Source: an uncultured Candidatus Saccharibacteria bacterium (GTDB lineage Bacteria; Patescibacteriota; Minisyncoccia; Phycocordibacterales; UBA918). Taken from it: a stretch of DNA of 64,000 nucleotides. The position numbers were made by a program, and so were the translations under genes. The DNA lies in NCBI GenBank assembly GCA_964425625.1, contig CAYRMI010000004.1, positions 5,444 through 69,443 of the forward strand. Direction: 5' to 3'. The notes beneath the pieces were generated by a model. The model made no database searches. It was not told the origin of the DNA and worked only from the letters and a program-made list of their open reading frames with translations. Positions 1 through 64,000 of this stretch are shown here, one piece after another. Numbering within the stretch: position 1 is the stretch's first letter; each line of letters opens with the position of its first letter.

Positions 1-1107
1 GAGCTGGGACAGAGCAATCACTGGTACTTCCAAATCACGCGCCAGAATTTTTAACGAACGAGAGATTTCGGTGACTTGTTGCACCATGGAATCGCTAGCT
101 TTGGTCGCGGTGGGGGACATCAGCTGAAGGTAGTCGACAATTAGTAAGTTGAGGCCGTGTTCATTCTTAAGGCGACGGGCGGCGGAGCGCATTTTTAAGA
201 TATTATTACCAGCTTGGTCATCAATATGGATTTGGGCATTCGATAGTCTGGCCATGGCTTCTTGGACAGCAGTGAATTCCTGGTCGTTACTGAGGCGTCC
301 GGTGCGAAGCTTCCAAGAGTCCACTCCTGCCTCCGCGGCTAGCATACGATCAACCAACTGCTGGTCACTCATTTCCAAGGAAAAGATACCGACTGAGGCA
401 CCGAACTTGAGAGCGGCGTTGCGGGCGACATCGAGCGCAAAGGTTGTCTTACCCATAGACGGGCGAGCCGCTAGGATGATAAGGTCAGACTTCTGAAAAC
501 CAGCCAACAGGTTATCGAGCGCCGTAAAGCCTGATTGTACTCCGCGCTTTTCATCTTGGTTGGCGTTTAGGTACTCAAAGCGCTCCCAGGCTTCGGTGAG
601 TGAACTACCGATGGTCTTAAACTTCTGCGCACTTGGCGATTGTGTAGCGTGAAAGATTTTTTTCTCCGCTTGATCCAGTGCTTCGTCGACACTTTCTGGA
701 TCAGAGTAACCAATCTCGGCTACCTCTTCGGCGGCGTAGATGAGGTTGCGCAGGGCTGACTTACCGGAGACCAGCTCGGCGTAGTAGTGGGCATTGCCCG
801 CAGCTGGGACAGTCTCAATCAGCTCAGTAACGTAAGTGGCGCCACCGACGCGATCGAGACTATTGTTGCCTCGAAGTTTTGATACTAAAGTGACGACGTC
901 AACCGGATCGCCTTTGGAAAATATCTGGATGATAGATTCGTAGATGAGACGGTGTTTTTCGGCATAAAAACTTTCTGGATAGACAGTCGAAGCGATATCG
1001 TGAAGCACATCAGGCTTTAATATGATGGCTCCGAGCAGAGCCTTCTCAGCATCAATATTACGCGGGGGAGTGCGCAGGGAACGATTGACCGATGGTTGTT
1101 CTGACAT
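1..1107 (-). CDS. dnaB: Replicative DNA helicase DnaB. The start codon is inside the window and the C-terminal end runs off the left edge.
   Basis: Minus-strand translation from the ATG at 1107-1105 reads MSEQPSVNRSLRTPPRNIDAEKALLGAIILKPD. It continues through a RecA-like core with Walker A GKT (...RPSMGKTTFALD) and ...LLIVDYLQLM. The ORF is not in the supplied track because it lacks a stop inside the window. Confidence 0.9.
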   Translation of the reverse strand, partial: MSEQPSVNRSLRTPPRNIDAEKALLGAIILKPDVLHDIASTVYPESFYAEKHRLIYESIIQIFSKGDPVDVVTLVSKLRGNNSLDRVGGATYVTELIETVPAAGNAHYYAELVSGKSALRNLIYAAEEVAEIGYSDPESVDEALDQAEKKIFHATQSPSAQKFKTIGSSLTEAWERFEYLNANQDEKRGVQSGFTALDNLLAGFQKSDLIILAARPSMGKTTFALDVARNAALKFGASVGIFSLEMSDQQLVDRMLAAEAGVDSWKLRTGRLSNDQEFTAVQEAMARLSNAQIHIDDQAGNNILKMRSAARRLKNEHGLNLLIVDYLQLMSPTATKASDSMVQQVTEISRSLKILARDLEVPVIALSQL

Positions 1108-1186
1108 GGTAAAAGGGATTGTATCACGCTTTCGCTATTGACTACTTTTGCACAGAGCTGTGCATTGTGTGTACAACTTAGAGTGG

Positions 1187-2602
1187 TTACTCGACCTTGG
1201 TAATTTTGGGACCGTGAGGGGTGTCTTCTACAGCGTAACCTTTGAGGTTGAGTGCTTGTCTAATATTATCAGCTTCGGGCCAATTGCGCGTAATGCGAGC
1301 TACTTCACGAAGTTCTACTAGTTTTTGAATTTCTTCTGGTATAGCAGATTTTTCTAAGACACCAAGAGTCTTCATGCCTTCAGCTAAGTCAGCTCTGAGG
1401 CCAACATCAAGAATACTGTCCATAACATGAATCGTGGCGCACTTGGTGGGATTGTCTAGGGTGGTGTCTTTGGTCACTTGCCAGAGTAGGGCAATGGCAC
1501 CAGGAGTATCGAGGTCGTTGGCGATGAGGGTACGGAACTGTGCTACGTATTCTTGGTCGGGAGAGCCAGCCTTTTGTTTGTAATCCTCGTACATATAGCG
1601 TCTAAGGCGAAAAAGCGCTTGTTTGGCAGAACTAAGGGCTTCAAAAGTGAAATTGATGGGGGAGCGATAGTGGGCAGTCAAAAGCCAGTAGCGATAGTCT
1701 TCGGCCGAAAAACCACGGTCTATCAAGTGGCGAAGGTTGATAGTGTTGCCTAGAGATTTACTGATTTTGGTGTTATCAATCGTGATGAAGGCGTTATGCA
1801 GCCAATACTTCACAAAAGTCTTACCGGTCGCACATTCGGATTGGGCAATTTCGGCGTTGTGATGCACTGGTATATGATCGATGCCACCAGTATGAATATC
1901 AATTGATTTACCTAAAGTAGCCATCGCCATAGCAGAACATTCAATATGCCAACCTGGAAAACCTTTGCCCCATCGACTATCCCAACCCAAAATACCTTTT
2001 TTCCAAACCGCAAAATCGGCTGGATGATGCTTTTCTTGATTTACTTCCACGCGAGCGCCACTTTTTAGTTTTTCTAGGTCGATATGCCCAAGTCGACCGT
2101 AGGCTGGATATTTTTCGATATCAAAATAAACCCCGTCACTGGTTTCGTAGGTGTAGCCTTTGCCTTCTAGGGTTTCAATCAGGCTAATCTGGGCCTTGAT
2201 GTATTCGCTGGCGCGTGACCAGGTGGTCGGCGGTAGAATATGAAGAGCATCACAGTCATCATAAAAAGCATGAATGTAACGGTTTGATAGATCACGCATG
2301 GCCGAGAGAGTAACCGGTAAGCCTTCGCGCTTTAGTCCCTTCATCATTTTGTCTTCACCAGCATCACCATCATCAGTCAGGTGGCCAAAATCAGTTAGGT
2401 TGATAGTATGTTTAACCTCATAACCGTGAAAGATTAAAGTCCTTTTGACCATATCGGCAAAGACAAATGAGCGCAGATTACCAATATGAGCATAATCATA
2501 AACTGTTGGTCCACAGGTATACATAAGCACCTGGGAAGGGTTTAGGGGTGAGAATTTTTCCAATTTTTCCGACTCAGTATTGTACAAATAAACCGGGTCC
2601 AT
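1187..2602 (-). CDS. cysS: Cysteinyl-tRNA synthetase
   Basis: 494-aa ORF (1187..2671) carries class I aaRS motifs: HIGN (HIGH-type) and KISKS (KMSKS), plus the zinc-site context HIECSAMA. The start is placed at MDPVYLYNTESEKLEKF (M24 of the ORF), which aligns with E. coli CysRS MLKIFNTLTRQKEEF. Starts at 2638 or 2671 remain possible. Confidence 0.9.
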   Translation of the reverse strand: MDPVYLYNTESEKLEKFSPLNPSQVLMYTCGPTVYDYAHIGNLRSFVFADMVKRTLIFHGYEVKHTINLTDFGHLTDDGDAGEDKMMKGLKREGLPVTLSAMRDLSNRYIHAFYDDCDALHILPPTTWSRASEYIKAQISLIETLEGKGYTYETSDGVYFDIEKYPAYGRLGHIDLEKLKSGARVEVNQEKHHPADFAVWKKGILGWDSRWGKGFPGWHIECSAMAMATLGKSIDIHTGGIDHIPVHHNAEIAQSECATGKTFVKYWLHNAFITIDNTKISKSLGNTINLRHLIDRGFSAEDYRYWLLTAHYRSPINFTFEALSSAKQALFRLRRYMYEDYKQKAGSPDQEYVAQFRTLIANDLDTPGAIALLWQVTKDTTLDNPTKCATIHVMDSILDVGLRADLAEGMKTLGVLEKSAIPEEIQKLVELREVARITRNWPEADNIRQALNLKGYAVEDTPHGPKITKVE

Positions 2603-2664
2603 TTCTGGGAGGGTTGATTTGGTTTTAAAAAAGTCCATAAACATTGAAACAGTGTAACAAAACA

Positions 2665-4044
2665 ATGCCAAAACTTACAGTACCCAGAAGGGCTTTGGTC
2701 ATCTTTATGGTTTGTGCGATAATGCAGGGTAATATGGATAATGAACAAATAGAGTCAGTAGAGAATTTAACGGAAGGAGAGCCCAAACGAACAAGTGTGT
2801 TGGGAGTAACTCTGGCTTTATTATTAGCTATTGGAGCTTTTTTTTCTGGTCTACAGGTTAATGCCTTAACCAGCAACCAAGATCATCAGGTAGCCAATAT
2901 TTTTTCTATCTTCGCCAGGGAAGATAATGCGATGACGTTGTCGCCAGCCGATCAGCCGGACCTTAGCGAATTTTGGCATATCTGGCAGCTCCTTGATGAG
3001 CGCTTTATTGCTGCTAGTTCAACTCAAGTAATAACCACTGAAGAAAAAATTTATGGTGCAATTCAGGGACTGGTTGGAGCTTATGGCGATCCTTATACTG
3101 TCTTCTTGCCACCGGCTGAGAGTGAAGCTTTTGCCGAAGATATTTCTGGTAATTTTAGTGGCATTGGAATGGAGGTGGGTAATCGTGATGGGGTAATCAC
3201 CGTAATCGCCCCATTGGTGGATACTCCAGCCGAAAAAGCTGGTTTACTATCTGGTGATTTAATTATCCGCATTGATGATGTGAGTACTGAGGGAATGACT
3301 ATCGATGAAGCGGTTAAGAAAATTAGAGGAGAAAAGGGAACGGTGGTTAATTTATCCATTTTCCGTGAAGGTGAACTAGAGATTAGAGAATTCGCCGTCA
3401 CGCGCGACAACATCACTATCCCGACGGTAAAAACGAAACAAGAAGGAGACGTGTTTATCATTAGTCTTTATAGTTTCAATGCCGTAGCAGAAATAAAGAT
3501 GCAAGAAGCGATGCGTGAGTACGTCAAAAGTGATGCTACCAAGATGATACTAGACTTACGTGGTAACCCCGGAGGCTACCTACAGAGTGCGGTTGCTATT
3601 GCCAGTTTCTTTCTACCCACCGGTAAGGTGGTAGTCAAAGAAAATCATGGTGACGTTATAAACGACAAACTGTATCGTAGCCAGGGTAAGACTTTGGATA
3701 AGAGGGCGCCAGAAAAGATGGTAGTTCTGATAGATGGTGGATCAGCCTCAGCTTCAGAGATTTTGGCTGGAGCACTGAGTGAACATGGCTACGCGACACT
3801 TATCGGTGAGAGTACTTTTGGTAAAGGTTCAGTCCAAGAACTAATCAACAATGACGATGGTTCTGCCTTAAAAGTTACCGTCGCACGTTGGTTGACCCCT
3901 AATGGACTCTCCATTTCTGATGGTGGATTAAAGCCAGATATTAAAATTAAGCGCACCGCCGAAGATAGAATAAGTGAACTCGATCCACAACTGACAGCCG
4001 GACTAGATTTCTTGGCCGGTAAAGAGGTGGTGAGTCAAGAATAA
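2665..4044 (+). CDS. Carboxy-terminal processing peptidase (S41 family, Ctp/Prc-like) with PDZ domain and N-terminal membrane anchor
   Basis: PDZ region GIGMEVGNRDGVITVIAPLVDTPAEKAGLLSGDLIIRIDD. S41 motifs DLRGNPGG and GGSASASEILAGAL. The ORF track starts at TTG 2644; ATG 2665 (MPKLTV) is preferred. Confidence 0.85.
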   Translation: MPKLTVPRRALVIFMVCAIMQGNMDNEQIESVENLTEGEPKRTSVLGVTLALLLAIGAFFSGLQVNALTSNQDHQVANIFSIFAREDNAMTLSPADQPDLSEFWHIWQLLDERFIAASSTQVITTEEKIYGAIQGLVGAYGDPYTVFLPPAESEAFAEDISGNFSGIGMEVGNRDGVITVIAPLVDTPAEKAGLLSGDLIIRIDDVSTEGMTIDEAVKKIRGEKGTVVNLSIFREGELEIREFAVTRDNITIPTVKTKQEGDVFIISLYSFNAVAEIKMQEAMREYVKSDATKMILDLRGNPGGYLQSAVAIASFFLPTGKVVVKENHGDVINDKLYRSQGKTLDKRAPEKMVVLIDGGSASASEILAGALSEHGYATLIGESTFGKGSVQELINNDDGSALKVTVARWLTPNGLSISDGGLKPDIKIKRTAEDRISELDPQLTAGLDFLAGKEVVSQE

Positions 4045-4123
4045 TCCGCGATTGGAAGGGAAGGCAAAATTTTGCTATGATGCTTTGGTTATACAGTTAG
4101 CCGTTATTGTAAGTGCATTAGAT

Positions 4124-4570
4124 ATGAAAGTTATATTACTCCGTGACGTGGCTAAGATTGGTCGCCGGTTTGAGATAAAGGAAGTGCCAGACGGGTTTGC
4201 TTTAAATAAGTTGATTCCGCAAAAGTATGCTGAAGCAGCTACCCCGGCCAATGTAAAACGAATAATGGAGAAAAATAAGAACGATGTTCGTCATACTAGC
4301 CTAAAGAAGGAGACAGCCGAAGCCATTGCGCAGGCCTGCGCCCTTAAGCCACTGATCATCTCGATGGAAGCTAATGACCAGGGGCATTTATTTCAGAGCG
4401 TTCACGCCAGTGATGTTGTGAAGTCAGCTCTGGCAGTTGGGCTTAGTATCGATCCGGTTAGTCTAAAATTTGCCGAACCAATCAAATCTCTTGGAGATCA
4501 TAGTGTCTCACTAGTGGTTGGTGCTGAGAATCACACCCTAGCAATTAGTGTGGTAGCAAAAGATAAGTAA
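4124..4570 (+). CDS. rplI: 50S ribosomal protein L9
   Basis: MKVILLRDVAKIGRRFEIKEVPDGFALNKLIPQ matches the L9 N-terminal consensus MKVILLxDVxxLGKKGDVxxVKDGYARNFLIP. The start is moved to the internal ATG 4124 of ORF 4052..4570. Confidence 0.85.
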   Translation: MKVILLRDVAKIGRRFEIKEVPDGFALNKLIPQKYAEAATPANVKRIMEKNKNDVRHTSLKKETAEAIAQACALKPLIISMEANDQGHLFQSVHASDVVKSALAVGLSIDPVSLKFAEPIKSLGDHSVSLVVGAENHTLAISVVAKDK

Positions 4571-4578
4571 TAATTTAT

Positions 4579-5292
4579 ATGATAAACAAAAGCAATATTA
4601 TAATGGTGGGGGTAGTGGTTGTCTTATCGGGTGCCTTGGTGGCTTTAATGGCTTACTGGCTTGGCCCAGATAATGTTTCTAGCCAAAAGGCAAGTCTCAG
4701 TGATTCCAATAACCAAAACGAAATTACTGCACCATTAAACGCCGAACAATTAGCCGCCTATCAAGTAGATATGACAAATGAAAACAACCCAGTAGCCACT
4801 TTGGTTACTAATCAGGGAACAATCGAACTAGAGCTATTTGCTGATACAATGCCTATCACTGCTGGTAACTTTATCAAACTAGCCAAGGAAGGATTTTATG
4901 ATGGGGTCAAATTTCATCGTGTAATCGATGGGTTTATGATTCAATCCGGTGATCCTATCACCAAGACCGAAGAATACTTGAGGTACGGTACGGGTGGTCC
5001 GGGTTATGCTATTCCTGATGAGCATGTGGCTGGCGAATACCTCACCAACGTACGAGGAACAATTTCCATGGCCAATAGTGGACCAGAGTCTGGTGGGAGT
5101 CAGTTTTTTATAAACTTAGCTGATAATACCAATCTAGATTTTGATAAAGTGCCACTTACCTCTAAGCATCCAGTTTTTGGTCGGGTAGTTAAAGGTATGG
5201 AAGTGGTAGACGCAATCGCAAAAGTAGAGACTAATGACCGCGATATGCCACTTAATGCAGTAGTGATAGAAAAAGTCTCAATTAACGAATAG
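4579..5292 (+). CDS. Cyclophilin-type peptidyl-prolyl cis-trans isomerase with N-terminal transmembrane anchor
   Basis: Cyclophilin core FHRVIDGFMIQSGDP ... GTISMANSGPESGGSQFFINL. The N-terminus is hydrophobic (MVGVVVVLSGALVALMAYWL). Confidence 0.85.
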   Translation: MINKSNIIMVGVVVVLSGALVALMAYWLGPDNVSSQKASLSDSNNQNEITAPLNAEQLAAYQVDMTNENNPVATLVTNQGTIELELFADTMPITAGNFIKLAKEGFYDGVKFHRVIDGFMIQSGDPITKTEEYLRYGTGGPGYAIPDEHVAGEYLTNVRGTISMANSGPESGGSQFFINLADNTNLDFDKVPLTSKHPVFGRVVKGMEVVDAIAKVETNDRDMPLNAVVIEKVSINE

Positions 5293-5313
5293 GTACAGCT
5301 GTAAATCACAAAA

Positions 5314-5352
5314 GACGACGCCGGCCCTAGGGCCGGCGTCGTCTTTTCTTTT
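5314..5352. terminator. Bidirectional rho-independent terminator between the PPIase gene (+) and rpmA (-)
   Basis: GACGACGCCGGCCC-TAG-GGCCGGCGTCGTC is a perfect 14-bp GC-rich stem. It is followed by TTTTCTTTT on the + strand and preceded by an A-run, which gives a U-run on the minus strand. Confidence 0.8.
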
Positions 5353-5363
5353 GAATAGCTTAC

Positions 5364-5645
5364 TTATACAGTCGCTACTACATCTACTGCTTTTTTGACA
5401 ACGGTATTGCCATTGAAGCGCTTCTTGCGCATGTTGCGAAAAGCAACTACTCCGCTAGTAGCTGCAAAAAGAGTGTGGTCGCTACCAATACTGACACCTT
5501 TTCCGGCTTCAATCTTGGTACCTCGCTGTCGAACAATAATGTCGCCAGTTTGGACTTTTTCACCGGCAGTCTTCTTGATGCCGAGATATTTTGGTTGTGA
5601 GTCGCGCAGGTTTTTAGCTGTTCCTGCGGCCTTTTTGGTTGCCAT
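5364..5645 (-). CDS. rpmA: 50S ribosomal protein L27
   Basis: [51 protein letters not shown] matches the L27 consensus [51 protein letters not shown]. Confidence 0.9.
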
Positions 5646-5691
5646 ACGATATAATAATTACTATGAATCTAACTGGGCGAGTATACGTCAT

Positions 5692-6078
5692 ATGAAGGAA
5701 AAACTCAAGTCTTTAGTTTTAAATGATCAGTATTTCTATGGCGTTTTAGTGCTATTGGTGGGTATTTGCTCATTCTTTTTGGGACAAAATTCAGTAACTA
5801 ATTCCATGATTGGGCAGTCTTCAGAAGCTTCTGTCGTCAACTATACGACCTCAATCGTAGAGGTAAAAGAAAACGAGACCCAAGTAGCAACCTCAACTGG
5901 GGAGGATAAACTGGGTACTATAGAGCTTGTTGCCTCCAAAAGTGGCACCAAATATCATCTACCGACTTGCCCAGGAGCTGGCCAAATAAAACCAGAAAAT
6001 AGAATTACCTTTAGTTCCTATAGTAAAGCTAGAGCGGCTGGTTATACCCCAGCTGCTAATTGTCCTGGTCTTGAGTAA
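5692..6078 (+). CDS. Small membrane-anchored hypothetical protein with a C-terminal Ada-N-like (YH..P.C...ENR..F.S...AAGY.P..C) putative metal-binding motif
   Basis: MKEKLKSLVLNDQYFYGVLVLLVGICSFFLG (TM helix) ... KYHLPTCPGAGQIKPENRITFSSYSKARAAGYTPAANCPG. The upstream part of track ORF 5395..6078 is antisense to rpmA, so the start was moved to ATG 5692. Confidence 0.35.
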   Translation: MKEKLKSLVLNDQYFYGVLVLLVGICSFFLGQNSVTNSMIGQSSEASVVNYTTSIVEVKENETQVATSTGEDKLGTIELVASKSGTKYHLPTCPGAGQIKPENRITFSSYSKARAAGYTPAANCPGLE

Positions 6079-6095
6079 GGTAGAATGTTATAGAC

Positions 6096-6890
6096 ATGAG
6101 GTATCTTTGGCTTTTTTATCATTCAGCTAACCAATGGTTGGCAAAAGACATGAGTTATTATGCAGCCGCTTTTTCTTATTATGCGCCACTGGCTTTAATA
6201 CCACTTATTTTGTTGTCATTAGTTGTTTCTGGCTTTTTTTATGGTAGTGAGTTTGTGATGAATATTTTCCTTGGTTGGGGGACAGCGCTTGGGCCAGATT
6301 TACTAGCCCTCATCAATGTGGCCGTACAAAACCTAGATATCGAGACAAAAACCTACCGAATACCACTCTTGGCCGTCTTGTTTTTCTCCAGCGTTAGTAT
6401 TTTTTCCTTCAACGTCCTGGGTACTGCTTTCAAGCATATTTGGAATACTCATCAGTTTGGCTTTATCCCTTGGTCGCAACAAACCATCCGGTCCATCGTT
6501 TTCGTACTGATTCTGCAGATTTATTTAATATTTTTAATTGGAGTTGAAGGGTTTTTAACTTTTTTTGGAGTTCGTTCAATAATTCTCTTACCGGAGATAA
6601 TCTGGCTTTTAAGTATTTCATCAATTTTTATCTTTATGTTTAGGTACTTAGCCAAAGCTACACCAAGTTGGCGAGCTTGTATCTTTGGTGGTTTTGTTTC
6701 GGGTCTGCTGGTTGTCTCAACTAGCAATATTGTGACTGTCTATTTAGGTACACAGCCAGTCCTTAGTATTTTTGGTGCGGCTGGGTTGATTCTAATATTA
6801 TTGATTTGGGTGTATGTTTTGGCTTCGATCATTCTCTACGGGGCCACCCTGGCTCATCTCTATGATCGGATGATTAATACTAATATGTAA
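6096..6890 (+). CDS. YihY/BrkB family inner-membrane protein (formerly annotated RNase BN)
   Basis: N-terminal signature LAKDMSYYAAAFSYYAPLALIPLILLSLVVSGFF, followed by multiple TM helices. Confidence 0.7.
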   Translation: MRYLWLFYHSANQWLAKDMSYYAAAFSYYAPLALIPLILLSLVVSGFFYGSEFVMNIFLGWGTALGPDLLALINVAVQNLDIETKTYRIPLLAVLFFSSVSIFSFNVLGTAFKHIWNTHQFGFIPWSQQTIRSIVFVLILQIYLIFLIGVEGFLTFFGVRSIILLPEIIWLLSISSIFIFMFRYLAKATPSWRACIFGGFVSGLLVVSTSNIVTVYLGTQPVLSIFGAAGLILILLIWVYVLASIILYGATLAHLYDRMINTNM

Positions 6891-6895
6891 CTTTT

Positions 6896-7492
6896 ATGAT
6901 TGTTATTGATGTTGAAGCAACTGGTGTGATTTATCAAAAGCACTCAATTCTTTCGATTGGCGCCATTGAGTATGAAAATCCCACCAACCGCTTCTATGGC
7001 GAGTGTCGCATCTGGGAAGGAGCTCATATTATGGAAGAGGCTACGGCTGTTCATGGAATGAGTCAAGAAGAGATGACAGACCCAAGTAAGTCGACCGAGG
7101 CTGAGTTGGTACAGTCTTTTATGGAGTGGTCGCAACATATGGCTGATCGAACCCTGGTCGGGCAAAACGTGTCTTTTGACCGCGACATGGTCAAAGCGGC
7201 CTGCGAGCGAGCTGGTATTCCCTGGGATTTAGCTCATCGCACTATCGACACCCATACTTTGTGCTGGATGCATATGGTAAAAAGGGGACTAACTCCACCC
7301 CTAGATGAACAACATCGTCGCAGTGCTCTTAACTTGGACGTTGTTTTAAACTACTGTGGTATCCCGAGTGAGCCAGAACCACACAATGCATTGACCGGAG
7401 CCATGTGTCACGCAGAAGTTACTTCACGGTTGCTACACGACCGGATGCTTCTCCCCGAGTTTTCACAATTTTCTATACCTTGGCAGGTCTAG
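6896..7492 (+). CDS. DEDDh 3'-5' exonuclease (DnaQ/RNase T-like)
   Basis: Exo I motif MIVIDVEATG, Exo II region VGQNVSFDRDMV, Exo III region HNALTGAMCHAEV. Confidence 0.7.
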   Translation: MIVIDVEATGVIYQKHSILSIGAIEYENPTNRFYGECRIWEGAHIMEEATAVHGMSQEEMTDPSKSTEAELVQSFMEWSQHMADRTLVGQNVSFDRDMVKAACERAGIPWDLAHRTIDTHTLCWMHMVKRGLTPPLDEQHRRSALNLDVVLNYCGIPSEPEPHNALTGAMCHAEVTSRLLHDRMLLPEFSQFSIPWQV

Positions 7493-7512
7493 AATGTTAC
7501 AATGAGTAAAGT

Positions 7513-8250
7513 ATGGTAAAGAAAATATTTGGACTGAGTAAGAATAAGATTAAAGAAGACCCACATTGTCGAGTGGTGACCGAATTACTAGACCCCGGTG
7601 GTCAGGACGGAGCCATTCAATCGTGGCGAGTTTTTCGCATTATGTCGGAGTTTGTGCAAGGCTTTGAGCTTTTGCGCAACTATGGCTTGGCTGCTACTTT
7701 TTGGGGTAGCGCTCGTCTACAACCAAACGACCCATATTATAAAGCAGCTGAGGAACTAGCAGCTAAGCTGGCCAAGAAGGGTTATGCCATTATTTCCGGT
7801 GGTGGCCCAGGTATTATGGAAGCCTCAAATGTCGGCGCCTTTAAGGTTGGCGGTAAGTCGATTGGGCTAAATATAGAACTACCATTTGAACAGAAATTAA
7901 ATCCTTACACTACCGAATCTCTAACTTTCAAGTATTTTTTCTCGCGTAAAGTAATGTTGACCTTCTCCTCAGAAGTTTACATTTATTTCCCTGGTGGCTA
8001 TGGCACTTTAGATGAATTCTTTGAAATTATTACTTTAATTCAGACCAAAAAAATTGAACGAGTACCAATTGTGCTTTATGGTTCTGATTTTTGGGAACCA
8101 TTATTGCGTTGGTTTGAAAAGGATTTGCTAAAGAAATTCAAGACAATAAACAAAGAAGATTTAGATCTTTTTGTGGTGGTGGATAGTGTAGACGATGCTT
8201 ACAAGTACATTCTTAAGAATGTTGATGGTAAAAACGTAAGACAGGTATAA
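7513..8250 (+). CDS. LOG family protein (TIGR00730 Rossmann-fold nucleotide-binding; cytokinin riboside 5'-monophosphate phosphoribohydrolase-like)
   Basis: ISGGGPGIMEASNVGAFKVGGKSIGLNIELPFEQKLNPY and PGGYGTLDEFFE are LOG hallmark motifs. Confidence 0.8.
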   Translation: MVKKIFGLSKNKIKEDPHCRVVTELLDPGGQDGAIQSWRVFRIMSEFVQGFELLRNYGLAATFWGSARLQPNDPYYKAAEELAAKLAKKGYAIISGGGPGIMEASNVGAFKVGGKSIGLNIELPFEQKLNPYTTESLTFKYFFSRKVMLTFSSEVYIYFPGGYGTLDEFFEIITLIQTKKIERVPIVLYGSDFWEPLLRWFEKDLLKKFKTINKEDLDLFVVVDSVDDAYKYILKNVDGKNVRQV

Positions 8251-8251
8251 C

Positions 8252-9508
8252 ATGAATATTTCCTATTTTGATGACGCCCGGGTGACAGACAATCTACTTA
8301 TCAAAAAGCAGAAGCAATTAGACGTGTATCGACAAACTATTTCGCAAGCTGAAGCTGAAAACAACATAACAGTACCTGAAGCTTCGCTTTACTACCCCAA
8401 AGATATTGCTTTACATGAACAGCTGGCAGAAATGCAAAAGAAAGCTAAGTTGATAAAGCATGTAGTACTAATTGGTATTGGCGGATCAAGTCTTGGTACT
8501 GAAGCTGTCCATGCTGTGCTTGATACGGGTCGGGTGGAGCTATCAGTACTTGATACTGTCTCGGTTAGTAAGCTTCATGAAGTCAAGACCACGCTGGCCA
8601 AGTACAAAAAAGCATCACAACTAGCCATTTGTATAGTCAGCAAATCAGGCAGTACCACCGAGACCCTCACTAATGCCTCAGTTTTACTGGCTGATCTAGA
8701 AGCAAAGTTTGGGTCAGCTATCTACGGACAAGTTTATTTTATCGGCAATCCTGGTACAGATTTTATGCGTCTAGGAAAGAAGCTAGGAGCCACCTGTGTA
8801 ACGATGCCGGAGATAATTGGTGGACGTTTTTCAGTGGCTACCGCCGTTGGTCTAGTGCCACTAACACTGCTTGGTCATGATGTTGATGAGTTTATCTCTG
8901 GCTACCTCGATGTGCTCACTTCTACTCTCGAAACAGTAGTCAGCGAAAGCTCGGCGCGTTTGGCTACCTATCACCAACTTAAATTCTCACACTATAACTT
9001 CTTTGCGTTTGAAACTCGCTTAGAGAAGCTGGGCCAATGGTACAGGCAGTTGTTTGCTGAGAGTTTAGGTAAAGAAACGACTATCTCCGGTCTGGCAGTC
9101 AAGAATGTGATGGTGCCAGCGATTATGACACCAGTTGAGCTTCACTCGGTTGGACAGCTCTATATGAGTGGTGTCCCTGATGTCTATACTGACTTTGTTA
9201 GCTTCGATGATGAAACGCTTGATGTCATGATACCTAAGCAGACAAAAATCGCCAAACAACTGAAGGGCTACTCACTGCAAGAAGTTGCGACCGCTCTTTA
9301 TGGTGGAGTAATTGCTGCTTACCAAGAAAGACAATTACCATACCGAGCCACTGTATTTGAAGATAATCTAGCCTACTCTATTGGTCAGTTTATGGCCATG
9401 CGTCTGCGAGAAGTCATGTATACCGCTAAGTTGCTCGACGTCAATGCCTTCGATCAACCAAACGTTGAACTGTATAAACAGAAAACTCGCGAGATTCTCT
9501 TTTTATGA
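8252..9508 (+). CDS. pgi: Glucose-6-phosphate isomerase (short bacterial/archaeal type)
   Basis: PGI signature LIGIGGSSLGTEAVHAVL. Stop codon overlaps the start of the downstream ROK kinase (ATGA). Confidence 0.85.
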   Translation: MNISYFDDARVTDNLLIKKQKQLDVYRQTISQAEAENNITVPEASLYYPKDIALHEQLAEMQKKAKLIKHVVLIGIGGSSLGTEAVHAVLDTGRVELSVLDTVSVSKLHEVKTTLAKYKKASQLAICIVSKSGSTTETLTNASVLLADLEAKFGSAIYGQVYFIGNPGTDFMRLGKKLGATCVTMPEIIGGRFSVATAVGLVPLTLLGHDVDEFISGYLDVLTSTLETVVSESSARLATYHQLKFSHYNFFAFETRLEKLGQWYRQLFAESLGKETTISGLAVKNVMVPAIMTPVELHSVGQLYMSGVPDVYTDFVSFDDETLDVMIPKQTKIAKQLKGYSLQEVATALYGGVIAAYQERQLPYRATVFEDNLAYSIGQFMAMRLREVMYTAKLLDVNAFDQPNVELYKQKTREILFL

Positions 9509-10356
9509 CCTACATCCTCTTTGATATTGGTGGGACAAAGACACGAGTCGCTGTCACTGATGATCTACAAACTTTACGATCTAGTGTCGATTTTAAAACC
9601 AAATCAAATTTTAAGGAAGAAGTAGATCTAATCTGCAAATCAATCGACGGTCTGGTTAAAAAGCAAGACATCAAAGCCATGGCTGGAGGAGTTCGGGGAC
9701 TATTAAACGAAGAAAAGACTGGCATTCATAACGATACTGTCCTAAAAGGTTGGGCTGGTAAATCTCTGGTCGGTGCTTTGTCTGATCGCTACCAGGTTCC
9801 TGTCTATCTAGAAAACGACACCGCTTTAGCTGGTCTCGGGGAAGCAGTGTATGGCGCTGGGCAGGGACTGGATATTATTGCTTATCATTCGATTAGTACT
9901 GGAGTAGGAGGTGTCAAGATAGAAAAGGGAAAGCTCGATGAAGCCACTAGCGGTTTTGAGCCAGGACATCAGGTGCTTGATATTGACCGCACAATTTTGG
10001 GCGAAGATATATCGCCGACTTTAGAAAACTTGGTATCGGGCGCCGGTGTAGAAGCACGAGTGGGTAGTAAGCCATTTGAAATTCCCCAAGAGGATACGAT
10101 TTGGGATGAGTTGGCCGAATATCTGGCTCAGGGTTTGCGAAATACGATTTTGTATTGGTCGCCAGAGGTGATTGTACTTGGAGGGTCAATGATGGTGGGC
10201 GAGCCGAAGATTCCGGTGGAGGCCGTGCGCAAGTACACGGTGGAAGTGCTAGATGGTTTTGTGGATTGTCCGTTCATCACTCTTTCTGCACTTAAGGATG
10301 AAGCCGGCCTCTATGGGGCGATGGCCTATCTCAAAGAAAAAATGGTAAAGTCATAG
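9505..10356 (+). CDS. ROK family sugar kinase (putative glucokinase)
   Basis: MTYILFDIGGTKTRVAV (ATP-binding N-terminus) and ENDTALAGLGE (ROK motif). Translationally coupled to pgi. Confidence 0.75.
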   Translation: MTYILFDIGGTKTRVAVTDDLQTLRSSVDFKTKSNFKEEVDLICKSIDGLVKKQDIKAMAGGVRGLLNEEKTGIHNDTVLKGWAGKSLVGALSDRYQVPVYLENDTALAGLGEAVYGAGQGLDIIAYHSISTGVGGVKIEKGKLDEATSGFEPGHQVLDIDRTILGEDISPTLENLVSGAGVEARVGSKPFEIPQEDTIWDELAEYLAQGLRNTILYWSPEVIVLGGSMMVGEPKIPVEAVRKYTVEVLDGFVDCPFITLSALKDEAGLYGAMAYLKEKMVKS

Positions 10357-10406
10357 CTATTTACATTTAAGCTAATCAATGTTTTAATCTAGCCAGTCCG
10401 CACTAT

Positions 10407-10435
10407 GTTATGTGCGCGTTTTTCGATAGAAAGGA
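10407..10435 (+). terminator. Putative intrinsic terminator after the ROK kinase gene
   Basis: CGCAC-TATGTTAT-GTGCG hairpin followed by CGTTTTT. Confidence 0.4.
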
Positions 10436-10441
10436 AATATC

Positions 10442-10900
10442 ATGAGAAAAAGCTCAGAGAAATTTGTGATGTTCAAATTGGGCGCGAATACCGTCGCCTT
10501 ACGGGCGGAAGATGTAAGGTATCGGATAGATTGGCAGCTACCCATTACCACAATCGAGAATACTCCCCCCTACGTCCTTGGACGGACGATACTTTGTGCT
10601 GAGAAGGAAGTTGTCGTGCAAGATTTAGAGCGTCGCTTCTTTCCCTGTGCTTGCCTACCTACTCGGACGCTTACGCTTCTGGTTTGCTTGCCAGATCAAA
10701 GTCTGGCCGGCTTTATGGTCGATTATGACTGGGTGAGTGTAATCGAAATAGAGAAGCCTATGCGATATGGACCACTACCAGGCAACAATCCGCTCGATTC
10801 CTTTGTTGAAAGCATGGTTGTCTGGCGCGATAAGTTGCTGGGGGACAGCAACAAGTGTCTTTGGCTCTTAGATCCGCAAAAGCTAGCCCATATCAACTGA
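10442..10900 (+). CDS. CheW-like domain protein
   Basis: KFVMFKLGANTVALRAEDVRYRIDWQLPITTIENTPPYVLGRTILCAEKEVVVQDLERRF aligns with E. coli CheW [71 protein letters not shown] lies upstream. Confidence 0.45.
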   Translation: MRKSSEKFVMFKLGANTVALRAEDVRYRIDWQLPITTIENTPPYVLGRTILCAEKEVVVQDLERRFFPCACLPTRTLTLLVCLPDQSLAGFMVDYDWVSVIEIEKPMRYGPLPGNNPLDSFVESMVVWRDKLLGDSNKCLWLLDPQKLAHIN

Positions 10901-10918
10901 GACGGTCTTAGCAACAGA

Positions 10919-10970
10919 CGGCCACCACCAATCAAAATAAGCTTATTTTGATTGGTGGTGGCCGTTTTTT
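10919..10970 (+). terminator. Strong rho-independent terminator
   Basis: GGCCACCACCAATCAAAATA-AGC-TTATTTTGATTGGTGGTGGCC is a roughly 20-bp stem, followed by GTTTTTT. Confidence 0.85.
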
Positions 10971-11206
10971 ATATAAGCCAAAGACAGGAAATAGAATCTA
11001 AAAGATTGACTAAACAGCCAAATCATGCTTTAATAATAAAAATCCGCGGTTTGTGCTATGATTTTGCGGTTACCGACCTCTGGTTGGTATTTATTAAATA
11101 AGACCATTGGCTTATTTTATCCACTGTCATACTTGCGGTTCTAGCTGCTACTTCCTTTTCTTCAGCTATTCCTCAAAGTGCAGAGTACGGTTACATTGCT
11201 ACCACC

Positions 11207-11554
11207 GTGGTAGCAGAAGAAGTAACGAGTACGACAGCTCTCAATACTGAGAAAATCGTCCGTTCTTACTTCCGTGACCTGCCAGTTATGGTACAAATTG
11301 CCCGTTGCGAGTCTACTTTTCAGCATACATTAGCTGATGGGACCATCCTCAAAGGAAGGGTCGATCCAGCTGATACCGGTGTGATGCAAATCAACAAGCG
11401 GTACCATGAGAAGACTGCAACCGCGATGAACCTTAACCTCGATGATATTTATCACAATATGGCCTATGCCCGCTATCTCTATGAGACACAGGGTACACAG
11501 CCATGGAGTGCTTCGGCTCCTTGTTGGAGTCCGACTCTTGCGATGAATATCTAA
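11207..11554 (+). CDS. Lytic transglycosylase-like (GH23/SLT-type) protein
   Basis: ARCESTFQH...DGTILKGRVDPADTGVMQINKRYH fits the SLT catalytic pattern (E-S ... G.MQI). The track ORF starts at GTG 11207. An in-frame hydrophobic segment upstream (LILSTVILAVLAATSFSSAIPQS) has no canonical start codon. Confidence 0.5.
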   Translation: MVAEEVTSTTALNTEKIVRSYFRDLPVMVQIARCESTFQHTLADGTILKGRVDPADTGVMQINKRYHEKTATAMNLNLDDIYHNMAYARYLYETQGTQPWSASAPCWSPTLAMNI

Positions 11555-11562
11555 AATAAACA

Positions 11563-11590
11563 CAAAAAGCGCCTCTGGGCGCTTTTTGTG
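11563..11590 (+). terminator. Intrinsic terminator after the SLT-like gene
   Basis: AAAAGCGCC-TCTG-GGCGCTTTT followed by TGTG/T-rich sequence. Confidence 0.6.
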
Positions 11591-11609
11591 TATACTAGTT
11601 AGAATAATT

Positions 11610-12086
11610 ATGGCAAAAAAATACTGGATAATGAAGAGCGAGCCTAGTGAGTTTGGGATTGATGACTTGGCTAGAAAGGGGAGTGCACTCTGGGACGGGG
11701 TGAGAAATTACCAAGTGCGCAATATGTTTCGGGATGATATGAAGGTCGGAGATTTAGCTTTGTTCTATCATTCTAACTGTAAAGAGATTGGGGTGGTGGG
11801 GGAGATGAAAATATTGGAGACAGCGAAGCCTGATCCGACGCAGTTTATAGCCGTGCACAAGTATTTTGATCCTAAGTCTTCGCCTGAAAATCCACGTTGG
11901 CTCGGACCGGTAGTGGGGTATATGAGAAAGTTTCCTCGTACTGTGTCGCTTGATGAACTTAAAGCGGATGCGGTGTTTTCTGACTTACCATTTATACAGA
12001 AGGGGAATCGACTGTCGGTGATTGAGATTTCAAAAAACCAGTATCAGACTATTTGCCGTCTGGCGAAGATTAAAAAGATAATATGA
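11610..12086 (+). CDS. EVE (PUA-like) domain protein
   Basis: MAKKYWIMKSEPSEFGIDDLARKGSALWDGVRNYQVRNMFRDDMKVGDLALFYHS matches the EVE/thymocyte-nuclear-protein-1 N-terminal consensus. Start moved to ATG 11610. Confidence 0.7.
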   Translation: MAKKYWIMKSEPSEFGIDDLARKGSALWDGVRNYQVRNMFRDDMKVGDLALFYHSNCKEIGVVGEMKILETAKPDPTQFIAVHKYFDPKSSPENPRWLGPVVGYMRKFPRTVSLDELKADAVFSDLPFIQKGNRLSVIEISKNQYQTICRLAKIKKII

Positions 12087-12865
12087 AGATAGGTTTTTTT
12101 GATTCTGGTTTAGGCGGACTAATAATACTAAAGGCAGTAGCCAAGCATCTGCCAGAGTATGACTATGAATACTATGGTGATACAGCCAATGTGCCCTATG
12201 GTGATAAAACCGAGGAAGAAATTTTTGCTTTGACTAAGGCTGGAGTAGAACACCTTTTTTCGCGAGACTGCGCCTTGGTAATTATTGCCTGCAACACCGC
12301 TTCGGCTGAGACACTGCGAAAACTACAGGACTCAATCCTGGTTGGTGATTATGAAGACAGGAGAATACTGGGAGTGATTATTCCGACCGTAGAGACGGTT
12401 ATCGATAGTGAAGTAAAAGACGTGATGTTGTTTGCTACCAAACGAACAGTAGAATCACAGAAATATACCAAGGAGTTTAGTAAGCTAGATAGTACCTTAA
12501 ACCTCTCGGCCAAAGCCCTGCCGGCACTAGTCCCACTGATTGAGAACGGGGACTGGGAAAAAGCTGAGGAGATGCTGTGTGCTGAGACAAGACAGGCGAT
12601 TGATGGAGGCACTAAAAATATTATTCTGGGGTGTACTCATTACAGCTTATTAAAAGATAAGGTGAGAGCTGTGTCTGGCGTAGGGGAAGTATATTCTCAA
12701 GATGAAATTATCCCTCATAAAATCGCCGAATATCTACAGCGACACCCAGAGATTACACAAAGACTTTCTAAGACAGGAAAACGGGAAATAATCATCACCA
12801 AGCACAACCCACACTATGACCGCTTGACTGCCGAATTTCTCGGTGGGGTGTACCTACCAGAGTAG
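12083..12865 (+). CDS. murI: Glutamate racemase
   Basis: MKIGFFDSGLGGL, VIIACNTASAETL and ILGCTHYSLL are the two catalytic Cys regions of MurI. Overlaps the EVE gene stop (ATGA). Confidence 0.85.
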   Translation: MKIGFFDSGLGGLIILKAVAKHLPEYDYEYYGDTANVPYGDKTEEEIFALTKAGVEHLFSRDCALVIIACNTASAETLRKLQDSILVGDYEDRRILGVIIPTVETVIDSEVKDVMLFATKRTVESQKYTKEFSKLDSTLNLSAKALPALVPLIENGDWEKAEEMLCAETRQAIDGGTKNIILGCTHYSLLKDKVRAVSGVGEVYSQDEIIPHKIAEYLQRHPEITQRLSKTGKREIIITKHNPHYDRLTAEFLGGVYLPE

Positions 12866-12943
12866 GATAGGTGATATTTTTTCTGTACTGCTCCGCTCCG
12901 TGAAGGATGTTCTAACCACTCAATTCCATGCTAGGAAAGGTCT

Positions 12944-13966
12944 TTATTTTTGTAAGGGGTGGAATTTGTGATGAGTGTCTTCGGCGTAGCGGTCTGAGGC
13001 ATGGACGTAGCGGGTGGTTGTCTCTAATGATTCGTGACCAAGGAGAATTTGGATAGCTGCGGGGTTGGCGCCTTGCTCAGCTAGGTAGGTAGCGTAACCA
13101 TGGCGGAGGGAGTGAGCACTGGTGGGGACGATAATACCAAGTAGTTCGCGGTAGCGTTTAATTTTTGACTGGAGGTAATTAGGGGAGATGTGCTTTTTCT
13201 TGTCGGTGGCATTAGCCCCTCTCTTCGCTACGAATAAGTAGGGAAGCTCATCATCACGCAGTTTTAGGTATTCACCGATGTGATTTTGGGCTCGCTCAGT
13301 TAAATAAATGAAACGTTGTTTTTTACCTTTACCCTCGATGAAGATCTTTCCGGTTTGATCAATCTGATTGCGACGGAGGTTGATGAGTTCGGAGATACGC
13401 ATACCACTGGCAAACAGTGTCTCGAGCATGGCGCGATTACGCAGGGCGACAAATTTATTTCTTTCATACTGCATAGGGGACTCAATCAACTTTACTAATT
13501 CTTCCATCTCAGAAATCTGCGGGTGGCGCTTCTCGCGTCGTAGGAGTTTGATGACACTGGGATCGACGGGTACGTCGTAGTCCATGTCGATGAGGTAGGT
13601 TAGGTAACGACGTAGTGAGGTGAGGTGGCGATTGATAGTACCGCTGGTCAGTTTTTGGTTGGATTCTTGGTTGGCAGCGGTTTTCCGGTCAGAGGAATTT
13701 AGGTACGCCTTGTATTGTTCGATGGTTCTTTTGGTTACCTTACTAAAGAGTAGGGAAGAGAGGTCGTTCTTAAGAAAATTGGCAAAGGTCTCCAAGTCGC
13801 GTTCGTAGTTGTATAAAGTTTCCCCGGAATAATTGTTGGCTTGGATATGTAATAAAAAATCATCGAGCGCCGGTAGGAGATCGGTGGAATCATTTTTATT
13901 TTTAGTAGTGGAATTATTTTTTCGCATATGACTACGGTGGGGAGTAGCTTCCCACATACTTAACAT
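12944..13966 (-). CDS. Tyrosine recombinase (XerC/XerD-like, phage-integrase family)
   Basis: Catalytic C-terminus LRHGYATYLAEQGANPAAIQILLGHESLETTTRYVH (HxxR ... Y). The N-terminal core-binding region LDDFLLHIQANNYSGETLYNYERDLETF is Xer-like. The true start may be the internal M at 13927. Confidence 0.8.
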   Translation of the reverse strand: MLSMWEATPHRSHMRKNNSTTKNKNDSTDLLPALDDFLLHIQANNYSGETLYNYERDLETFANFLKNDLSSLLFSKVTKRTIEQYKAYLNSSDRKTAANQESNQKLTSGTINRHLTSLRRYLTYLIDMDYDVPVDPSVIKLLRREKRHPQISEMEELVKLIESPMQYERNKFVALRNRAMLETLFASGMRISELINLRRNQIDQTGKIFIEGKGKKQRFIYLTERAQNHIGEYLKLRDDELPYLFVAKRGANATDKKKHISPNYLQSKIKRYRELLGIIVPTSAHSLRHGYATYLAEQGANPAAIQILLGHESLETTTRYVHASDRYAEDTHHKFHPLQK

Positions 13967-14007
13967 AATACAACAAGAGTCGGGAATAGAGCCTATTTAC
14001 TATGTTG

Positions 14008-14041
14008 ATAACTGAGTATAATTACTCTAATACTCAGTTAT
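14008..14041. promoter_or_regulatory. Perfect inverted repeat (12-bp arms, 10-bp spacer) immediately upstream of the Xer-like recombinase gene; candidate dif-like recombination site or autoregulatory operator
   Basis: ATAACTGAGTAT-AATTACTCTA-ATACTCAGTTAT lies 42 bp upstream of the recombinase start codon. Confidence 0.45.
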
Positions 14042-14771
14042 GTATATAAAATAACGCTGTATTCTACTATCGGTGTCTCCCCCGGCATTTTTGCTTTTTT
14101 GGTCTTAGATCTGGTTATGTGTACTTATATTATTCTCATTAATAATCTTAATCGCATGAAGAATCTCTTAGCTCTTTGTATATTTCCTTAAGTTTTTATT
14201 TTAAATTTATTTAATTAGTTTTATGTGTAGTATATTTTGACAAAATTTGTCACTTTTTAAATTAAAGCAAAATCACTCAGTTATCTGACTACTGACTACA
14301 ATCCTACCAATTTTGACGCTCTACAATCGATTTTAAGGCTCGCGAGCAATTATGAGACGTAGGTAGTATCCTCTAAGAAGACTCGCCAAGCGGATGAGTT
14401 TTTTACGATAATAAATTTCACCCAAAATCAGTCGTCTGATGATAAATATTTATAATAATATTAAAAATTTAATTTTTAAAAAAATATTTCAAACTCTAAA
14501 CTCTAATAACTTTAATAAATAAATTTTAAGAAAAAATTCATTTATAAAAATTTATTTTTCTATTGAACCCATAGTGACGCTACGTTCTAGTGAAGAATCG
14601 TAATACCGGTACCTTATAAAAGGTCCAAATTAAAATTTCTCATTCCATCAGATGCCCCTACTTCCCTACCAAAATTGAATTTTTTGCGACTTTAATTCAA
14701 TATATGGCTTATAATAAGGATTTTTGTATTAAAATTGATTTTATTAAGGATATTGGTATAAAAATTTTATT

Positions 14772-15638
14772 CTACCACCGTCCACTCGCTCCGCCACCAC
14801 CAGATCTACCGCCACCAAAACCACCAAATCCTCCACTGCTTCTACCTCCGCTACTAAACATTCCTCCACTTCGCCCGCTACCGCCGGGCCCCCCACCTCT
14901 TCTGGAGACAATCAAATCAAAAATTAAACCTAAAATACCAAAGATTAAACCAGCTGCAATGGCAGTTTGTGTAGTGCCAAATATCAACCCTGCTATCGAA
15001 CCAAATAACAGCCCTATAACCCCTCCGAGCCAAAAGGATTTTGTACTACCCAAAAACACCGCTAAGGCAACGATTATCATGCCTATAAAAGGAGAGATAT
15101 CAAAATCTACTTCTCCTTGACCTGTTTGATTTTCCACCGCACTGGGTAATACAGTAGATTCTGTAATCGCCTCGGTGACTTTATCAATCGCGCCCGAGAT
15201 ACCGGTGAAGTAGTCTTCGTTTTTGAAGGCGGGGGTGATAATGTCTCTTATTATCCAAAATGCTTGGGCGTCAGTAATTGTTCCCTCCAAACCATAGCCA
15301 ACTTCAATCCGCATCGCTCGCTCCTCCATGGCTATTAGTAGTAACAAACCATTATCCTTGTCCTTCTTCCCAATCCCCCACTCTGCAAATAACTGCACTG
15401 CATAATTTTCTACCGTCTCACCATCGAGGCTTTTTACTGTTACTACCGCCACTTCACTACCTTCGCTTGACGCTAGGTTTCTCAGTTTAGTTTCTAAGAC
15501 AACTTCCTGCTCTTCTGTGAGAATCTCGGCGTAGTCATTGACATAACCAGTCGGTTGACCGGGAGCTTTAAATGCCAGTACAGGAGAGAAACTTATTATT
15601 AATAGTACTGGTAGTAATATCCAGCTTTTCTTTGACAT
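14772..15638 (-). CDS. TPM domain protein (YgcG-like) with signal peptide, C-terminal TM helix and Gly-rich tail
   Basis: KAPGQPTGYVNDYAEILTEEQEVVLETKLRNLASSEGSEVAVVTVKSLDGETVENYAVQLFAEWGIGKKDKDNGLLLLIAMEERAMRIEVGYGLEG is a TPM/DUF477 core. The GGGxGGSGRSGG tail is typical of YgcG. Start overlaps the lemA stop. Confidence 0.75.
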   Translation of the reverse strand: MSKKSWILLPVLLIISFSPVLAFKAPGQPTGYVNDYAEILTEEQEVVLETKLRNLASSEGSEVAVVTVKSLDGETVENYAVQLFAEWGIGKKDKDNGLLLLIAMEERAMRIEVGYGLEGTITDAQAFWIIRDIITPAFKNEDYFTGISGAIDKVTEAITESTVLPSAVENQTGQGEVDFDISPFIGMIIVALAVFLGSTKSFWLGGVIGLLFGSIAGLIFGTTQTAIAAGLIFGILGLIFDLIVSRRGGGPGGSGRSGGMFSSGGRSSGGFGGFGGGRSGGGGASGRW

Positions 15639-16198
15639 TAGTTGGTAAATTTAACGGCTGGTGCTGTCTCCGCTCCTTCTACACTCTCAAAATATGGACG
15701 TTCTTCATAACCTAGTGAAGAAGCTATCCATTTAGTTGGTATTTGTTTGATACGAACGTTAAAGCTTTTTACCAAGTCATTAAACCGCATACGCTCAACG
15801 CTAATCCGATTTTCAGCACCCTCTAGTTGCGCCATGAGCGTTTGCATATTATCAGAAGACTTTAGTTGCGGATAATTTTCCATTATTACCAAGAGTCGAG
15901 CCAGCGCACCCTCTACTTCATTAGCTGCTGCTACCTTATCATCAACACTAGAAGCTCCGGCGTAGCGAGTGCGCGCTTCAGCAATAGCGGTAAAGATAGC
16001 TTGTTCTTGGGACATTATTCCCTTAACTGACTCAACTAAATTGGGAATCAAATCAAATCGACGTTGGTACTGAGTCTCCACCTGGGCCCATTGTCCATCG
16101 ACACTTTCGTTCAAAGCGACTAAAGAATTGTAAGTTGTCCAATAATATAAACCGCCCAGCATCACGATTGCCAACAAAACACCTAATATAGTTTTCAT
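15638..16198 (-). CDS. lemA: LemA family protein
   Basis: MKTILGVLLAIVMLGGLYYWTTYNSLVALNESVDGQWAQVETQYQRRFDLIPNLVESVKG is a conserved LemA N-terminus. The LemA-TPM gene pair is a well-known conserved dyad. Confidence 0.8.
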   Translation of the reverse strand: MKTILGVLLAIVMLGGLYYWTTYNSLVALNESVDGQWAQVETQYQRRFDLIPNLVESVKGIMSQEQAIFTAIAEARTRYAGASSVDDKVAAANEVEGALARLLVIMENYPQLKSSDNMQTLMAQLEGAENRISVERMRFNDLVKSFNVRIKQIPTKWIASSLGYEERPYFESVEGAETAPAVKFTN

Positions 16199-16299
16199 AA
16201 TTTAAATTATAAAACTAAATCTAGTGAGTATCAATGAATTACTGTTTAATATTATCGTTAATAAATAAGATTAAACTTGGTACAATAATAGAAATAGAT

Positions 16300-16815
16300 A
16301 TGAAATTAAAAAATTTGTTGCTGGGACAAATAACGGTACTGTCTGCCGGTACGTTTTTTGCTTGGTATACTGTATACACTGATTTCGTCGCTTTCTTGGC
16401 TGTCTACGATACTATTTTACGTTTTAGTGATTGTACTCCGCCTAATCCATTTACGCAGGCCTGCTTCTACGGCGCCTTCGTGTTTATTATCGCTCTGGTT
16501 TGGTCGGTGCGCCTATATAATACTGATGTCACTAGTCAGGTAAATAGCCAGCGTAAACTAACCTATCTCTTAGTTTTGGGTACCCTATTTGGCTGGAGCA
16601 ACTTTACCTATATGCTCTACAGTGCCAATACCCCATCTCCAAGTAGTTTTACTTGTGTCATCACCCCTGATACTAACCCCTTCACTACCGCCTGCTTTAT
16701 TGGCTCCGTCTTTTTTACTTTAGGTCTTTTAATTGCAGTCTATATCTATCGATCACTTAAAAGTGATAAATTAGGTGACAAAACAAACCCACACACTATC
16801 AGCCTAGACAACTAA
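16300..16815 (+). CDS. Hypothetical integral membrane protein with an internal duplicated Cys-containing motif
   Basis: Four predicted TM helices. The motif C-x2-P-x-NPFT-x-AC-F occurs twice (CTPPNPFTQACF and CVITPDTNPFTTACF), each between TM helices. Start moved to ATG 16300 (MKLKNLL). Confidence 0.4.
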   Translation: MKLKNLLLGQITVLSAGTFFAWYTVYTDFVAFLAVYDTILRFSDCTPPNPFTQACFYGAFVFIIALVWSVRLYNTDVTSQVNSQRKLTYLLVLGTLFGWSNFTYMLYSANTPSPSSFTCVITPDTNPFTTACFIGSVFFTLGLLIAVYIYRSLKSDKLGDKTNPHTISLDN

Positions 16816-16929
16816 ATTTTAGAGGAGTAGCATATAGGTATTAGTAGCTAAAATTTAATTATTTGCGGTTTTATTCATAAGACACCAATAATACACATAT
16901 TACATTTATTGGCGCTCAGTCGTCATATC

Positions 16930-18993
16930 ATGAACACAAATATTCGAGGTTACAATCCTCTACAGAGGGTAATGTTAGCCGCAGCAGCGACCTTGGTCTT
17001 TGCTGGGATTTTTATTTTCGGATTCTTATTAAGCGTGAATTTTGTGCATGCTGTTACCACGGAAGATCTGCTCGATGCCGTACCATCAGGTAGCTTAGCG
17101 GAGTGGACAGTCAGCGATACCGGTGGTAATCCAATCTTCACTTACGAGGAGATTACCTCACCTTACGATAATTCTACCGCTATCAAAACCAGCGTGGATG
17201 GTAACACGATTATGAACTGTCCGACCAGATTTATCGCTCGTACTTATGAGTGGGGTGGAAACACTTCCTACACAGACCTCAAGGCATATCTTGCTTTCAC
17301 TTCCTCACTGAGTTACTACAATTTTCCCTATGTCGTAGTGGAAATATTTGATGAAGCTGATAATAAACTTGGCTACGAGGTCTATTATGGTAAAGATATT
17401 ATCGGTACTTATTACGAAGGTATTATAGCTGGAGACCCTACTAATTATACCGAGCTACCTGTTGCCGAGGGTGACGTAACAATCGACCTCTCGGCCATCG
17501 GATCTGATATAAATTTCAAGTATTTTAAACTTACTATCTCAAACTATACTTGTGAAGGTACAAACTCGCTTGTCTTCGACCATCTAAGAATTGTAAATGG
17601 CAGTTTTACTGGTGATACAGAAAACACTATTCCGGTAGCCAACCCCGATTCATTTACCGTGGAAGCTGGTGAGTTGTACGCCGGACAAGTGGCCGGATCA
17701 GATACTGATGGTGACCCGCTCACCTTTGAATCTACTACTCCTCCCATGTATGGCACACTCCACTTCAATTCTAATGGCAGTTTCACCTACGAAGCTGACT
17801 CAGATTATGCCGGAGATGATTCATTTGCCTTCAGACTATATGATGGAGAGGATTATTCTGCTCCAGCAACTATTAGTATCACCGTGACAGAACCTCCACC
17901 AGCAAAAGTGATAAAGCTGTTGATCTATAACCCAAATGTGTACGGTCCCGACGATGAAGAATGTAAAGGAGACTACGGCGCTCTACCCTATGAGTACTTA
18001 GAAGCCAATGATGTTGAGGTAACATTTTGGTGCAATGACACCATCGTTGATGCCGGTGTGTTAGCAAACTATGATGTACTCTATGTCGGACGAGCCCGCG
18101 CTAGTTATTATGGGGCAACCTACATTAATTCAACCGACCTAAAAAACTGGGTTTCTACTGGTGGTGGAGCCATACTAGAAAGCACCGGTGATAGTTTTGA
18201 ACCAGGAACCACAAACATGATTTGGCCAGGGATTTACGAGCTATTTGGCTATAACAATTGCCCCGTTATTGGTTCTTCCGATAATAGTGGCGGTGGCCCC
18301 TTGACTAAACTAATTGATCATCCAATCTGGGACGGAGTAGATGGACCGGTTGGAGACAGTAACACTGGACTCTATGATGATGAATTAGATGATTCATGTA
18401 TCGGAACAGGCGTTAAAATTGGAACATCAGGCTCATCCAAACAGAGCCCGATGGTAAACGAATTTGGTGCTGGACGTACCTATTCAGGAGTACTCGTTGA
18501 CTACACAATAAACGATGATTCACAAAGATACTTCCTAAATGTTGTCGACTGGGTGGCTCAAGGTGGTCGTGAGCGTGACATTAATCCACCGGTTATAACT
18601 CTGAATGGTAAATCAGTTATAAAAATTGAAGTCGGCGACAGTTATATTGATGAAGGTGCCACAGCAGAGGATGACATTGATGGTGTGGTCGAAGTTGTTA
18701 CTACGGGGACAGTAGATACCAATACTCCCGGCACTTATGAAATCACCTACACTGCTCAGGACTATAGTGGAAACATTGCCACTCTGACAAGGTCTGTTAA
18801 GGTCGCTGAAATTGACAAAGGCTCTGGTGGCAGTGCTACTCGTGTAGGAGAGCGAAAACAAACCAGAGAAACTGCGCAAGGTCTGGTTCTTGGAGCCCAG
18901 ACTTCCGCTACGCCTTTGGAGCAAATGAGACAGATTAGATTACAACTTATCAAGATTCTTAAACTTTACGTTGAACTACTAAAGAAAGGTTAA
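16930..18993 (+). CDS. Large secreted/surface protein with signal-anchor, VCBS/cadherin-like Ig domain and DUF5011-like Ig domain
   Basis: N-terminal MNTNIRGYNPLQRVMLAAAATLVFAGIFIFGFLLSVNFVHA. The VCBS/cadherin-like Ig-domain pattern is ANPDSFTVEAGELYAGQVAGSDTDGDPLTFE...YGTLHFNSNGSFTYEADSDYAGDDSFAFRLYDGEDYSAPATISITV. The DUF5011-like pattern is PPVITLNGKSVIKIEVGDSYIDEGATAEDDIDGVVEVVTTGTVDTNTPGTYEITYTAQDYSGNIATLTRSVKV. Confidence 0.55.
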   Translation: MNTNIRGYNPLQRVMLAAAATLVFAGIFIFGFLLSVNFVHAVTTEDLLDAVPSGSLAEWTVSDTGGNPIFTYEEITSPYDNSTAIKTSVDGNTIMNCPTRFIARTYEWGGNTSYTDLKAYLAFTSSLSYYNFPYVVVEIFDEADNKLGYEVYYGKDIIGTYYEGIIAGDPTNYTELPVAEGDVTIDLSAIGSDINFKYFKLTISNYTCEGTNSLVFDHLRIVNGSFTGDTENTIPVANPDSFTVEAGELYAGQVAGSDTDGDPLTFESTTPPMYGTLHFNSNGSFTYEADSDYAGDDSFAFRLYDGEDYSAPATISITVTEPPPAKVIKLLIYNPNVYGPDDEECKGDYGALPYEYLEANDVEVTFWCNDTIVDAGVLANYDVLYVGRARASYYGATYINSTDLKNWVSTGGGAILESTGDSFEPGTTNMIWPGIYELFGYNNCPVIGSSDNSGGGPLTKLIDHPIWDGVDGPVGDSNTGLYDDELDDSCIGTGVKIGTSGSSKQSPMVNEFGAGRTYSGVLVDYTINDDSQRYFLNVVDWVAQGGRERDINPPVITLNGKSVIKIEVGDSYIDEGATAEDDIDGVVEVVTTGTVDTNTPGTYEITYTAQDYSGNIATLTRSVKVAEIDKGSGGSATRVGERKQTRETAQGLVLGAQTSATPLEQMRQIRLQLIKILKLYVELLKKG

Positions 18994-19128
18994 CACTAGA
19001 AATAGTTAAATAACAACGACCATCAGCTTCTGTAAACTGATGGCCGTTGCTTTATTTAACCTTGACTTAAGGTACTTATTGGTACATTATTTCCGCCAGA
19101 AGCCACACGCCGTGTGGTAATAACGGAG

Positions 19129-19401
19129 ATGATGATGCTCGAGACTAGTATTGTAATTCAAGCTGAAATCGAAGGATTCACAGGCTTGACTCAGGTCCGG
19201 ACGGTCAACCGTCTGCGTTACCTTGGTATCGACCCTAAGCTCATCGATGCGGCGATGGTGGCCGTTGCCGATTCGCCAGCCTACCGTCAAGCCGAGGCCG
19301 ACATCATTCTCTTTGCCATGGAGCTCTGGTCGGTAGAAGACGATATCGCTCTGGAAATCCTCAATGGCCAAAGGCCGTGCCCAGTATCAAATCATCACTA
19401 G
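19129..19401 (+). CDS. Small GC-rich hypothetical protein (about 90 aa)
   Basis: RBS ACGGAG precedes the ATG triplet run (MMMLETSIVIQAEIEGFTGL...). The ORF ends 3 nt before a long hairpin plus T-tract. Third-codon positions are GC-rich, unlike neighbouring genes. An overlapping antisense ORF (19087..19371) looks less protein-like. Confidence 0.3.
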   Translation: MMMLETSIVIQAEIEGFTGLTQVRTVNRLRYLGIDPKLIDAAMVAVADSPAYRQAEADIILFAMELWSVEDDIALEILNGQRPCPVSNHH

Positions 19402-19404
19402 ACC

Positions 19405-19474
19405 CCGCCACACCCCGGGTAAGAAAGAACAATCGTTCCGACTTCCCCATCACGGTGTGGCGGTTCTTTCGTTT
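19405..19474 (+). terminator. Long GC-rich hairpin (10-bp stem enclosing a 39-nt structured loop) plus T-tract: terminator of the small ORF, or attenuator upstream of the YhhQ-family gene
   Basis: CCGCCACACC ... GGTGTGGCGG followed by TTCTTTCGTTT. The inner part contains GAAC-AATC-GTTC. Confidence 0.5.
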
Positions 19475-19592
19475 AAAATCACCAAGTTTCGCTTTAACTT
19501 TTTTCTCAAACTGTTTGTATTTTCATTTCTCCGCTATTATTACCGTTTGACCTCACTTTGCAGTCCGGGAAAACAATGATAGGCTCCCCTAT

Positions 19593-20204
19593 ATGCAAAG
19601 TAAGAATTATATCCATGCAATGATGCTCGCTATGGCGGGCGTGATTGTGGTTTCAAATGTACTGGTGCAGTATCCACTCGGACCGTGGCTCACCTATGGT
19701 GCCCTTACCTATCCCCTAGCCTTCTTGATTACCGATTTGGTGACGAGAAACCATGGTCTAAAAGTCGCCAAGCAAGTGATACTCGTCGGCCTTATTGTCG
19801 GTATACTGGCTTCACTTTTAGCTAGTTTTTTTGATGTCACCACCTTGAGGATTGCCATTGCTTCAGCGACGGCATTCTTGGTCGCCCAAATTCTAGACGT
19901 AAAGGTATATCTGCGTCTCCAACACCTTGCTTGGTGGAAGACTCCGGTCCTCTCTTCGGTTATTGGTTCGATAGTAGATACCTTTATTTTCTTTAGTATT
20001 GCCTTTTCGGCTACTACTTACGCCCTTCTCTTGGATGGTAATGTTTGGGCCCAAGAAATTGCCCCGCTGTTAGGAATTGGTCGCCAATTCCCTCTCTGGG
20101 TCTCTCTAGCCGTAGCTGACCTTGGTATAAAGCTTCTCATGGTACTGGTCCTTCTCCTTCCCTATCGACTGCTGATCCAAAACAAGCCCCATATAATTAG
20201 ATAG
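19593..20204 (+). CDS. YhhQ/VUT family (DUF165) putative queuosine-precursor transporter
   Basis: FLITDLVTRNHGLKVAKQVILVGLIVGILAS and AFLVAQILDVKVYLRLQHLAWWKTPVLSSVIGSIVDTFIFFSIAFS align with E. coli YhhQ FLATDLTVRIFGAPLARRIIFAVMIPALLIS ... ALGQILDVHVFNRLRQSRRWWLAPTASTLFGNVSDTLAFFFIAF. Confidence 0.75.
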   Translation: MQSKNYIHAMMLAMAGVIVVSNVLVQYPLGPWLTYGALTYPLAFLITDLVTRNHGLKVAKQVILVGLIVGILASLLASFFDVTTLRIAIASATAFLVAQILDVKVYLRLQHLAWWKTPVLSSVIGSIVDTFIFFSIAFSATTYALLLDGNVWAQEIAPLLGIGRQFPLWVSLAVADLGIKLLMVLVLLLPYRLLIQNKPHIIR

Positions 20205-20435
20205 AAAAATATTAAGGTTTTAGGGTCTCCATTGCCCCTAAACACTCATCGCCATGTTGCCTTCTCTTCTGAAGTAAATTTTTGCATAAATCAAGCAGTA
20301 GTTCTGCTGGTGCAATTGTACCATCCACCAGTTTTTACAACGTACGACAGAAAATTTTTTCAATGGACAATCGTTAATAATCATGTAATAATACTAAAGC
20401 AGGCAAATTTACCTGTTTTTTTGGGTGAGGAAAAA

Positions 20436-21122
20436 ATGCACTTGATCAAAAAGGCGCTCGTCGCCATTTCTTTGTTCTTCGCGGTCTTCGGCCTCGCTCA
20501 TGCGGCGCCATCGTACTGCAACAATAGAGTGCCTGGCGACAATCCACTGAAGAACGACAGTTCACCGGTGCTGTCGACCAGTGACATGACCTACAACAAC
20601 AAGTCGGCCAATGACTGCTACGGTCATGTCGCCAATGACAACGACACCGTCAGTGACATCAACGCTCTGGCTTGGGGAAACGGCTGGCTCTTTGCTGCTC
20701 GAGATAACATCGGTAGCAGGGACAGAAGCAACACCGTCCTCGGCATTGCCTGGAACATCATTGCCTCTGAAGGCGATGAAGGGAGCTGGACCCTCACCGG
20801 CGTCGATAGGAATGGGACAAACCCAGCCAACCTCGGCGACACTTTCGACTTCGTCGGCGTGCTCAAAGGAGGCAACGGTTGGGCGGCCTACCTGTTTGAT
20901 AATGTCGTGTTCGATGGCAGCGACGGCGGCACTTACGCCATCGAGTTCTTCAACAAGGGTGGAAAGATACCAGACCTCTCACACCTCTCGATCTACGCTC
21001 GTGAAGGGGGCAAACCAACCAACGACGTGCCCGAGCCGGGCACGCTCGCTCTCGCTGGCTTCGCTCTTCTCGGCCTTGCGCTGACGGGTCGTCGTCAACG
21101 CCAACAGCCGCGCCTCGGCTAA
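20436..21122 (+). CDS. PEP-CTERM sorting-signal secreted protein (GC-rich gene)
   Basis: RBS GAGGAAAAAATG. Signal peptide MHLIKKALVAISLFFAVFGLAHA. The C-terminus VPEPGTLALAGFALLGLALTGRRQRQQPRLG is a PEP motif plus TM helix plus Arg-rich tail. The larger track ORF 20232..21122 is trimmed to ATG 20436. Confidence 0.6.
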   Translation: MHLIKKALVAISLFFAVFGLAHAAPSYCNNRVPGDNPLKNDSSPVLSTSDMTYNNKSANDCYGHVANDNDTVSDINALAWGNGWLFAARDNIGSRDRSNTVLGIAWNIIASEGDEGSWTLTGVDRNGTNPANLGDTFDFVGVLKGGNGWAAYLFDNVVFDGSDGGTYAIEFFNKGGKIPDLSHLSIYAREGGKPTNDVPEPGTLALAGFALLGLALTGRRQRQQPRLG

Positions 21123-21147
21123 AGGTCGCCACAAGCGCGACCACTGA

Positions 21148-21178
21148 TGCCTCCCTACCCAGGGAGGTATTTCTTTTT
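21148..21178 (+). terminator. Intrinsic terminator after the PEP-CTERM gene
   Basis: CCTCCCT-ACCCA-GGGAGG followed by TATTTCTTTTT. Confidence 0.6.
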
Positions 21179-21310
21179 AAAAGTATGATAATCATACTCT
21201 ATTTTCTTAATCACCACCCTACATTTGTAGTCTCTACTATCTTGCAAATTCTGCGCTATTTACACACATTTGTTTATAAAGTATAGTCTCAAATCGAAAG
21301 GAGGTGATGT

Positions 21311-21442
21311 ATGACCAAATCACCAAAAAAGTCGCCCGTGAAGGCACCCCGCCTACCACGGTCGCCAGCAAACTTGCGAAGTCTTTCGCGCTCGCTCAAA
21401 GCAGTTCTTCTTGCTCTCCGTCGCCGGAGAACGGCCAAATGA
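21311..21442 (+). CDS. 43-aa highly basic SPKK-motif peptide (histone-H1-like/nucleoid-associated candidate)
   Basis: Promoter TTTACA-17 nt-TATAGT (21259-21287), strong RBS AAAGGAGG 6 nt before ATG 21311, and a hairpin terminator directly after the stop. Translation: MTKSPKKSPVKAPRLPRSPANLRSLSRSLKAVLLALRRRRTAK. This replaces the overlapping 124-aa track ORF 21304..21678, which reads through the terminator. Confidence 0.4.
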   Translation: MTKSPKKSPVKAPRLPRSPANLRSLSRSLKAVLLALRRRRTAK

Positions 21443-21448
21443 AACACG

Positions 21449-21490
21449 TACCAGACCCGAGCATTTGCTCGGGTCTTCCTATTTTTGCTT
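21449..21490. terminator. Bidirectional intrinsic terminator
   Basis: AGACCCGAGC-ATTT-GCTCGGGTCT is a perfect 10-bp stem followed by TCCTATTTTTGCTTTATT. It sits between convergent genes 21311..21442 (+) and 21525..22001 (-). Confidence 0.75.
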
Positions 21491-21524
21491 TATTATTTTC
21501 AGTGGTTACTCACTTTGTTATTGC

Positions 21525-22001
21525 TTATTCATTATTTTTCAATTCTCGCATTTTATTTCTGCGTTTTTCAATTTCATCAAGCAAAGTGTCAACAAAAAAA
21601 CCTTCTTTATGGGCATCCATCGCTCGGCGAATTACTAATTCAGCTTCGACTTCAGTAGCATTTGGGAACTCATCTTGAAGCAGATCTTTAACAAACTTGG
21701 TAAGAGGTCCTAGTAGGCTTTCAAGTGTTTCATTTATACTAATTCCATTTGCTAGCGAAGTATCAATCTCATAGCCTACAACCACCAGTTCTCTTGCTTT
21801 ATCAATATTTTGTAAGTTCTGTGATTCCATTATGCGGTCTAGTTGGGGTACTAGATGATCATCCAGCTCGTCGTTTGGAGCTTTTAATTTTTCTTCGATC
21901 AATCGTGCGCCAATACTACTCAGTTTTTCTAGTCGATTAATTTCATTCTCGACATCTTTACGTTTCCTCATCTGTTCCTCTGATAGAAAAAATTCATTCA
22001 T
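21525..22001 (-). CDS. Hypothetical coiled-coil protein
   Basis: 158-aa ORF rich in E/K/L heptads (MNEFFLSEEQMRKRKDVENEINRLEKL...). No recognisable motif. Confidence 0.4.
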   Translation of the reverse strand: MNEFFLSEEQMRKRKDVENEINRLEKLSSIGARLIEEKLKAPNDELDDHLVPQLDRIMESQNLQNIDKARELVVVGYEIDTSLANGISINETLESLLGPLTKFVKDLLQDEFPNATEVEAELVIRRAMDAHKEGFFVDTLLDEIEKRRNKMRELKNNE

Positions 22002-22164
22002 ATAGCTGACAGTATAACAAAATTTTGACTGATTGTTGATGAATTACAACACTCTCTAAATAATATTTATATTTTTCTTCCCCTTTTCTCTATTAATTTT
22101 TAACCACAGTCCTCTACTTCATAGATTCCCTTTGGTCTATACAAATACTGATATAATTTAGAAC

Positions 22165-23283
22165 ATGAAAAGAAATCAAACTTCTGGTGGTGGAGGAATA
22201 AAACTAATCGGATTAATAATCATCCTAGCTGGGCTTTTAATTCTCCTAGATCCAGAATCAGTCATAAGTAATGGTGAGAGGGGTGTCGTAAAAGAAAGCG
22301 AAGGGTGGATATTTATCCTAGTAGGTTCAGTTTTACTAATATTGCAATTTGGCTGGCAAAGTTTAATGAAAAAACTAAATGAAGACAAAAATATACCCAA
22401 TTTACTGCAGATAAAAACACATAATTCAAAAAGGAACTACTTTTATACCCTCTGGGTAAATCTTCCGGTAATTATTCTTATTTTTCTATTTACAGTATTT
22501 GGTCCCAGCGACACACCTTGGACAGGTTTTTTTAAAGTCATGTCCGGGTACTTACTTTTTGTCCTAAGTGGAATATGGCTTTTCCAATTAATAAGGTTAG
22601 TATTGAAACGGTCTCAGGAGAGAGACGTCGAACAGATTTTAAATTGGGGAAAGTCTCTATCTTATGAAGAAATGACAGATGGAAGTTTTCATTTCCCTAC
22701 CAAGATATTTGACTATGGCACAAACGGCAAAGTAGAGTACTTATTAAAAAAAAGTATAGCTGGAATGAGTGTCGGAATATTCAAGTATAGCCACACACAA
22801 AAAACTGGAAACAATAGTGTGGCTGTAAGTTACTCAGTAGTTAATATTGAGACCTTGGACGAGCTACCTTCATTTAATTTGGCTTTGAAAATTACACCAA
22901 AGGAAAATGAACTTGATATTTCGGTAGGAGAAACAGAGAAAAGAATAAATGAAGAAATTAGTAATGCTTCTAAAATTAACTTTACTACAGCCACTAATGA
23001 TGTTTTTTGCTTAAATGTGTCACAAAAGTTTGAAATTGAAGCATTGCAAATATTTCAACAAGATATTATTGAAGAGTTTGGAAAAAATTGGCCACACTTC
23101 ATTATAATCGGTGAGGGTAAAAATCTAATTGCCATAACTACGGAAGTAAATAATACGGAAGAAAATTTCAAAGTAATGGCAAATCTGGCCGATTTTCTGG
23201 TAGAAAACATTGCTACTAAGATAAGTCTTATCGGAAAATCTGTCGAAGAGATGAAGGAGGTTATGAAGAAACAACAATATTAA
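22165..23283 (+). CDS. Hypothetical membrane protein (4 TM segments plus cytoplasmic domain)
   Basis: 372-aa ORF with hydrophobic segments LIGLIIILAGLLILL, WIFILVGSVLLILQF, LPVIILIFLFTVF and YLLFVLSGIWLFQLI. No recognisable catalytic motifs. Confidence 0.45.
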   Translation: MKRNQTSGGGGIKLIGLIIILAGLLILLDPESVISNGERGVVKESEGWIFILVGSVLLILQFGWQSLMKKLNEDKNIPNLLQIKTHNSKRNYFYTLWVNLPVIILIFLFTVFGPSDTPWTGFFKVMSGYLLFVLSGIWLFQLIRLVLKRSQERDVEQILNWGKSLSYEEMTDGSFHFPTKIFDYGTNGKVEYLLKKSIAGMSVGIFKYSHTQKTGNNSVAVSYSVVNIETLDELPSFNLALKITPKENELDISVGETEKRINEEISNASKINFTTATNDVFCLNVSQKFEIEALQIFQQDIIEEFGKNWPHFIIIGEGKNLIAITTEVNNTEENFKVMANLADFLVENIATKISLIGKSVEEMKEVMKKQQY

Positions 23284-23385
23284 TGAGTCCGTCACACGAC
23301 TTGTCCACCACATTCATTGGTGAAAATGCACCAGGTATTATTTTCAAATTTTTTCTAAAGGTTTATTGTCGTCATTTCATCGTGT

Positions 23386-23460
23386 GGAAAAGGAGCCAGT
23401 GTGAAAAGGGATACACTAGAGAAAAGGAGTCAGTGAGAAAAGGGGTCAGGAGCCTTTTAC
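23386..23460. repeat. Four degenerate tandem copies of a roughly 17-nt GAAAAGGRGYCAG unit. The last copy forms the hairpin motif GAAAAGGGGTCAGGAGCCTTTTA, which recurs at 25181-25203.
   Basis: GGAAAAGGAGCCAGTGT / GAAAAGGGATACACTAGA / GAAAAGGAGTCAGTGA / GAAAAGGGGTCAGGAGCCTTTTAC. The second locus, 25181-25216, reads GAAAAGGGGTCAGGAGCCTTTTATCAGGAGCCCTTTACC. Confidence 0.6.
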
Positions 23461-23579
23461 CATAGCCGTTGCTTCAGGCGGGTTTTTTTACACTAGAAAT
23501 TTCACTACAGATTTGTAACTTATATTGGACTTATCTCAATTCTCAGAATCATTGCTATCACTTCACTAAGTTTTGCGTA

Positions 23580-23849
23580 CTACTCAACTTTCACATCAAG
23601 CGCAATTGAAGCGAGAATCTTAGCCACCCCAATACACGCTTCACGACTACCATAGAACACCGTCACCAAGCCAAACTGCTCTGCTACATCGGCGTACATA
23701 ACTGCCTGCATTTCCGTACAGTCGGTCGCTTTCATGAGTTGATCAACGACCGTATCAAACGAATGACAATCACAATTGTAGAGAATCACCTCATGATTCA
23801 TGTTCTGTACCGATACGGCTTTTAATTCCTGCTTTTTCTCTGGGTTCAT
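23580..23849 (-). CDS. clpS: ClpS-like ATP-dependent Clp protease adaptor
   Basis: HEVILYNCDCHSFDTVVDQLMKATDCTEMQAVMYADVAEQFGLVTVFYGSREACIGVA aligns with E. coli ClpS [58 protein letters not shown]. Confidence 0.6.
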   Translation of the reverse strand: MNPEKKQELKAVSVQNMNHEVILYNCDCHSFDTVVDQLMKATDCTEMQAVMYADVAEQFGLVTVFYGSREACIGVAKILASIALDVKVE

Positions 23850-24075
23850 GTTAATTTAATATCAGCTATTTACCAGCAATTTCTATTGAATCAAAATTCA
23901 TATTCAAATATTCCTGAAGTCTGGTCAGAGAGATACGCTCTGTCCTGCCTATCTTAAACACCGGCAAAGCGCCAGAGGCGATGGCTTTTTTGTTGTTAGT
24001 TGCTACTTTTTGCTTTACCACACAGTTTTCTATTTCATTGTCCCTGTCCTCTTTTATTCCTTAAGTTTAGAATTA

Positions 24076-25050
24076 TTATAACCGATACCAACCACCAGCT
24101 AAATCAAGAGACTCGGCTGCACCGGTACGAAGATCTATTCTTATTAGGGGCGTACTGGGTGTCGAAGTAGGATCACCTGGACAATTTGGTCCAAATTGTT
24201 TTTCAACGGTAATGTGTCTATAGTAACCAAAATCTTCTGGACTGATAACTAAACAGTCCTCAGGATAGGTGGTTAATTTTCGTATGGCCTCCCACGTCTT
24301 GTTTAATACTTCAGTATCAGGTAAAAACTCGCCGACCTCATCAATGGTGGATTTTTGTGAATAAATAAAGGCGGCTTTTATTGTTTGAACTAAATCGTTC
24401 TGAAGCTCAGATCCCTCTTCACTATCCGCGCAACTTGCTTGTGGTCCAACATATAAAATAAAGTAATCCCCAAATTCGAAAACTCCGGAATTATCCTCTA
24501 AGGATAACCTTTTTAGTTCTAAAGGGTTGGACATCCAGTGCACCATTTCTGATGATTGATTTTCTTTTTCATATGACTCAACCAACAACTCTTTGTTGAT
24601 TTTAATAACACGACCCAATGGCCCGTGTTTAGGTTGACAATACTCTAATGTGCCACCAAATGGTATAAGTTCTTCGGTTGAAAATAACACTGAGCTACTT
24701 TCATTTGTTGGATTTCTGTTTACTGTATACAGTAAGTTACCAAGACCAGATGTAACCAATTCAAGATTAATTTCTGGAATTAGACACGTATCTCCATTAC
24801 CACAGACAATATAATTGGATTCTTCAATTTTTTCTGGGTTGACTACCGGAATTGATTCAAAACTAATATTACTAGAATCGTAATTTTGAGGCATTACCGA
24901 TATCCTGCCCAAATAAAATCCCACGAAAGGTAAAAGTGTAAATAGCACCAATGCTAAATATTTAGAAAGCGGTGTAACCGTCGTAAACTGCTTTTTCAAA
25001 TTAAAGTCTTGCGAACTGAGCCCCTCTTCTACTATTGGTTGGTTTTCCAT
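24076..25050 (-). CDS. Hypothetical membrane-anchored extracytoplasmic protein
   Basis: Single N-proximal TM helix (LALVLFTLLPFVGFYL) followed by a roughly 270-aa domain with several Cys. Start taken as MENQPIVEEG (M13 of track ORF 24076..25086). Confidence 0.45.
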   Translation of the reverse strand: MENQPIVEEGLSSQDFNLKKQFTTVTPLSKYLALVLFTLLPFVGFYLGRISVMPQNYDSSNISFESIPVVNPEKIEESNYIVCGNGDTCLIPEINLELVTSGLGNLLYTVNRNPTNESSSVLFSTEELIPFGGTLEYCQPKHGPLGRVIKINKELLVESYEKENQSSEMVHWMSNPLELKRLSLEDNSGVFEFGDYFILYVGPQASCADSEEGSELQNDLVQTIKAAFIYSQKSTIDEVGEFLPDTEVLNKTWEAIRKLTTYPEDCLVISPEDFGYYRHITVEKQFGPNCPGDPTSTPSTPLIRIDLRTGAAESLDLAGGWYRL

Positions 25051-25180
25051 TCTAAAAGAATACCATAGTAACTTATTACAAAACACACTCCTACTTCTCC
25101 CAAGGAGCCTTAAATTGCAAAATTTACCTCACTAATTCTTCAGTGATACAATGATGATAGTAAACCGCCCGATCATCTAG

Positions 25181-25216
25181 GAAAAGGGGTCAGGAGCCTT
25201 TTATCAGGAGCCCTTT
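25181..25216. repeat. Second copy of the GAAAAGGGGTCAGGAGCCTTTTA stem-loop motif, with a partial reiteration
   Basis: The 23 nt at 25181-25203 are identical to 23437-23459. Lies in the promoter region of gene 24076..25050. Confidence 0.6.
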
Positions 25217-25345
25217 ACCTTTAGTGAGAATAATAATGACAGTCCACTTCCCTTTCCTTCTTTCAGTAGCTATAGGGTTGAAAATTATTAATAATCGATT
25301 GAAAATAGCCGGCGCTTGCGCACCGGCCATTCGTGGACATGCAGT

Positions 25346-25753
25346 TCACATCCATGTTCTCATGAATTTGACCAGTTCATCCAAACTGGTTTGCTTTGGC
25401 TCGGACGATGCGCCAATTCCACGTGCTTCGAATTTTCCAATCTCAGCAAATGGAAAGAAGAAAACATGGGCGTCGCACAACGGGTACTCTCTTTGTAGAG
25501 CAGGTAGACCAGACATCTCGTGCCGGGAAACCCAATCGGGGAAGGCCTTTGTTGAGTTGATGCCGAGGTTTATAGAAACCCCCTCGAATGCAATCGTTAA
25601 CAGCTCTCCCTGCTTCAAGTACACAGTGCCGGCTGCAATAGGGTTGGTCAACTTGTTTTCCCGGCTATATACCCGGAATTCATCGTGAGGAACCATTTCC
25701 GGAAAAAAACCCACACCTTCAGGGAACATTACAAACTTCATGACTTTCTCCAT
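25346..25753 (-). CDS. Hypothetical protein (possible cupin-like beta-barrel)
   Basis: MEKVMKFVMFPEGVGFFPEMVPHDEFRVYSRENKLTNPIAAGTVYLKQGELLTIAFEGVSINLG. Preferred over the overlapping + strand ORF 25224..25688, whose product is low-complexity. Confidence 0.35.
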   Translation of the reverse strand: MEKVMKFVMFPEGVGFFPEMVPHDEFRVYSRENKLTNPIAAGTVYLKQGELLTIAFEGVSINLGINSTKAFPDWVSRHEMSGLPALQREYPLCDAHVFFFPFAEIGKFEARGIGASSEPKQTSLDELVKFMRTWM

Positions 25754-26035
25754 TTTGGAACGGGTTGAGCAAATCAAATTTAATCACATAGCACAATAAT
25801 GCGCAATATATTTTGAGTAACTCTATTATTTCATCTGATTGTAAAAGAAAGTTGTTACAAAAAATAATAAAAATATTAATAGTTAAAATATAAATAGATA
25901 CATGGGTAAGATCTTAGAAAAAGCGTGTTGTAAGTTTAAACCTGCTTTTTGCTACATCCCACAATATGTAGCTTTATTGTCCCCGTCCCCTTTTTACGCT
26001 ATTTAATTAGACTGCAAATGAGAAAATCGAAAGCC

Positions 26036-27118
26036 TTAGATTTTCATCTCCTCAAGTCCTTTGTGGCAATTAGCTAAGTCTGAAGCAAGTGGGTTTTCTG
26101 CCCAAGCGCCAAGAATCGTTTGAATCACCAGCTGCGCATGTTCTATAAGCTGTTCCTTGGGAGCGTTGAAGCGTTCAAACGTGACACTACCATCACGCTT
26201 GTAGTCGCTAATAAGTTCGCTGATGTTACTTATCACATCACCCGACTTCAGCATCAATGATTCAGGCGAGAACTGACGTATTTCCTCTAGCGCCGCCTCC
26301 TTGCGTTCAAGCCATGATAACCCTCTATCTTTCTCAGTGACGCTATCTACCAGCCCTGCCACTATGTCGCCAAAACGCTCCGAGAGCATTTTTTTAGTTA
26401 CTTTGTGGTCAACTACACTATCTTCAATAGTGTCATGAAGAATCCCAGCCACTACAAGATCTTCACTTGCCCCTGCTTGTGAGAGAATGAGTCCGACAGT
26501 AAGCGGATGGGTGACATACGGAACCGCCTTCCCTTTCCTAAACTGAGGCTCACCAGTAAGTTGATGCACTTCAATTGAGAAATGAATCGCGTCTTGAATT
26601 TTGTTTGTGTAGATCATATTAATTTCATTATTGGCAATAATTTGTTCTCGTTTAGAATTCACTTCATCAGCCAGTTGGTTACACAATTTCGAGATTTGTT
26701 CTGCTGTTCCATTTTTCAGTACATCACTTACATCCCAAACACCCAGGAACTCTTTATTAGATTCTACTCTATCTCCGCTATTCCACCACACCTTTGGTGA
26801 TTCCTGTCCGGCAGGCCAATCGTACTGCAATCTTGGATATCCTGAATAAGTAACACTCTTTGATCCTTTCTTCGGTGACACTGGGGTATAAACTCGGTAA
26901 ATTAGATCATTACCACCTTCCCAATCAGTTGATTCATGCATTGAGTAGTGATAAAGCTGACTACATTCCTTGCACTGTAGTAGCATTTCCCTGTCATGAT
27001 CTTCATCAATATAGGTATCGATAATATCGAACATTTGCATACCGACTTGCTTCATATACTCCGGGTCGTTCCAAAGACGACATTGTGTGGGAGCTGTCTG
27101 TTTAGTTTGTTTTTCCAT
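26036..27118 (-). CDS. Fusion protein: unknown Cys-containing N-terminal domain plus C-terminal RelA/SpoT-type HD domain (small-alarmone-hydrolase/Mesh1-like)
   Basis: C-terminal half has YVTHPLTVGLILSQAGASEDLVVAGILHDTIEDS, matching the (p)ppGpp-hydrolase HD motif HPLxVAxILxxLxxDxxTxxAALLHDxxEDT. The first roughly 190 aa (CRLW ... CKECSQLYHY ...) has no recognisable family. Confidence 0.6.
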   Translation of the reverse strand: MEKQTKQTAPTQCRLWNDPEYMKQVGMQMFDIIDTYIDEDHDREMLLQCKECSQLYHYSMHESTDWEGGNDLIYRVYTPVSPKKGSKSVTYSGYPRLQYDWPAGQESPKVWWNSGDRVESNKEFLGVWDVSDVLKNGTAEQISKLCNQLADEVNSKREQIIANNEINMIYTNKIQDAIHFSIEVHQLTGEPQFRKGKAVPYVTHPLTVGLILSQAGASEDLVVAGILHDTIEDSVVDHKVTKKMLSERFGDIVAGLVDSVTEKDRGLSWLERKEAALEEIRQFSPESLMLKSGDVISNISELISDYKRDGSVTFERFNAPKEQLIEHAQLVIQTILGAWAENPLASDLANCHKGLEEMKI

Positions 27119-27335
27119 AATATTTATCTTAATTGTATAAAAGTTTTACGAGGAAACAAAAAACGGCTAGGAGATTTGATCCAGTCGTAAAACTGAATGA
27201 AATCTCCCAACCGTCTTAATGAGGTTAGTGATGAATGACTTGTGGCTTCCCGCAGATTTCCCAGGTTACCTACCAAGCCAAAGCTCGGAGACAGACATCA
27301 TAGTCATCCCTGACTACTCTTTTATTATAACACGT

Positions 27336-27800
27336 TTAATACCGATACGAAAGGCCGACCGCATCACTCCAGTAAGCAATGTTGCGTGGTTCAACTGGAT
27401 CGCCTGCTTCCCTCACCCGTTCCATCATTAAGTTATAAAATTCTTCCGCTACCTCTAGCGAATGTAGAAGTCTAGTACTTTTCAGTATTCGAGTAATCCG
27501 GAGGTGATTGTGGTCCATAACCGTCAGCCAGTGATAGTTCTCCAGGTAAAACCTAATCATCCGCTTTAAGGCTAGAGTTTGGTTAGCTAGAGCGATAGGA
27601 TCAGCTTTGATTAATTCTACCTCAGCCATATTCAAGACCGGTGCATCATGGACATTTTGACTTTCTTCAAGGAGCGGAAAGAGCCATTGGATGTAGTCAT
27701 GTTCGACTTCCAGCCACTCGTCATTTTGTTGCAATACTTCAGCAAAAGTTCTGCCGTTGTTATCGACTCCAGTTCCATTCAAGAAATCTGCTACTGACAT
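27336..27800 (-). CDS. OGFr_N-like domain protein (opioid growth factor receptor conserved region homologue)
   Basis: HDYIQWLFPLLEESQNVHDAPVLNMAEVELIKADP and DHNHLRITRILKSTRLLHSLE match OGFr_N blocks (HQYIQWLFPLREPGVNWHAKPLTLREVE ... HNNLRITRILKSLGELGLE). Confidence 0.6.
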   Translation of the reverse strand: MSVADFLNGTGVDNNGRTFAEVLQQNDEWLEVEHDYIQWLFPLLEESQNVHDAPVLNMAEVELIKADPIALANQTLALKRMIRFYLENYHWLTVMDHNHLRITRILKSTRLLHSLEVAEEFYNLMMERVREAGDPVEPRNIAYWSDAVGLSYRY

Positions 27801-27802
27801 AC

Positions 27803-28132
27803 TTATTGATTTACCACCCGTTCCGGCTCACCTCGATATGGAGCAATCACACCCTCGGCTTCCAAAGCATCAAGTAACGTAAAAGCTCTCTGATAACTGA
27901 TTTTAAAATGTTTCTGAAGTAATGATACTGAACAGCGTCCAGTCTCTTTTACATACGCTGTAGCAGCCTGTAGTAAACCATCAGGACCATACTCATCTAC
28001 TTCAGGCGCTATAGGCTCTATAGTCTCCTCAGCAATCAGTACTCGCTCCACCCGATGTACTTTCTCATACAGCTCACTCACCATCGCCACTAATGATTCG
28101 ATATCCTTTTCTAGTTCATGATTGTCGCTCAT
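27803..28132 (-). CDS. Small protein with C-terminal FtsK-gamma winged-helix DNA-binding domain
   Basis: LLQAATAYVKETGRCSVSLLQKHFKISYQRAFTLLDALEAEGVIAPYRGEPERVV aligns with FtsK gamma [56 protein letters not shown]. The N-terminus is coiled-coil. The stop is 2 nt from the OGFr-like start. Confidence 0.6.
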   Translation of the reverse strand: MSDNHELEKDIESLVAMVSELYEKVHRVERVLIAEETIEPIAPEVDEYGPDGLLQAATAYVKETGRCSVSLLQKHFKISYQRAFTLLDALEAEGVIAPYRGEPERVVNQ

Positions 28133-28325
28133 AAGTTTTTGTATAATAATCTATCACTTTCTTTTTGGTAACATTTTCTTAACTTTAAAGTTATCCGCAC
28201 TTACTAAAATTTCAGTACGTCAAGGGTATGGACAATTTGTACCCACCCTTGACCAAGTTCCATATCCCGTTGCTTCATTTTTTGAATATACTGCTTGGCA
28301 TCCAACGAATCAATTAAAACACGTA

Positions 28326-29054
28326 CTACTTTTTAACATCAACGTACAAAATTGGATTTTGACTCCCTTGGCTCATGAAATGCGTAACTGATTTATATCG
28401 GTAACGGTCGCATATCTCTTTGGGCGCTACTTTACCGTTAAACTCCCAGCGTCCAGGAGCTTCCTTAGATTGGTACCATTCCGACACTAGGTATACCTCG
28501 CGAATAATTCCCAAATACACGGCACAAGCATACTGGTACTTATGAACTTTCGCACTCACCTTCCAATGCTTTCTGGTAACTTCGTAAAGTGCTGGGCCAC
28601 TCATGCCATATTTATAGGCTTTGTTTATCCGGATTAGTACCAGTGGGTCTGCAATGACCGCTGGTTTAGCCTCATACTGAATTTCAATGTCTTCAATTTT
28701 TCTGATACCGGCTTCAGAGGTATAGTGACCTGACATGATATTTGTCAGAGCTATTTTTTGCACTGATTCGATGTAGTCAATCAATGATGCTTCAACAGCA
28801 AAGGCCTGATCTTCAGTAAGACCGTGCCTAATAATCATGTGTTGGACTTCTCTTCCTGCTGCCCGAATGGCTTTAATGGTGGCAATTTTCTCCACTTCTT
28901 TTATGTCCACTATTTCTGACGCTTCAACATGAGCGTAAATTCTATTTCCCTTTCCTTTTCCAACGTAAAATACCTTCTTGGTTCGTGGGTCAATTAAGGC
29001 ATATACGTAGAATTTTATTTTCTCGATGGTTGATTGTGATAGACGGGTTTTCAT
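28326..29054 (-). CDS. GIY-YIG nuclease domain protein with uncharacterised C-terminal domain
   Basis: N-terminus FYVYALIDPRTKKVFYVGKGKGNRIYAHV is a canonical GIY-YIG motif (YxYxL ... YVGKG ... R ... H). The roughly 150-aa C-terminal domain has no recognised motif. Confidence 0.65.
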   Translation of the reverse strand: MKTRLSQSTIEKIKFYVYALIDPRTKKVFYVGKGKGNRIYAHVEASEIVDIKEVEKIATIKAIRAAGREVQHMIIRHGLTEDQAFAVEASLIDYIESVQKIALTNIMSGHYTSEAGIRKIEDIEIQYEAKPAVIADPLVLIRINKAYKYGMSGPALYEVTRKHWKVSAKVHKYQYACAVYLGIIREVYLVSEWYQSKEAPGRWEFNGKVAPKEICDRYRYKSVTHFMSQGSQNPILYVDVKK

Positions 29055-29085
29055 AATGTATATTGTGTTCTTGATTATTAAATAA

Positions 29086-30606
29086 TTATATCTTCTTAAC
29101 TATACTCTCTAGCACCTCCCATATCTTCACCATCGCCAAAGTATCTAGTCTGCAATACTCCAACAAAGCATTTGTCTTCCTTTGCTTTTCTTCTTCATCA
29201 TACTCCCCCAGAGCAATCCGATTCCAAGTATCAGAAGCTGTCCCCCCTTCTTGAATCTCTAGATCCTTGTATGAAAGCTCTGGCACAAGAGTTGGCAATA
29301 CCAGCTTGATGGTTGTCCTGCCTAGAAATCCAGGATGAACATACACCGCTGTCTTTCCACCAAATGGCTCAATTAAGTCTACAATTCTATCCTGCACACC
29401 AGCAATAAATTCCTGGTATCGAGGAACCCGTTCCGCCAGCTGTTTATTAACCATCATTTCAAAAGTCTTATTCCAGACCAAAACACTCCCAGAGGCCGGT
29501 AATTGCGCTTGCATGGCGGCTAAAAAGCCTTCATCAGGATTTGTATCTCCGGTATGAATAAAGTCCGTATGGACCACTTCTGCCCCTGGCGAATCAATCA
29601 CATGAAGCGAGAACTGAAAAGGAATTTGTTGGTATGGTCTGTAGCCAAAGAAGCGCGGTATAGCTGACGGGTACGACTCATAATCAATAAAAGCCAGTGG
29701 GTACTCCAACCTAGCCAAAAACTCCCCGACCCCAGCTTCGTCTATATACGTTCGCCCAGACTGGGCCACATCGACCTGCCTGCGTTGGTTATCAGTCAGT
29801 TCAAAATCCACTGGAACATCATGAATATCGATAATTTCATCTTCAATCAGAGCCTCTAGTTTCTTTTTGCTGTTTCCAATTCGCGATATCTGATGCACTG
29901 AGTACTCGGGTAACTCAGGATTAGAATAGGCAAAAGTAGTGCAGTGATTATTTTTAGACTTACTCCAGCAGTCACAGTGCCCCGCCGGTTCACTTTCTTT
30001 AAGCAGGTACTCTCGCACCCCTGCCATTTGACCTTCAATGTCTAAAATGAGTGCATTTACTTCATCAGTAAAATTTAGTTTTAGAAAAAGCTCAGGCACG
30101 AACAACTCTCCCGAACGCACATACTGCTTATTCAATCTCACAAGATTTAGAGTTCCCAGGGGAATATTCACAGCGTCCATTACAACTTTCTGAAAAGCCA
30201 AGTCAATCAAATACTCCTGCTCCCGACGTCCCCCTTCCCCATCACCTTCTCGACTGGCAGATGAAGATTTTACCTCATACAGATCATAGACCTCCGTCCT
30301 TTCATTCCAAACAATAATATCCGCGACCGCCAAGTATTCACCTGTACTAAACACCGGCTGATAAATTATCGGAGTACGTTTAGCAATGAGCTCATTTGTG
30401 TATGCGGTATCATTTCTATCCTCCACCAATACTCCTCCGGGAAACAAATCCCGAGCCAATTCATCAATAACGTTACCAGTTTCAATAATATTCAACTCAA
30501 ACCCAGAAAGCGGGTTCGCCTTATACACCTCCGGCCGATGCACCTTAAGCCACGCATTTTTATTACACTCCCGAGCGATGAGAAAATCTGTTTTTGAAAG
30601 GGTCAT
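29086..30606 (-). CDS. Cas4/RecB-like PD-(D/E)XK nuclease plus DUF2779 (RNase-H-like/DEDD-like) domain protein
   Basis: N-terminus MTLSKTDFLIARECNKNAWL resembles the DUF2779-family start LSKSxFxxGxQCPKxLWL. PD-(D/E)XK residues: VADIIVWNE ... YEVKSS. C-terminal region FIDYESYP ... YCRLDTLAMVKIWEVL has acidic motifs like 3'-5' exonuclease Exo I/III. Confidence 0.55.
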   Translation of the reverse strand: MTLSKTDFLIARECNKNAWLKVHRPEVYKANPLSGFELNIIETGNVIDELARDLFPGGVLVEDRNDTAYTNELIAKRTPIIYQPVFSTGEYLAVADIIVWNERTEVYDLYEVKSSSASREGDGEGGRREQEYLIDLAFQKVVMDAVNIPLGTLNLVRLNKQYVRSGELFVPELFLKLNFTDEVNALILDIEGQMAGVREYLLKESEPAGHCDCWSKSKNNHCTTFAYSNPELPEYSVHQISRIGNSKKKLEALIEDEIIDIHDVPVDFELTDNQRRQVDVAQSGRTYIDEAGVGEFLARLEYPLAFIDYESYPSAIPRFFGYRPYQQIPFQFSLHVIDSPGAEVVHTDFIHTGDTNPDEGFLAAMQAQLPASGSVLVWNKTFEMMVNKQLAERVPRYQEFIAGVQDRIVDLIEPFGGKTAVYVHPGFLGRTTIKLVLPTLVPELSYKDLEIQEGGTASDTWNRIALGEYDEEEKQRKTNALLEYCRLDTLAMVKIWEVLESIVKKI

Positions 30607-30680
30607 TTTATTTTAAATTACAACACAAATTTAAGAGTTTTATTGTCCTTGACCCATTTCCACCCATTTCCATTATTTTA

Positions 30681-31355
30681 CTACAATGACTTAGTATACT
30701 CACACTCTGGGTAGGCAGAACAACCTAAGAATTTGCCATGTCTACCACTCCTTTCTATCAGAGGGCTACTACACTTTGGGCATAATTTTACGGAAATATC
30801 AGAAACTTCAGGTTCAACATCTTGTACCATCTTTATATATTTAAGAAGACCGAAACTATCGACAAGTTCAATTGGTTTATCTTCAGCGAACTTTTTCGCC
30901 TCTAGGGTGAATTTATTGGTAGTAATGAAGTATGCCTGCCCATTAAGTAGCCTATCGGCCAAAGCGCCGTAAAAATCTCTAACCTCGCTTACACCTACAG
31001 TAGAAGTAATGTATTTTTTACACTGGATATAACCTCTAACACCATCCTTTTCAATTTCTACATCTACTCCACCATCGTGTGACCTACCTACCGCTTCGGA
31101 TTTATAACCAAGCTTTTTAAATAACTCAGCTATATATGCTTCAAACTCGTAGGGCTTCATCTCTCTTAGCCATTGGATTAACTCTCTATCTGAGCGCCAA
31201 GTAGCTCCTTTATCAAATTTTTTGGCTAGAGACCAACCATTAAATCTTGAGATTAAAAAAGCTTTTAAAATTAAAAATAACGCAAAGGCAAAAATAAAGG
31301 CAAATAACGGCCAAAGTGTTGTCCAATATAAGTTTATAATAGCTTCAGCACTCAT
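30681..31355 (-). CDS. Membrane-anchored Mrr-cat restriction endonuclease-like protein with C-terminal topoisomerase-type C4 zinc ribbon
   Basis: N-terminal TM LWPLFAFIFAFALFLIL. Mrr-type core PYEFEAYIAELFKKLGYKSEAVGRSHDGGVDVEIEKDGVRGYIQCKKY ... VGVSEVRDFYGA. C-terminal CPKCSSPLIERSGRHGKFLGCSAYPECEY is a zf-C4_Topoisom motif. Confidence 0.7.
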   Translation of the reverse strand: MSAEAIINLYWTTLWPLFAFIFAFALFLILKAFLISRFNGWSLAKKFDKGATWRSDRELIQWLREMKPYEFEAYIAELFKKLGYKSEAVGRSHDGGVDVEIEKDGVRGYIQCKKYITSTVGVSEVRDFYGALADRLLNGQAYFITTNKFTLEAKKFAEDKPIELVDSFGLLKYIKMVQDVEPEVSDISVKLCPKCSSPLIERSGRHGKFLGCSAYPECEYTKSL

Positions 31356-31418
31356 GTGAAAATTATGACACAGTTTCCCAGTTTATATTGTACCTGTCCA
31401 CTTTTCCTTTATTATACT

Positions 31419-31889
31419 TTATAGATTTATTTGATACTGTACTCTCTTATTTATAACCTTGTCTTCTAATTCAACTGCCGTTACTAGAGAGTAACCTAAA
31501 GATTCGGGATGAAGACTGACGAAACAAAATTTATACTGCTCTCCAAGCTGTTCCGTAAGATCAAATTCATTTTGGGTTGCTCCGAAGAAAAATCCTTTAG
31601 GATTGTTTGGTAGGTACTTTTGAGTTGTCTTAAGTTCAATCAGAGTAACCTTTTTAACATCTTTAAATGTAATTTCTTGTTCATCACTGGTGTGTCCGGG
31701 TAATATAAATAAATCAAAGGTACGTGAATATTTCTTGTCTAAATCGAGAATATCTAGAAGTTGTTTCCTGCCCTCTTTTGTTGGAAGCAAAAAACGTTTA
31801 TCGATTGATAATAAATAATCAATCGCTTGCTTCTCAGTCTTGTTATTGGAAAGGGTTATTTTGTAAGAATGAATCGACGCCATTCCCAC
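31419..31889 (-). CDS. Small hypothetical protein, possible PD-(D/E)XK-fold nuclease
   Basis: FDLFILPGH ... KVTLIELKTT gives a D ... E-x-K arrangement. No other recognisable features. Confidence 0.3.
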   Translation of the reverse strand: MGMASIHSYKITLSNNKTEKQAIDYLLSIDKRFLLPTKEGRKQLLDILDLDKKYSRTFDLFILPGHTSDEQEITFKDVKKVTLIELKTTQKYLPNNPKGFFFGATQNEFDLTEQLGEQYKFCFVSLHPESLGYSLVTAVELEDKVINKRVQYQINL

Positions 31890-31927
31890 AACTTAACCAG
31901 ATCAAACACAATAGATCAATAGGTGTC

Positions 31928-34231
31928 TCACACATCAATCTTACAAACAAACAGTCCCAGAATCTTGAACTCGTCGTCTGCGGTCAATATTCTAATTTTA
32001 TGCTCCGGATTGGTCGACTTTGGAATAAGAATTAAGCCGTCTTTTTCTACTTTTATCTGCTTAAGGGTTGCGTCATCCCCTATTAGCACCACCGCGTTTC
32101 CACTAGTTGCGTTTAAGTTCTTCTGACACAAAATTATATCCCCATCATTTATACCAAGTTGATTCATTGAATCCCCTCGAGTATGGAGTGCAAAGTACTT
32201 AGCACCAGGCTTTATTAGCCACCTCGGTACTTTGATAGTTTCGTCACTAGTCGAGTCCGCGAGCATTAATTCACCACAACCAACAGAGTCGTACAGTGGT
32301 AGCTCAACCATATCCTCTTGATATGGTGAAATGATTTCATCAGGTTCACTGGTACTTTTGTTCGTCTTGAATGAGTCGTTACCCAGCATTCCTCTAAAAT
32401 AATTTTCAGTCTCCTTATCACAGAAATATACATAACAGCCTTTCTGACCTCTGGTCATGAGAGTCCGGTATGTATTCTTGATGATTAAATCTAACTGCTT
32501 TCGTACAGCTTCTTCATTTCCTTCTTTTGCCATCTTCTTCCAACCATGGATGGATTTATCTGTACTCGCTCTAGCTTCCGGCACTGATATAATCTTACCT
32601 TCTCGAACAACTAGATCAGGACCGATAATTACACCAACGTAATCTACTTCTAGCCCTTGGCTAGTATGGATGCAACCGACTTCAGACACTGACTCTGGTT
32701 GAACAATCCAAGCTTGGCCATCCTCATCTAGATTCCAAGTGGCTCGATAGTTATCAATAACAATATCTTTAAGAATTGGTTTCTTTTTACTTATCCATTT
32801 CCAACAATAGCCTGCCAACATGCGAGCTTTATTCTTCTCTTTATTTTTCTCCTTTATTGTGTCGTGCAATCTCTGTGGGTTATCAAAAATTTGAAAATCA
32901 TAATTAATTCCCTCCAGGGTATCGTTAGCTGTGTCGCGTATTTGTAGTACTTCATCCAACCACGCCAAGTAACCATTTGATCCATTGCAGCGAAATTGTG
33001 ATTCGAGTTGCATGAGCGTTATTTCTGTGCCTTGCGCTTTTGCGTGAGCGGTAATTTCCTCCACGCTACCAATATCTTTGAGTGTTACTTTTTGGTCTTC
33101 ATCGACAAAGAAAATACTAAACTTTGAAGCATTGATTATTTCTTTCACTTGATTCTCGCCAAGATGACTGAACATACCTGACTTAGCATTGAGCCTATGT
33201 GCTTCATCAACAATTAGCGCATCGTACATATCCTCTTCAGCATTATGAAAAGAGCCTGAGCCACTAAACATGTTTGAAATGTGGGATTTTTTGAAGGTTC
33301 CAGTTAGCTTGATTTCATATACTTCACGAGGAGCTGAATTTCGAGTAACATATTGCGCAACAAGCGACTCCTTGGTTAGATTAACTAATAGATTAATAGC
33401 TAAGACTGATTTACCAGTACCTGGACCGCCTTGTACAATAAGCACGTTTTTGTTTGTAATTGATGACTTGCGAGCAAGTTGTAGCGCGGTTTCGTAGACC
33501 ACCTTTTGATCATCAATCATAACAAACTCTTCATTACCTTTGAGCATGGAAGAGAGTTGGTCTGCAAGACCTTTAGAAGGTCTTATCTTTCCGTGATCAA
33601 TGCGATACATGATTTGGTTTTTGTCACCATGTCTAACATGTTGCTTAATAAAATCACGTAACTTAATTGCGTCAGGTTTAAGAAAGATTGGAGCCTTTTC
33701 AATATATTCACTATAAAAATCGTGACTGATCACTGAATCAGGTTCGTAATTGTGTAAATAGGCACATGGATAAAGCTGGATACACTCCTCTTCTACCGTC
33801 GCATTAAAATCTTCTAAAAGTCTTTTATATGACCAAGCTTGATACGAAGGATGAGACGTCTCTTGTTCACCGTGCTTGAAACGAGTAACCACTACAGCGT
33901 CTTTGTCCGTAAGTTCGGCTTGTGTCCATTGTTTTAATTCAATCAAAATAGCAGTATCTTGATTCTGATTATCGCGTCCAGTAATAATAAAATCAACGCG
34001 CTTAGAAGATTGTGGTATATGATACTCAATAGCTACACCAGCATCAGCTGGTATCTCTGTATCTGAAAGCACTCGATCCATGTATTGTAGCGAGTTAGTC
34101 CATGACATGACCTCAGAGTGCCCGGTACTTCGACCAGTGACTTCTTTGTATGTCTCAAGAATAATATTTCCTATGTCATTGGACATGACGTCGTTCTGAA
34201 ATTGTTCTTTCGAGGCCGAGTAGACAATCAT
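31928..34231 (-). CDS. Multidomain protein: N-terminal PD-(D/E)XK nuclease, DUF2075-type SF1 ATPase/helicase (Nhi/Schlafen-like), C-terminal LexA/UmuD-type S24 autopeptidase domain
   Basis: Nuclease region: VDFIITGRDNQNQDTAILIELKQW. ATPase: VLIVQGGPGTGKSVLAINLL (Walker A) and ALIVDEAHRL (Walker B). DUF2075-like core follows. S24 region: LPLYDSVGCGELMLADS aligns with the LexA cleavage region LPLVGRVAAGEPLLAQQ and the UmuD Cys-Gly site. GDSM (Ser nucleophile) and GINDGDIIL ... ATLKQIKV (catalytic Lys) are also present. Confidence 0.7.
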   Translation of the reverse strand: MIVYSASKEQFQNDVMSNDIGNIILETYKEVTGRSTGHSEVMSWTNSLQYMDRVLSDTEIPADAGVAIEYHIPQSSKRVDFIITGRDNQNQDTAILIELKQWTQAELTDKDAVVVTRFKHGEQETSHPSYQAWSYKRLLEDFNATVEEECIQLYPCAYLHNYEPDSVISHDFYSEYIEKAPIFLKPDAIKLRDFIKQHVRHGDKNQIMYRIDHGKIRPSKGLADQLSSMLKGNEEFVMIDDQKVVYETALQLARKSSITNKNVLIVQGGPGTGKSVLAINLLVNLTKESLVAQYVTRNSAPREVYEIKLTGTFKKSHISNMFSGSGSFHNAEEDMYDALIVDEAHRLNAKSGMFSHLGENQVKEIINASKFSIFFVDEDQKVTLKDIGSVEEITAHAKAQGTEITLMQLESQFRCNGSNGYLAWLDEVLQIRDTANDTLEGINYDFQIFDNPQRLHDTIKEKNKEKNKARMLAGYCWKWISKKKPILKDIVIDNYRATWNLDEDGQAWIVQPESVSEVGCIHTSQGLEVDYVGVIIGPDLVVREGKIISVPEARASTDKSIHGWKKMAKEGNEEAVRKQLDLIIKNTYRTLMTRGQKGCYVYFCDKETENYFRGMLGNDSFKTNKSTSEPDEIISPYQEDMVELPLYDSVGCGELMLADSTSDETIKVPRWLIKPGAKYFALHTRGDSMNQLGINDGDIILCQKNLNATSGNAVVLIGDDATLKQIKVEKDGLILIPKSTNPEHKIRILTADDEFKILGLFVCKIDV

Positions 34232-34233
34232 AA

Positions 34234-34578
34234 CTACAGCTCGTTATATTTTGTAGCTACGCCTTTTGCCTTTTCGACTGGGTACTTCTGTTCATTCTTA
34301 TCCATCTTCCGACCAAGAGCATCTATTAAGTCAATGTCGTAGTGGTTTGCTAGCATTATGATCCAGTACAAAACGTCTGCCAGCTCATCGCGAACGTTAT
34401 CCTCTTTACCTTTTGCTACCTGATTATCTTTTGTCCATTGAAATAGCTCAAGCACTTCTGATGCTTCTAGTTGGAGTGAAAGTGCTAGATTTTTTGGGTC
34501 ATGGAATTGCGCCCAGTCTCGTTCAAGATTAAACTTCTTAATACGTGCAGTTACTCTATTTAAGTCAGTTTGATTCAT
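34234..34578 (-). CDS. MazG-like nucleoside triphosphate pyrophosphohydrolase (all-alpha NTP-PPase)
   Basis: ERDWAQFHDPKNLALSLQLEASEVLELFQW ... NVRDELADVLYWIIMLANHYDIDL carries the EExxE/ExxD metal-binding helices of the MazG/YpjD family. Stop overlaps the start of 31928..34231 (ATGA), consistent with translational coupling. Confidence 0.65.
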   Translation of the reverse strand: MNQTDLNRVTARIKKFNLERDWAQFHDPKNLALSLQLEASEVLELFQWTKDNQVAKGKEDNVRDELADVLYWIIMLANHYDIDLIDALGRKMDKNEQKYPVEKAKGVATKYNEL

Positions 34579-34619
34579 GGTTTATACTAAAATGTAACAT
34601 TTTAAAGCTTAATCCTCAA

Positions 34620-34766
34620 TTGATCATAAGGAATTCCCTAATCAGATACAGCGTAGCGAGGTTTTTCAGGATAAGGAGCGGGATGCCGAGCTGGAAGTAC
34701 CAGCGCTTTGTTTTGTGCCAGAAGATAAGCATGTGACATAGACGCCGACACTGCCGGAGATGGTAG
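34620..34766 (-). pseudogene. Degraded duplicate of the 3' end of the DUF1294 gene. First copy of a roughly 145-bp direct repeat; second copy at 35369-35505.
   Basis: About 85% nucleotide identity to 35369-35505. A 1-nt deletion (ATGTCACATGC versus ACGCCGGGATGC) breaks the DUF1294 reading frame. Confidence 0.55.
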
Positions 34767-34771
34767 TCAAA

Positions 34772-35203
34772 CTAATACAGAAAATCCCAGACAGAAACAA
34801 CTAGAATCGCGATAAGGACAATAAGGAAAATATATCCTGTCCACCAAAGTCCCTGATGAATACTTTGTTTAATTGTAAGTGGTTCGGTTTCTACTGGTTC
34901 TTTGATTATAGAGAAGTCGTCAACTTCACTTTGAAAGATGACTTCTGGTTCGGCTGGTTCTTTGTGTCGGCTTTTGTAATAAATCAAATAAGTAATTAGA
35001 CAAAATGAACTAAAGATAATGCCAAAGACAGGCCAAGCATAAAAGAATGTTTCGTTGTCTACAAAAAAGACCGGAATGAGGGAAAAGGCAATGAGAAATA
35101 ATCCAAAGGTAATGTATACCAACAATGGACGAAGCCACTCATGCCAAATTGCCTGGTTGGTATCGTAGAGAGCTTGATTGAGATGACGGAGAAAGTTTTT
35201 CAC
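34772..35203 (-). CDS. Hypothetical membrane protein (3 TM)
   Basis: 143-aa ORF with LLVYITFGLFLIAFSLIPVFFV, WPVFGIIFSSFCLITYLIYY and GYIFLIVLIAILVVSVW. Lies between the two direct-repeat copies. Confidence 0.4.
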   Translation of the reverse strand: MKNFLRHLNQALYDTNQAIWHEWLRPLLVYITFGLFLIAFSLIPVFFVDNETFFYAWPVFGIIFSSFCLITYLIYYKSRHKEPAEPEVIFQSEVDDFSIIKEPVETEPLTIKQSIHQGLWWTGYIFLIVLIAILVVSVWDFLY

Positions 35204-35359
35204 TTGTATAGATAATAGAAGCTTAATTATATAATAAACAATTAACTGAAACTATTTCTTCACTTATTGAATAGAGACTTAAGAGCAATTCCATTCCATT
35301 TACTTACTGGCTCACTACTTAGAGCCCTTTTACCCAAGAATATAAGTACTATCTGGTAC

Positions 35360-35644
35360 TCATAGTAGTAATTCCCTGAGCAGATACAGCGTAGCAAGGT
35401 TTTGCAAGATAAGGAGCGGGATACCGAGCTGGAAGTACCAGCTCTTTGTCTTATGCCGGAAGATAAGCATCCCGGCGTACACGCCGACACTCCCCCCGAT
35501 GGTAGCGATGAAGAAGATCAGTCCTTCGGGGATACGGTGACTGTGTTCGCTGCGGGTAGACCGCCGTTTGTCATTGGCCATGACTAGAAAGGTAATGATG
35601 TTTATCACTGCCAGAGCGCCGATGATAATATGTTCGGTGGTCAT
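35360..35644 (-). CDS. DUF1294 family small membrane protein
   Basis: ANDKRRSTRSEHSHRIPEGLIFFIATIGGSVGVYAGMLIFRHKTKSWYF matches the DUF1294 consensus DKRxAxRxxxRIPExxLxxLxLLGGWxGAxxAMxxFRHKTxKxxF. Confidence 0.55.
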   Translation of the reverse strand: MTTEHIIIGALAVINIITFLVMANDKRRSTRSEHSHRIPEGLIFFIATIGGSVGVYAGMLIFRHKTKSWYFQLGIPLLILQNLATLYLLRELLL

Positions 35645-35662
35645 GTTAAGTTTGCATCGATT

Positions 35663-36565
35663 TTATTCATTACCAAGCTTTTGTAATGACTGTAGTCTAC
35701 TGTACCAGTCAACTGGAAATCCCATATTAGATACATCAATACTGTGTTCGACTATAAGTTGATTTAACTTTTCCAGCCATGAAGAAGTTGGATTGACTTC
35801 ATTTAAGATTATTTGAAGCACAATCAGATGGTTATAAAGATGATTATTTTTTGTAAAAAACTTAATAAATTTCCGGTGATCCATGCGCGGAGTAAATACT
35901 AGTTCGCGATTCCATAGTCGGCTATGATGGGCACAATTATTTCGTAACACAGATAGAGCATGCATCCAACTCATAACGAATTGCTCGTCAGAGGAAAAGG
36001 TTCGCGCTATAAGGTTTTTGTACTCGCGCTTCAATGATTTCGAAAACTTTACCGTCTGCCCGAATGATAGTATCTCAACCATAGCCCAGATGGGTGGCAA
36101 TGTAGGGTCACTGTATTTTTGCGCATAATGCAGGATACTAATTTCTCTACTATGATTAACTTCATCCATAAACATCTGCTGTATTTCACTATAAAGAAAT
36201 TTATCCTTGAATAACTCTATTGCTTGGTGGGGATGAGATTTATTAGTCTCAACTGAAAGCATATACGTGACCCTTGCCTTGAAAGATTTTTCCACTCTCT
36301 CTAATAAATCTAGCAGCAGAAAGCGGAGCTTATTATCAAAAGTATAAATCTTAATAACATCAGAAAAAGTTGTCCCCGCTCGGAATACGTCGTCTACCTG
36401 AAAAAATTTAAAGTAGATTGAAAGATGATAGTAATTTACATTTTTTAGCCAATATCGCAATTCAGCTTCGTCATCAATTACCAATCCTCGCTCACGAAGA
36501 CGATTCACTTGCTCGTCAATTGATAGTGGAGGTTTAGTATATGTTAACGGTATGTTCTCACTCAT
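35663..36565 (-). CDS. Abi_2 family abortive-infection protein (AbiD/AbiF-like)
   Basis: LSIDEQVNRLRERGLVIDDEAELRYWLKNVNYYHLSIY, FDNKLRFLLLDLLERVEKSFKARVTYML and WMHALSVLRNNCAHHSRLWNR are characteristic Abi_2 blocks. Start taken at MSENIPLTYTKPP (M8 of track ORF 35663..36586). Confidence 0.8.
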   Translation of the reverse strand: MSENIPLTYTKPPLSIDEQVNRLRERGLVIDDEAELRYWLKNVNYYHLSIYFKFFQVDDVFRAGTTFSDVIKIYTFDNKLRFLLLDLLERVEKSFKARVTYMLSVETNKSHPHQAIELFKDKFLYSEIQQMFMDEVNHSREISILHYAQKYSDPTLPPIWAMVEILSFGQTVKFSKSLKREYKNLIARTFSSDEQFVMSWMHALSVLRNNCAHHSRLWNRELVFTPRMDHRKFIKFFTKNNHLYNHLIVLQIILNEVNPTSSWLEKLNQLIVEHSIDVSNMGFPVDWYSRLQSLQKLGNE

Positions 36566-36835
36566 AAACTTATGATATTTTACCATCTTTATTCTGTTGA
36601 CTACATAGGTTGCAATTTACAATTTTGGTAGTAAAGTGTATATATCAACACCCGCCGCGCCTCTGCTTGCAAGCGAACCCGGCGGGTTTGTGTATCTACT
36701 ACTTTGCATGACAATATTAAAGTCAAATATATATTGTTTGATTAAGAAAAAAGGGTTATCGAATGTCTAATCGATAACCTCTTTTTTGATTTTATATTTC
36801 CTAAATTTAGTGAATTATTATTAGGTAAAATTTAT

Positions 36836-37828
36836 TTACTTATCCCAGGTAAAGTCGTTGCCGAAGTGGCCGTAGCGGGCGGTCTCTCCGAATTGCGGTT
36901 CTCTGAGGTTTAGTTGCTCGATGATGGCGCGGGGGCTGAGGTCGTAGCCCTGCACTACTTCTTCCCTACCATCTAGGCTGACGGTCGCCATGAGTGGCTC
37001 CGCTAAGCCAATGGCGTAGGCTAGGTGGACGTACACTTCGTGAGCGCCACTTTTATTGAGGTAGTCTACTGCGATTTTGCGTGCCATGTAGGCGGCACTA
37101 CGATCGACCTTGGTGGCGTCTTTCCCAGAAAAGCAGCCACCACCAAGGGGAATGTGTGGCCCGTAGTTGTCGACTGCTAGTTTGCGGCCAGTAAGGCCGG
37201 TGTCGGCTTCAAAGCCACCGATGGTCCAAGAACCGTTCGGGTTTTGGAGCCAGATGTCATTGATGTCGCTAATGGTCGGGTGCAGGTAGGGAGAGAGCTC
37301 GCTTTCTATCGCTTCCTTGAGATGGACGTCGCTCATGTCGCCACTTTGACAGAGTGAAGTGAGGATTTGTACCACCTGGCCGTCTTTGAGGGTTACCTGG
37401 GCCTTCCCGTCGTGCTTACCCATAGCTTTAGTGAGCGTCCGGGCCAGGACTACTTCTAATGGTAGGAGTTCTTTGGTGGCGCTGGTGGCGTAGCCGACCA
37501 TGATGCCTTGGTCCCCGGCTCCGTCTTGGTCTACCCCACTGCCGATCTCCGGGCTTTGCTCGACGACGTTAAGGGTAATACCAATCGGGGCGTTGTAGCC
37601 TAAGCTGGCATAGACTTCCTTGGCAATCTGCCGGAGGTTTACCTGGGCGCGCGTGGTGAGCTCGCCGGTAATGGTGATAAGGCCGTGTCCGCCCATGGTC
37701 TCGATAGCGGCGCGGGTCTTCGGATCTTCTCTTAGACAAGCATCGAGGATAGCGTCGCTGATTTGGTCACATACTTTATCTGGGTGTGAAGGGGTAACGG
37801 ATTCGGCGGTTCGATATTGCGTCTTCAT
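36836..37828 (-). CDS. metK: S-adenosylmethionine synthetase (compact 330-aa form)
   Basis: SHPDKVCDQISDA, GAGDQGIMVGYA and GGGCFSGKDATKVDRSAAY are MetK signature motifs. The gene is markedly GC-richer than its neighbours. Confidence 0.9.
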   Translation of the reverse strand: MKTQYRTAESVTPSHPDKVCDQISDAILDACLREDPKTRAAIETMGGHGLITITGELTTRAQVNLRQIAKEVYASLGYNAPIGITLNVVEQSPEIGSGVDQDGAGDQGIMVGYATSATKELLPLEVVLARTLTKAMGKHDGKAQVTLKDGQVVQILTSLCQSGDMSDVHLKEAIESELSPYLHPTISDINDIWLQNPNGSWTIGGFEADTGLTGRKLAVDNYGPHIPLGGGCFSGKDATKVDRSAAYMARKIAVDYLNKSGAHEVYVHLAYAIGLAEPLMATVSLDGREEVVQGYDLSPRAIIEQLNLREPQFGETARYGHFGNDFTWDK

Positions 37829-37850
37829 AGGTTAAAGGTTGGTTTAGTTA

Positions 37851-38000
37851 AATAAAAACAATCTCAGACGGAAAGAGATTGTTTTTACACAGTGAATCTT
37901 TCCCTTGCGGGCTGGATGAAGCACTTTGCCATTGGCAAGTTGCTGGACGACTTAGTGGGCCAGGACCCTATTCGTCTCTCTTGATTCGTATGAGATTGTC
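37851..38000 (-). ncRNA. SAM-I (S-box) riboswitch with intrinsic terminator in the metK leader
   Basis: Minus-strand leader reads CAUACGAAUCAAGAGAGACGAAUAGGGUCCUGGCCCACUAAGUCGUCCAGCAACUUGCCAAUGGCAAAGUGCUUCAUCCAGCCCGCAAGGGAAAGAUUCAC. This matches S-box blocks AUCNAGAGNGG..GAGGGANNGGCCC..UGA..CC..GCAACC, GGUGCNAANNCC and GAANGAU. It is followed by terminator AACAAUCUC-UUUCCGUCU-GAGAUUGUU plus UUUUAUUU, 40 nt before the metK ATG. An upstream GACAAUCUCA can pair with the terminator 3' strand as an alternative structure. Confidence 0.7.
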
Positions 38001-38050
38001 AAAGGATATAACTGTGTGGTTTGGGTTTTGGTTACCAGCTTTTATTCTGT

Positions 38051-38110
38051 TCACGATTATAGCAAGTATAATCGTGAAAAATGTCAAAAAATCGTGCTTT
38101 TTCACGATTA
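38051..38110. promoter_or_regulatory. Pair of inverted repeats sharing the half-site AATCGTGA around the metK promoter -10 (TATAAT), and the rhodanese-gene terminator
   Basis: + strand TCACGATTATA-GCAAG-TATAATCGTGA has 11-bp perfect arms. AAATCGTG-CTTTTT-CACGATTT is an 8-bp stem followed, on the minus strand, by a T-run, so it is the terminator of the rhodanese gene 38206..38478. Minus-strand TTGACA and TATAAT hexamers overlap the first palindrome. Confidence 0.45.
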
Positions 38111-38205
38111 TGATGGGCTTTTAGAGAAGATCCTGGGTGTTTTCATTTAATTGGTTGAGTTTTTTAAATTTATTTCAAATACCGGTTGGCCTTCGTCGAC
38201 CATAG

Positions 38206-38478
38206 TTAGCCAATCATTCCACCCTCGAGCAAATCAACCTGATAACCTAAGTCCTTAAGGATATGATTTACTGGGTAGCAACGCCCGCCACTATAACAAA
38301 CCGTCACAATCAGCTTATCCTTTGGTAACTGCTCAACTTCAGCCAAGAGTAGTAACTGTTGCAGGGGTATATGAATGGCACCGGGTAAGGACGGTAATTG
38401 AATCAGTTCAAAATCTTCTCGTATATCGACAAGCATATAATCGTCTTTGTCGATAGCTTTGAGCTCTTCTCTGGTCAT
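38206..38478 (-). CDS. Single-domain rhodanese-like sulfurtransferase
   Basis: 90-aa protein with rhodanese fold features and active-site loop VCYSGGRC. Confidence 0.65.
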   Translation of the reverse strand: MTREELKAIDKDDYMLVDIREDFELIQLPSLPGAIHIPLQQLLLLAEVEQLPKDKLIVTVCYSGGRCYPVNHILKDLGYQVDLLEGGMIG

Positions 38479-38592
38479 ACCAGTATTCTAGACTACCGGT
38501 GGGTTATTACAAGAAACTATCAGATAGTCTCATAAAATCTCTATAGTATCTCTATAGCCTCGAAGTTTACGGCTGTAACTTATGTAATCAAA

Positions 38593-39114
38593 CTAATCAC
38601 TAGAAGATATCGTGGCCTGATGATGGGCAGTTTTTTGTGCTTCTGATTCTGTTTGGTTGTCAACTTTAGAAAACTCTCGTAATTCATCCTTGTGTTTGAA
38701 GTGTGGAATGCGAGGGATGAAAATAGAGGCCAAACTGGCAATGATAGCTATCTGATAGTACCCAAAGCCGATAGCCATACCCAAAGCGCCGGAAAACCAA
38801 ATACTAGCAGCTGTGGTGAGGTTTCGGATTGATGCTCCTTCCTTGATAATTAAGCCAGCTCCAAGAAAGCCGATACCCGTCACTACCTGAGCGGCGATGC
38901 GAGATTGTGAAGCTGGGTCAACTGTCATAGACATAAAGGTAAAGAGCATGGCGCCACAAATAACAAAAGAGTTCGTACTAATACCGGCGTCCTTACCGCG
39001 AGACTCTCGTTCAATACCAATAATCGTACCCAGAGCAATCGCAATCAATAGATCAACAATAAATGTTATTGTCGTAGGTTGAATGGCTATAAACGAAGTT
39101 AATATTTCAGACAT
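38593..39114 (-). CDS. mgtC: MgtC/SapB family membrane protein
   Basis: LLIAIALGTIIGIERESRGKDAGISTNSFVICGAMLFTF ... VVTGIGFLGAGLIIKEG ... IWFSGALGMAIGFGYY is an MgtC signature. Start at MSEILTSF (M16 of track ORF). Confidence 0.75.
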   Translation of the reverse strand: MSEILTSFIAIQPTTITFIVDLLIAIALGTIIGIERESRGKDAGISTNSFVICGAMLFTFMSMTVDPASQSRIAAQVVTGIGFLGAGLIIKEGASIRNLTTAASIWFSGALGMAIGFGYYQIAIIASLASIFIPRIPHFKHKDELREFSKVDNQTESEAQKTAHHQATISSSD

Positions 39115-39176
39115 ATTTAAATAATAGTACCTAAAGATACTTAGGTTGCAAGAAATCAAAGTGCTAATTAACCTAA

Positions 39177-40106
39177 CTAGAGCGTCTGACCACTTTCTCT
39201 CGCTTGTAGCTTGGTTAGGGCCTCATTGAAGGCATTGGTGGTGAGGCTTGAGCCACCGACACGGCTGAGTGGTACGAGAGTAGCAAACGGTTGATTGGCG
39301 ACAATGGCATTTACATTGGTGACGAACTCAGCGATTTTGCCTTGGTTGTTGGGGTCAATATCGGCGGCGTGGACTGATGAAATATTACCGGCCTGATCGA
39401 GTTTGAAGGTAAATTGCATGTTATGGGTGCCTCCCGGATATTCGAAGCCAACAGTTTCTTGGAGTTCCCGATACTGCGCTACTGGGACAGTAGCTTGTTC
39501 TTGTTGGCGGGTCTCACGTGCCATCCGTTCATTTCTAATCAGTCCGTAGACGGTAAGAAGGAGCAAAATAAGAATTGCGCCAATAAATATGATTTTACGA
39601 CGTCCATTTAAATAGCCCATAGTTGATGCTTGGTGGATTAATTTGATAATTCCGGCCACCGCAAATATAGCGATGATGTAGCCGATTAAATAGGTACTAA
39701 ATGAGTATGATAACTCTCCGGCCACGCCTAGTACCGTTGCTCCCCACCAAGAAGTAAAAGAGATACTAGAACCTAACCATAAAGGCACCCAGCGCTTTTG
39801 TAGAGCTAGGGCGTTAATAAAAATAGTGACAAACATTAATTCCTTAATCCAGAGCTTTTCACTAGTAAAAAGAATATTGCTACCTTGCATTTCAAAGTAC
39901 CAGTACATACCAAGGACTGATACTAGTAAAATTGCCATACCAATCCGAATCATGCCGTAGTTGACGTGCATCATGACCCTTTCCTCTTCACTAATTTTTT
40001 TATCTTTTAGAGCGCGATAAATTTGTAGTTCAGCTAAAGTGGCTCCGCCGGTACCAATTACAGTACCAACTACATGGAGGAGGACAAGAAAACTATATAT
40101 TTCCAT
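39177..40106 (-). CDS. Hypothetical membrane protein with C-terminal extracytoplasmic domain
   Basis: Roughly 6 TM helices, then a soluble C-terminal region. The track ORF begins at a TTG. ATG 40106 (MEIYSFLV) is preferred, with a TATAAT hexamer just upstream. Confidence 0.4.
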   Translation of the reverse strand: MEIYSFLVLLHVVGTVIGTGGATLAELQIYRALKDKKISEEERVMMHVNYGMIRIGMAILLVSVLGMYWYFEMQGSNILFTSEKLWIKELMFVTIFINALALQKRWVPLWLGSSISFTSWWGATVLGVAGELSYSFSTYLIGYIIAIFAVAGIIKLIHQASTMGYLNGRRKIIFIGAILILLLLTVYGLIRNERMARETRQQEQATVPVAQYRELQETVGFEYPGGTHNMQFTFKLDQAGNISSVHAADIDPNNQGKIAEFVTNVNAIVANQPFATLVPLSRVGGSSLTTNAFNEALTKLQARESGQTL

Positions 40107-40273
40107 TCTATTATTATACGCCTTAGATATTTGCTTATCACCCGTAATTATCAACAAACTAGGTACATAGGTTGCAAAAATGCACTACCATAAGTGTGCT
40201 GGTCGGAGATTGCTATCGTAGCTGAGCTGGGCTATTGTATGAAGATTATACTTCACAATAAATCTGATAATTC

Positions 40274-40879
40274 ATGCAAAAATACATACTTTTAGCTCTT
40301 TCCGTTGGCTTTGTCCTCGGCGCAACTGGTACTTACCTGCTGACTCGTGAACCAGTAAAAGATAAAAATGACTTAATTAGTGAGTTTTATGCCATTGAGA
40401 ATGCAGTACATGTTAGTCCGCATGGTTTACGTTCTTACATGTCCAAAGGTGAAACTAGCAAGTTTGTCTTAGTGGACTTGCGTAGCCAAGAGGAGTATGA
40501 GACAGCTCATATCGTCACTGCTCTCAATGTACCAGCCTACAAAGATCCTAATACATCTGCTTATGATGAAGTCGAAAGAATTGTCGGTGGATTTAGAGAA
40601 ATCCTAGCTGAAAATCCAAACAAAGATATTATTGTATATTGTTACAGTACCCCTTGCATGACCGGCCGGAAGATTGGTCAGATGTTGGCTGAAAATGGTA
40701 TCTATGTAAAACATCTAGGTATTGGTTGGAATGAGTGGCGTTATGCTTGGAACATGTGGAATCATGATGGTGAGGCCAAGACAGTAGTTGATGATTATAT
40801 TGCTACTGGAACCGAACCAGGTGTGCCACCCAAGCCAGACTTTCTGCCGACTTGCGCTGATGGGGTGTTTGGTTGCTAA
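40274..40879 (+). CDS. Membrane-anchored rhodanese-like domain protein
   Basis: N-terminal TM LLALSVGFVLGATGTYLL. Rhodanese fold with active-site region IIVYCYSTPCMTGRK. Confidence 0.6.
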   Translation: MQKYILLALSVGFVLGATGTYLLTREPVKDKNDLISEFYAIENAVHVSPHGLRSYMSKGETSKFVLVDLRSQEEYETAHIVTALNVPAYKDPNTSAYDEVERIVGGFREILAENPNKDIIVYCYSTPCMTGRKIGQMLAENGIYVKHLGIGWNEWRYAWNMWNHDGEAKTVVDDYIATGTEPGVPPKPDFLPTCADGVFGC

Positions 40880-40994
40880 TAATTAAGTCGATATTCACTA
40901 TAAAACTGCCATGGCTTTGCCATGGTTTTATAAGATATTCGTCGCACCGATTGAATTTAATGGAAGAATATTCGTAGGACCCAGAAGCCCGCTT

Positions 40995-41030
40995 TATTTA
41001 TAGAAGCGGGCTTCCATGTGGGTAAGTTCC
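40995..41030. terminator. Hairpin between convergent genes (putative bidirectional terminator or structured element)
   Basis: GAAGCCCGC-TTTATTTATAGAA-GCGGGCTTC is a 9-bp stem nested inside an outer TCGTAGGA ... TCCTACGA pairing. No strong U-tract on either strand. Confidence 0.35.
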
Positions 41031-41135
41031 TACGATGCAGAGCATCGCATAATCATATTAACACCCCTTCCCCACTCTATCCACAGTCAAATCGACACTT
41101 TTCCACAGCTTTGTTAACAGTTATCATAAATACGA

Positions 41136-42449
41136 TTATAAAGCTGGTAGATACAGCATTGGATCGACATAGGCGTCAGTAGCGGCTACTGGTGTCGAAG
41201 CTGGACCACAACTGGTAACCGTTTTGATTTCGTTGAACTGGCGGACGCTAACTCCAGCCTTTACGTAGACGGTAAAGTGCAGATGGGGGCCGGTGGAGTA
41301 ACCAGTGTTGCCGGTATAGCCGATTATCTCTCCGGTGGTGACTTTTTGACCTGGGGTGACGCTTATCACGTCCTGGTGGGCGTAGAGAGTTGAAAGACCA
41401 TTGGCATGATCGACTAGGGTCCACTTACCCCAAGAATAACACCCAGGCACTAAGTCAGTATTGCCGGTCGCTCGTACTGTGCCCGAGAGAGGAGCGTGAA
41501 TAGCAGTACCACGCGGTGTGCCAAGGTCTACGCCAGGGTGGTAGGCGCGACCGGCATAGACACTGGCATTTCGTTTGGCAAATTCCGTTCCACCAAAGTA
41601 CTGAGTTACTACAATATTTTTTAGGGGCCAATCAAAAACTCGAGTCCCCGGGGCAGGAATGGTATTGGGGTCTAGGATAAATTGGAGTTTAGCTTCAAAG
41701 TCACGTAGGTCTTTGATGATTTGCTCTTTAGCTTCAACTTTTTCAGCTAGGATTTGCTGGTATTTTTTCTCTTCGCTTTTTGTAACTTCAAGTAGCTTTG
41801 CTCTTTCGGTTTGATTGTTGGTGAGGACAGAGTTTTGGTCTGAGTATTGAGTTTTTAATGATATAAGATTTGAACGTTTTTCCGTACTGAGTTCTCGCTT
41901 CTCGTCTAACAACTTTTTAAGTTCATTTAGATTTAGTACTTTTTCGGTAAGACTGCGACGAACCGTTTCTTGTGCTTCCAGCGTACTCCAGAAGTCAGAT
42001 AGTTTTTGGTTTTGTAATAGGAGCTCGATCATTGATTCTCTGTCGGATTGATACTCACTGCGAATTATCTGTGCAATCGCGCTAGAATTTTCGGCTATCT
42101 CGTTTTCAGTGCGGGAAATTTCGAGAATAAGTTTATTTATTTCTAAGTCAGTTGAGCTAATTTGGTTTTCAGTTTTGGAAATTTCGGCCTGAACTTTCTT
42201 TCGTTCTAGAGTTAGTTGGTTAATAGCACTTTGGAGAGTCTTTTTTTCCGAACCCACGACTTTTAAATCGGCTTCATATTTGGCAATTTCCTTTTCAATC
42301 TCAGCTAGTCTCGAGCCACGGTCTTGGATGTCTTTTTGGAGGCGGTCTAGTTCTGAAGATTGAGCGGATACTACAAAAGTGCCACTAGCTAGAAGTGGAA
42401 TAATTGCGAGGCCACAGACAAAGGCAATGAAAGATGAATGTACTTTCAC
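41136..42449 (-). CDS. M23 family metallopeptidase with long N-terminal coiled coil (EnvC/NlpD-like murein hydrolase activator)
   Basis: LytM motifs HPGVDLGTPRGTAIHAPLSGTV and GNTGYSTGPHLHFTVY. About 230 aa of N-terminal heptad-repeat sequence with signal anchor. Confidence 0.8.
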   Translation of the reverse strand: MKVHSSFIAFVCGLAIIPLLASGTFVVSAQSSELDRLQKDIQDRGSRLAEIEKEIAKYEADLKVVGSEKKTLQSAINQLTLERKKVQAEISKTENQISSTDLEINKLILEISRTENEIAENSSAIAQIIRSEYQSDRESMIELLLQNQKLSDFWSTLEAQETVRRSLTEKVLNLNELKKLLDEKRELSTEKRSNLISLKTQYSDQNSVLTNNQTERAKLLEVTKSEEKKYQQILAEKVEAKEQIIKDLRDFEAKLQFILDPNTIPAPGTRVFDWPLKNIVVTQYFGGTEFAKRNASVYAGRAYHPGVDLGTPRGTAIHAPLSGTVRATGNTDLVPGCYSWGKWTLVDHANGLSTLYAHQDVISVTPGQKVTTGEIIGYTGNTGYSTGPHLHFTVYVKAGVSVRQFNEIKTVTSCGPASTPVAATDAYVDPMLYLPAL

Positions 42450-43912
42450 CCCTTTATTTTATCACAAGCAAGTTTAATTCGAGCTATAGTTTCCTCCTCG
42501 CCGATGATATAGGCAATTGTAAAGGGATCGGGTGACTGCTTTTTGCCCGAAAGGGCGACACGTAGTGGCCATAGAACCTCCCCTTTCCCGGTGGTTTCGG
42601 CATAGTCCCAGACCGCAGTTTTTATAGTATCAGAACTACTCCAATCTGCGTCCTTAAAGAGTTTGGCCACTGTTTCTAAACGTGGTAGAGAGTCCTGTAA
42701 TGATGTGTCATTTTTCCATAACAACAGAGAAGCGTCATATAAAGGAGTAGAAAAAGCAAAATCATACTCCCCTGCCTCTGCCTGAGTAACTACATCTTTG
42801 GCCACTTGAATGCGGTCGATTAGAGTTGGAACAAGTTTTTCGAGACGCTTGGTAGCATATTGGGGTTGTGATTTTAGACTCTCAGGCAAGGCTTTGGCTA
42901 CATAGTCTACTTGCTCACTTTGCGAAAGTAGAGAGAGATGTTGCTTATTCATCCAGAGTAGTTTGTCTTCATTGAAAGCTCCTCCGGCCCGTTGAATTTT
43001 GTCGATAGCAAAAACTTGAATCAATTCATCTTTTGTAAAGATTTCTTGATCAGTGCCGGGGTTCCAGCCAATCATCGCCAAGTAGTTAACCATGGCTGAA
43101 GATAGGTAACCCTCGGTACGGTAGTCCAAAATGTCTTTTGCCCCATCACGCTTACCGAGTTTCTTGGTACGGTCATCACGTAGGATGGGCGGTAAAGTAG
43201 CAAACACTGGATAAGTAAAACCAAGGGCATCATAGATGCTGAGAAATTTTGGTGTACTGGCAATAAATTCGTCGCCTCGCATGATGTGGGTTACTCCCAT
43301 GGCATGATCATCTATAATGTGAGCAAAGTTGTAAGTCGGATAACCATCTGATTTGATGAGAATGATATCATCCACCATTTCTTCACCGGCCGTGAGTTCA
43401 CCGCGGGCCGCATCAGTCCAAGTGTAGCGCTTTATTTCCGGTACTTTTAGGCGCAGTGGCTTGGTGCCATCCCAGACGTCAAATTTCTCTGGGCGGTAGT
43501 TGCGGTATAGAAATGGTCTTTTCTCGGTCTTGGCTTGCTGGCGGAACTGCTCTAATTCGGCTTCCGTATAGGGGTCGGGGTAGGCTAATCCCTTAGCAAT
43601 CAGATCTTGTGCATATTTTAGGTAGGAAGGAAGACGCTCGGATTGGATACAAGAGCCGAAAGGTCCGGGTTTGTCTGGACCAAAGTCCCAATCGATACCA
43701 AGCCAGGTAAGGGATTCTTGAATATGTTCGATAGAACCAGCTACTTCTCGACTTTTGTCAGTGTCTTCGATTCGCAGAATAAAGGTACCGGCATATTTGC
43801 GAGCAAAAAGGTAAGCAAAAAGAGCGGTGCGTACACCGCCAATGTGCATATAACCAGTCGGTGACGGGGCAAACCTTGTTACGACTTTTTGATTGTTTTG
43901 TTTAGGATCCAT
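42446..43912 (-). CDS. gltX: Glutamyl-tRNA synthetase
   Basis: VVTRFAPSPTGYMHIGGVRTALFAYLFARKYAGTFILRIEDTD has the HIGH-class motif and GluRS N-terminal consensus. KLGKRDG is the KMSKS-like motif. Start at MDPKQNNQKV (track ORF extends to 43990, overlapping murG). Confidence 0.9.
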   Translation of the reverse strand: MDPKQNNQKVVTRFAPSPTGYMHIGGVRTALFAYLFARKYAGTFILRIEDTDKSREVAGSIEHIQESLTWLGIDWDFGPDKPGPFGSCIQSERLPSYLKYAQDLIAKGLAYPDPYTEAELEQFRQQAKTEKRPFLYRNYRPEKFDVWDGTKPLRLKVPEIKRYTWTDAARGELTAGEEMVDDIILIKSDGYPTYNFAHIIDDHAMGVTHIMRGDEFIASTPKFLSIYDALGFTYPVFATLPPILRDDRTKKLGKRDGAKDILDYRTEGYLSSAMVNYLAMIGWNPGTDQEIFTKDELIQVFAIDKIQRAGGAFNEDKLLWMNKQHLSLLSQSEQVDYVAKALPESLKSQPQYATKRLEKLVPTLIDRIQVAKDVVTQAEAGEYDFAFSTPLYDASLLLWKNDTSLQDSLPRLETVAKLFKDADWSSSDTIKTAVWDYAETTGKGEVLWPLRVALSGKKQSPDPFTIAYIIGEEETIARIKLACDKIKG

Positions 43913-45014
43913 GCTCTTTCCCGATTTGAATGAGACTAGCAGCAATTTTTTGTGCAGCATCGGTTGGCACAAATTGCTTGGCAGAAGCACTCATAGTGCG
44001 CCAGTGCTCCGGGTTGCCAATAATAGACTTTATTTCGGCTATGAGCAAGGCTTCGCTTAGGTTGCGCTCCTCTATCACTGTGGCTCCCCCGCCCCGGGCA
44101 AAAGCGTAGGCATTGGAACGTTGGTCGCGACTTATATCTTCCGGAATGGGAATAATAATACTTGGTGTGCCATGAATACCTATTTCAAATAGAGTAGTAC
44201 TGCCAGCCCGGGTAATTACTACCGAAGAAGCTGAGAGTAAGGCATTTACTTTCTTGGCCGGAATTAGTCCTTCAATATAGTAATGACTTTGTAAATTAGG
44301 ATCTGAAATAAGTGTTTTGGCAATTAAGGCTAATTCATCACGCTTAGCCACACCAGTCTGGTGATAGATGCGACAGATTGGAAGTAGTTCATCAAGACAG
44401 CGTAGAACGATGTTGTTTAGTCGTTCGGCTCCGAGTGAGCCACCAGTAATATAAATCAGTGGCAGGTCGTTGGGGATACCAAGTGTGGTGTAGGGGTCAG
44501 GGTCATTTGTGAGTAATTCTTGACGGATTGGTATACCGGTAAGGGCTACTTTGTCTTTAGGGAAGAAGCTGGCTGCTTCAGGGTACGAAATAGCAATGTA
44601 GCGAGCAAATTTTTTGGCCAATAGATTGGCTCGGCCGGGGACAGCGTCAGACTCATGTATCACTACTGGTATACGCAGTAAACGAGCAGCGATGAGGATT
44701 GGTACACTGGTGTACCCGCCTTTACTGAAAATCACATCAGGATAAATAATATAGAGTTTTATTATAGCTATAAACAATCCAAAAAAGTTTCTAAAAATAT
44801 CAAAGAAATTTTGGATAGAAAAATACAGACGCAACTTACCGGCCGGGCAATAAATAAAGGTAACGCGGTGAGTTTTTAATAAATCTTCATTATAGGGTTC
44901 TGGTCCAAAATAGTAGAGATCAGGCTGATCCGGATGGGTACTAAGAACTTCTGCCACCGCAATGAGTGGATAGAAATGACCGCCTGTACCTCCCCCGACA
45001 AAACCTATACGCAT
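43902..45014 (-). CDS. murG: UDP-N-acetylglucosamine--N-acetylmuramyl-(pentapeptide) pyrophosphoryl-undecaprenol N-acetylglucosamine transferase
   Basis: MRIGFVGGGTGGHFYPLIAVAEVL is the MurG G-loop. The GT-B C-terminal domain has ITGGSLGAERLN. Confidence 0.9.
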   Translation of the reverse strand: MRIGFVGGGTGGHFYPLIAVAEVLSTHPDQPDLYYFGPEPYNEDLLKTHRVTFIYCPAGKLRLYFSIQNFFDIFRNFFGLFIAIIKLYIIYPDVIFSKGGYTSVPILIAARLLRIPVVIHESDAVPGRANLLAKKFARYIAISYPEAASFFPKDKVALTGIPIRQELLTNDPDPYTTLGIPNDLPLIYITGGSLGAERLNNIVLRCLDELLPICRIYHQTGVAKRDELALIAKTLISDPNLQSHYYIEGLIPAKKVNALLSASSVVITRAGSTTLFEIGIHGTPSIIIPIPEDISRDQRSNAYAFARGGGATVIEERNLSEALLIAEIKSIIGNPEHWRTMSASAKQFVPTDAAQKIAASLIQIGKEHGS

Positions 45015-45026
45015 AACCTAAGTCTA

Positions 45027-46142
45027 TCACGAACGCTTATCGCGGATGCGGTATTTGGACACATTTAACACAATCCCTAACGAAGCTAGAGTGGCCATCA
45101 TGGCCGTGCCACCGTGACTAATAAAAGGCAGTGGTAGCCCAGAAAGAGGGGCGATGCCAAGCATTGAGGCAATATTTAGAAAAGCTTGAGTGACGATAAG
45201 GGTCATGAAGCCAACAACTAAAAGCATACCAAAAAGATCATCGGCTTGAGTAGCAATCTTGAAACCACGAAAAGTGAAAAATGATAACAAGCAAACAAGG
45301 ATAACAGAACCAACAAAGCCAAACTCTTCAGCGTACACAGCAAAGACTGAGTCTCCTATTGGTTCTGGTAAGTATTCAAACTTTTGAATACTTTGTCCGT
45401 AACCTCGGCCGAGGAAACCACCGGAACCAACAGCGATAAGTGATTGCTTAATTTGGTAACCACTCCCCTGATCATCTTGTCCAGGATTTAAGAAGATAGT
45501 GAAGCGATCCATCACGTATGGACGAGCGTGAGCGACAATTAGAAGAAGAACAGCTGCGGCCACCAGAAGAAATGCTATGTGACGCCATTTTGCTCCGGTT
45601 GTAATAAACATCGCTATACCGGCGAAAGCCATAATCATAAAGGTGTCGGTGTCAGGCAGTATGAGCATGACTGCGCCGACGACTCCTAGCGCACCAACAA
45701 AAGGTAAAAATCCATAGCGCCAGGAATCGATCTGTTTATGTGTGCCAGAAAGTAATGAAGCGGTATAGATAATAAAAGCAATTTTTAGAAATTCTGAGGG
45801 TTGAAAAGTAATAAATCCAATATCTACCCAACGGGTAGCCCCGGCGTATGTCATACCCAGAGGAGTAAATACTAGTAACGTGAGAAATATACCCAGTAAA
45901 AATATATATAATGAGTATTGTCGCCAATTACGATAGTAGATGTTGCTAGTGATAAATAGGGCTATACTTCCACCCACTAGACCAAAGAAGAATTGGTTAA
46001 AGGCAACGGAACTAAAACTCGCTCCATCGCGGGCCAAAAGTCCCAGTGAAGCTGAGGAGAAAATAAAAAAACCAATAACGACTAAGATAGAGATTAGAAC
46101 GAGGAGAATAATATCAACTGACTTGGGAGCTCGTATCCTCAT
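45027..46142 (-). CDS. ftsW: SEDS family peptidoglycan glycosyltransferase FtsW/RodA
   Basis: 10-TM protein with conserved SEDS C-terminal block PLPFISHGGTAMMATLASLGIVLNV. Start at MRIRAPKS overlaps the mraY stop. Confidence 0.85.
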   Translation of the reverse strand: MRIRAPKSVDIILLVLISILVVIGFFIFSSASLGLLARDGASFSSVAFNQFFFGLVGGSIALFITSNIYYRNWRQYSLYIFLLGIFLTLLVFTPLGMTYAGATRWVDIGFITFQPSEFLKIAFIIYTASLLSGTHKQIDSWRYGFLPFVGALGVVGAVMLILPDTDTFMIMAFAGIAMFITTGAKWRHIAFLLVAAAVLLLIVAHARPYVMDRFTIFLNPGQDDQGSGYQIKQSLIAVGSGGFLGRGYGQSIQKFEYLPEPIGDSVFAVYAEEFGFVGSVILVCLLSFFTFRGFKIATQADDLFGMLLVVGFMTLIVTQAFLNIASMLGIAPLSGLPLPFISHGGTAMMATLASLGIVLNVSKYRIRDKRS

Positions 46143-47197
46143 AATATGGCTGCTATAATAAGACCAGTAACAGCGCAAAGCATACTAATAATCCAATAAC
46201 GCATGGTCACTTTGTAAGAAGGCCAACCAAGGGCTTCAAAATGATGATGGAGAGGAGCTATTCTAAAGAATTTACGACCAGTCAGCTTTCGGTAAGCAAC
46301 TTGAATAATGTTGGAGACGACAGTAGCTAAGAGAACAAAGCCAATAATCAAAAATAATACAATGCCATAACCATCTACTAACTGATCGGTCATTAACAAA
46401 ATAACGGCCAGAGTAAGTGTTAGTGGCATCGAACCGGTTTCAGTCATCCAGAAACGGGCGGGCGGAATGTTGAACCATAAAAAGGCTAATATCGCACCAA
46501 CCAACATGACGCAAAAGGCAGCGAGATCGTATTGGGATTGGATTATGGCCACACCAGCGTAGGCGGCAAATACAGTAGCAAAAACACCACCTGATAGACC
46601 ATCAATGCCATCGATTACACCACTAGCGTAGACGACGTTAGTCAGCAAAATAAAAACGGGTATGAGAAAAACACCAACATAGAGTGGTTCTGCAAAAGGT
46701 ACACCGATAGTTTCTACGCCCAGTTTGGCGTAAAACCACCAACCAATAAATCCGGCTAAAAAACTAATAAGAGTAAGTCGGATAGGCAGTCGCACTCCCT
46801 TACCCCCATGCTGGACATCGTAGAAGTCATTGAGTAGCCCGAATATAGCGCCGACACAAAAAGTGAAGAATGGTATCCAGGTTTGGGAACGGCTGAGGAA
46901 AAAGACATCACTGAAGAAGACTATGTCAGTAGTAACGGTAAGTAAGAAGATTAGACCAATACCAATAATCACACTTCCCCAAATAACTATACCGCCCATC
47001 CGTGGAGTTTGGGTCTCTCTTTCAGCTTTAAGACGATTAAATTCAGTGGCTTCATGACCTAAAATGGTGGTTTTTCCACCTTGTTTTTTCCAGACCTGAT
47101 ATTTAAAAAGATAGTGAGTAACAAAGGGTGTAATGATAATGCCGACAATGAAGGTAATCACAGCTGGCATAAGGATTTTTAAAATGATTATCTCCAT
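46139..47197 (-). CDS. mraY: Phospho-N-acetylmuramoyl-pentapeptide transferase
   Basis: MraY motifs TPRMGGIVIWGSVII, VYASGVIDGIDGLSGG and LHHHFEALGW. Confidence 0.9.
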   Translation of the reverse strand: MEIIILKILMPAVITFIVGIIITPFVTHYLFKYQVWKKQGGKTTILGHEATEFNRLKAERETQTPRMGGIVIWGSVIIGIGLIFLLTVTTDIVFFSDVFFLSRSQTWIPFFTFCVGAIFGLLNDFYDVQHGGKGVRLPIRLTLISFLAGFIGWWFYAKLGVETIGVPFAEPLYVGVFLIPVFILLTNVVYASGVIDGIDGLSGGVFATVFAAYAGVAIIQSQYDLAAFCVMLVGAILAFLWFNIPPARFWMTETGSMPLTLTLAVILLMTDQLVDGYGIVLFLIIGFVLLATVVSNIIQVAYRKLTGRKFFRIAPLHHHFEALGWPSYKVTMRYWIISMLCAVTGLIIAAIL

Positions 47198-47200
47198 ATT

Positions 47201-48238
47201 TTATTTAAGGGTTAGGCTGGCGGTGGTAGCTTCAACTAACTTTTTTACATCGGCAAATCTTTCACTATGGGTTGAACCAAGTACGGTTATAATTATGGGG
47301 TGATTATAACCAGCATCAAAGGCGATAGTCAGATTGCCACCAGCCAGATCAGTGTAACCGGTTTTTGACCCTAAAATGTTTGGTATATCAGTGATAATAT
47401 CGTTGGTGTTGTCGGCTTCATGGAAGGCACCACTTTGGTTGTATAGACGGGTGTGAGTTTTAGTGGTGGGTAGCAAAATTTCTGGGTAATTATACAAAAT
47501 ATAAGCAACTAAATGACCTACATCAGAGGCACTACCATAAGCACCAGCTTGCGAGGAAGAGATATCCAAACCTGTAGGATTTTTAAAACGAAAACTAGTA
47601 AAACCAAGTTCTTCTGCCCGAATATTCATGGCACTGACAAATAGAGTGACTGGTTCGCCTTTGCCGAGTAATGATCCGACTGAGTCAGCTAAGGTGTAGG
47701 CCGCGCTATTGTAAGAGGAAATTAAAGCAAAGTCAGCTAAGTCTTTGGCTAGAAAAGTTTCGCCGGTAGATAGAGTTCCTCCGCTTTGTTGGTTGGCAGA
47801 AGCTGGAGATATACTAACAACGGTCTCGTCAGCCATGAGCTCGTAAGAGAGTAAAGCGGTCATTAATTTAGTGATTGATGCCAAGGGTAGTGGTTCATCA
47901 CTATTCTCCTCATAGAGTACTTTTTGGTTAGCAACATCGTACACATGGACAGCCTTTGCTTGTAATTTGATATTTTGAAAAGGACTGACTGCCTCGGCGA
48001 CAGTAGCAATAGGAGGTAAATGAACTGTTTCGACGATTGGTTTTTCTTCTAGTTGTAAAAAGGAAAGAGTTTGTGGAATAACAATAGTACTAAAAAGTCC
48101 TAAAAGAATAAAACCAATTATAACTAGATTGGGAATGATTGGAAAACGATTAGGATTCTCGTCCGCTACTTCATCAAATGACTCTTCTTTAGTTGAGTTT
48201 TCTAAAATGAATTCGGTTGTATCGGTGTTTTCACTCAT
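47201..48238 (-). CDS. D-alanyl-D-alanine carboxypeptidase (S11, PBP5/6-like)
   Basis: SxxK active site LASITKLMTALL, SGN-like motif and KTG motif (LGSKTGYT). N-terminal signal anchor. Confidence 0.8.
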   Translation of the reverse strand: MSENTDTTEFILENSTKEESFDEVADENPNRFPIIPNLVIIGFILLGLFSTIVIPQTLSFLQLEEKPIVETVHLPPIATVAEAVSPFQNIKLQAKAVHVYDVANQKVLYEENSDEPLPLASITKLMTALLSYELMADETVVSISPASANQQSGGTLSTGETFLAKDLADFALISSYNSAAYTLADSVGSLLGKGEPVTLFVSAMNIRAEELGFTSFRFKNPTGLDISSSQAGAYGSASDVGHLVAYILYNYPEILLPTTKTHTRLYNQSGAFHEADNTNDIITDIPNILGSKTGYTDLAGGNLTIAFDAGYNHPIIITVLGSTHSERFADVKKLVEATTASLTLK

Positions 48239-48780
48239 ATTGTGTCTTTTACGAATTGGGCTTGCTCGGTAAACTTATCTAGCTCATCGGCTATACGGGC
48301 AAAGTCAGGCAGGTCGTGCTTTTTGGTTACACCAAGTTGCGCGAGTAGAGCTGGGCTGACAGTATAACGATAACCACTTCCTTCCTGGTTTGAAATACGT
48401 TCGACTAGACCGCGGATTTGTAAGTTTCGTAGAATGAATGAAGAATTAACGCCGCGAATTTTGTCTATCTCAGCCCGAGAGACTGGTTCCCGGTAAAGAA
48501 TGATGGCGAGTGTTTCTGCACCAGCTTTGCCAATATCAGCTTTTAGTTCGTTTTTACGCATAGCTTCAATAATTGGAGCCATTTCGGGGGCCGTGACAAG
48601 TTGGATTTCATCAGTCGTCTCTACTAGTCTAGTGGCACCAGTCTTTAAACGATCGCTTAAAATAGCTATTGCACTGGTTAGGTCACTTTCAGTAATATCA
48701 AAAAGCTTCAGTACCACTTTTTTCTTTTGTGGCGCTGACTTATAAAACAACAACCCTTCTATAAGGATGTCGATAGGCAT
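48235..48780 (-). CDS. scpB: Segregation and condensation protein B
   Basis: LEGLLF ... LAIILYREPVSRAEIDKIRGVNSSFILRNLQIRGLVERI are the tandem winged-helix signature of ScpB. Confidence 0.8.
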   Translation of the reverse strand: MPIDILIEGLLFYKSAPQKKKVVLKLFDITESDLTSAIAILSDRLKTGATRLVETTDEIQLVTAPEMAPIIEAMRKNELKADIGKAGAETLAIILYREPVSRAEIDKIRGVNSSFILRNLQIRGLVERISNQEGSGYRYTVSPALLAQLGVTKKHDLPDFARIADELDKFTEQAQFVKDTI

Positions 48781-48834
48781 GTCTTGATTGTATCACATAC
48801 CATTATTTTAAAGGCCGATAATGAACACTTTTAT

Positions 48835-49575
48835 CTAGTAGTATTTTGGGGTTTCGCCTTGATCTAGCTCAATATCAATGTCGGAGTAGCGCGCCGTTTG
48901 ATTAATAATAAGGTTTCCTTGTTTAAATAGTTCGAGAATAGCGAGAAATCCAACAATCACAACTTTTTTCTCCACCTCGCCATCATGTAATTGAGAAAAG
49001 CGGGTTTTTATATCTTTGCGAATGCGCTCGGCTAGTTTGGTCATCATGTCTTCTAGCGAAATGGTGACTTTTACACTCGCCCGGCTCGGTTCTTCCTTTT
49101 TAGGTAGGTCTCGTAAGACTTCGTAGATGGAAGAATGTAAGCTGGCTAGAGTGCAGTATTGATCGGGCATATATACTATCGTGCTCGGTGGAGTAAAGAC
49201 TGGGCAATAGAGGATTTGTCTACCAAATCCGGCTTGCAGAAGTAGTGAGGCGTCACGAACAATTTGGTATTGTTTGAGACGTTCTTCGAGCTCTTCGATA
49301 CTTTGTTCCTCCTCTTCGGTTAGATCAAGCACCGGCAGAAGAGATTTGGATTTGACGAGGAGCAGAGTGGCGGCCAAAGTAATGAACTGGGCGGTGTTGG
49401 GTAGGGATAGCTCCTGCATGAGACTGACTTGTCGCATGTACTCATCGGTTACGCCAGCTAATGAGATATCGTTAATGAGGAGCTTGCGTTTCTCGACTAG
49501 ATCCAAGAGCAACTCCAAAGGTCCCTCAAAGACTGAGGTTTTAACTGAAAATCCAGGTACACTGGTCGGAGGCAT
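48835..49575 (-). CDS. scpA: Segregation and condensation protein A
   Basis: FEGPLELLLDLVEKRKLLINDISLAGVTDEYMRQV is the ScpA N-terminal consensus. Adjacent to scpB. Confidence 0.8.
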   Translation of the reverse strand: MPPTSVPGFSVKTSVFEGPLELLLDLVEKRKLLINDISLAGVTDEYMRQVSLMQELSLPNTAQFITLAATLLLVKSKSLLPVLDLTEEEEQSIEELEERLKQYQIVRDASLLLQAGFGRQILYCPVFTPPSTIVYMPDQYCTLASLHSSIYEVLRDLPKKEEPSRASVKVTISLEDMMTKLAERIRKDIKTRFSQLHDGEVEKKVVIVGFLAILELFKQGNLIINQTARYSDIDIELDQGETPKYY

Positions 49576-49615
49576 GATGTTTAAATAATATCATGCCGAC
49601 AGCTGATGTTTCGGC

Positions 49616-50230
49616 CTAGGTGTGGTTGAAATAACCCTCTTCAATCATGGCTCTTTGAATAGTATGGTTAAAAACTGACATTATTTTAAATGGTTCAATA
49701 TATGAGTCTTTGATTCTCCTGGATTGCTCGGGAGTAGTTTTATTTTTGTTGATAACAAATTTACCAAATTCATTATAAACTTGAATAAGTGGCTCAAACC
49801 GATCAATGGCTTTTACAAATTTTGCTTCGATTGACTCCTGATTTTCATATTCGTTAATATGCTTTTCAAAGCTTGTTTTTAAATGATGTGGTGAATTTGC
49901 TAGTACTTTTAACTTGGCTATCTTTTCCCCGTCTCTAATAGTATCGGTTTTTAGATAACCAATTGTGTCACCGGTTTCAATCTCATCTATATCATGTAAG
50001 GTGATCATTTCGTAAATGCTTACTCGATCCCAGTCACCCAACGGATTTTCCAAAGGCAAGAAGTACTGCGCACAGATATGCATGCCATAGATATGCTCCG
50101 CGACAGATTCGGTTAGATCATTATCTGGTCTGGTTTGGCCGTAGCGAATTTCCTGTTTTAGACCATAAAGGTACTGCAGTTTTTTGACCTCACTCAGGAT
50201 GAATTCGGTGGTGAAGTTTTCGGGATTCAT
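49616..50230 (-). CDS. HD domain phosphohydrolase (YfbR-like 5'-deoxynucleotidase family)
   Basis: ESVAEHIYGMHICAQYF ... ITLHDIDEIETGD carries the H ... HD ... D metal-binding motif. Confidence 0.6.
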   Translation of the reverse strand: MNPENFTTEFILSEVKKLQYLYGLKQEIRYGQTRPDNDLTESVAEHIYGMHICAQYFLPLENPLGDWDRVSIYEMITLHDIDEIETGDTIGYLKTDTIRDGEKIAKLKVLANSPHHLKTSFEKHINEYENQESIEAKFVKAIDRFEPLIQVYNEFGKFVINKNKTTPEQSRRIKDSYIEPFKIMSVFNHTIQRAMIEEGYFNHT

Positions 50231-50239
50231 ATTGATATC

Positions 50240-51652
50240 TTAGTATTTTTCGAGGAAACTGACCAGTAAACGGATGGGTTCACCCGTGGCTCCTTTGGCT
50301 AGTTTGTCGCTGGCGATGCTGTCCATACGCGGGGCAATATCGATATGTGCCCAGGGAGTACTTTTGGGGGCAAAGAAGGAAAGAAAAGTTCCACCTTCGA
50401 TACAGCCACCAAAACGGGAGAAATTGGTCGCAATGTTGCTAATATCGGCGCGATGGCTTTTGAGACTGCTTTTGTATTCGTCCCAGAGCGGTAGTGGCCA
50501 AACTAGATCGCCACTGCTCTCCCCTAATTCGCGTAGGGTCGCTTCCAAAGCCGTATCTTCGGTCATAATTGCACTGGCGTGCTGGCCTAGGGCCACAAGA
50601 GCGGCTCCAGTGAGTGTAGCGACGTCTAAAATCACTCTTGGTGAATAACGTTCACTGTAGGTGTAGGCGTCGACTAAGACCATTCTACCTTCAGCGTCAG
50701 TATGCAAGACTTCGATAGTTTTGCCGTTCATAGCGGTGACAATATCCCCCGCCCGCATAGCATCGTCAGAAATAGCGTTTTCAGCCGTCGGGACTAGAGC
50801 GATGATATTTTTCTTTAGCCCGAGTTTGGCAGCGATAGCGATAGAAGCTAGGACAGATGAACCGCCCGACATATCCATGTGCATGTCATGCATAAAACCA
50901 GACGGTTTGACATTGAGCCCACCGGTGTCATAAGTAATTCCTTTACCAATGAGAACAATCGGTTTTACTTTGCTAGTTTTACCGGCTCCCCAGTACTCAG
51001 CAATAATAAATCTAGTCTCGCTTTTGGTTCCCTGCCCCACTGCTAGTAGAGCGCCCATTTTTAGTTTTTTGATCTCACTTTCCTTTAGTACTTTTACCTC
51101 TACCTTGGTACCGGTCATCAGTTTTTTAGCCTCTTCACCAAAGGCAGATGGAGATAAATCACAGCCTGGAGTATTGGCGATTTTGCGGGCCTGATTGGTA
51201 TATTCACCCACAATCAGTCCACGCTTAAATCCCATCAAGGCTTCTTTGGAACTGAGCCCACAGATTAATATTTCCTTTAGGCTTTTTGGTGAAGGCTTTT
51301 TGGTTTTATAGGTTGTAAATTCATAATCGGCCAGTAGTAAGTTCTCAACTAGCGTCGAAGCCAGCCAAGCTTCATCATATTGTGCAAGCTCGGCATATTT
51401 TCCGGCCGGAAACTCAATGGCCAAGTGTTCGATTTGGTGGCCTTTGGCTGTCTGGACAAAGCTTCGCACTAGTGTGCGAAAACTCCGCGCGTCTACTTTG
51501 CTCCACTTCCCTATCCCAAGCCGGTAACTGAGTGAGCCATCGGCGGCCTCAACAAAACGGTGGGCCGAAGCCGGTTCCTCGGTCAGGATTAATTTGCAGT
51601 ATTTACTGGCTACTTCGGCAAATGATTTTGGTGTTGTGGTGATTTTAAGCAT
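50240..51652 (-). CDS. pepA: Leucyl aminopeptidase (M17)
   Basis: LIGKGITYDTGGLNVKP, the NTDAEGR signature and MDMSGG metal-binding region. Confidence 0.85.
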   Translation of the reverse strand: MLKITTTPKSFAEVASKYCKLILTEEPASAHRFVEAADGSLSYRLGIGKWSKVDARSFRTLVRSFVQTAKGHQIEHLAIEFPAGKYAELAQYDEAWLASTLVENLLLADYEFTTYKTKKPSPKSLKEILICGLSSKEALMGFKRGLIVGEYTNQARKIANTPGCDLSPSAFGEEAKKLMTGTKVEVKVLKESEIKKLKMGALLAVGQGTKSETRFIIAEYWGAGKTSKVKPIVLIGKGITYDTGGLNVKPSGFMHDMHMDMSGGSSVLASIAIAAKLGLKKNIIALVPTAENAISDDAMRAGDIVTAMNGKTIEVLHTDAEGRMVLVDAYTYSERYSPRVILDVATLTGAALVALGQHASAIMTEDTALEATLRELGESSGDLVWPLPLWDEYKSSLKSHRADISNIATNFSRFGGCIEGGTFLSFFAPKSTPWAHIDIAPRMDSIASDKLAKGATGEPIRLLVSFLEKY

Positions 51653-51742
51653 ATGGGCAGTAGTATAGCATTTCAGCCATTAAGCGACGATACAGCGCCG
51701 ACTGGCGTCCGCGCTTTGTTTAATCATTAGTCTAGTAAGTAA

Positions 51743-53140
51743 CTACGCTTTAGGTTTAATAGAGATACCTAGTTCAATCAGTTGCTCGGTAGTGACTTCA
51801 GACGGGGAGTCCATCAGTAAGTCTCTCCCCTCACCGGTTTTAGCAAAGGCGATGATTTCACGGATGTTAGGCTCGTTCTGGAGTAACATAATTAAGCGGT
51901 CAAAACCAAAAGCCAAGCCACCATGGGGTGGTGTGCCAGAAGCAAAAGCCTTTAGCATATGACCAAAGTTATTTTGAATTCGTTCGGCCTCGTAACCCAT
52001 TATTTCAAACACTTTTACTAGGGCTTCAGGGGTGTGATTTCGAATACCTCCGCCACCGATTTCGTAGCCGTTTAGAACCATGTCATACTGCGCCGCCACA
52101 ATGTCTTCAATATCTTTCTTTTCTAGTAAATGCTGATTGTACTCAGGTTTGGGGGCAGAAAAGGGATTGTGAGTAAAGGTCCAGCCTCCAGTCTCGGTCT
52201 TTTCAAAGAAAGGAAAATCAACTACCCAGCAGAAGGCTAGGAGGTTTGGATCAGTTTTATCCTCGCGCAAATCCGGCTTATCACAACCATACTTTTCCAT
52301 CGCTTCTTGATAAGACAGTCGAGGGAATGGCACTTGCTGAATTTTTTTCTCGGGATAAAGAGTCTTCACCAATTCCGTAATCATTCTTTCATTCATAGCC
52401 ATAACATCCTCTTGTTCAACGAAACTCATCTCGATATCAATCTGCGTAAATTCTGGTTGACGATCGCCACGCGTATCTTCATCTCTAAAGCAACGCGCGA
52501 TTTGAAAATACTTTTCAAAGCCAGCGGTCATGAGCAGTTGCTTATATTGTTGGGGTGACTGGGGCAAGGCATAGAATTTTCCTTGGTATAAGCGTGATGG
52601 CACAATATAGTCTCGTGATCCTTCTGGAGTAGATTTGGTCATGTTTGGGGTCTCTACCTCAGTAAATCCCTCATTGGAGTAGAAACTACGGACAAATTGA
52701 ATGGCTTTATGTCGATTGCGAATATTTCGTTGCATGCGTTCACGACGGAGGTCGATATAACGATAACGAAGACGTACTTCTTCATTAATTTCTTTGCCGT
52801 CGCCACTGATATCAAAAGGTGGCGTCTCAGCTTCATTGAGGACAGTTATTTCGAGTATTTCGAGTTCGATATCACCGTTTTGCTTGTTTGCCTGAATCGC
52901 TCGCTCCGGTCGCTCATTTACTTTAGCCTTTACAGCTACTACCCACTCGGGGCGTAGCTTGGAACCCACCTCGTGTGTCTCTACGGCATTGGGGAGGATT
53001 ACACCTTGAACCTTGCCGGTCATATCGCGAAAATCAAAAAAGATAAGCTTGCCTTGGTCGCGCCTGGTATCTACCCAGCCTTTGATCGTCACTTCATTTC
53101 CCACTTCACTTTTGAGTGCACTGATGAGAGTTCGAGTCAT
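51743..53140 (-). CDS. aspS: Aspartyl-tRNA synthetase (short form without GAD insertion; possibly non-discriminating)
   Basis: N-terminal OB fold (VTIKGWVDTRRDQGKLIFFDFRDMTGKVQ). Class II motifs FRDE (motif 2), GGGIRNH and GLAFGFDRLIM (motif 3). Start at MTRTLISAL (track ORF starts at upstream TTG 53170). Confidence 0.9.
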   Translation of the reverse strand: MTRTLISALKSEVGNEVTIKGWVDTRRDQGKLIFFDFRDMTGKVQGVILPNAVETHEVGSKLRPEWVVAVKAKVNERPERAIQANKQNGDIELEILEITVLNEAETPPFDISGDGKEINEEVRLRYRYIDLRRERMQRNIRNRHKAIQFVRSFYSNEGFTEVETPNMTKSTPEGSRDYIVPSRLYQGKFYALPQSPQQYKQLLMTAGFEKYFQIARCFRDEDTRGDRQPEFTQIDIEMSFVEQEDVMAMNERMITELVKTLYPEKKIQQVPFPRLSYQEAMEKYGCDKPDLREDKTDPNLLAFCWVVDFPFFEKTETGGWTFTHNPFSAPKPEYNQHLLEKKDIEDIVAAQYDMVLNGYEIGGGGIRNHTPEALVKVFEIMGYEAERIQNNFGHMLKAFASGTPPHGGLAFGFDRLIMLLQNEPNIREIIAFAKTGEGRDLLMDSPSEVTTEQLIELGISIKPKA

Positions 53141-53149
53141 ATTGTTTGT

Positions 53150-53405
53150 TTGGTTAAATCTGAGAAACAAAAATTGCCTCTACAGATTTTTCTTATTTCC
53201 CCCTAGGGGGAATATTTGATAAATCTGTAGGGGCGGTCTCGATAAGGAGTTATCCGCGGTGCCACCCTACTTCCCTACTCGTATGCGAGTGTGGGCTCTT
53301 TTTGGTGGCGTGTCGTGCCAGACGGAGGTATTTACTGAGCCAATTATAGATAATATGACCGTTCCCACCTCACCTCAGCAGTAGTCAGCTGCGTCAGCGG
53401 TATGG
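53150..53405 (-). ncRNA. T-box riboswitch leader upstream of aspS
   Basis: Minus-strand AGUAGGGUGGCACCGCGG (+ strand 53254-53271) matches the T-box sequence AAUUAGGGUGGNACCGCG. The antiterminator has GUAGGG/CCCUAC and GCGG/CCGC helices flanking the 7-nt bulge UGGCACC. A competing terminator GCCCCUACAGAUUU ... AAAUCUGUAGAGGC is followed by AAUUUUUGUUU, ending about 20 nt before the aspS ATG. Bulge UGGC predicts pairing with a G73 discriminator, consistent with tRNA-Asp. Confidence 0.8.
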
Positions 53406-53407
53406 AG

Positions 53408-53440
53408 TTGATTATACAATTATTAACTGAAAAATCAAAC
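53408..53440 (-). promoter_or_regulatory. Sigma-70-like promoter for the T-box/aspS transcript
   Basis: Minus strand: TTGATT-16 nt-TATAAT (+ strand AATCAA at 53433-53438, ATTATA at 53411-53416). Confidence 0.5.
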
Positions 53441-53478
53441 CAAACACAGTCTAGTTTTTGCTTGATAAGCTTGCTTTA

Positions 53479-54063
53479 TTATACTGATCGTTTTAATCTC
53501 TTCACCTCCTTATAACGAAAGCAATCAGTAGTGTGGTCGTTGACTAGGCCAACCGCTTGCATGTGGGCGTACCAGATGGTGGGGCCGAGGAACTTGAAGC
53601 CACGCTTCTTGAGATCTTTGGCCATAGCTGTCGCTAGTGATGTGACGGCAGGTAGGTCTTTGAGGGTAAGACGCTTCTCTACAATTGGCTTGTTCTCTAC
53701 CCATGCCCACATGTAATTACTAAAACTACCGAATTCTTTTTGAATTTTTAAAAAAGCTTGGGCATTGGTGATAGTCGACGATATCTTAAGTTGGTTGCGG
53801 ACGATACTGGGGTCAACTAGTAATTTTGATTCTTCAGCCGTAGTCATTTTTGCTACCTTCTTGGGGTCAAAGTTTTTAAAAGCTTTACGGTAGCCTTCGC
53901 GTTTATTCAAAATGGTCTGCCACGAGAGCCCAGCTTGAGCACTTTCTAAGACGATAAACTCAAAGAGCTTTTGGTCGTCATAGACTGGGACAGACCATTC
54001 CTTATCGTGATAGCGCTCGTATAATTCACCTTTTCCTTCAGCCCAGGCACAACGCTTTTTCAT
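53479..54063 (-). CDS. tag: DNA-3-methyladenine glycosylase I
   Basis: CAWAEGKGELYERYHDKEWSVPVYDDQKLFEFIVLESAQAGLSWQTILNKRE matches the Tag consensus CxW ... YHDxEWGxPxxDDxxLFExLxLExxQAGLSW. Confidence 0.8.
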   Translation of the reverse strand: MKKRCAWAEGKGELYERYHDKEWSVPVYDDQKLFEFIVLESAQAGLSWQTILNKREGYRKAFKNFDPKKVAKMTTAEESKLLVDPSIVRNQLKISSTITNAQAFLKIQKEFGSFSNYMWAWVENKPIVEKRLTLKDLPAVTSLATAMAKDLKKRGFKFLGPTIWYAHMQAVGLVNDHTTDCFRYKEVKRLKRSV

Positions 54064-54539
54064 AGTGTATTAGAACCGAATAACACATACATTACCTTGT
54101 CTGATAGCTCTCGATATTCATCTAAGGTTACTTGCTCTTGATTTAACAACCTTTGTATTTCATTAGTAAGATGTGCTCCAGTGTAGTTTCCCATCATTGA
54201 TAATCGATAGGCTCGGTTTAGCTGTCGCAGGTTTGCTTTTAGGAATATTGATGCGTCTGATTCAGTTATGAGTTCATTATTTTTAGCTAATTCGATTGAG
54301 CGACTATTGTCCAAAGGGTTTGGATTGGGGAAAGACTCTTGTAGCCATACTTCGTATGCTTTGTCGGGGTCAACTTTGCCGCTCTTTACTAATTGGTCAA
54401 ATATAAACCGCTTTATTTCTTCGGCCACTGCTTGTAAATCAGTATTATCTTGCGCGTCTATCCCAGCAAAGAGTTCACGGAATTTGGCCAGTAGTCTGGC
54501 TGATGGGCTCTCGGTGTTGGTGGTCAGGGCTTCGCTCAT
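54060..54539 (-). CDS. Hypothetical protein
   Basis: 159-aa ORF overlapping the tag start by 4 nt. No recognised motifs. Confidence 0.35.
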   Translation of the reverse strand: MSEALTTNTESPSARLLAKFRELFAGIDAQDNTDLQAVAEEIKRFIFDQLVKSGKVDPDKAYEVWLQESFPNPNPLDNSRSIELAKNNELITESDASIFLKANLRQLNRAYRLSMMGNYTGAHLTNEIQRLLNQEQVTLDEYRELSDKVMYVLFGSNTL

Positions 54540-54543
54540 AAAT

Positions 54544-55482
54544 TTAGATAGTTAAACCAATTAGACGGCGAACTTCAGCCATCTTGGCGCTGGCAATGGC
54601 ACGGGCTCTAGCTGTTCCTTCCTCGAGAATAGCTTTGACGTCACTGTCTGTTATATTACTGCGAATATCGCGCATTGGGGAGATAAATGTATCTAAATCT
54701 TCAATCAAAGCATCTTTAAGGTTTTTGTATTTACCTTTGTTTTCTTCGTAGAGGGCTGTTAGTTCAGACTCGCCCTTGAGGAGTTTGTGGATAGCGTAGA
54801 CGTTTTCCGGTCTTTCGCCACTAGAATCAGTAACGATACTCATTACGGCTTTTTGTATCTCCTCACGACTACCAAATAGTGGAATGGTGTTTTTGTAACT
54901 CTTGCTCATCTTTTGTCCGTCGGTACCGGGCACAATTCCGACACCTTTTAAAATCATCTCTTGTGGTGGGGTAAAAGTTTCCCCGTAGGCATTATTGAAT
55001 TTGGTGACGGCTTCACGAGCATACTCAATATGTTGGCGTTGGTCTTCACCTACGGGTACCACCTCAGCGTCATAAAGCAGAATGTCTGAGGCCATAAGCA
55101 TGGGATAGTTGAACAGACCAGCCGTGGCTTCGATGCCCTTGGCGACTTTATCTTTGTAGGCGTGGGCCTGCATAAGAAACGGTACAGTGACCAGGCATTC
55201 AAATATCCAGGCTAGTTCAGTATGCTCTGGCACATCTGACTGTTTGAAGATGGTGGCTTGTTTTGGGTCCACTCCAACTGCGAGATAGTCCTTTACTACA
55301 TCGATGATGTTTTGTCGTAAGCCAGCGGCATCGCGCACGCTAGTGAGAGCATGAAGATCGGCTACCATCAAGTGACTTTCATAGTCTTGGTAAATATCAG
55401 CAAAGGGTTTTAGGGCTCCAAAGTAATTACCAATATGCAAATTTCCGGAAGACTGTAATCCAGTTAATAGTCTTTTTTTCAT
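54544..55482 (-). CDS. trpS: Tryptophanyl-tRNA synthetase
   Basis: LTGLQSSGNLHIGNYFGAL (HIGH-class motif) and KMSKS motif. Confidence 0.9.
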   Translation of the reverse strand: MKKRLLTGLQSSGNLHIGNYFGALKPFADIYQDYESHLMVADLHALTSVRDAAGLRQNIIDVVKDYLAVGVDPKQATIFKQSDVPEHTELAWIFECLVTVPFLMQAHAYKDKVAKGIEATAGLFNYPMLMASDILLYDAEVVPVGEDQRQHIEYAREAVTKFNNAYGETFTPPQEMILKGVGIVPGTDGQKMSKSYKNTIPLFGSREEIQKAVMSIVTDSSGERPENVYAIHKLLKGESELTALYEENKGKYKNLKDALIEDLDTFISPMRDIRSNITDSDVKAILEEGTARARAIASAKMAEVRRLIGLTI

Positions 55483-55520
55483 AAGGTCATACTACCAGAA
55501 AAGTGGTTTTGAAGAAACGG

Positions 55521-57200
55521 CTACATTTGGAGTGGCAGTTCAAAGGTAAACCGAGAACCTTTACCTTCTCCTTCGGAGTGAGCGGTGATGTTTCCGCCCA
55601 TGGCCTCGGCCATTTTTAGTGCTACATAGAGTCCAAGTCCGGTTCCCTTTACGTTTACCGTGTTGGCTTTGTTGCCTCGTTCAAATTTTTGGAAAATGCT
55701 GTCTAGCGTTTCTTGGTCCATACCGATACCAGTATCGACAATATCGACATAAATTCTTTTTGCTTTTATATCATCTCGCACGACCACGTTTAGAGTTCCT
55801 TTCGGAGTATATTTAAGTGAATTATTGATGAGGTTATGAAGAATTTGCTGGACCTTACCCAAGTCGGCGTTTACTATCCCTTTACCGGTGAGGCTAGTAC
55901 GGAAGAGTAATACGAGTCCTTTACGGAGAGCTTCAGCTCGTATATCGTCGCAGATTAACTCTGTTTCGTTGCGTAAGTTGAAGTCCGTCAGATGGTATTT
56001 CATATTACCAGACTCTATACGTGAGACGTTGAGATAGTCTTCGATTGACTCCGCCATGAAGCGAGCTGAGTGCTCGATACGGTCTAGTGGTTCAACCATT
56101 TTACTTGGTACAACACCATAATTCCCTTCTCGGAGCATAGAGGCATAACCAGCAATCGAGGTAAGAGGACTACGGAGTTGATGTGAGGCAATCGAAACAA
56201 ATTCTGACTTCTGCTTGTCTAATTGCTTAAGTCGATTATTTGCGTGTTCAAGTCTGGTGGCTAGTCTTTCGATTTCTTCACGTTGTTTAATTTCGGCTTT
56301 AATACTACGTACCAATAAAAATCCTAATACTGAAAAAAGGATAAGGGTGGTAATAGCAATTAGATGAGCGTTGTCTATGGTGCGAACAAATAGAATAGAT
56401 AAGAGGAGTACAAAAGAACCAGAGAACAATGCTTCAGCAGCAAAGATTTTTGCCCGAAAAGCTTCATAGCGAACTACAACATAACTGACAAAGATCATTA
56501 GCATGGGCATACCAAAAAGACCGATTTGACCAATTTCCCAATCAGACTCAATGCTACCGACAATATTTCCAATGGAAAAGAGAAACAAGAAGAGCAGAAT
56601 TCCAGTAGAAATAATTAATATCTCTTGCCTTTTTTCTTTTCTCTTTTCAGAAATTAAATATTTTGCAACGTATACAAAAATCCATAAAGCAACTAAAATT
56701 TCAACATAGTATATGTAATTTTGCCATAGGGGACCTTCGATAGCTTCTCGCCAGCAATTAGTTAAATCAAAACCCAAAAGATTAAGCGATGTATGGCCAA
56801 ACAGAAATAGTGGAATGAAAAATGAAAAAATCAGTAGTTCCTTTCTAAAAGACGGAAACTTTCCTGAAATATAGGCATAAATAAAATACAAACTACCAAT
56901 GTAAACAAAGAGTTCAAAGTACGCCATTGCACTCCAAGTAAACATTATTAAGCTAATGCTATCAGAAGCCCAAAGAAAAAGATCCATCATTGTCCAGATG
57001 GTAAAGCTTAAGCCTATAAAGAGTAAGGCTTGGGCTGCCTTATTTTGCTTGGCATTTAGAAAAAGGAAAAGTGATATAAGGATTGATGATAAAGCTGGCA
57101 GGAGGTGAGAGTAATAAATAAAGTCACCCCAAATATTTTCCGAGAAGAATAGGAATGATGTTTCACTCCAGGCACAGATAGCGATATCTTGAAAGGGCAT
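55521..57200 (-). CDS. Membrane sensor histidine kinase (orphan; no response regulator in window)
   Basis: About 7 TM helices, then HisKA H-box VSIASHQLRSPLTSIAGYASMLREG and HATPase N/G boxes (LINNSLKYT, DTGIGMD, GTGLGLY). Confidence 0.8.
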   Translation of the reverse strand: MPFQDIAICAWSETSFLFFSENIWGDFIYYSHLLPALSSILISLFLFLNAKQNKAAQALLFIGLSFTIWTMMDLFLWASDSISLIMFTWSAMAYFELFVYIGSLYFIYAYISGKFPSFRKELLIFSFFIPLFLFGHTSLNLLGFDLTNCWREAIEGPLWQNYIYYVEILVALWIFVYVAKYLISEKRKEKRQEILIISTGILLFLFLFSIGNIVGSIESDWEIGQIGLFGMPMLMIFVSYVVVRYEAFRAKIFAAEALFSGSFVLLLSILFVRTIDNAHLIAITTLILFSVLGFLLVRSIKAEIKQREEIERLATRLEHANNRLKQLDKQKSEFVSIASHQLRSPLTSIAGYASMLREGNYGVVPSKMVEPLDRIEHSARFMAESIEDYLNVSRIESGNMKYHLTDFNLRNETELICDDIRAEALRKGLVLLFRTSLTGKGIVNADLGKVQQILHNLINNSLKYTPKGTLNVVVRDDIKAKRIYVDIVDTGIGMDQETLDSIFQKFERGNKANTVNVKGTGLGLYVALKMAEAMGGNITAHSEGEGKGSRFTFELPLQM

Positions 57201-57209
57201 AATTAAATA

Positions 57210-57374
57210 TTATTCCTCTAATTCTTCTTCCGCAAAGTAGTCGCTTGTATCGGGACCTTCTGGATTAGTAAAAACATTAAAGTCTTCTAATACTACTACT
57301 GTGTAGTAAATGATAAAAATCCCTATTATTATCATTGTAGAGAAAATAATTCTGACTACGGTTTGCTTACTCAT
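57210..57374 (-). CDS. Possible 54-aa small membrane protein upstream of the histidine kinase gene
   Basis: MSKQTVVRIIFSTMIIIGIFIIYYTVVVLEDFNVFTNPEGPDTSDYFAEEELEE: one TM helix plus acidic tail. 10-nt gap to the kinase start. Below the ORF-track size cut-off. Confidence 0.25.
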   Translation of the reverse strand: MSKQTVVRIIFSTMIIIGIFIIYYTVVVLEDFNVFTNPEGPDTSDYFAEEELEE

Positions 57375-57415
57375 AGATTTAAGGTGCACAATTAGTATAC
57401 CTTAAACAAAATGTT

Positions 57416-57916
57416 TTATTTGTGTGAGGTGTGATTTCTTTTCGCTTCGACATTATAAATTTTTTGAAAAGGTGGAGTGATTAGAGGTTTAGCCTTTTGG
57501 AATTGTTCTTGTGTAAGTGAAAATATTGGGCCGATTTCGTGACGGCAGTTTTTGCTTTTACATCGACATCCACCGGGGACAAGGTAATCTGGATCGGCCT
57601 CGGTTAAAGAATAATCCATGGTAATTTCACTACCAGCTTCAATATTCTTTAAGGCCACAACAATTCGCTTACCTATTATGTAAGCGTTCGGCTCGCAGGA
57701 ATGATTTATAAAGCGAAAGGGTGATTCATTTGTGTTGATCCAAGAATATCGTCCAATACCAATCCAGTTAAGGCTATTTTTAATTAACTTTCCAGTAAAC
57801 TTATGGACTATTTCTACTGGACCATGGATAACACCAATTCTTTTACCTTTTATAATTTTGCTATCAGTGTGTAAACCGCTTCCAATAATTTGGCTTTTTT
57901 TAATATATAGTGACAC
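57416..57916 (-). CDS. SET domain protein (putative protein-lysine methyltransferase) with post-SET Cys cluster
   Basis: GSGLHT (GxG motif), RFINHSCEPNAYI (NHSCxPN), EITMDYS (ELxFDY-type) and CRCKSKNCRH (post-SET). Confidence 0.7.
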   Translation of the reverse strand: MSLYIKKSQIIGSGLHTDSKIIKGKRIGVIHGPVEIVHKFTGKLIKNSLNWIGIGRYSWINTNESPFRFINHSCEPNAYIIGKRIVVALKNIEAGSEITMDYSLTEADPDYLVPGGCRCKSKNCRHEIGPIFSLTQEQFQKAKPLITPPFQKIYNVEAKRNHTSHK

Positions 57917-57978
57917 AATGTCTAATACTTTAAATTACCTTATGATTAAAGTAAACGATTAAGTTGTTAACTGGCTAG

Positions 57979-58641
57979 TTATCGACGTGCTGCCAGTACA
58001 CCTACCAAGGCGTGCAGAAAGGCATTGGAAATTGGATAAAACATTAATATATGCCAGAAATCACCTTGCGTTGAGTAGGTAACCAGTCCAAGTGTTAGGT
58101 AAGCTAAAGACCAGATAAACCAGGGAAGAGCTGCTTCACGCTCAGGGTTTTGGAAGGTGGTTTTTAGGATTGGGTAAAATGATGGGAATGTAGACAAATT
58201 TGACAAGAATAAGAACATAAACACTGCCAACTCCTTATGATTAGTGCTTATAAAAGCAGACACGGCAAGCGCCCAGGCAAATATGTAGGCAATGGTAATA
58301 ATGATGTCACTAGTAAATGACCAACGTTCCCATTTTTCCTCTGGCCACCAATCCCTTGGCCACCATTGGCTAGGGTTTCCTTTTCTTACTTTTATCCAAC
58401 AAATGGCTGAAACATAAATCGCTAGAACCGAACATACCAAAGGTAAAATTAGTTCAGCAAAAGTAGCATCTTTGTCCCATTCGAGGATAGTTAGTAGAGC
58501 TGTTCCATAAGCAAACATGAACCAAGTAACGGGGTTGGGGTCTATGTCTTCGTCAAAAATGTAAAATATATAGCCGAGAAGTTGTAATCCTCCGGCAATT
58601 AGACCGAAGATCAGTAAATTGTTAGTAATGATTTCAATCAT
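57979..58641 (-). CDS. Hypothetical integral membrane protein (Trp-rich)
   Basis: 220-aa ORF with 6 or more hydrophobic helices. No recognised motif. Confidence 0.4.
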   Translation of the reverse strand: MIEIITNNLLIFGLIAGGLQLLGYIFYIFDEDIDPNPVTWFMFAYGTALLTILEWDKDATFAELILPLVCSVLAIYVSAICWIKVRKGNPSQWWPRDWWPEEKWERWSFTSDIIITIAYIFAWALAVSAFISTNHKELAVFMFLFLSNLSTFPSFYPILKTTFQNPEREAALPWFIWSLAYLTLGLVTYSTQGDFWHILMFYPISNAFLHALVGVLAARR

Positions 58642-58668
58642 TTAAAAATACTAACATAATAAATAAAG

Positions 58669-59151
58669 TCAGTTCATTGCCAATAGGCATAGTGGTGCTA
58701 GGAGCCACCAGAAAGTTAGCGCCGGTCTAGTAAATAGATCTAACACTTCAATTGGAGTTGATAGTATAAAACTAGCCGGTAAGATAGAAAAGCTTACTAT
58801 CAAGACTAGAATTGTAAGAGCTGTCGCCAATAATATTTTTTTTGGAAAAGATTCAAGTTTATTTTCCCGATACTCTGCTGGCGATATTCTTTTGGCTAAA
58901 AAAAATCCCCCAACAGTAAAAGTGATAAATATCAATACAGAAGGCAGATCAGAAAACTCTGAGGCAATTTTAGCTGTTATTGAATCAAGATAAGGAAAGA
59001 ACAAAAATAGTGCTATCGCCAGGTATATTCCTAGTATCAAATTTATAACACTTTGCCTGCCAATCAATATGGCCCAGGTTAATGAAATAAAAAATGTAGA
59101 AAGTATAAATGAAAATTCTATTAGATAGGTAACAATTAAATTTGTGTCCAT
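58669..59151 (-). CDS. Hypothetical integral membrane protein
   Basis: 160-aa ORF with 5 hydrophobic helices. Confidence 0.4.
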   Translation of the reverse strand: MDTNLIVTYLIEFSFILSTFFISLTWAILIGRQSVINLILGIYLAIALFLFFPYLDSITAKIASEFSDLPSVLIFITFTVGGFFLAKRISPAEYRENKLESFPKKILLATALTILVLIVSFSILPASFILSTPIEVLDLFTRPALTFWWLLAPLCLLAMN

Positions 59152-59196
59152 TTAGATATTATAAATTAATCAGTGCTTTATGTAGACTTATATATG

Positions 59197-60615
59197 TTAT
59201 GAACTAGTGCGAAAGTTGGAAAATTGCCAGGGATCTTCGTCTGCTATTTGAGGAGGTTTCCAGTCGGTGTAATGGTGAGAGATTGTTCCTAGATATGGTG
59301 TTTGTGTTTCAAGGCATTCTTCGTGATTAACTTCGTCGGTTTCAATTAATCCTTCGTTAGGATGTTCTAGTATATAGAATAAACCAGCTAATATGGCAGA
59401 GGAAACCTGCAAACCTGTCGCATTTTGGTGTGGAGCGAGTGATCGTGTTTCGTCTATAGTAAGGGTCGAACCATACCATAGAGCTCCCTTTTCGTGACCA
59501 TATAGCAAAACTCCAAGTTGATCTTGGCCTGCTATAATTTCACTTTCATCTAATAAAGAGATTTTATCTTGAAGTTCGCAATTTCTTTCCAAGAATAATT
59601 CTCTGACTGACTCGACGGTTGCATCGCTAGGATGATAGGCATAACAACAAGTCGGACGATATAATACTTCATCTCCAGAAGAGACTGTATAATAGTCGGC
59701 AATAGAAATTGCTTCGTTGTGAGTAATTAGTAAACCTATATGTTCACCTTGATCTGGAGTCCAAGTTCTTACCTGGACCATTCCTCCTGATGTCGTCAAA
59801 TAAATTGAAGGACTATCTGAAGTTTGATGTTTGTGTGCATCATAAGGCAGAATCTTCTCATGCGTTCCCCAACCCAGCTCAGCTGGTTGTAGTCCTTCAG
59901 CTACAAAACCTTCGATCGACCAGGTGTTAATAAATTCATTTGTTTGCTTTGGCATTGCGCGACGTTGAGTATCCCGTTCTGCAATGTGTATGCCTTTTAC
60001 ACCGAGCGTTTGCATAAGTCTAGCCCAACCATCTTTATTATTTGGTTTTTCTACTGGGTAATTTAAATCTGTTGCTAGTTGTATTAAAGCAGCTTTTACA
60101 AACCAAGAAACCATTCCTGGATTTGCGCCACAACACGATATTGCTGTCGGGGTTTTCGATAAAATCGGCTTTAAGTCGTGTAGTGATTTGCGAAGTGCAA
60201 AATTTGATTTGCTGGCATGATCTAAACCGTCATTAAAGTAAAAGCCTGGCCATGGTTCTACTACGGTGTCTATGTAGTGGGTATTATTTGTCGCTGCAAA
60301 CGCAATCAAGTCTTTGGAACAGACTTCATTAGCGACGTTTATAATGCATCCCCGAGGCTTACCGTTACCTATGTATTTTCCTAGGATTAATTGATGATTT
60401 TCTTTCGTAAGAGTTAAGGTAATAAATTTTACGCCATATTTCTCAGCGATGTGGCGATTCTTTTCATCAGGACAAATAATCGTAATTTGTTTGTTGTCCT
60501 GTAAATTTATATGCTTGTAAAGCAGTGGAAGAACCGCTTTACCAATTGAGCCAAAACCCACAATAATAATTTGCCCGTTAAAATTCTTTTTATTCAAAGG
60601 GTATGCTTGGACCAT
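59197..60615 (-). CDS. hss: Homospermidine synthase (bacterial HSS, saccharopine-dehydrogenase fold)
   Basis: IIIVGFGSIGKAVLPLL (NAD Rossmann), YIDTVVEPWPGFYF and AISCCGANPGMVSWFVKAAL match bacterial HSS blocks (VMIGFGSIGRGTLPLI, YIDTVVEPWLGFYF, CCGANPGMVSWFVKQAL). Confidence 0.75.
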   Translation of the reverse strand: MVQAYPLNKKNFNGQIIIVGFGSIGKAVLPLLYKHINLQDNKQITIICPDEKNRHIAEKYGVKFITLTLTKENHQLILGKYIGNGKPRGCIINVANEVCSKDLIAFAATNNTHYIDTVVEPWPGFYFNDGLDHASKSNFALRKSLHDLKPILSKTPTAISCCGANPGMVSWFVKAALIQLATDLNYPVEKPNNKDGWARLMQTLGVKGIHIAERDTQRRAMPKQTNEFINTWSIEGFVAEGLQPAELGWGTHEKILPYDAHKHQTSDSPSIYLTTSGGMVQVRTWTPDQGEHIGLLITHNEAISIADYYTVSSGDEVLYRPTCCYAYHPSDATVESVRELFLERNCELQDKISLLDESEIIAGQDQLGVLLYGHEKGALWYGSTLTIDETRSLAPHQNATGLQVSSAILAGLFYILEHPNEGLIETDEVNHEECLETQTPYLGTISHHYTDWKPPQIADEDPWQFSNFRTSS

Positions 60616-60695
60616 TTTTTAGTTTAGCTAACAGAGCAATTTTTTAATAAATAATAAAACACCCAGAATTGTATAATTCTAACATAGTAGTATTT

Positions 60696-61772
60696 CTAAA
60701 CCCCCTCTTGGCGCAGGTCCGCGACGAGTTTCTCAGCCTTCTTGGACAACTTCTTGGGCATGGCGATAGTGACTTTGATCATGAAGTCTCCGCGACCTCT
60801 TTCGGTCGGTACACCTTTTTCTTTAACGCGGAGCATTTCACCATGAGTTATGCCAGCTGGTATCTTCACTTCGATATTTCCGTCTAGAGTTTCTACGCTA
60901 TAGGTACTACCCAAGAGCGCGTCAGTTAGCTTTACTGGTAGGGTGGTCAAGAGGGTTGAACCTTCGCGTTTGATATGCGGATGTCCTTCTACTCCGACTT
61001 TGATGTAGAGGTCGCCTGGTTGACCATGAGGCATGGCCTCACCCCGGCCTGGCATGCGTATCACTTCCCCATTTTCTATACCGGCTGGTATTTTGAATCC
61101 AATCTCCTCTTGTTTGCGTTCAATACCCGCTCCGGCACATCTTCCACAGCGCTCTTTTGGCACTTGGCCCTTACCGTGACAGATATTACATTCACGGACG
61201 GTGGTAAAACTACCCATGATGCTTTGTCTCGTTTCGCGAATTTTTCCATTACCGGCGCAGGTATCACAGGTGGTTGTTCCGGCTCCGGTTTTGGCCCCAC
61301 TACCCTGACACTCTGAGCAAAGTGAATTTTTAGTAATCAGGACACTGCGAGAAGTACCAAAAATTGATTCTTTGAAGTTGAGATTTATTTCAATAGAGAT
61401 ATCACGACCTCTAGATTGCTTGGTTTGTCGTCCACCACCAAAGCCGAAGTTTTCGAAGATATCGTTTATATCGAATTCAAAACCTTGACCGTTGAAACCA
61501 CCTTGTGAAGCGAAATCTGTCCAATTGAAACCACCCCCAAAACCAGCCCCCGGTGCTTGGCCACCAGAAAAAGCATGCCCGTAGCTATCATATTCGGCTT
61601 TTTTCTTATCATCACCCAAGACAGCGTAAGCTTCGGTTATCTCTTTGTATTTAGCCTCATCACCGGTTTTCTTATCTGGGTGATACTGGGCGGCTAGTTT
61701 ACGGAAGGCTTTTTTGACTTCGTCTTTGGCGGCGCCCTTCTTGAGTCCGAGGACTTCGTAGTAGTCTTTCAT
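60696..61772 (-). CDS. dnaJ: Molecular chaperone DnaJ
   Basis: J-domain [36 protein letters not shown]-rich linker and four CxxCxGxG zinc-finger repeats. Confidence 0.9.
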
Positions 61773-61843
61773 GATAGTGACAGAGTTGGACTAATCTTTA
61801 ATAATAGGTCGATTATGACAGGTTTTTATGTCCTGGCAAGCCT

Positions 61844-63742
61844 TTATTTGTTATCGGATTTTTCGTCATTAGTTACTTCCGCGTCTCTGACTATATCTTC
61901 CTTGGGTCCATCTTCTTTTTGTTCTTTAGCCTCTTCGGCAGCAGCCTTTTGCATGATTTCACCAATTTTCTGAAGAGAAGTTGAAAGCAGTTCAGTCTTC
62001 ACTTCAATTTCAGCTTTGTCACCTTTCTCCATAGTTGATTTTAACTCAGACATCTTAGTTTCAATTTCTGTTTTGGTTTCGACGGGAATCTTACCACCAT
62101 GTTCCTTGAGAGCTTTTTCAGCGGTGTAGATAAGTTGTTCGGCTTGGTTTTTGGCTTCAATTACTGCTTTCTTCTGCTCGTCTTCAGTAGCATGATCCTC
62201 AGCCTCCTTCTTCATACGATCGATATCAGCCTCAGTTAGTCCGGAGCTAGCTTCAATCCGGATAGATTGCTCTTTGCCAGTAGCTTTGTCTTTGGCGGTC
62301 ACTTTGAGTACCCCGTTACTATCGACATCAAACACTACTTCGACTTGTGGTACGCCACGTGGAGCTGGTGGAATACCATCGAGTACGAACTTTCCCAGTG
62401 ACTTATTGTCATTGGCCATTGGTCTTTCCCCTTGAACAATATGTATCTCAGTTGAGGTTTGGTTGTCAGCGGCGGTTGAGAAGATTTGTTGCTTCTTGGT
62501 CGGAATATGAGTGTTCTTTTCAATCAACTTGGTGTTTACACCACCCATAGTCTCAATCCCAAGAGAAAGCGGAATAACATCTACCAAAGTAATATCTTGA
62601 ACATCGCCTTGGAAAATACCAGCTTGAATAGCGGCTCCAAGAGCTACCACTTCGTCTGGATTAATTGTCTTGTTTGGCTCTTTACCAAATAATTCTTTCA
62701 CCGCTTGTACAATCGCCGGCATGCGAGTCTGGCCACCAACCATAATCACTTCATCAATGTCTTCCTTCTTTAGACCAGAAGCCTCTAAAGCCCGCTTGGT
62801 GATTTCGATCGATTTATCAATAAACTCATGAGCAAGCTCTTCTAGTTTGGCGCGTGAAAGTTTAATTAGAAGGTGTTTAGGGCCATTTGCATCGTTGGTG
62901 ATAAAGGGAATATTGACCTCGGTCTCGGTCGTTGAAGAGAGTTCTAGCTTAGCTTTTTCGGCGGCTTCATCTAGGCGACCTAAAGCTAGCTTATCGTGAG
63001 ATAGATCAATTCCTTCAGCTTTCTTAAATTCTGCAATTAGATGACGGATAATCGTTTGATCAATATCTCGTCCACCCATATGAGCATCTCCGTCAGTTGA
63101 TTGCACTTCAATCACATCATCACCCACCTCTAGGACTGAAACGTCAAAGGTTCCACCACCAAAGTCGTAGACAACAATCTTCTCATCTTTCTTTTTGTTG
63201 AAACCGTAAGCTAAAGCAGCAGCGGTTGGCTCGTTGATAATACGTTTTACTTCTAGGCCAGCAATTTTTCCAGCATCTTGTGTGGCTTTGCGTTGGGTAT
63301 CATTGAAGTAGGCAGGCACAGTAATAACTGCCTCAGTGATTTTTTCACCAAGCTTGGCTTCGGCATCGGCCTTAAGTTTAGAAAGAATCATAGCCGATAC
63401 TTCTTCTGGTCGGTAATCTTTTCCTCCCATAACAACAATGGCTCCACCATCACTTCCCTTCTTTACTTCATAGGGGACGATTTTCTTATCTTTCTGCACG
63501 GCTTCTTCTTCGTAGGTGTGACCCATGAAGCGCTTGATGCCGTAAATAGTATTGCTGGAATTAGTGACGGCTTGTCGTTTAGCGATTTGTCCGACTAGTC
63601 TTTCATTAGTCTTTGAGATAGCCACAATTGAGGGAGTAGTTCTGGTGCCTTCACTGTTTTCAATAATAGTCGGCTCACCGGCTTCAATGATAGCCATTGC
63701 TGAGTTGGTGGTGCCTAGATCAATACCAAGTATTTTTGCCAT
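61844..63742 (-). CDS. dnaK: Molecular chaperone DnaK (Hsp70)
   Basis: [26 protein letters not shown] and [15 protein letters not shown]-type motifs (here [15 protein letters not shown]). Confidence 0.95.
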
Positions 63743-63766
63743 AATTTTTACAATATAATTTTATAA

Positions 63767-64000
63767 TTATTTATCTTCATACACGCCAATTAATACTCTA
63801 GCTGGACGAATTAGCTCAGTGGTTCCGTTTAAGTGAGTAATTTGATAACCGTTTTGTATCACTGAGATAACTTTGTCGTGCTCCTTTTCCTCTTTAACTT
63901 TTGTCGTGCTTAGGGCTTCGTGCTGATGCGGATTAAATTGCTCACCTAGTGGATTAATTAATTCAACCTGATACTTAGTTAGTAGTTTTTCTAACTGAGA
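63767..64000 (-). CDS. grpE: Nucleotide exchange factor GrpE (C-terminal part; gene continues beyond the right edge)
   Basis: Minus-strand translation ends ...GYQITHLNGTTELIRPARVLIGVYEDK*, matching the GrpE C-terminal beta-domain consensus (KGYKLxDRVLRPAMVxV). Classic grpE-dnaK-dnaJ order. Confidence 0.7.
   Translation of the reverse strand, partial: SQLEKLLTKYQVELINPLGEQFNPHQHEALSTTKVKEEKEHDKVISVIQNGYQITHLNGTTELIRPARVLIGVYEDK

Follow-up and report, generated by a model that had tools for sequence, protein, structure and literature searches.

Genes and signals of the segment

The segment between 19.0 and 21.5 kb of the 64-kb stretch of DNA analysed here (the window) carries a small gene of a rare family (ORF88), genes for a YhhQ-family transporter and a PEP-CTERM protein, and a putative gene for a basic peptide of 43 aa (Table 1). 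The gene content given in the initial annotation thus holds, as the Vut_1/TIGR00697 and PEP-CTERM matches lie above the curated cut-offs and the 88-aa and 43-aa ORFs are without a family match. The strong terminators that it placed at the segment bounds are also present, as hairpins at 19014-19057, 21146-21171 and 21453-21476, and AT-rich sequence does resume at 21181, the point at which homology with a 96%-identical strain (L010, below the variant strain) stops.

Table 1. Features of the segment and its left flank. The z value compares GC3 with 61 other ORFs (mean 0.399, sd 0.076).
Feature	Position	Strand	Basis	GC	GC3	z
Tyrosine recombinase (phage-integrase family)	12944..13966	-	Pfam Phage_integrase, 1e-32
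694-aa secreted protein, Ig-like and cadherin-like domains	16909..18993	+	Pfam Bact_surface_Ig-like, Big_9, Cadherin_4/5	0.44	0.38
Terminator-like hairpin of 694-aa gene, left segment edge	19014..19057	+	read from sequence
ORF88, 88-aa all-alpha protein, rare uncharacterised family	19135..19401	+	ORF; helical model	0.528	0.58	2.4
Hairpin after ORF88	19400..19474	+	RNA fold -29.7 kcal/mol, z = -4.3 vs shuffles
YhhQ/Vut_1-family queuosine-precursor transporter	19620..20204	+	Pfam Vut_1, TIGR00697	0.474	0.49	1.2
Promoter-like site, AT-rich spacer 5' of PEP-CTERM gene	20364..20392	+	consensus scan, pattern match only
PEP-CTERM protein, 228 aa	20436..21122	+	PF07589, TIGR02595	0.575	0.70	4.0
PEP-CTERM gene terminator, two GC-rich hairpins and T-run	21124..21180	+	terminator scan: 21146-21171
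43-aa basic peptide, putative transcription unit	21259..21486	+	promoter/terminator scan; RBS, ORF read from sequence	0.561	about 0.50-0.51	1.3

The 694-aa gene upstream is host-like in composition and its 3' end is kept in the variant strain. The hairpin that follows it (13-nt arms with one mismatch, a 10-nt loop and the tail CTTTATTT) was missed by the terminator pattern scan, its loop being longer than 8 nt; a MIR9563 match at this hairpin was sub-threshold and spurious.

ORF88 reads as 95 aa from an upstream GTG, and a promoter-like site precedes it at 19062-19090 (a pattern match in the consensus scan). Its dN/dS of 0.20 against the variant strain indicates a real coding gene. A word-based search found 2 relatives and an exhaustive HMMER search 18 among 1.84 billion representatives; there was no Pfam, PDB or PHROG match, and the AlphaFold model has five helices (pLDDT 85). 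The hairpin after ORF88, probably its terminator, has an outer stem of 10 bp that is rich in GC, CCGCCACACC / GGTGTGGCGG, with TTCTTTCGTTT after it, and gave no match in Rfam, preQ1 riboswitch included. In the spacer between ORF88 and the YhhQ gene only one base differs from the variant strain, and it lies within the 3' arm of this stem.

The YhhQ gene, with an alternative ATG at 19593, belongs by its product to the YhhQ/VUT family (PF02592, TIGR00697), the match being full-length and above both cut-offs (Vut_1 77 bits against 27, TIGR00697 79 bits against 51). There are more than 4,500 homologues. Rfam found no preQ1 riboswitch upstream. The protein would probably import queuosine precursors, as expected in a salvage-dependent organism.

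The PEP-CTERM protein exceeds the cut-offs of PF07589 (28.7 bits against 20.7) and TIGR02595 (17.3 against 16). A signal peptide is followed by a beta-sandwich domain, in which a Cys pair is conserved, and the C-terminus has a VPEP motif, a transmembrane helix and the tail RRQRQQ; the structure model has a pLDDT of 81.5. Such a protein would be exported by the Sec pathway and display its beta-sandwich domain on the cell surface, anchored in the membrane by the hydrophobic helix and Arg-rich tail, with exosortase processing only if the genome encodes that enzyme. Within the 64-kb window neither an exosortase nor an EPS locus was found, nor any further PEP-CTERM protein. The promoter-like site (TGGACA, 17 nt, TG-AATAAT) has 10 of 12 consensus matches and an extended -10 TG. 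The terminator stretch is 61% GC (cmscan); its assignment to Xoo2 was rejected as the match was sub-threshold. Identity to the variant strain falls from 1.00 to 0.47 at 21160-21260, homology ending abruptly at 21180, and the terminator stretch is the probable right end of a transferred fragment. The flanks of the gene show no att-like direct repeats and contain neither a tRNA gene nor a transposase.

The 43-aa ORF (CDS 21311-21442, MTKSPKKSPVKAPRLPRSP...RRRRTAK) has a promoter-like TTTACA-17-TATAGT and, 6 nt 5' of the ATG, a GGAGGTG ribosome-binding site; a 10-bp terminator follows at 21453-21476. It could plausibly be a stand-alone gene. The peptide has a pI of 12.0, with K or R at 14 of its 43 residues. 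Profile searches gave no family match, the exact sequence was not found in the protein collection, no gene is called there in the corresponding Logan contig (L001), and the unit is missing from the variant strain.

Base composition

The window as a whole has 42.2% GC. Within the segment, 200-nt windows give 0.545-0.555 at 19100-19400, 0.545-0.60 at 20500-21200 and 0.515 at 21300-21500, with dips to 0.35-0.44 at 18900-19100, 19400-19700, 20100-20500 and 21100-21300. The GC enrichment reported in the initial annotation is thus real, but it takes the form of three patches and not of a uniform island, the YhhQ gene and the spacers being near the host's 42%. With regard to the coding GC of 50-58% that was also claimed, this is right for ORF88, the PEP-CTERM gene and the 43-aa ORF but not for the YhhQ gene.

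The PEP-CTERM gene is the strongest GC3 outlier of the window. When each protein was re-encoded with the host's synonymous codon usage, the observed GC3 exceeded expectation with z = 9.8 for the PEP-CTERM gene (0.70, where host codons would give the same protein 0.39), 3.6 for ORF88, 2.4 for YhhQ and 1.6 for the peptide, while DnaK and the upstream 694-aa gene were at about 0 (-0.4 for the latter). GC3 is ordinary in DnaK, ribosomal protein L9 and the aminoacyl-tRNA synthetases, so that expression-linked codon bias does not explain the GC-rich genes. The 43-aa ORF has a GC2 of 0.60 and an expected GC of 0.51 even with host codons; its GC-richness is therefore largely due to its Arg, Pro, Ala and Ser codons, and gives no evidence of transfer. 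ORF88 has a foreign-like codon composition, for which no donor can be named. GC-rich genes are not confined to the segment, as MetK (36836-37828; GC 0.56, GC3 0.65) and a DUF1294 gene (35360-35644; GC3 0.65) are as deviant as the genes within it.

Chromosomal setting and relatives of the genes

The window's DnaK is MDQ5950910.1 of a 'Patescibacteria group bacterium' (the label is the submitter's NCBI annotation), and housekeeping genes are spread throughout; judging by these genes the host is a Patescibacteria MAG, of the ultra-small CPR bacteria. Around the segment is a variable zone of about 27 kb (about 13-41 kb) that is rich in defence genes, with PD-T4-3, Mrr-like, Nhi/AbiO-like and AbiD genes at 28-36.6 kb. 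The tyrosine recombinase, 5 kb from the segment, forms the left end of this zone, and a related Patescibacterium (L011; M23 peptidase, GluRS, MurG, FtsW, MraY and ScpB at 62-78% aa identity) has a weakly similar integrase at the corresponding place.

It is extremely unlikely that assembly or binning has spliced reads from a high-GC proteobacterium into the contig of a Patescibacteria host. The source is a metagenome-assembled genome and the GC-rich coding sequence has sharp compositional borders. However a Logan contig from SRR13355620 is identical to window 18657-24192 at 100% and spans both segment borders, and another NCBI assembly, GCA_020049755.1, which at 96% identity represents a different strain, matches 18765-21180 and shares the left junction and gene order. 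These recurring junctions dispose of the assembly chimerism that had been suggested. Further, the GC-rich patch is a single gene of 0.75 kb, bordered left and right within one contig by host-like AT-rich sequence, the analogous GC-rich MetK recurs together with its flanks in assemblies of runs SRR13355620 and SRR13355622 and was also recovered from SRR13355621, and three further unrelated assemblies have GC-rich homologues within AT-rich flanks.

The closest YhhQ relative with a readable context (P0066) is in the related Patescibacterium. It is 74% identical and lies between the same flanking blocks, which correspond to 10.3-12.9 kb and 41.0-48.8 kb of the window, and its GC of 0.455 is close to the 0.459 of its locus. 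A syntenic orthologue at that genome's own GC indicates that YhhQ is a resident gene of this Patescibacteria lineage and only mildly GC-enriched, and with such a homologue in the same lineage the horizontal acquisition proposed earlier is not supported for this gene. The named relatives, at no more than 59% identity, are Rhodobacteraceae, and a 71%-identical copy shares its contig with an RND efflux pump, so that YhhQ may have undergone an older inter-phylum transfer. The related genome has neither ORF88 nor a PEP-CTERM gene next to its YhhQ.

A search for the PEP-CTERM family gave 43 members, of which 32 were aligned; these have conserved Cys28/Cys61 and the motifs FDFVGVLKGG and LSHLS.Y.R. 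Genome matches were to Rubrivivax (53% identity), Burkholderiales (49%), Aquincola (44%), Methylobacter, Oleiphilaceae and other Pseudomonadota, with Azohydromonas also among the relatives. All of the named relatives are Burkholderiales (MAGs included) or other Pseudomonadota, and they are in loci of 62-72% GC except for the Methylobacter copy (44%). Three of the loci (P0004, P0020 and P0015) have 65-70% GC; the first two adjoin TPR and S8-peptidase genes, and the third has a TPR gene and a histidine kinase/sigma-54 activator pair (PrsK/PrsR-like). The ORF88 family was not found in the Burkholderiales loci of these relatives; a 56%-identical ORF88 homologue (L027) is likewise GC-rich relative to its own flanks.

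Origin of the segment and comparison with known systems

We think it likely that the segment is a mosaic within a variable zone, in which a native YhhQ gene stands with a single captured PEP-CTERM gene, and not a single island. The proposal of horizontal acquisition is upheld for the PEP-CTERM gene only, where with Pseudomonadota relatives in high-GC loci the sequence evidence makes a clear case; it does not stand for YhhQ, nor for the peptide with its GC from amino-acid content. The PEP-CTERM gene, along with its GC-rich terminator (~20430-21180, ~750 bp), would have entered on its own, the donor being a Burkholderiales-type bacterium of high GC from the Rubrivivax/Aquincola/Azohydromonas group. 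The promoter region in front of it is now AT-rich and host-like, and its dN/dS of 0.15 against the variant strain shows that purifying selection keeps it intact. As possible donor sequences reach at most 57-62% aa identity, the actual donor has not been sampled, and composition and distribution alone give the direction of transfer.

The initial annotation had the whole of 19.0-21.5 kb, with all four genes, entering as one island, which we regard as very improbable. The genes are adjacent and on one strand with terminators at both ends, three of the four are GC-rich, the zone is variable with an integrase gene near by, and ORF88, YhhQ and the PEP-CTERM gene travel together in the variant strain. 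However a single entry is largely refuted by the related genome, in which YhhQ is syntenic without the ORF88 and PEP-CTERM genes. The near-host composition of YhhQ and the spacers, the lack of flanking repeats and a variant strain without the peptide unit also argue against it, as do affinities that differ from gene to gene (Patescibacteria for YhhQ, Burkholderiales for the PEP-CTERM gene, a rare family for ORF88) and a tenfold range of dS against the variant strain, from only 0.038 for the PEP-CTERM gene to 0.15 for YhhQ (dN/dS 0.06) and 0.41 for ORF88. Purely vertical inheritance, with GC reflecting selection on amino-acid content, expression codon bias or RNA structure, is essentially correct for the 43-aa ORF but unlikely for the segment. 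The PEP-CTERM protein is indeed rich in Gly, Ala and Asp (GC2 0.46), and genes of its family and of the ORF88 family are GC-rich across several low-GC contexts, which could mean a gene-intrinsic constraint. Against this are the synonymous excess, the ordinary GC3 of highly expressed genes, the matching GC of the named Pseudomonadota relatives, the related genome without a copy beside YhhQ, and bootstrap trees in which the low-GC-context copies were monophyletic in 0 of 100, though resolution was weak.

There is also some possibility, though a rather small one, that the source of the PEP-CTERM gene was a different low-GC organism, perhaps itself a member of the Patescibacteria, and that the family has circulated among such organisms since being captured once or a few times at an earlier date. 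GC-rich copies are found in at least 3 other low-GC contexts. The nearest homologues, P0002 and P0003 (60-63%), have a GC of 0.57 in flanks of about 0.40, and as the flanks of P0002, the nearest overall, are AT-rich, the gene may have come by way of such an organism and not directly from Burkholderiales. One copy (L024) adjoins an MgtC gene 72% identical to the window's own, the GC3 of 0.70 is below the 0.80-0.91 of the closest genome matches, and transfers detected into Patescibacteria are mostly from other Patescibacteria (PMC12455944). However survival of a GC3 of 0.63-0.86 through 40-60% protein divergence in genomes of 40-46% GC would be unexpected, and the low-GC copies, at 29-63% identity among themselves and 39-57% to Burkholderiales copies, are no closer to one another than to the latter and do not cluster.

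Among known systems, the window's YhhQ scores 99 bits with the E. coli YhhQ equivalog model, far under the cut-off of 252. The 43-aa ORF starts with SPKK/SPxK-like repeats and in this and its pI of 12 presumably resembles SPKK-type DNA-binding peptides or histone-H1-like bacterial proteins; it differs in having no detectable family homology and in being uncalled in the assemblies seen.

The PEP-CTERM/exosortase sorting system of Gram-negative exopolysaccharide producers was reportedly described by Haft and co-workers in 2006. The window protein shares its signal peptide, variable extracellular domain, and VPEP motif with helix and Arg cluster, and the regulator pair at one of the related loci is also typical of PEP-CTERM systems. 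In contrast the window gene stands alone on a Patescibacteria chromosome, and that phylum, as is well established, does not have the outer membrane that PEP-CTERM organisms typically possess. Only the tail matches, PepA, XDP1, EDSAP-1 and other named subfamilies being far under their cut-offs. The system includes the PEP-CTERM proteins by which Zoogloea forms flocs (Gao et al. 2018, as cited in PMC11393006).

Genomic islands and individual cross-phylum transfers, a few from Pseudomonadota, are documented in Patescibacteria (PMC12455944). The present case is like these in that a compositionally deviant gene with affinities outside the CPR is found in a variable region together with recombinase and defence genes. 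It differs in being a single gene of ~0.75 kb and not a multi-gene island, in its cargo, a surface protein with a sorting signal and not a metabolic or regulatory one, and in the recurrence of similar GC-rich copies in other low-GC genomes. Overall the segment illustrates well a phenomenon already known, gene transfer into Patescibacteria.

Genes and base composition of the 19.0-21.5 kb segment

Four plus-strand ORFs lie at 19.0-21.5 kb, and the list of four genes given in the initial annotation is correct, as are the terminators reported with them (see table). The annotation had described 19030-21490 as one GC-enriched island. The enrichment is real but patchy in sliding 200-nt windows: GC for the whole window is 42.2%, with highs of 0.55 at 19100-19400, 0.55-0.60 at 20500-21200 and 0.52 at 21300-21500, and lows of 0.35-0.44 in the spacers and 0.44-0.49 in YhhQ, which are near host composition.

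GC3 of each gene was compared with that of 61 further ORFs in the window (mean 0.399, sd 0.076), and the PEP-CTERM gene has the highest z in the window. For synonymous choice, each protein was re-encoded 2,000 times with host synonymous codon frequencies, and observed minus expected GC3 gave z = 9.8 for the PEP-CTERM gene, 3.6 for ORF88 (the 88-aa gene), 2.4 for YhhQ and 1.6 for the basic peptide ORF, the controls DnaK and the upstream 694-aa gene being at about 0. For the peptide ORF, re-encoding with host codons already gives an expected GC of 0.51, and GC2 is 0.60, so that its GC-richness comes mostly from the Arg/Pro/Ala/Ser-rich sequence. The MetK gene (re-encoding z = 10) and the DUF1294 gene, both well outside the segment, are as deviant as the PEP-CTERM gene, and GC-rich genes are thus rare in the window yet not restricted to the "island".

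With regard to these two genes, MetK is short (330 aa), its score of 298.6 falls just below the NCBIfam metK cut-off of 309.4, and in a phage collection it has only matches of about 42%, to Streptococcus prophage MetK. A 104-nt part of the DUF1294 gene (35367-35470) recurs at 34629-34732 with 89% identity, followed by a second repeat of 28 nt, and 34629-34766 may be a partial duplicate or a gene remnant. GC is 51% over the first 1 kb of the window. No tRNA or tmRNA gene was found anywhere in the window, and there was no credible RNA family at the Rfam gathering threshold on the window or at E <= 10 on 18950-21600; sub-threshold matches to Xoo2, MIR9563 and RybB are to terminator-like hairpins and were rejected.

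Features of the window, with GC content, GC3 and GC3 z-score where calculated
Feature	Position	Strand	GC	GC3	z	Remarks
115-aa ORF	149-496	+	0.53	0.57		left window end; no family match
Integrase-like gene	12944-13966
Terminator-like hairpin	19014-19057	+				read from sequence
ORF88	19135-19401	+	0.528	0.58	2.4	88 aa; 95 aa if upstream GTG used
Terminator-like hairpin	~19400-19474	+				RNA fold -29.7 kcal/mol, z = -4.3
YhhQ/Vut_1	19620-20204	+	0.474	0.49	1.2	alternative ATG 19593
PEP-CTERM protein	20436-21122	+	0.575	0.70	4.0	228 aa
Terminator-like hairpin	21146-21171	+				terminator scan
Basic peptide ORF	21311-21442	+	0.561	0.50	1.3	43 codons
Terminator-like hairpin	21453-21476	+				terminator scan
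Two orphan genes	21525-23283	- and +	0.36 and 0.34	0.26-0.30		158 aa (-); 372-aa membrane protein (+)
26-nt repeat, copy 1	23437-23462
26-nt repeat, copy 2	25181-25206
Defence-gene cluster	26000-36600	-
PD-T4-3 homologue	28326-29054	-
DUF2779	29086-30606	-
Mrr-like type IV nuclease	30681-31355	-				topoisomerase zinc ribbon
Schlafen-type/Nhi-AbiO-like helicase	31928-34231	-				767 aa; fused to S24 (LexA-like) peptidase
MazG-like	34234-34578	-
DUF1294	35360-35644	-		0.65
AbiD	35663-36586	-
MetK	36836-37828	-	0.56	0.65
MgtC	38593-39159

Resident genes, the variable zone and strain differences

The DnaK sequence of the window is that of MDQ5950910.1, which carries the label "Patescibacteria group bacterium" at NCBI, and GCA_030917085.1 carries the same DnaK-DnaJ locus. 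The window also has the housekeeping genes for DnaJ, L9, FtsW, MraY, ScpA, CysRS, GluRS, a class-II Asp/Lys/Asn-type and a Trp/Tyr-type tRNA synthetase.

YhhQ gives full-length matches to PF02592 (77.3 bits, cut-off 27.2) and TIGR00697 (79, cut-off 50.95), and falls below the cut-off of the E. coli YhhQ equivalog NF008406 (98.9 bits, cut-off 252). By family it is a putative queuosine-precursor (preQ0/preQ1) transporter; no preQ1 riboswitch (Rfam preQ1-I/II/III) was found at E <= 10 in 18950-21600 or at the gathering threshold in the window. Among the YhhQ relatives with usable context, the closest (P0066, 74% identity) is in L011, a related Patescibacterium locus (GCA_964607925.1, 45.9% GC). 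L011 is collinear with the window at 41.0-48.8 kb (M23 peptidase, GluRS, MurG, FtsW, MraY, S11 carboxypeptidase and ScpB, at 62-78% amino acid identity) and at 11.1-12.9 kb (EVE-domain gene and racemase), and its YhhQ gene sits between the two blocks, separated from the left one by an integrase and three or four small genes. GC of the L011 gene is 0.455, equal to that of its locus (0.459). As the gene has the same neighbourhood in both, it is older than the split of the two organisms: YhhQ is a resident gene, and the proposal that it came in with the rest of the segment is not borne out. The named YhhQ homologues (<= 59% identity) are from Rhodobacteraceae and the contig of a 71% homologue also holds an RND pump, so an older exchange with other phyla is possible. 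A scan of species-representative genomes gave no match for YhhQ.

The stretch from the integrase-like gene to the M23 peptidase gene (41136) is about 27 kb in the window vs about 4.5 kb in L011. Both versions (window 12900-41100, L011 4290-8790) open with a tyrosine recombinase gene and hold YhhQ. In the window the stretch has TPM/LemA genes, an Ig-like surface protein, the four-gene segment, ClpS, HD-domain proteins, the PD-T4-3 homologue, DUF2779, the Mrr-like nuclease, the Nhi/AbiO-like helicase-S24 fusion, MazG, AbiD, DUF1294, MetK, rhodanese and MgtC, and is a plasticity and defence zone. Such zones are the usual landing place for acquired genes. Two copies of a 26-nt sequence, GAAAAGGGGTCAGGAGCCTTTTACCA, 96% identical, 1.7 kb apart and each with a small hairpin, bracket ClpS and a 336-aa orphan gene.

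L010, a contig of GCA_020049755.1, corresponds to window 18765-21180 at 96% identity and is from a different strain with the same junctions. Identity to it varies stretch by stretch: 82-93% for the left spacer and ORF88, 99-100% at 19460-19960 and about 99% for the PEP-CTERM gene, with a collapse at 21180. Within YhhQ a 100-nt patch at 19960-20060 is 84% identical, with 98-100% on either side, and from the alignment looks like a short recombination tract. Synonymous divergence is also unequal, with dS 0.41 for ORF88, 0.15 for YhhQ and 0.038 for the PEP-CTERM gene, and the locus is thus a mosaic produced by recombination. Purifying selection acts on each of the three genes (dN/dS 0.20, 0.06 and 0.15 respectively), which shows ORF88 to be a real gene. 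On its right side the PEP-CTERM fragment stops at a breakpoint between the strains, beyond which L010 has a 660-aa TPM-domain gene and the window has the peptide unit and the two low-GC orphan genes. The orphan genes have no match in Pfam, PHROG or PADLOC and are absent from L010; 21525-23283 may be a separate low-GC insertion to the right of the breakpoint.

ORF88 found only its own strain variants in a word-based search, and exhaustive HMMER searching found 18 small proteins (76-139 aa) that share the pattern ETS.VIQA.IEG...VNRLR.LG...ALxxLNG. It is predicted to be a five-helix bundle (pLDDT 85), with no match in Pfam, NCBIfam or PHROG, no PDB sequence or fold match and none in phage or plasmid collections. 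A resemblance of its VNRLRxLGI motif to the RpoA alpha-CTD helix-hairpin-helix was rejected on a profile comparison (0.2% probability). A homologue at 253-516 of locus L027 has 56% identity, GC 0.56 and GC3 0.66, the neighbouring genes having GC3 of 0.34-0.52; it adjoins genes for a secreted 182-aa protein and a Wzy_C (O-antigen-ligase-like) membrane protein. The family was not found in the Burkholderiales PEP-CTERM loci.

The 43-codon ORF is preceded by a promoter-like site and a strong GGAGGTG ribosome-binding site and followed by a terminator of its own (pattern scan and reading of the sequence), and is a candidate peptide gene. It lacks homologues, and gene finders did not call it in the assemblies examined. 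Its stretch folds more stably than shuffled sequences (z = -3.8), mainly because of the terminator.

Origin of the PEP-CTERM gene

Surface proteins with a PEP-CTERM sorting signal are normally tied to exosortase and exopolysaccharide (EPS) systems in diderm bacteria. The tail of the window protein, VPEPGTLALAGFALLGLALTGRRQRQQ, has VPEP, a hydrophobic helix and RRQRQQ, and is above the curated cut-offs of PF07589 (28.7 bits, cut-off 20.7) and TIGR02595 (17.3, cut-off 16). A putative signal peptide, MHLIKKALVAISLFFAVFGLAHA/AP, was read directly from the sequence, and an equivalent leader aligns in all family members. The AlphaFold model has helices at 3-17 (leader) and 201-222 (tail), and the domain is a predicted beta-sandwich (pLDDT 81.5, core > 90).

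The family search gave 43 homologues, Azohydromonas lata among them, and the 32 aligned share Cys28/Cys61, FDFVGVLKGG and LSHLS.Y.R. A search of species-representative genomes with a 9-sequence alignment found relatives in Rubrivivax (53%), two Burkholderiales MAGs (49% and 33%), Aquincola tertiaricarbonis (44%), Methylobacter (36%), Oleiphilaceae and Gamma- and Alphaproteobacteria MAGs, and none in Patescibacteria. The loci of these relatives are 62-72% GC, the exception being Methylobacter, with a gene that fits the 44% GC of its host.

In the window the PEP-CTERM gene stands alone. The GC-rich stretch begins at about its start codon and closes at 21124-21180 (61% GC) with a pair of GC-rich hairpins and a T-run, and the 230 nt upstream are AT-rich with a promoter-like site found by pattern scan. 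The transferred piece would thus be about 0.75 kb long and consist of a single gene and its terminator. The Pseudomonadota relatives and the synonymous GC excess indicate that this one gene of the segment was very probably acquired horizontally.

Other explanations of the GC-rich segment were considered. Assembly chimerism, suggested in the initial annotation, does not hold up, as an independent Logan contig from SRR13355620 (5,536 bp) is 100% identical to window 18657-24192 and covers both borders, and the different strain in L010 has the same gene order of 694-aa gene 3' end, ORF88, YhhQ and PEP-CTERM gene. The GC-rich MetK gene is present in Logan assemblies of three separate runs, with both flanks in two of those contigs. 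Expression-linked codon bias was rejected as the cause, GC3 being ordinary in DnaK, L9 and the aminoacyl-tRNA synthetases.

Acquisition of the whole segment as an island was proposed on the grounds of composition and unrelated gene content; acquisition is well supported for the PEP-CTERM gene only. As a unit the segment is compositionally broken by YhhQ and all of the spacers, and at the corresponding site in L011 YhhQ is present, ORF88 and the PEP-CTERM gene being absent. There is no tRNA gene or flanking repeat to mark mobility, and the nearest integrase gene is 5 kb away with a counterpart in L011; around the PEP-CTERM gene and the 13-41 kb zone a search for att-like direct repeats gave only short, weak matches. 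Capture of the single PEP-CTERM gene is the reading that we prefer.

Copies of the gene that are GC-rich in AT-rich flanks occur in at least four contexts: the window with L010; L028; L024; and L025 with L026. The L028 copy (P0002) is 60-63% identical to that of the window, with GC 0.57 in flanks of about 0.40, and lies downstream of tRNA-Cys and tRNA-Leu (51-125 and 354-439). For L024 (1841-3173) the figures are 41%, GC 0.645 (GC3 0.86) and flank 0.466, with an adjacent MgtC gene 72% identical to that of the window, and for L025 and L026 they are 48-53%, GC 0.58-0.59 and flank 0.46. The low-GC-context copies are 29-63% identical to each other vs 39-57% to Burkholderiales copies, and were monophyletic in 0 of 100 neighbour-joining bootstraps of a poorly resolved tree. 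As these copies are no closer to each other than to those of Burkholderiales and never group together, the data suggest, and do not prove, that the family has been captured repeatedly by low-GC genomes.

Significance and comparison with known systems

Patescibacteria are known to carry genomic islands and single-gene transfers, whose source is in most cases other Patescibacteria and occasionally Pseudomonadota (PMC12455944), and our literature search turned up no publication that connects CPR bacteria with PEP-CTERM or exosortase. The capture thus adds a further case to a known process, and its cargo is unusual, a PEP-CTERM surface protein in ultra-small, host-dependent Patescibacteria, for which Pseudomonadota-derived captures are few. 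Overall the GC observation is partly confirmed, and the interpretation is partly supported, in that one gene was transferred, while the segment is neither an island nor a chimera.

The gene is intact and near-identical between strains that differ elsewhere, and has similar copies in other low-GC genomes. Being selected, strain-conserved and recurrent, it may hint at which bacteria these Patescibacteria live on and how they are attached. Patescibacteria have been visualised inside Zoogloea flocs (PMC11393006), and PEP-CTERM proteins are needed for floc formation according to work cited in that paper. It would be a step further, and one we think rather unlikely, to say that low-GC bacteria (two being Patescibacteria or relatives) take up PEP-CTERM proteins typical of their floc-forming neighbours or hosts, likely Burkholderiales, again and again and retain them. 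If true, the captured proteins would be host-mimicking matrix or adhesion proteins, a speculative reading, and the epibiont would be embedded in or tolerated by the exopolysaccharide/PEP-CTERM matrix of the host, possibly without an exosortase of its own. The question raised is the role of a PEP-CTERM tail without canonical sorting machinery.

We suggest that in genome scans a compositional "island" be split gene by gene before acquisition is called, and that GC due to amino-acid content, the case of the basic peptide here, be told apart from synonymous GC.

With regard to known systems, the protein falls outside the named subfamilies PepA flocculation protein (NF033554), XDP1 (NF041927), EDSAP-1 (NF041538) and THxN (NF038125), with scores of 25-28 bits against cut-offs of 80-125 and the match confined to the C-terminal tail. 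Typical PEP-CTERM organisms are diderm and have multiple paralogues and an EPS locus, whereas within the window, from a host labelled Patescibacteria, there is one tail (no second in six-frame ORFs), no EPS genes in the neighbourhood and no exosortase (EpsH/Xrt) domain in any of about 60 ORFs scanned. In the high-GC Pseudomonadota loci L006 (469-6027) and L007 (7098-14618) the neighbours of the family are S8 (subtilisin-like) peptidases with Big_7 domains and large TPR proteins, which suggests a conserved functional module whose other members did not come along in the transfer. The loci of family members P0004, P0020 and P0015 are 65-70% GC, the first two adjoining TPR and S8-peptidase genes. 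The P0015 locus has a TPR gene, and resembles PEP-CTERM/EPS systems in its histidine kinase/sigma-54 activator pair and sugar-nucleotide genes.

Follow-up and report, generated by a model that had tools for sequence, protein, structure and literature searches.

A mobile MazG/nuclease-helicase cassette with a LexA-type autopeptidase tail, a candidate RecA-responsive defence module

A 64-kb stretch of DNA from an uncultured Candidatus Saccharibacteria bacterium (64,000 nucleotides, here called the window) contains a two-gene cassette in which a DCTPP1-like MazG gene is followed by a gene whose product joins a predicted nuclease, a DUF2075 helicase, and a LexA-type S24 tail. Our working interpretation is that these two genes make up a self-contained, Nhi-like cassette that moves horizontally and is most probably directed against phages or mobile elements, in which RecA would trigger cleavage of the tail and MazG would work alongside. 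The defence function, the RecA dependence, the way in which cleavage would switch the enzyme, and the MazG substrate are each inferred, and we regard the interpretation as a whole as a good possibility, somewhat short of probable. The original prediction for this DNA had proposed both ORFs and a three-part architecture; the ORFs are found on the minus strand (767 aa and 114 aa, Table 1), and the nuclease, helicase, and S24 parts are all present.

Table 1. Features of the cassette, numbered from the first letter of the window.
Feature	Coordinates	Strand	Basis or remark
Nuclease-helicase-S24 fusion gene, 767 aa	31928-34231	-	ORF; span includes stop codon
PD-(D/E)XK nuclease domain, residues 1-250	33482-34231	-	predicted fold
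Candidate catalytic E69	34025-34027	-	nuclease domain
Candidate catalytic D80	33992-33994	-	nuclease domain
Candidate catalytic E98-L-K100	33932-33940	-	nuclease domain
DUF2075 / Schlafen group-3 SF1B helicase, residues 261-605	32417-33451	-	PF09848 E 6.4e-105
Walker A GGPGTGKS, residues 268-275	33407-33430	-	helicase domain
VDEAHR stretch with Walker B DEAH (residues 342-345)	33194-33211	-	helicase domain
Disordered linker, 34 residues (611-644)	32300-32401	-	pLDDT <50 at 619-639
LexA-type S24 autopeptidase domain, residues 645-767	31931-32299	-	PF00717 E 5.9e-20
Predicted scissile bond Cys652-Gly653	32273-32278	-	aligned to LexA A84-G85
Predicted nucleophile Ser688 (GDSM)	32168-32170	-	aligned to LexA S119
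Predicted general base Lys724 (ATLKQ)	32060-32062	-	aligned to LexA K156
DCTPP1-like MazG gene, 114 aa	34234-34578	-	ORF, upstream of fusion gene
Promoter-like stretch (candidate function, inferred)	34579-34625	-	TTGAGG at 34614-34619, then TGTTACATT
Perfect palindrome TAAAATGT-T-ACATTTTA	34588-34604		inside promoter-like stretch upstream of MazG

Pfam searches gave significant matches to all three families proposed for the cassette, S24 (5.9e-20), DUF2075 (6.4e-105), and MazG (9e-19), and the Peptidase_S24 match spans residues 645-761 and profile positions 1-115 of 116. The tail also matched the NCBIfam models for LexA (1.7e-14) and UmuD (7.9e-13) and, by sequence, LexA chains in the PDB (8e-10). 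It is 35% identical to the C-terminal domain of E. coli LexA and 43% identical to a bona fide LexA encoded in a homologous locus (L066), and structure comparison gave a TM-score of 0.87 both to the LexA C-terminal domain 1jhe and to the RecA-bound form 8gms. Aligned against LexA and UmuD of E. coli, C652-G653 coincides with LexA A84-G85 and UmuD C24-G25, and S688 and K724 occupy the LexA S119 and K156 columns. The original prediction of a complete S24 module, with a Cys-Gly site, a GDSM serine, and an ATLKQ lysine, is thus borne out. The Gly (P1'), Ser, Met, and Lys are conserved without exception in the fused homologues (40 of 40); the P1 residue is Cys in 22, as in UmuD, and Ala in the other 18, as in LexA. 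Because the Gly, Ser, and Lys are retained in tails of two strongly diverged types, one of which (type B) has only about 21-28% identity to E. coli LexA or UmuD over BLAST segments, the tails appear to be under selection for catalysis. In this alignment the cleavage site and the Ser/Lys dyad of the window tail are intact.

Cleavage at the predicted site would yield a 652-residue enzyme and a 115-residue tail, the former corresponding to a core of tail-less length plus about 32-35 extra residues, as judged from the C-termini of tail-less homologues. The tail has the fold, Ser-Lys dyad, and Ala/Cys-Gly scissile bond of LexA, UmuD, and lambda cI. In those proteins, however, the N-terminal partner is a DNA-binding HTH (LexA, cI) or the short UmuD arm, whereas here it is a 610-residue nuclease-helicase, and Pfam and NCBIfam searches of residues 1-610 returned no HTH family. 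Neither RecA, LexA, nor a second S24 protein was found in the 64-kb window, and RecA was not found in any of the homologous loci that we fetched.

The middle of the protein is a DUF2075 SF1 ATPase, as had been claimed, with Walker A (GGPGTGKS) and Walker B (DEAH) motifs, and in a structure search its helicase fold resembled those of Dna2, RecD2, and AdnAB. Three tail-less homologues (P0023, P0024, and P0028) end about 8-10 residues beyond the ETENYF motif (606-611), which corresponds to the first third of the window linker. In a model of the full-length protein (pTM 0.48) the inter-domain arrangement is unreliable, so no autoinhibitory contact can be claimed.

The assignment of a PD-(D/E)XK nuclease to the N-terminus held for fold and active site and fell short of a sequence-family match: a Pfam search gave no match covering residues 1-250. 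An AF2 model of this region alone is confident (pLDDT 88, pTM 0.86), and E69, D80, E98, and K100 are invariant in an alignment of diverse homologues. The predicted fold therefore supports a PD-(D/E)XK nuclease in which the catalytic D...(D/E)xK appears to be present. Fold searches with the whole protein mainly picked up the helicase and LexA domains, and they were uninformative on the nuclease.

The identity of the small upstream protein was confirmed by homology. It matches PF12643 (E 9e-19) and PF03819 (E 1.7e-8) in Pfam and an archaeal MazG-like pyrophosphatase in the PDB (4qgp, 3e-21), and nearly its whole length (residues 14-114) aligns with mouse and human DCTPP1 (RS21-C6; 6e-21). The metal-binding motifs E38xxE41xxE44 and E65xxD68 are intact, in keeping with the MazG-like label it was first given, and its product is predicted to be a DCTPP1-like, all-alpha NTP pyrophosphohydrolase. 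With DCTPP1 (RS21-C6 / XTP3TPA) and 4qgp it shares the motifs RDWxQFHxPxNL, ExxExxELFQW, ExxDVL, and KMxKNxxKYP; unlike them, it is a bacterial protein paired in an operon with a helicase of defence type.

The two genes had been described as overlapping by ATGA and hence translationally coupled. The overlap is absent from the window, where the junction reads ...GAG CTG TAG tt ATG ATT..., a 2-nt spacer. Among 68 homologous pairs, however, the gap ranges from -4 to 44 nt, with a true ATGA-type overlap (-4) in 15 and a spacing of 2-3 nt in 19. Because gaps are small in all of these pairs, tight coupling is a property of the family, even though the window copy lacks the overlap, and the observations support an operon-like pair. 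In 68 of 82 related loci a MazG homologue on the same strand immediately precedes the nuclease-helicase gene; about 17% of loci have no upstream MazG. A 154-aa downstream ORF was rejected as a third component; it recurs in the closest relatives (L006/L007) only.

The core family is large, with 7761 matches across Bacteria and Archaea in a library clustered at 50% identity, and is labelled in RefSeq only as 'DUF2075 domain-containing protein'. Bacterial and archaeal cores are 50-57% identical, a degree of conservation unusual for a defence gene, and this counts against a defence function. Fused homologues are 61-91% identical to the window protein. The S24 tail is present on 12 of 84 full-length representatives of clusters at 50% identity, in two divergent types (A and B), and a neighbor-joining tree of 200 cores implies at least 19 gains or losses. 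Two tail-less proteins (P0023 and P0024) are 83-84% identical to the window protein, as against 66-76% for some tailed homologues. A GIY-YIG-DUF2075 paralogue carries an intact S24 tail as well. The tail is therefore an optional but recurrent add-on carried by a minority of the family. MazG accompanies tailed and tail-less forms alike, and the two are independent additions; since some loci have no upstream MazG and most members have no tail, neither is essential to the core.

The cassette sits, as first claimed, in a defence island, adjoined in the window by PD-T4-3 (6e-48), an Mrr-like nuclease (Mrr_cat), DUF2779, and AbiD (4e-76). A survey of homologue neighbourhoods, which the original prediction had called for, showed that such accessory and defence contexts recur: at 38 other loci, SoFic, type IV restriction endonucleases, AIPR, GmrSD, HNH, AbiU, PbeA, MzaE, or PDC-S41 lie within 2 kb of a family member. 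Plasmids of several phyla and of archaea carry copies of the family, those of Hymenobacter and Halomonas among them, and Rhodoferax has a decayed remnant. In four loci (L001, L003, L004, and L006) the pair keeps an identical 2-nt spacing amid unrelated neighbours. We conclude that MazG and the nuclease-helicase form a widespread mobile cassette whose neighbours change and are often defence genes. None of the viral contigs scanned with the family alignment held a relative, and the phage GenBank set gave a single good match (60% identity, in a Microcystis phage record); the cassette is thus not typically phage-borne.

Nhi and Nhi-like proteins, which combine a nuclease with DUF2075, protect against phages (Nhi-like: Millman et al. 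2022). Nhi itself (SERP2475, from Staphylococcus epidermidis) is a nuclease-helicase that forms dimers; its presumed targets are phage replication intermediates. Nhi, Nhi-like proteins, and lactococcal AbiO share a layout in which a PD-(D/E)XK-type nuclease precedes a DUF2075 SF1B helicase in one polypeptide, and, like the window core, they are found in defence islands or on mobile elements. The PADLOC models for Nhi (2.8e-12) and AbiO (7.2e-14) match the window protein weakly and over residues 248-466 only (profile about 180-377 of 470), that is, the helicase part alone, and the nuclease domains are not alignable. Moreover, Nhi acts as a single gene, whereas the window system couples a DCTPP1-like gene upstream, and the Nhi C-terminus is poorly conserved and glyoxalase-like where ours is a LexA-type autopeptidase. 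The window core has the Nhi architecture but belongs, by sequence, to a different family. The closest PADLOC match to the N-terminal 296 residues was PDC-S41, a candidate system that is also a DUF2075 nuclease-helicase (about 657 aa); this match is limited to residues 3-296 (1.5e-17), as against 1.4e-279 over 6-660 for a true member in L032. True PDC-S41 genes adjoin members of the window family in L032 and L066. On these comparisons the window protein is a sister of PDC-S41, not a member of it.

The original prediction had also held that the three-part architecture was not a described system. A full-text search of literature outside subscription journals found the DUF2075 and MazG combination in no paper and no description of an S24 domain on a defence helicase or of this fusion; the core itself is not new, since it has the known Nhi and Nhi-like layout. 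A eukaryotic protein offers a further comparison. Human SLFN11 is a structural match and shares the helicase-domain family PF09848, but it has a different N-terminal nuclease (the Schlafen RNase) and no S24 domain. Stressed forks carry RPA-coated ssDNA to which SLFN11 is recruited, a conceptual parallel to the predicted RecA-filament-binding tail. CapH/CapP control of CBASS operates by cleavage of a transcriptional repressor. In EcoKI restriction alleviation, according to PMC11109961, ClpXP removes HsdR after DNA damage or recombination. Both likewise tie DNA damage or ssDNA signals to control of an immune system, but they do so by ClpXP degradation or repressor cleavage, whereas in the window the sensor-protease would sit inside the effector.

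We propose that the nuclease-helicase unwinds and degrades partly single-stranded DNA, for example intermediates of replication or recombination, and that the window lineage gained a LexA-type S24 domain on its second gene via the 34-residue disordered linker. This tail would bind RecA-ssDNA filaments as LexA and UmuD do, bringing the enzyme to ssDNA-rich DNA, and filament binding would turn on Ser688/Lys724 self-cleavage at Cys652|Gly653. Loss of the 115-residue tail would leave an enzyme of 652 residues that matches the naturally tail-less members, and the tail may therefore be a removable module that senses RecA*, dimerises, and regulates. We favour licensing, that is, activation of the nuclease-helicase, as the direction of this switch. 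MazG would meanwhile hydrolyse dCTP, or modified dCTP/dNTPs, and so limit phage DNA synthesis. A bolder idea, possible but doubtful, is that bacteria use LexA-type S24 tails as a general, modular sensor of RecA filaments and have grafted them repeatedly onto different nuclease-helicase immune effectors, with RecA-ssDNA recruiting the enzyme and, via self-cleavage, switching it. Immunity would then be SOS-gated in a post-translational, effector-intrinsic way. The scaffolds concerned would be PD-(D/E)XK-DUF2075 (with two independent tail types), GIY-YIG-DUF2075, and perhaps an MTase-PLD-SF2-DUF3427 giant.

Cleavage could also work in the opposite direction to licensing. The tail might dimerise or stabilise an active enzyme, and RecA* filaments formed as host DNA is damaged or repaired might then prompt self-cleavage that inactivates it, monomerises it, or exposes a degron, sparing the ssDNA-rich repair intermediates of the host. 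LexA sets a precedent, as cleavage inactivates it and its fragments are then degraded; its ...VAA end is recognised by ClpXP, and type-B tails would leave similar ends (...AAA or ...AA). S24 domains dimerise, and Nhi is active as a dimer. The removal of HsdR by ClpXP in EcoKI restriction alleviation (PMC11109961) fits the same pattern. The window's type-A product, however, would have ...SVGC at its C-terminus, an end unlike ssrA, and tail-less members, which are abundant, keep every catalytic motif; because the core appears functional without a tail, shedding it is unlikely by itself to abolish activity, and we consider such an off switch rather unlikely. A tail that only dimerises the enzyme or targets it to RecA filaments, with self-cleavage of no regulatory consequence, is less plausible still and in our view very improbable. 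LexA-type C-terminal domains do form dimers and also bind in the groove of the RecA filament (the structure matches include 8gms and 8trg), and a 1288-aa helicase neighbouring the family in L047/L059 has an S24-like domain with Arg in the catalytic Lys column, but the Ser, Lys, and P1' Gly of the family's own two tail types never vary.

The cassette might, alternatively, have no immune role and serve SOS-linked DNA repair and nucleotide sanitising, with a Dna2/RecD-like enzyme activated by RecA* as UmuD is and a dCTP pyrophosphatase clearing damaged dNTPs. S24 domains are otherwise part of the SOS regulon, DCTPP1-type enzymes are house-cleaning enzymes, the helicase fold is similar to that of Dna2, RecD2, and AdnAB, and the sequence is highly conserved across phyla and domains. 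Against this stand the patchy distribution, the plasmid copies and the decayed Rhodoferax remnant, neighbourhoods that are never conserved and often hold defence rather than repair genes, and the anti-phage activity of tested proteins of the same architecture; we judge a repair role improbable. Some database entries are broken up by frameshifts (L063, L095, and L096), which raises the question of whether a frameshift or misassembly fused a DUF2075 gene with a LexA gene lying downstream. That the fusion is such an artefact is effectively refuted by at least 40 independent full-length fusions (751-814 aa) from different samples, which share a conserved linker and lack an HTH between helicase and S24; furthermore, an identical protein (P0001) is present in both NCBI and Logan.

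A central question for Nhi, Hachiman, Hna, Shedu, and systems like them is how a defence nuclease separates infection from ordinary DNA metabolism. An effector with a LexA-type autopeptidase built in would wire the universal RecA-ssDNA signal directly to an immune enzyme without passing through transcription, and it would extend the S24 family beyond repressors and UmuD. Natural tail-less homologues provide a built-in comparison for the tailed enzyme, and a DCTPP1-like pyrophosphatase emerges as a regular companion of a DUF2075 family that is very widespread yet unstudied.

Searched alone, the type-A tail returned 10 proteins, mostly short and resembling fragments of the same fusion, as well as one true LexA (38% identity), and a type-B tail profile likewise gave mostly short entries. 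A stand-alone S24 partner acting in trans was dropped as a candidate, as the three of these entries that were checked (P0295, P0291, and P0369) proved to be copies of the fused gene with frameshifts or internal deletions. A generic promoter and terminator scan of the sequence did no better than on shuffled sequence. Looking for an SOS box ahead of MazG turned up no element conserved across the family, only the window-specific palindrome and a promoter-like motif common to three close relatives. This stretch, ATTGAG[GA]AAAA...TGnTACnnTTTAA, lies 5' of MazG in L001, L003, and L004 despite their different flanking genes.

The complete S24 module that the original prediction read at the end of the 767-aa fusion protein was borne out, with Pfam placing Peptidase_S24 at residues 645-761 (E 5.9e-20) and covering nearly the whole model. 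NCBIfam LexA-like (1.7e-14) and UmuD-like (7.9e-13) models also matched, both scoring under their equivalog cut-offs, as a domain on its own normally would. PDB LexA chains match the tail by sequence (best 8e-10); its identity is 35% to the C-terminal domain of E. coli LexA and 43% to a genuine LexA (HTH + S24) from a related metagenomic locus, L066. Alignment to the E. coli LexA and UmuD proteins pairs Cys652-Gly653 with Ala84-Gly85 of LexA and Cys24-Gly25 of UmuD, and pairs Ser688 (GDSM) and Lys724 (ATLKQ) with LexA Ser119 and Lys156, respectively. The best 120 hits include 40 fused homologs; none of these varies in the Gly, Ser, Met or Lys column, and P1 is either Cys (22) or Ala (18), the cleavage-site alignment being uncertain for two of the 40 (P0109 and P0111). 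A 34-residue linker (611-644), with pLDDT below 50 at 619-639, lies N-terminal to the tail. By all sequence and structure criteria the domain belongs with the LexA/UmuD family, departing only in its N-terminal partner; the window fusion protein has no HTH domain.

The core lies upstream of this tail. Pfam SLFN-g3_helicase/DUF2075 spans residues 261-605 (E 6.4e-105), the Walker A (GGPGTGKS at 268-275) and Walker B (DEAH at 342-345) motifs are complete and do not vary across the family, and the structural neighbors of the helicase part are SF1B-type (SLFN11, RecD/RecD2, Dna2 and Dda). E69, D80, E98 and K100 are invariant in sequences down to 31% identity and placed as expected for PD-(D/E)XK enzymes, the D starting strand 79-86 and the ExK ending strand 92-100, which supports the earlier reading of 'DFIITG...ELKQW' as a nuclease. 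The full-length model has a pTM of 0.48, making its inter-domain geometry unreliable. The claim of an undescribed three-part architecture held only in part: the core shares its layout, nuclease plus DUF2075, with Nhi and Nhi-like proteins, although by sequence it is a member of neither the Nhi/AbiO models nor PDC-S41. In the open-access literature we found no description of S24 on a defense helicase and no paper mentioning DUF2075 together with MazG. The tail, rather than the already known core, is the interesting part of the cassette.

The tail is an optional module that recurs across the family. Proteins without it (~617-625 aa) end ~8-10 residues past the ETENYF motif (606-611) and are as conserved as tailed ones; two of them, P0023 and P0024 (83-84% identity), are closer to the query than the tailed P0012-P0022 (66-76%). 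S24 is present in 12 of 84 full-length 50%-identity representatives, a better estimate of family-wide frequency than the 32 of 83 loci that are tailed, since relatives of the tailed query are overrepresented among the loci. A Pfam scan of the 10 longest representatives found S24 in nine and a PIF1 helicase instead in the other. A neighbor-joining tree of 200 cores has 51 tailed tips, whose distribution requires at least 19 state changes; this is only a rough lower bound because the tree lacks support values. That the same scaffold has captured S24 domains independently, and has strictly kept the dyad and scissile Gly, argues that tail catalysis is under selection and that the tail is not a mere dimerization surface.

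Two tail types occur: type A, as in the window (protein ~767 aa, VGC|GE, LexA-like), and type B (protein ~800 aa, AAA|G, an insertion before the catalytic Lys), which is only ~21-28% identical to E. coli LexA/UmuD in BLAST segments. At locus L026 (7410-9632), immediately downstream of a family member with a tail, a GIY-YIG nuclease-DUF2075 paralog bears a type-B tail with Ala|Gly, Ser and Lys intact, so the same tail occurs on a different nuclease scaffold. Adjoining the cassette in L047 (3574-7437) and L059 (7507-11370) is a 1288-aa protein combining methyltransferase, PLD nuclease, SF2 helicase, an S24-like domain and DUF3427; its S24-like domain has the Cys-Gly site and the Ser, with Arg in the Lys column of the HMM alignment.

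Judged from its sequence, the window protein is a nuclease-helicase with all catalytic motifs and an intact, putatively self-cleaving module on a flexible linker, and a DCTPP1-like partner is tightly coupled to its gene. The predicted cleavage product, 1-652, has essentially the extent of the natural tail-less enzymes. LexA, UmuD and cI bind RecA-ssDNA filaments and cleave themselves, and by analogy the tail would bind such filaments and self-cleave there. We favor a licensing model in which the tail would hold or tether the enzyme until the filament frees it onto ssDNA-rich DNA, matching both the recruitment of SLFN11 to RPA-ssDNA and the attack on phage replication intermediates proposed for Nhi. 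Nearly as plausible is the opposite polarity, in which cleavage would inactivate the enzyme while the host carries out SOS repair, in a manner resembling EcoKI restriction alleviation.

The MazG-like assignment of the upstream gene also stood. Its 114-aa product matches Pfam MazG-like PF12643 (E 9e-19), and residues 14-114 align with mouse/human DCTPP1 (RS21-C6; 6e-21) and the archaeal pyrophosphatase 4qgp (3e-21). It carries RDWxQFHxPxNL, ExxExxELFQW, ExxDVL and KMxKNxxKYP motifs, keeps metal ligands E38/E41/E44 and E65/D68, and is a predicted DCTPP1-type all-alpha NTP pyrophosphohydrolase. What it does for the system is the least secure element of the model; candidate roles are depletion of dCTP, destruction of modified dCTP specific to phages, and regulation of the helicase. 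Across the junction the sequence is GAG CTG TAG tt ATG, so the window genes lie 2 nt apart, and the claimed ATGA overlap is wrong here.

The MazG and nuclease-helicase pair is a widespread mobile cassette. A word-indexed search gave at least 8000 scored candidates for the core family, and when the 50%-identity representatives were searched exhaustively, 7761 proteins matched at E <= 1e-3 and 821 at E <= 1e-30. Close relatives are in Candidatus Saccharibacteria/Saccharimonadales (75% and 69% identity) and Bacteroidales (57%) MAGs. The core also occurs at 50-57% identity on bacterial (Halomonas, Hymenobacter, Marivirga) and archaeal (Methanosphaera, Halalkalicoccus) plasmids, annotated only 'DUF2075 domain-containing protein' and adjoining 'nucleotide pyrophosphohydrolase'. 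A scan of viral contigs found no family relatives; the exception, from separate phage records, is Microcystis phage Mwe-JY31 (60% identity). Records H1-H8 and H26 comprise these plasmid and phage copies. Among 88 non-redundant loci, 82 had sufficient upstream sequence, and in 68 of these (83%) a MazG-like gene lies directly upstream on the same strand, with a gap of -4 in 15, 2-3 nt in 19 and at most 44 nt; MazG is downstream instead in four further loci. L001, L003, L004 and L006 keep the window's exact 2-nt spacing while every other neighbor differs. A promoter-like stretch is common to the window, L001, L003 and L004 despite differing flanks, and the window palindrome could be an operator; neither is conserved across the wider family.

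For an accessory gene, the core is remarkably well conserved between domains of life, with 50-57% identity from bacterial to archaeal plasmids. In L018 (3236-4708), a 491-aa opposite-strand ORF between MazG and the helicase gene may be an insertion-sequence transposase that split the operon. On a Rhodoferax sp. chromosome (L097, CP152376.1, 5647-6783), MazG is followed by a 260-aa remnant in which a DUF2075 fragment runs into the S24 tail. It resembles a decaying copy of the cassette with an internal deletion, as would suit an accessory gene whose selection fluctuates.

Features of the cassette and its surroundings in the window
Feature	Coordinates	Strand	Remarks
HD-domain protein	26036-27118	minus	
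OGFr_N-like protein	27336-27800	minus	
PD-T4-3 GIY-YIG protein	28326-29054	minus	PADLOC 6e-48
DUF2779 protein, 506 aa	29086-30606	minus	
Mrr_cat + topoisomerase Zn-ribbon protein	30681-31355	minus	
154-aa ORF	31419-31883	minus	44 nt downstream of fusion gene; 'DLFILPG...LIELK', PD-(D/E)XK-like; weak NOV_C, E 0.004
Fusion ORF, 767 aa	34231-31928	minus	co-directional with MazG gene
MazG-like ORF, 114 aa	34578-34234	minus	co-directional with fusion gene
Perfect palindrome TAAAATGT-T-ACATTTTA	34588-34604	minus	overlaps -10-like site
Promoter-like stretch TTGAGG ... TGTTACATT	34588-34625	minus	~45 nt, upstream of MazG; travels with pair in closest relatives
AbiD	35663-36586	minus	4e-76
MetK	36836 onward		island edge; housekeeping genes resume

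In the window the cassette occupies a region of low GC, within a defense island made up of the neighbors tabulated here. The 154-aa ORF has a 71%-identical copy behind the tail-less homolog in L006/L007, is missing from all other loci, and probably represents a small nuclease gene of its own that accompanies the closest relatives. The original prediction had proposed the gene neighborhood as a check, and defense families do recur near the cassette in 38 other loci: among the 127 ORFs within 2 kb, none is a conserved neighbor, and the repeated families are SoFic, type IV restriction enzymes, AIPR, GmrSD, HNH, AbiU, PbeA, MzaE and PDC-S41.

Tandem DUF2075 paralogs recur. A true PADLOC PDC-S41 gene (1.4e-279), another DUF2075 nuclease-helicase, adjoins the cassette in L032 (1780-3762), and the tally's second PDC-S41 member is probably a cassette neighbor in L066 (7397-9376) that shares 47% identity with the L032 protein. 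RecA was not seen within the 64-kb window. In L066 the LexA gene (10009-10686) is 3 kb downstream from a tailed cassette. L010, from a Saccharimonadales MAG, has a tail-less cassette and, near it, a 270-aa protein (11003-11812) in which Pfam finds S24 only, the N-terminal 130 residues having no match; S24 repressor-type proteins thus exist in Saccharimonadales.

Follow-up and report, generated by a model that had tools for sequence, protein, structure and literature searches.

A probable SAM-I (S-box)-type termination switch with a divergent P2 loop and an extra 5′ strand in the leader of a compact CPR metK

That SAM feeds back on metK by way of an S-box-type switch is textbook knowledge. The locus described here raises the question of whether such a switch precedes a compact metK in a CPR/Patescibacteria genome and, if so, how closely its parts keep to the usual plan. 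The first-pass annotation of the 64,000-nucleotide stretch of DNA analyzed (the window throughout) had placed a SAM-I (S-box) riboswitch in the metK leader at 37851-38000, positions that bound the leader (38000-37850, minus strand) almost exactly; a match to RF00162 at 38.9 bits, the predicted fold and covariation among relatives all agree with that placement. On the basis of sequence comparison and folding models, we regard the leader as very probably (probability about 0.85) a SAM-I (S-box)-type transcription-termination off-switch in a CPR/Patescibacteria genome. The riboswitch is ordinary in kind and belongs to a sub-family with a divergent P2 loop and an extra 5′ strand, peculiarities that leave the basic picture of metK control unchanged.

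Read 5′ to 3′ on the minus strand, the leader consists of GACAAUCUCAUAC GAAUC AAGAGAG ACGAAUAGGGUCCUGGCCCACUAAGUCGUC CAGCAACUUGCCAAUGGCAAAGUGCU UCAUCCAG CCCGCAAGGG AAA GAUUC ACUGUGU AAAAACAAUCUC UUUCCGUCU GAGAUUGUUUUUAUUU (38000-37850). The S-box blocks quoted in the first-pass annotation, including the P1 strand that pairs with GAAUC, can all be read on this strand: AUCAAGAGAG at 37985-37976, AGGGUCCUGGCCC at 37969-37957, CCAGCAAC at 37946-37939, GUGCUUCAUCC at 37924-37914 and GGGAAAGAUUC at 37904-37894. The start codon of metK (36836-37828, minus strand), which encodes a compact methionine adenosyltransferase of 330 amino acids, lies 22 nt past the leader, and the terminator scan identified a terminator-like hairpin with a T-run 3′ of the gene (36754-36779, minus strand).

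The SAM-I-type aptamer occupies 37891-37990 (minus strand, as are all leader coordinates below), and the P1-P4 four-way junction that the earlier annotation had expected was recovered by RF00162, by RNAfold of the aptamer alone and, independently, by RNAalifold of 12 homologous leaders, which also returned the terminator. P1 pairs GAAUC (37983-37987; invariant in 12 of 12 leaders) with GAUUC (37894-37898) and is only 5 bp long; a longer P1, formed in the window by pairing CAUA with UGUG, was considered and rejected, as the extension is not kept in relatives. J1/2 AAGAG (37982-37978) is identical to the RF00162 family consensus. P2 (37946-37976) comprises P2a (GACGA/UCGUC), an internal loop (AUA opposite ACUAAG), P2b (GGG/CCC) and the loop UCCUGG, P3 (37920-37945; CAGCAAC UUGCC AAU GGCAA AGUGCU) contains the conserved GCAAC and GUGC core, and P4 (37902-37911) has just 3 bp (CCC-GCAA-GGG) and leads into J4/1 AAA. 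The pseudoknot joins CUGG in the P2 loop (37960-37963) to CCAG in J3/4 (37915-37912).

The RF00162 match by which the annotation had proposed to check its assignment does exist: a 501-nt local search returned it at 37891-37990 (minus strand) over model positions 1-108 with E = 2.2e-7, but at 38.9 bits it does not reach the gathering score of 44.4 bits. A whole-window Rfam scan in gathering mode gave no match, and the corresponding E-value scan drops the match through its speed filters, so that RF00162 appears in the local scan only. Three unpaired outer P1 positions, the shortness of P3 and P4 and the P2 internal loop account for the lost bits. The SAM-pocket positions, in contrast to these, follow the RF00162 consensus: the C-G, U-A and A-U pairs of P1 next to the junction, J1/2 AAGAG, the GCAAC...GUGC of P3 and the purine J4/1; the closing U-A pair of J3/4 is also intact in the RF00162 alignment. 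These nucleotides, whose part in binding is known from published structures, are invariant across all 12 sub-family members. In terms of RF00162 membership, the leader thus has the four-way junction, the pocket nucleotides and the pseudoknot between the P2 loop and J3/4, and lacks the gathering score and a standard kink-turn. We infer that the aptamer binds SAM. Changes in the P2 kink, together with the shortness of P1, P3 and P4, could shift affinity, and the aptamer might then work with another ligand, such as SAH or a SAM analogue, or with a much weaker affinity; the pocket nucleotides are nevertheless the SAM-I set and the controlled gene, metK, is a classical SAM-I target, and we give this reading, together with the variant of it considered below for the terminator, very little credence.

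The 11 further leaders of the sub-family (loci L081, L084, L088, L089, L090, L096-L099, L101 and L102) all lie upstream of a compact metK and were collected from contigs of close MetK relatives and by one metagenome pattern scan for the variant P2. That scan gave four matches, two of them real (L096 and L097); the other two, L094 and L095, were rejected as chance matches. The leader-bearing relatives share 73-90% MetK identity with the window protein (complete genes only). A leader is absent from a Taylorbacteria relative (L092), in which the gap upstream of metK is just 93 nt; the leaders collected so far all come from CPR bacteria of Parcubacteria type. Identity among the 12 leaders is 81-93% from the putative promoter through the U-tract, whereas third codon positions of the adjacent metK at identical residues are 32-63% identical and near saturation; constraint on the RNA is therefore much stronger than that on the synonymous sites of the gene. 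Flanking genes differ at every sub-family locus.

Within the 12-member alignment, 98.3% of the cells in P1-P4, the pseudoknot and the terminator are paired, against 38-51% in a control in which the 3′ partners were slid by 1-3 columns. Changes on both sides occur at five pairs, two of them in the pseudoknot, and the covariation score lies beyond that of every shuffle. Pairs of the pseudoknot, P3 and the terminator covary. All four pseudoknot pairs are kept in 12 of 12 members, CUGG/CCAG becoming CUGA/UCAG in L096 and UUGG/CCAA in L097, and one P3 pair (alignment columns 58/92), A-U in the other 11 members, is replaced by G-C in L096. These analyses used a sub-family-only alignment and a covariance model, a MAFFT alignment mixed with distant CPR aptamers having given a broken structure. 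The sub-family covariance model identified 46 elements directly upstream of metK in CPR and Clostridia/Bacilli loci, and in the resulting alignment, which includes 34 other SAM-I aptamers and, being fitted to the sub-family model, leans towards the structure, the paired cells amount to 97.7% and compensatory changes are seen at 21 of 27 pairs. RF00162 scores of the scorable members are all sub-threshold (38.9, 37.5, 37.2 and 33.9 bits), and eight sub-family members are not listed by RF00162 at E ≤ 0.01. Threshold-based Rfam annotation misses a whole SAM riboswitch sub-family, and riboswitch use in the poorly studied CPR is therefore under-counted.

The internal loop of P2 keeps the 3 × 6 size of a kink-turn, its non-bulged strand reading AUA and its bulged strand RCUAAG (exceptions on the latter are CCAAAU in L098 and CAAAG in L099). 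All 12 members have A at 1b and U at 2n, and neither G.A pair is therefore possible. No shift of register restores a standard kink-turn, the 3′ strand CUAAGU containing no GA and the CCAAAU of L098 no G at all. Among the 34 other SAM-I aptamers, GA opposite NNNGA occurs in 30; the four without it are L005 (UA opposite GGUGA, with U at 2n only), L049 (UA opposite AUUAA) and L013 and L059, whose rows are unaligned at the P2 kink. An A.U at 2b.2n is present in Thermus Kt-23, which folds (PMC4316175), and a G2nA kink folds solely within the riboswitch (PMC3672288). SAM binding by the T. tengcongensis riboswitch is lost on an A1nC change and is retained, though weakened 1000-fold, after a pk-turn substitution (PMC3672288). 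A working non-standard kink, held by the covarying pseudoknot, is therefore plausible, and a natural, conserved SAM-I aptamer without a G.A core offers a test case for how far tertiary contacts can replace an autonomous kink.

The P2 loop also bears on whether the aptamer has decayed and no longer binds SAM, the hairpin downstream then being a constitutive attenuator or mere structure in the 5′ UTR. The RF00162 score under threshold and the loss of the kink-turn consensus would be expected of such a leader, and disruption of the kink-turn kills SAM binding in a model riboswitch (PMC3672288). Yet the leader is conserved far above the synonymous sites of metK, every pocket nucleotide is intact, and the pseudoknot, whose halves the kink must bring together, covaries. 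The variant P2 loop is itself kept in 12 of 12 members, and its UA/AA combination recurs in the unrelated leader L049. Tertiary contacts of the riboswitch can, moreover, stabilize non-standard kinks (PMC3651934, PMC3672288). We consider decay very improbable and retain the reading of a SAM-binding off-switch.

In the expression platform, the predicted intrinsic terminator (37850-37886) is composed of AAAAACAAUCUC (37886-37875), the loop UUUCCGUCU and GAGAUUGUUUUU followed by AUUU, the 3′ part and U-tract together reading GAGAUUGUUUUUAUUU (37865-37850). Its core stem is the 9-bp hairpin that had been reported with a U-tract, extended to 12 bp by A-U pairs; the loop has 9 nt, and the terminator lies 22 nt upstream of metK. 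Across the 12 members 97.9% of its cells are paired, and all changes in its 5′ strand are G.U-compatible. A scan for consensus terminators missed it, the 9-nt loop exceeding the limit of 8. Control of translation or mRNA stability, which forms part of the alternative of a different ligand or affinity to which we gave little credence above, has in its favor that no Shine-Dalgarno-like sequence is visible between the terminator and the ATG; the hairpin, however, stands directly before a U-tract, is conserved in all members, and no leader element overlaps the start codon region. Termination is the favored mode of control.

Canonical S-box logic combines an antiterminator, P1 as anti-antiterminator and a terminator (PMC5602112). 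In the window leader, the P4-3′/J4-1/P1-3′ segment GGGAAAGAUU (37904-37895), which includes the antiterminator segment GGGAAAGA (37904-37897) and forms the aptamer side of a classical antiterminator, is predicted to pair with the loop and with the final bases of the terminator 5′ strand (AAUCUCUUUCC), the energies in the 12 members ranging from -7.6 to -12.7 kcal/mol. Correlated changes occur in this pairing (CGGGGG/CUCCUG in L089 as against CGAGGG/CUCUCG in L099), and the classical antiterminator forms in folds of a transcript ending before the terminator 3′ strand. The elements of S-box attenuation found here, as predicted from sequence and folds, are therefore a terminator with U-tract and an antiterminator exclusive of both P1 and the terminator. 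When the aptamer was enforced, the remaining leader folded into the terminator at a total of -43.8 kcal/mol, whereas the free minimum, at -46.9 kcal/mol, lays the 5′ strand, linker and J1/2 along the terminator loop and 3′ strand and destroys P1 and the pocket; the aptamer and the 5′ leader helix together reach only -33.7 kcal/mol. The modeled folding energies of the leader are bistable, and the minimum-energy fold is of the ON type in eight of the 12 members and of the OFF type in four.

The 5′ leader strand (GACAAUCUCAUAC, 37988-38000) copies the terminator 5′ strand. The copy is exact over GACAAUCUC (38000-37992), which is hence complementary to the terminator 3′ strand, and the duplex predicted for the window (-12.7 kcal/mol, z = -4.7 against shuffles) bears out the suggestion that a 5′ segment could pair alternatively with that strand. 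In each of the 12 members, the 5′ strand and linker together are predicted to pair with the 3′ part of the loop and the terminator 3′ strand, with energies of -10.7 to -13.0 kcal/mol and z-scores of -3.9 to -5.5; in eight of them the full-leader minimum-free-energy fold contains this duplex. Linker and loop change together (AUACG/CGUCU, UAACG/CGUUA, UAACG/UGUUA, UAAAG/CUUUA, UAGCG/CGUUA and UACG/CGUA), in few independent events that are confounded by the additional pairing of the loop bases with the P4 side of the antiterminator. The 9-bp core of the pairing between the 5′ strand and the terminator 3′ strand is almost invariant and so offers conservation and no covariation. The pairing is not general: in 11 of 12 other CPR SAM-I leaders its z-score lies between -1.8 and +1.8, with hints of it in L013 and L014 only.

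The same strand borders a putative promoter, recognized by conservation, with a -35-like element (TGGTAAC, 38031-38037) and a -10-like box (TTATAT, 38006-38011). Eight of the 12 leaders carry TG(T/C)AAC(C/T) about 17-19 nt upstream of the -10-like box, among them L101 with the variant TGTAAAACC; the element is missing in L096, L097 and L102, and L084 is cut off upstream. Sequence conservation ends upstream of the -35-like element. The -10-like box of the relatives is TTATAT, TTACAA or TATAAT, with a perfect TATAAT in L096 and L097, and always ends 5-6 nt before (G/A)ACAATCTC, a spacing that places the likely transcription start near 38000. A scan for consensus promoters flagged none in the leader. 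An ACAAY motif, 5-6 nt past the -10-like box, is found in nearly all CPR SAM-I leaders, which points to a promoter or initiation role as the reason why some of the 5′ strand is conserved.

From these elements we infer the following order of folding events. Transcription would start near 38000, as the conserved -35/-10 pair indicates. When SAM is abundant, it would bind the aptamer (37990-37891) and lock the 5-bp P1, J1/2 and J4/1, leaving the terminator 5′ strand free, so that the hairpin at 37886-37854 could form ahead of the U-tract and end transcription 22 nt short of the metK start codon. At low SAM, P1 and the core would stay unlocked, and the purine-rich GGGAAAGAUU or the AAGAGAG of J1/2 would bind the terminator 5′ strand at its pyrimidine-rich end, together with the loop. 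The first 13-15 nt of the transcript (GACAAUCUCAUACG) may also capture the 3′ part of the loop and the terminator 3′ strand; the terminator halves would thereby be kept apart and metK transcribed. A transcript whose 5′ end repeats one strand of the terminator would give the classical S-box antiterminator a second lock.

Whether the second lock operates is a matter of about even odds, as far as the folding models and comparisons allow a real regulatory role in read-through to be judged. An ordinary S-box that uses the classical antiterminator only, with the 5′ strand ACAAUCUC acting as a promoter or initial-transcribed element, or lying outside the transcript, and having no regulatory role, has a substantial though less than even chance of being correct. 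It would account for the presence of ACAAY in other CPR leaders, most of which show no significant downstream pairing, and the classical pairing by itself is present and covarying in 12 of 12 members, while aptamer plus terminator is already the minimum fold in four of the 12. It leaves unexplained, however, why nine consecutive bases equal the terminator 5′ strand in nine of 12 members (z = -3.9 to -5.5), and why the three that differ at 1-2 positions (L084, L088 and L096) can still form G.U pairs with the 3′ strand. Complementarity between the linker and the terminator loop has, moreover, survived substitutions and an indel, and terminator loops normally vary freely, yet CGU/UGU is kept in 10 of 12. 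In L088, the terminator 5′ strand has drifted to G.U while the 5′ leader remains perfectly complementary.

The gene controlled by this leader raises its own question, that of origin. All three MetK domains (PF00438, PF02772 and PF02773) score above their cut-offs in the 330-aa protein, and the HPDK, GAGDQG, GGGxFSGKD and DRSAAY motifs are invariant in the MetK alignment. The protein misses the TIGR01034 equivalog cut-off (298.6 against 309.4 bits), a shortfall that fits the loss of about 40-55 residues in loops; it can be aligned over its whole length with solved MetKs of 377-417 aa, with deletions in several loops and a short C-terminal tail missing. The first-pass annotation had taken the length of 330 aa, with the GC content, to suggest a horizontally acquired or unusually conserved compact enzyme; the length is as stated, but the best 120 homologues (67-90% identity) are 294-340 aa long, and a compact MetK of 330 aa is, by sequence comparison, the norm in CPR. 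All taxon-named homologues among these 120 belong to CPR/Patescibacteria (Parcubacteria, Taylorbacteria, Nomurabacteria, Falkowbacteria and Campbellbacteria).

The gene is GC-rich, as had been noted, though slightly below the 58% first given: metK has a GC content of 0.561 (56%) and a GC3 of 0.647 (65%), against means of 0.425 (42%) and 0.398 (40%) for 57 ORFs of the window. It ranks first among all 57 in both measures, with z = 3.2 for GC and 3.4 for GC3, and the GC-rich stretch consists of the leader and metK. Other GC3-rich ORFs in the window encode a PEP-CTERM protein, an integrase and a CheW-like protein. High GC3 as a mark of high expression was rejected, DnaK (61844-63742) having a GC3 of 0.368 and DnaJ of 0.443. 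At 11 of 11 loci examined, the GC content of metK exceeds that of its flanks by 1-16 points, and across loci its GC3 ranges from 0.335 to 0.674 without tracking the flanks.

Neighbors of metK are often of defense or mobile type: Abi_2 and an SLFN-helicase/S24 protein in the window, the same helicase in L089, a recombinase in L090, Bro-N in L098 and Fic in L099. The metK leader is also a frequent site of assembly breaks. The lack of synteny, these neighbors and the assembly breaks together make transfer of a promoter-riboswitch-metK cassette among CPR genomes plausible. AspRS and MetK, by comparison, show similar divergence from their nearest relatives, and synonymous sites are saturated even relative to the closest GC-rich relative, L098 (0.63); for these two reasons recent transfer, and horizontal acquisition of metK in general, is best described, from the sequences compared, as possible. 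The most elaborate scheme would join a G.A-less, A-rich P2 loop to a 5′ decoy strand with a loop toehold, the terminator strands being held apart by two different partners in low SAM and the promoter-riboswitch-metK unit moving as a cassette among CPR genomes that differ in base composition; we put it forward tentatively and think it unlikely to hold in full.

The first-pass annotation had also read the riboswitch, together with a T-box, as pointing to Firmicutes-like regulation. This does not extend to the host: the taxonomic neighborhood of MetK and of the aspS product places it among CPR bacteria (Parcubacteria/Paceibacteria-type), and not among Firmicutes. The T-box-like leader lies upstream of aspS (53226-53406, minus strand) and scores 32.9 bits with RF00230, against a gathering score of 93; it preserves the T-box motif AAGUAGGGUGGCACCGCG but has hardly any Stem I.

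Compared with known systems, the window leader shares with RF00162 members such as B. subtilis yitJ, metI and metK and T. tengcongensis metF the P1-P4 junction, the pocket, the pseudoknot and the U-A pair of J3/4-J4/1. As in the canonical S-box, a terminator lies downstream, the antiterminator pairs the P1 3′ strand with the terminator 5′ strand, and the controlled gene belongs to SAM/methionine metabolism (PMC5602112). Unlike canonical SAM-I, the leader scores below threshold, has a P2 without G.A pairs, a 5-bp P1 and short P3 and P4, and carries an extra 5′ strand. Of 13 CPR metK loci scanned, 12 carry a match to RF00162, eight of them above threshold at 55-68 bits, and predicted SAM-I control of metK is common in CPR. 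The comparison set came from a GTDB scan with MetK peptide patterns and, among the matches listed, consists of relatives of ≤55% identity. Other CPR SAM-I leaders (Saccharibacteria, Moraniibacteria and other Parcubacteria) resemble ours in gene, position, terminator-type platform and an ACAAY near the putative start; they differ in that nearly all have the standard GA/GA kink-turn and most lack complementarity between a 5′ strand and the terminator.

The closest parallels to the P2 variant are engineered SAM-I riboswitches (G2nA and pk-turn), in which the kink likewise lacks the standard G.A/A.G core and the scaffold is otherwise intact, and tertiary contacts can fold altered kinks in the riboswitch context (PMC3672288, PMC4316175). 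The present variant differs from these constructs in being natural and conserved across a sub-family, and its AUA opposite RCUAAG matches neither of the constructs tested. The SAM-IV and SAM-I/IV families (clan CL00012) have a related SAM pocket and are not known to contain the P2 kink-turn. Unlike them, the leader of the window keeps P4 inside the junction together with a pseudoknot of the SAM-I type, and its best match in the clan is RF00162.

The SAM-I element of locus L049 (128-285), located 5' of a 359-aa metK on a contig labelled Gammaproteobacteria, contains the same UA/AA kink-turn variant (GGGUAGAG...CUCAUUAACCC) as the leaders of the window's sub-family, together with a large insertion in P3. 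This occurrence suggests more than one origin for the variant kink. Within the CPR group that carries the compact MetK, the riboswitch itself has been gained or lost, as a Taylorbacteria metK (L092/L093), which encodes a 73% identical protein, is preceded by a stretch of only 93 nt (2907-3001) that holds no riboswitch.

Nearly all CPR SAM-I leaders in alignment A2 (L002-L014) contain the sequence ACAAY, which lies 8-12 nt upstream of P1 and follows a -10-like box by 5-6 nt, at the inferred transcript start, regardless of the terminator sequence of the leader. In L013, ACAAC also begins the 5' strand of the terminator.

Between the metK promoter and the rhodanese gene of the window are three exact copies of ATAATCGTGAA, two on the reverse strand (38050-38060 and 38101-38111) and one on the forward strand (38068-38078), which generate perfect inverted repeats of 12 nt and 14 nt across 38050-38111. 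The first arm pair, AAUCGUG...CACGAUU, is followed by a T-run and could constitute the terminator of the rhodanese gene; the remaining repeats could serve as an operator or a structured element. In the leaders of relatives, these repeats are not conserved.

In the window and in four relatives, metK adjoins genes of defence or mobile type. Beside the window metK, on the reverse strand (31928-36586), are genes for an Abi_2 protein and a 767-aa fusion of a Schlafen-group-3 helicase to an S24 peptidase, and the same fusion is found approximately 0.8 kb from metK in L089 (4788-7002). The corresponding neighbours encode a serine recombinase in L090 (4967-6409), a Bro-N protein in L098 (2626-3477), and a Fic protein in L099 (2726-3625). 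Several short-read assemblies (L082, L083, L084, and L087), whose contigs terminate 100-256 nt 5' of metK, are interrupted within the riboswitch leader or just upstream of it, a pattern to be expected were the conserved leader and metK common to co-occurring strains or genomes whose flanks differ.

Elsewhere, the window encodes a phage-type integrase (12944-13966, reverse strand), a CheW-like protein (10442-10900), and a PEP-CTERM protein (20232-21122) whose gene is high in GC3; neither tRNA genes nor Rfam families at gathering threshold were found across 1-64000. Upstream of aspS (51743-53170, reverse strand), which encodes a compact aspartyl-tRNA synthetase (465-475 aa) that lacks the bacterial insertion domain, is a T-box-like leader (53226-53406, reverse strand) with a score of 32.9 bits, where the gathering score is 93. 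This leader retains an intact T-box motif, AAGUAGGGUGGCACCGCG, but Stem I is almost entirely absent; the leader may represent a reduced CPR variant of the T-box.
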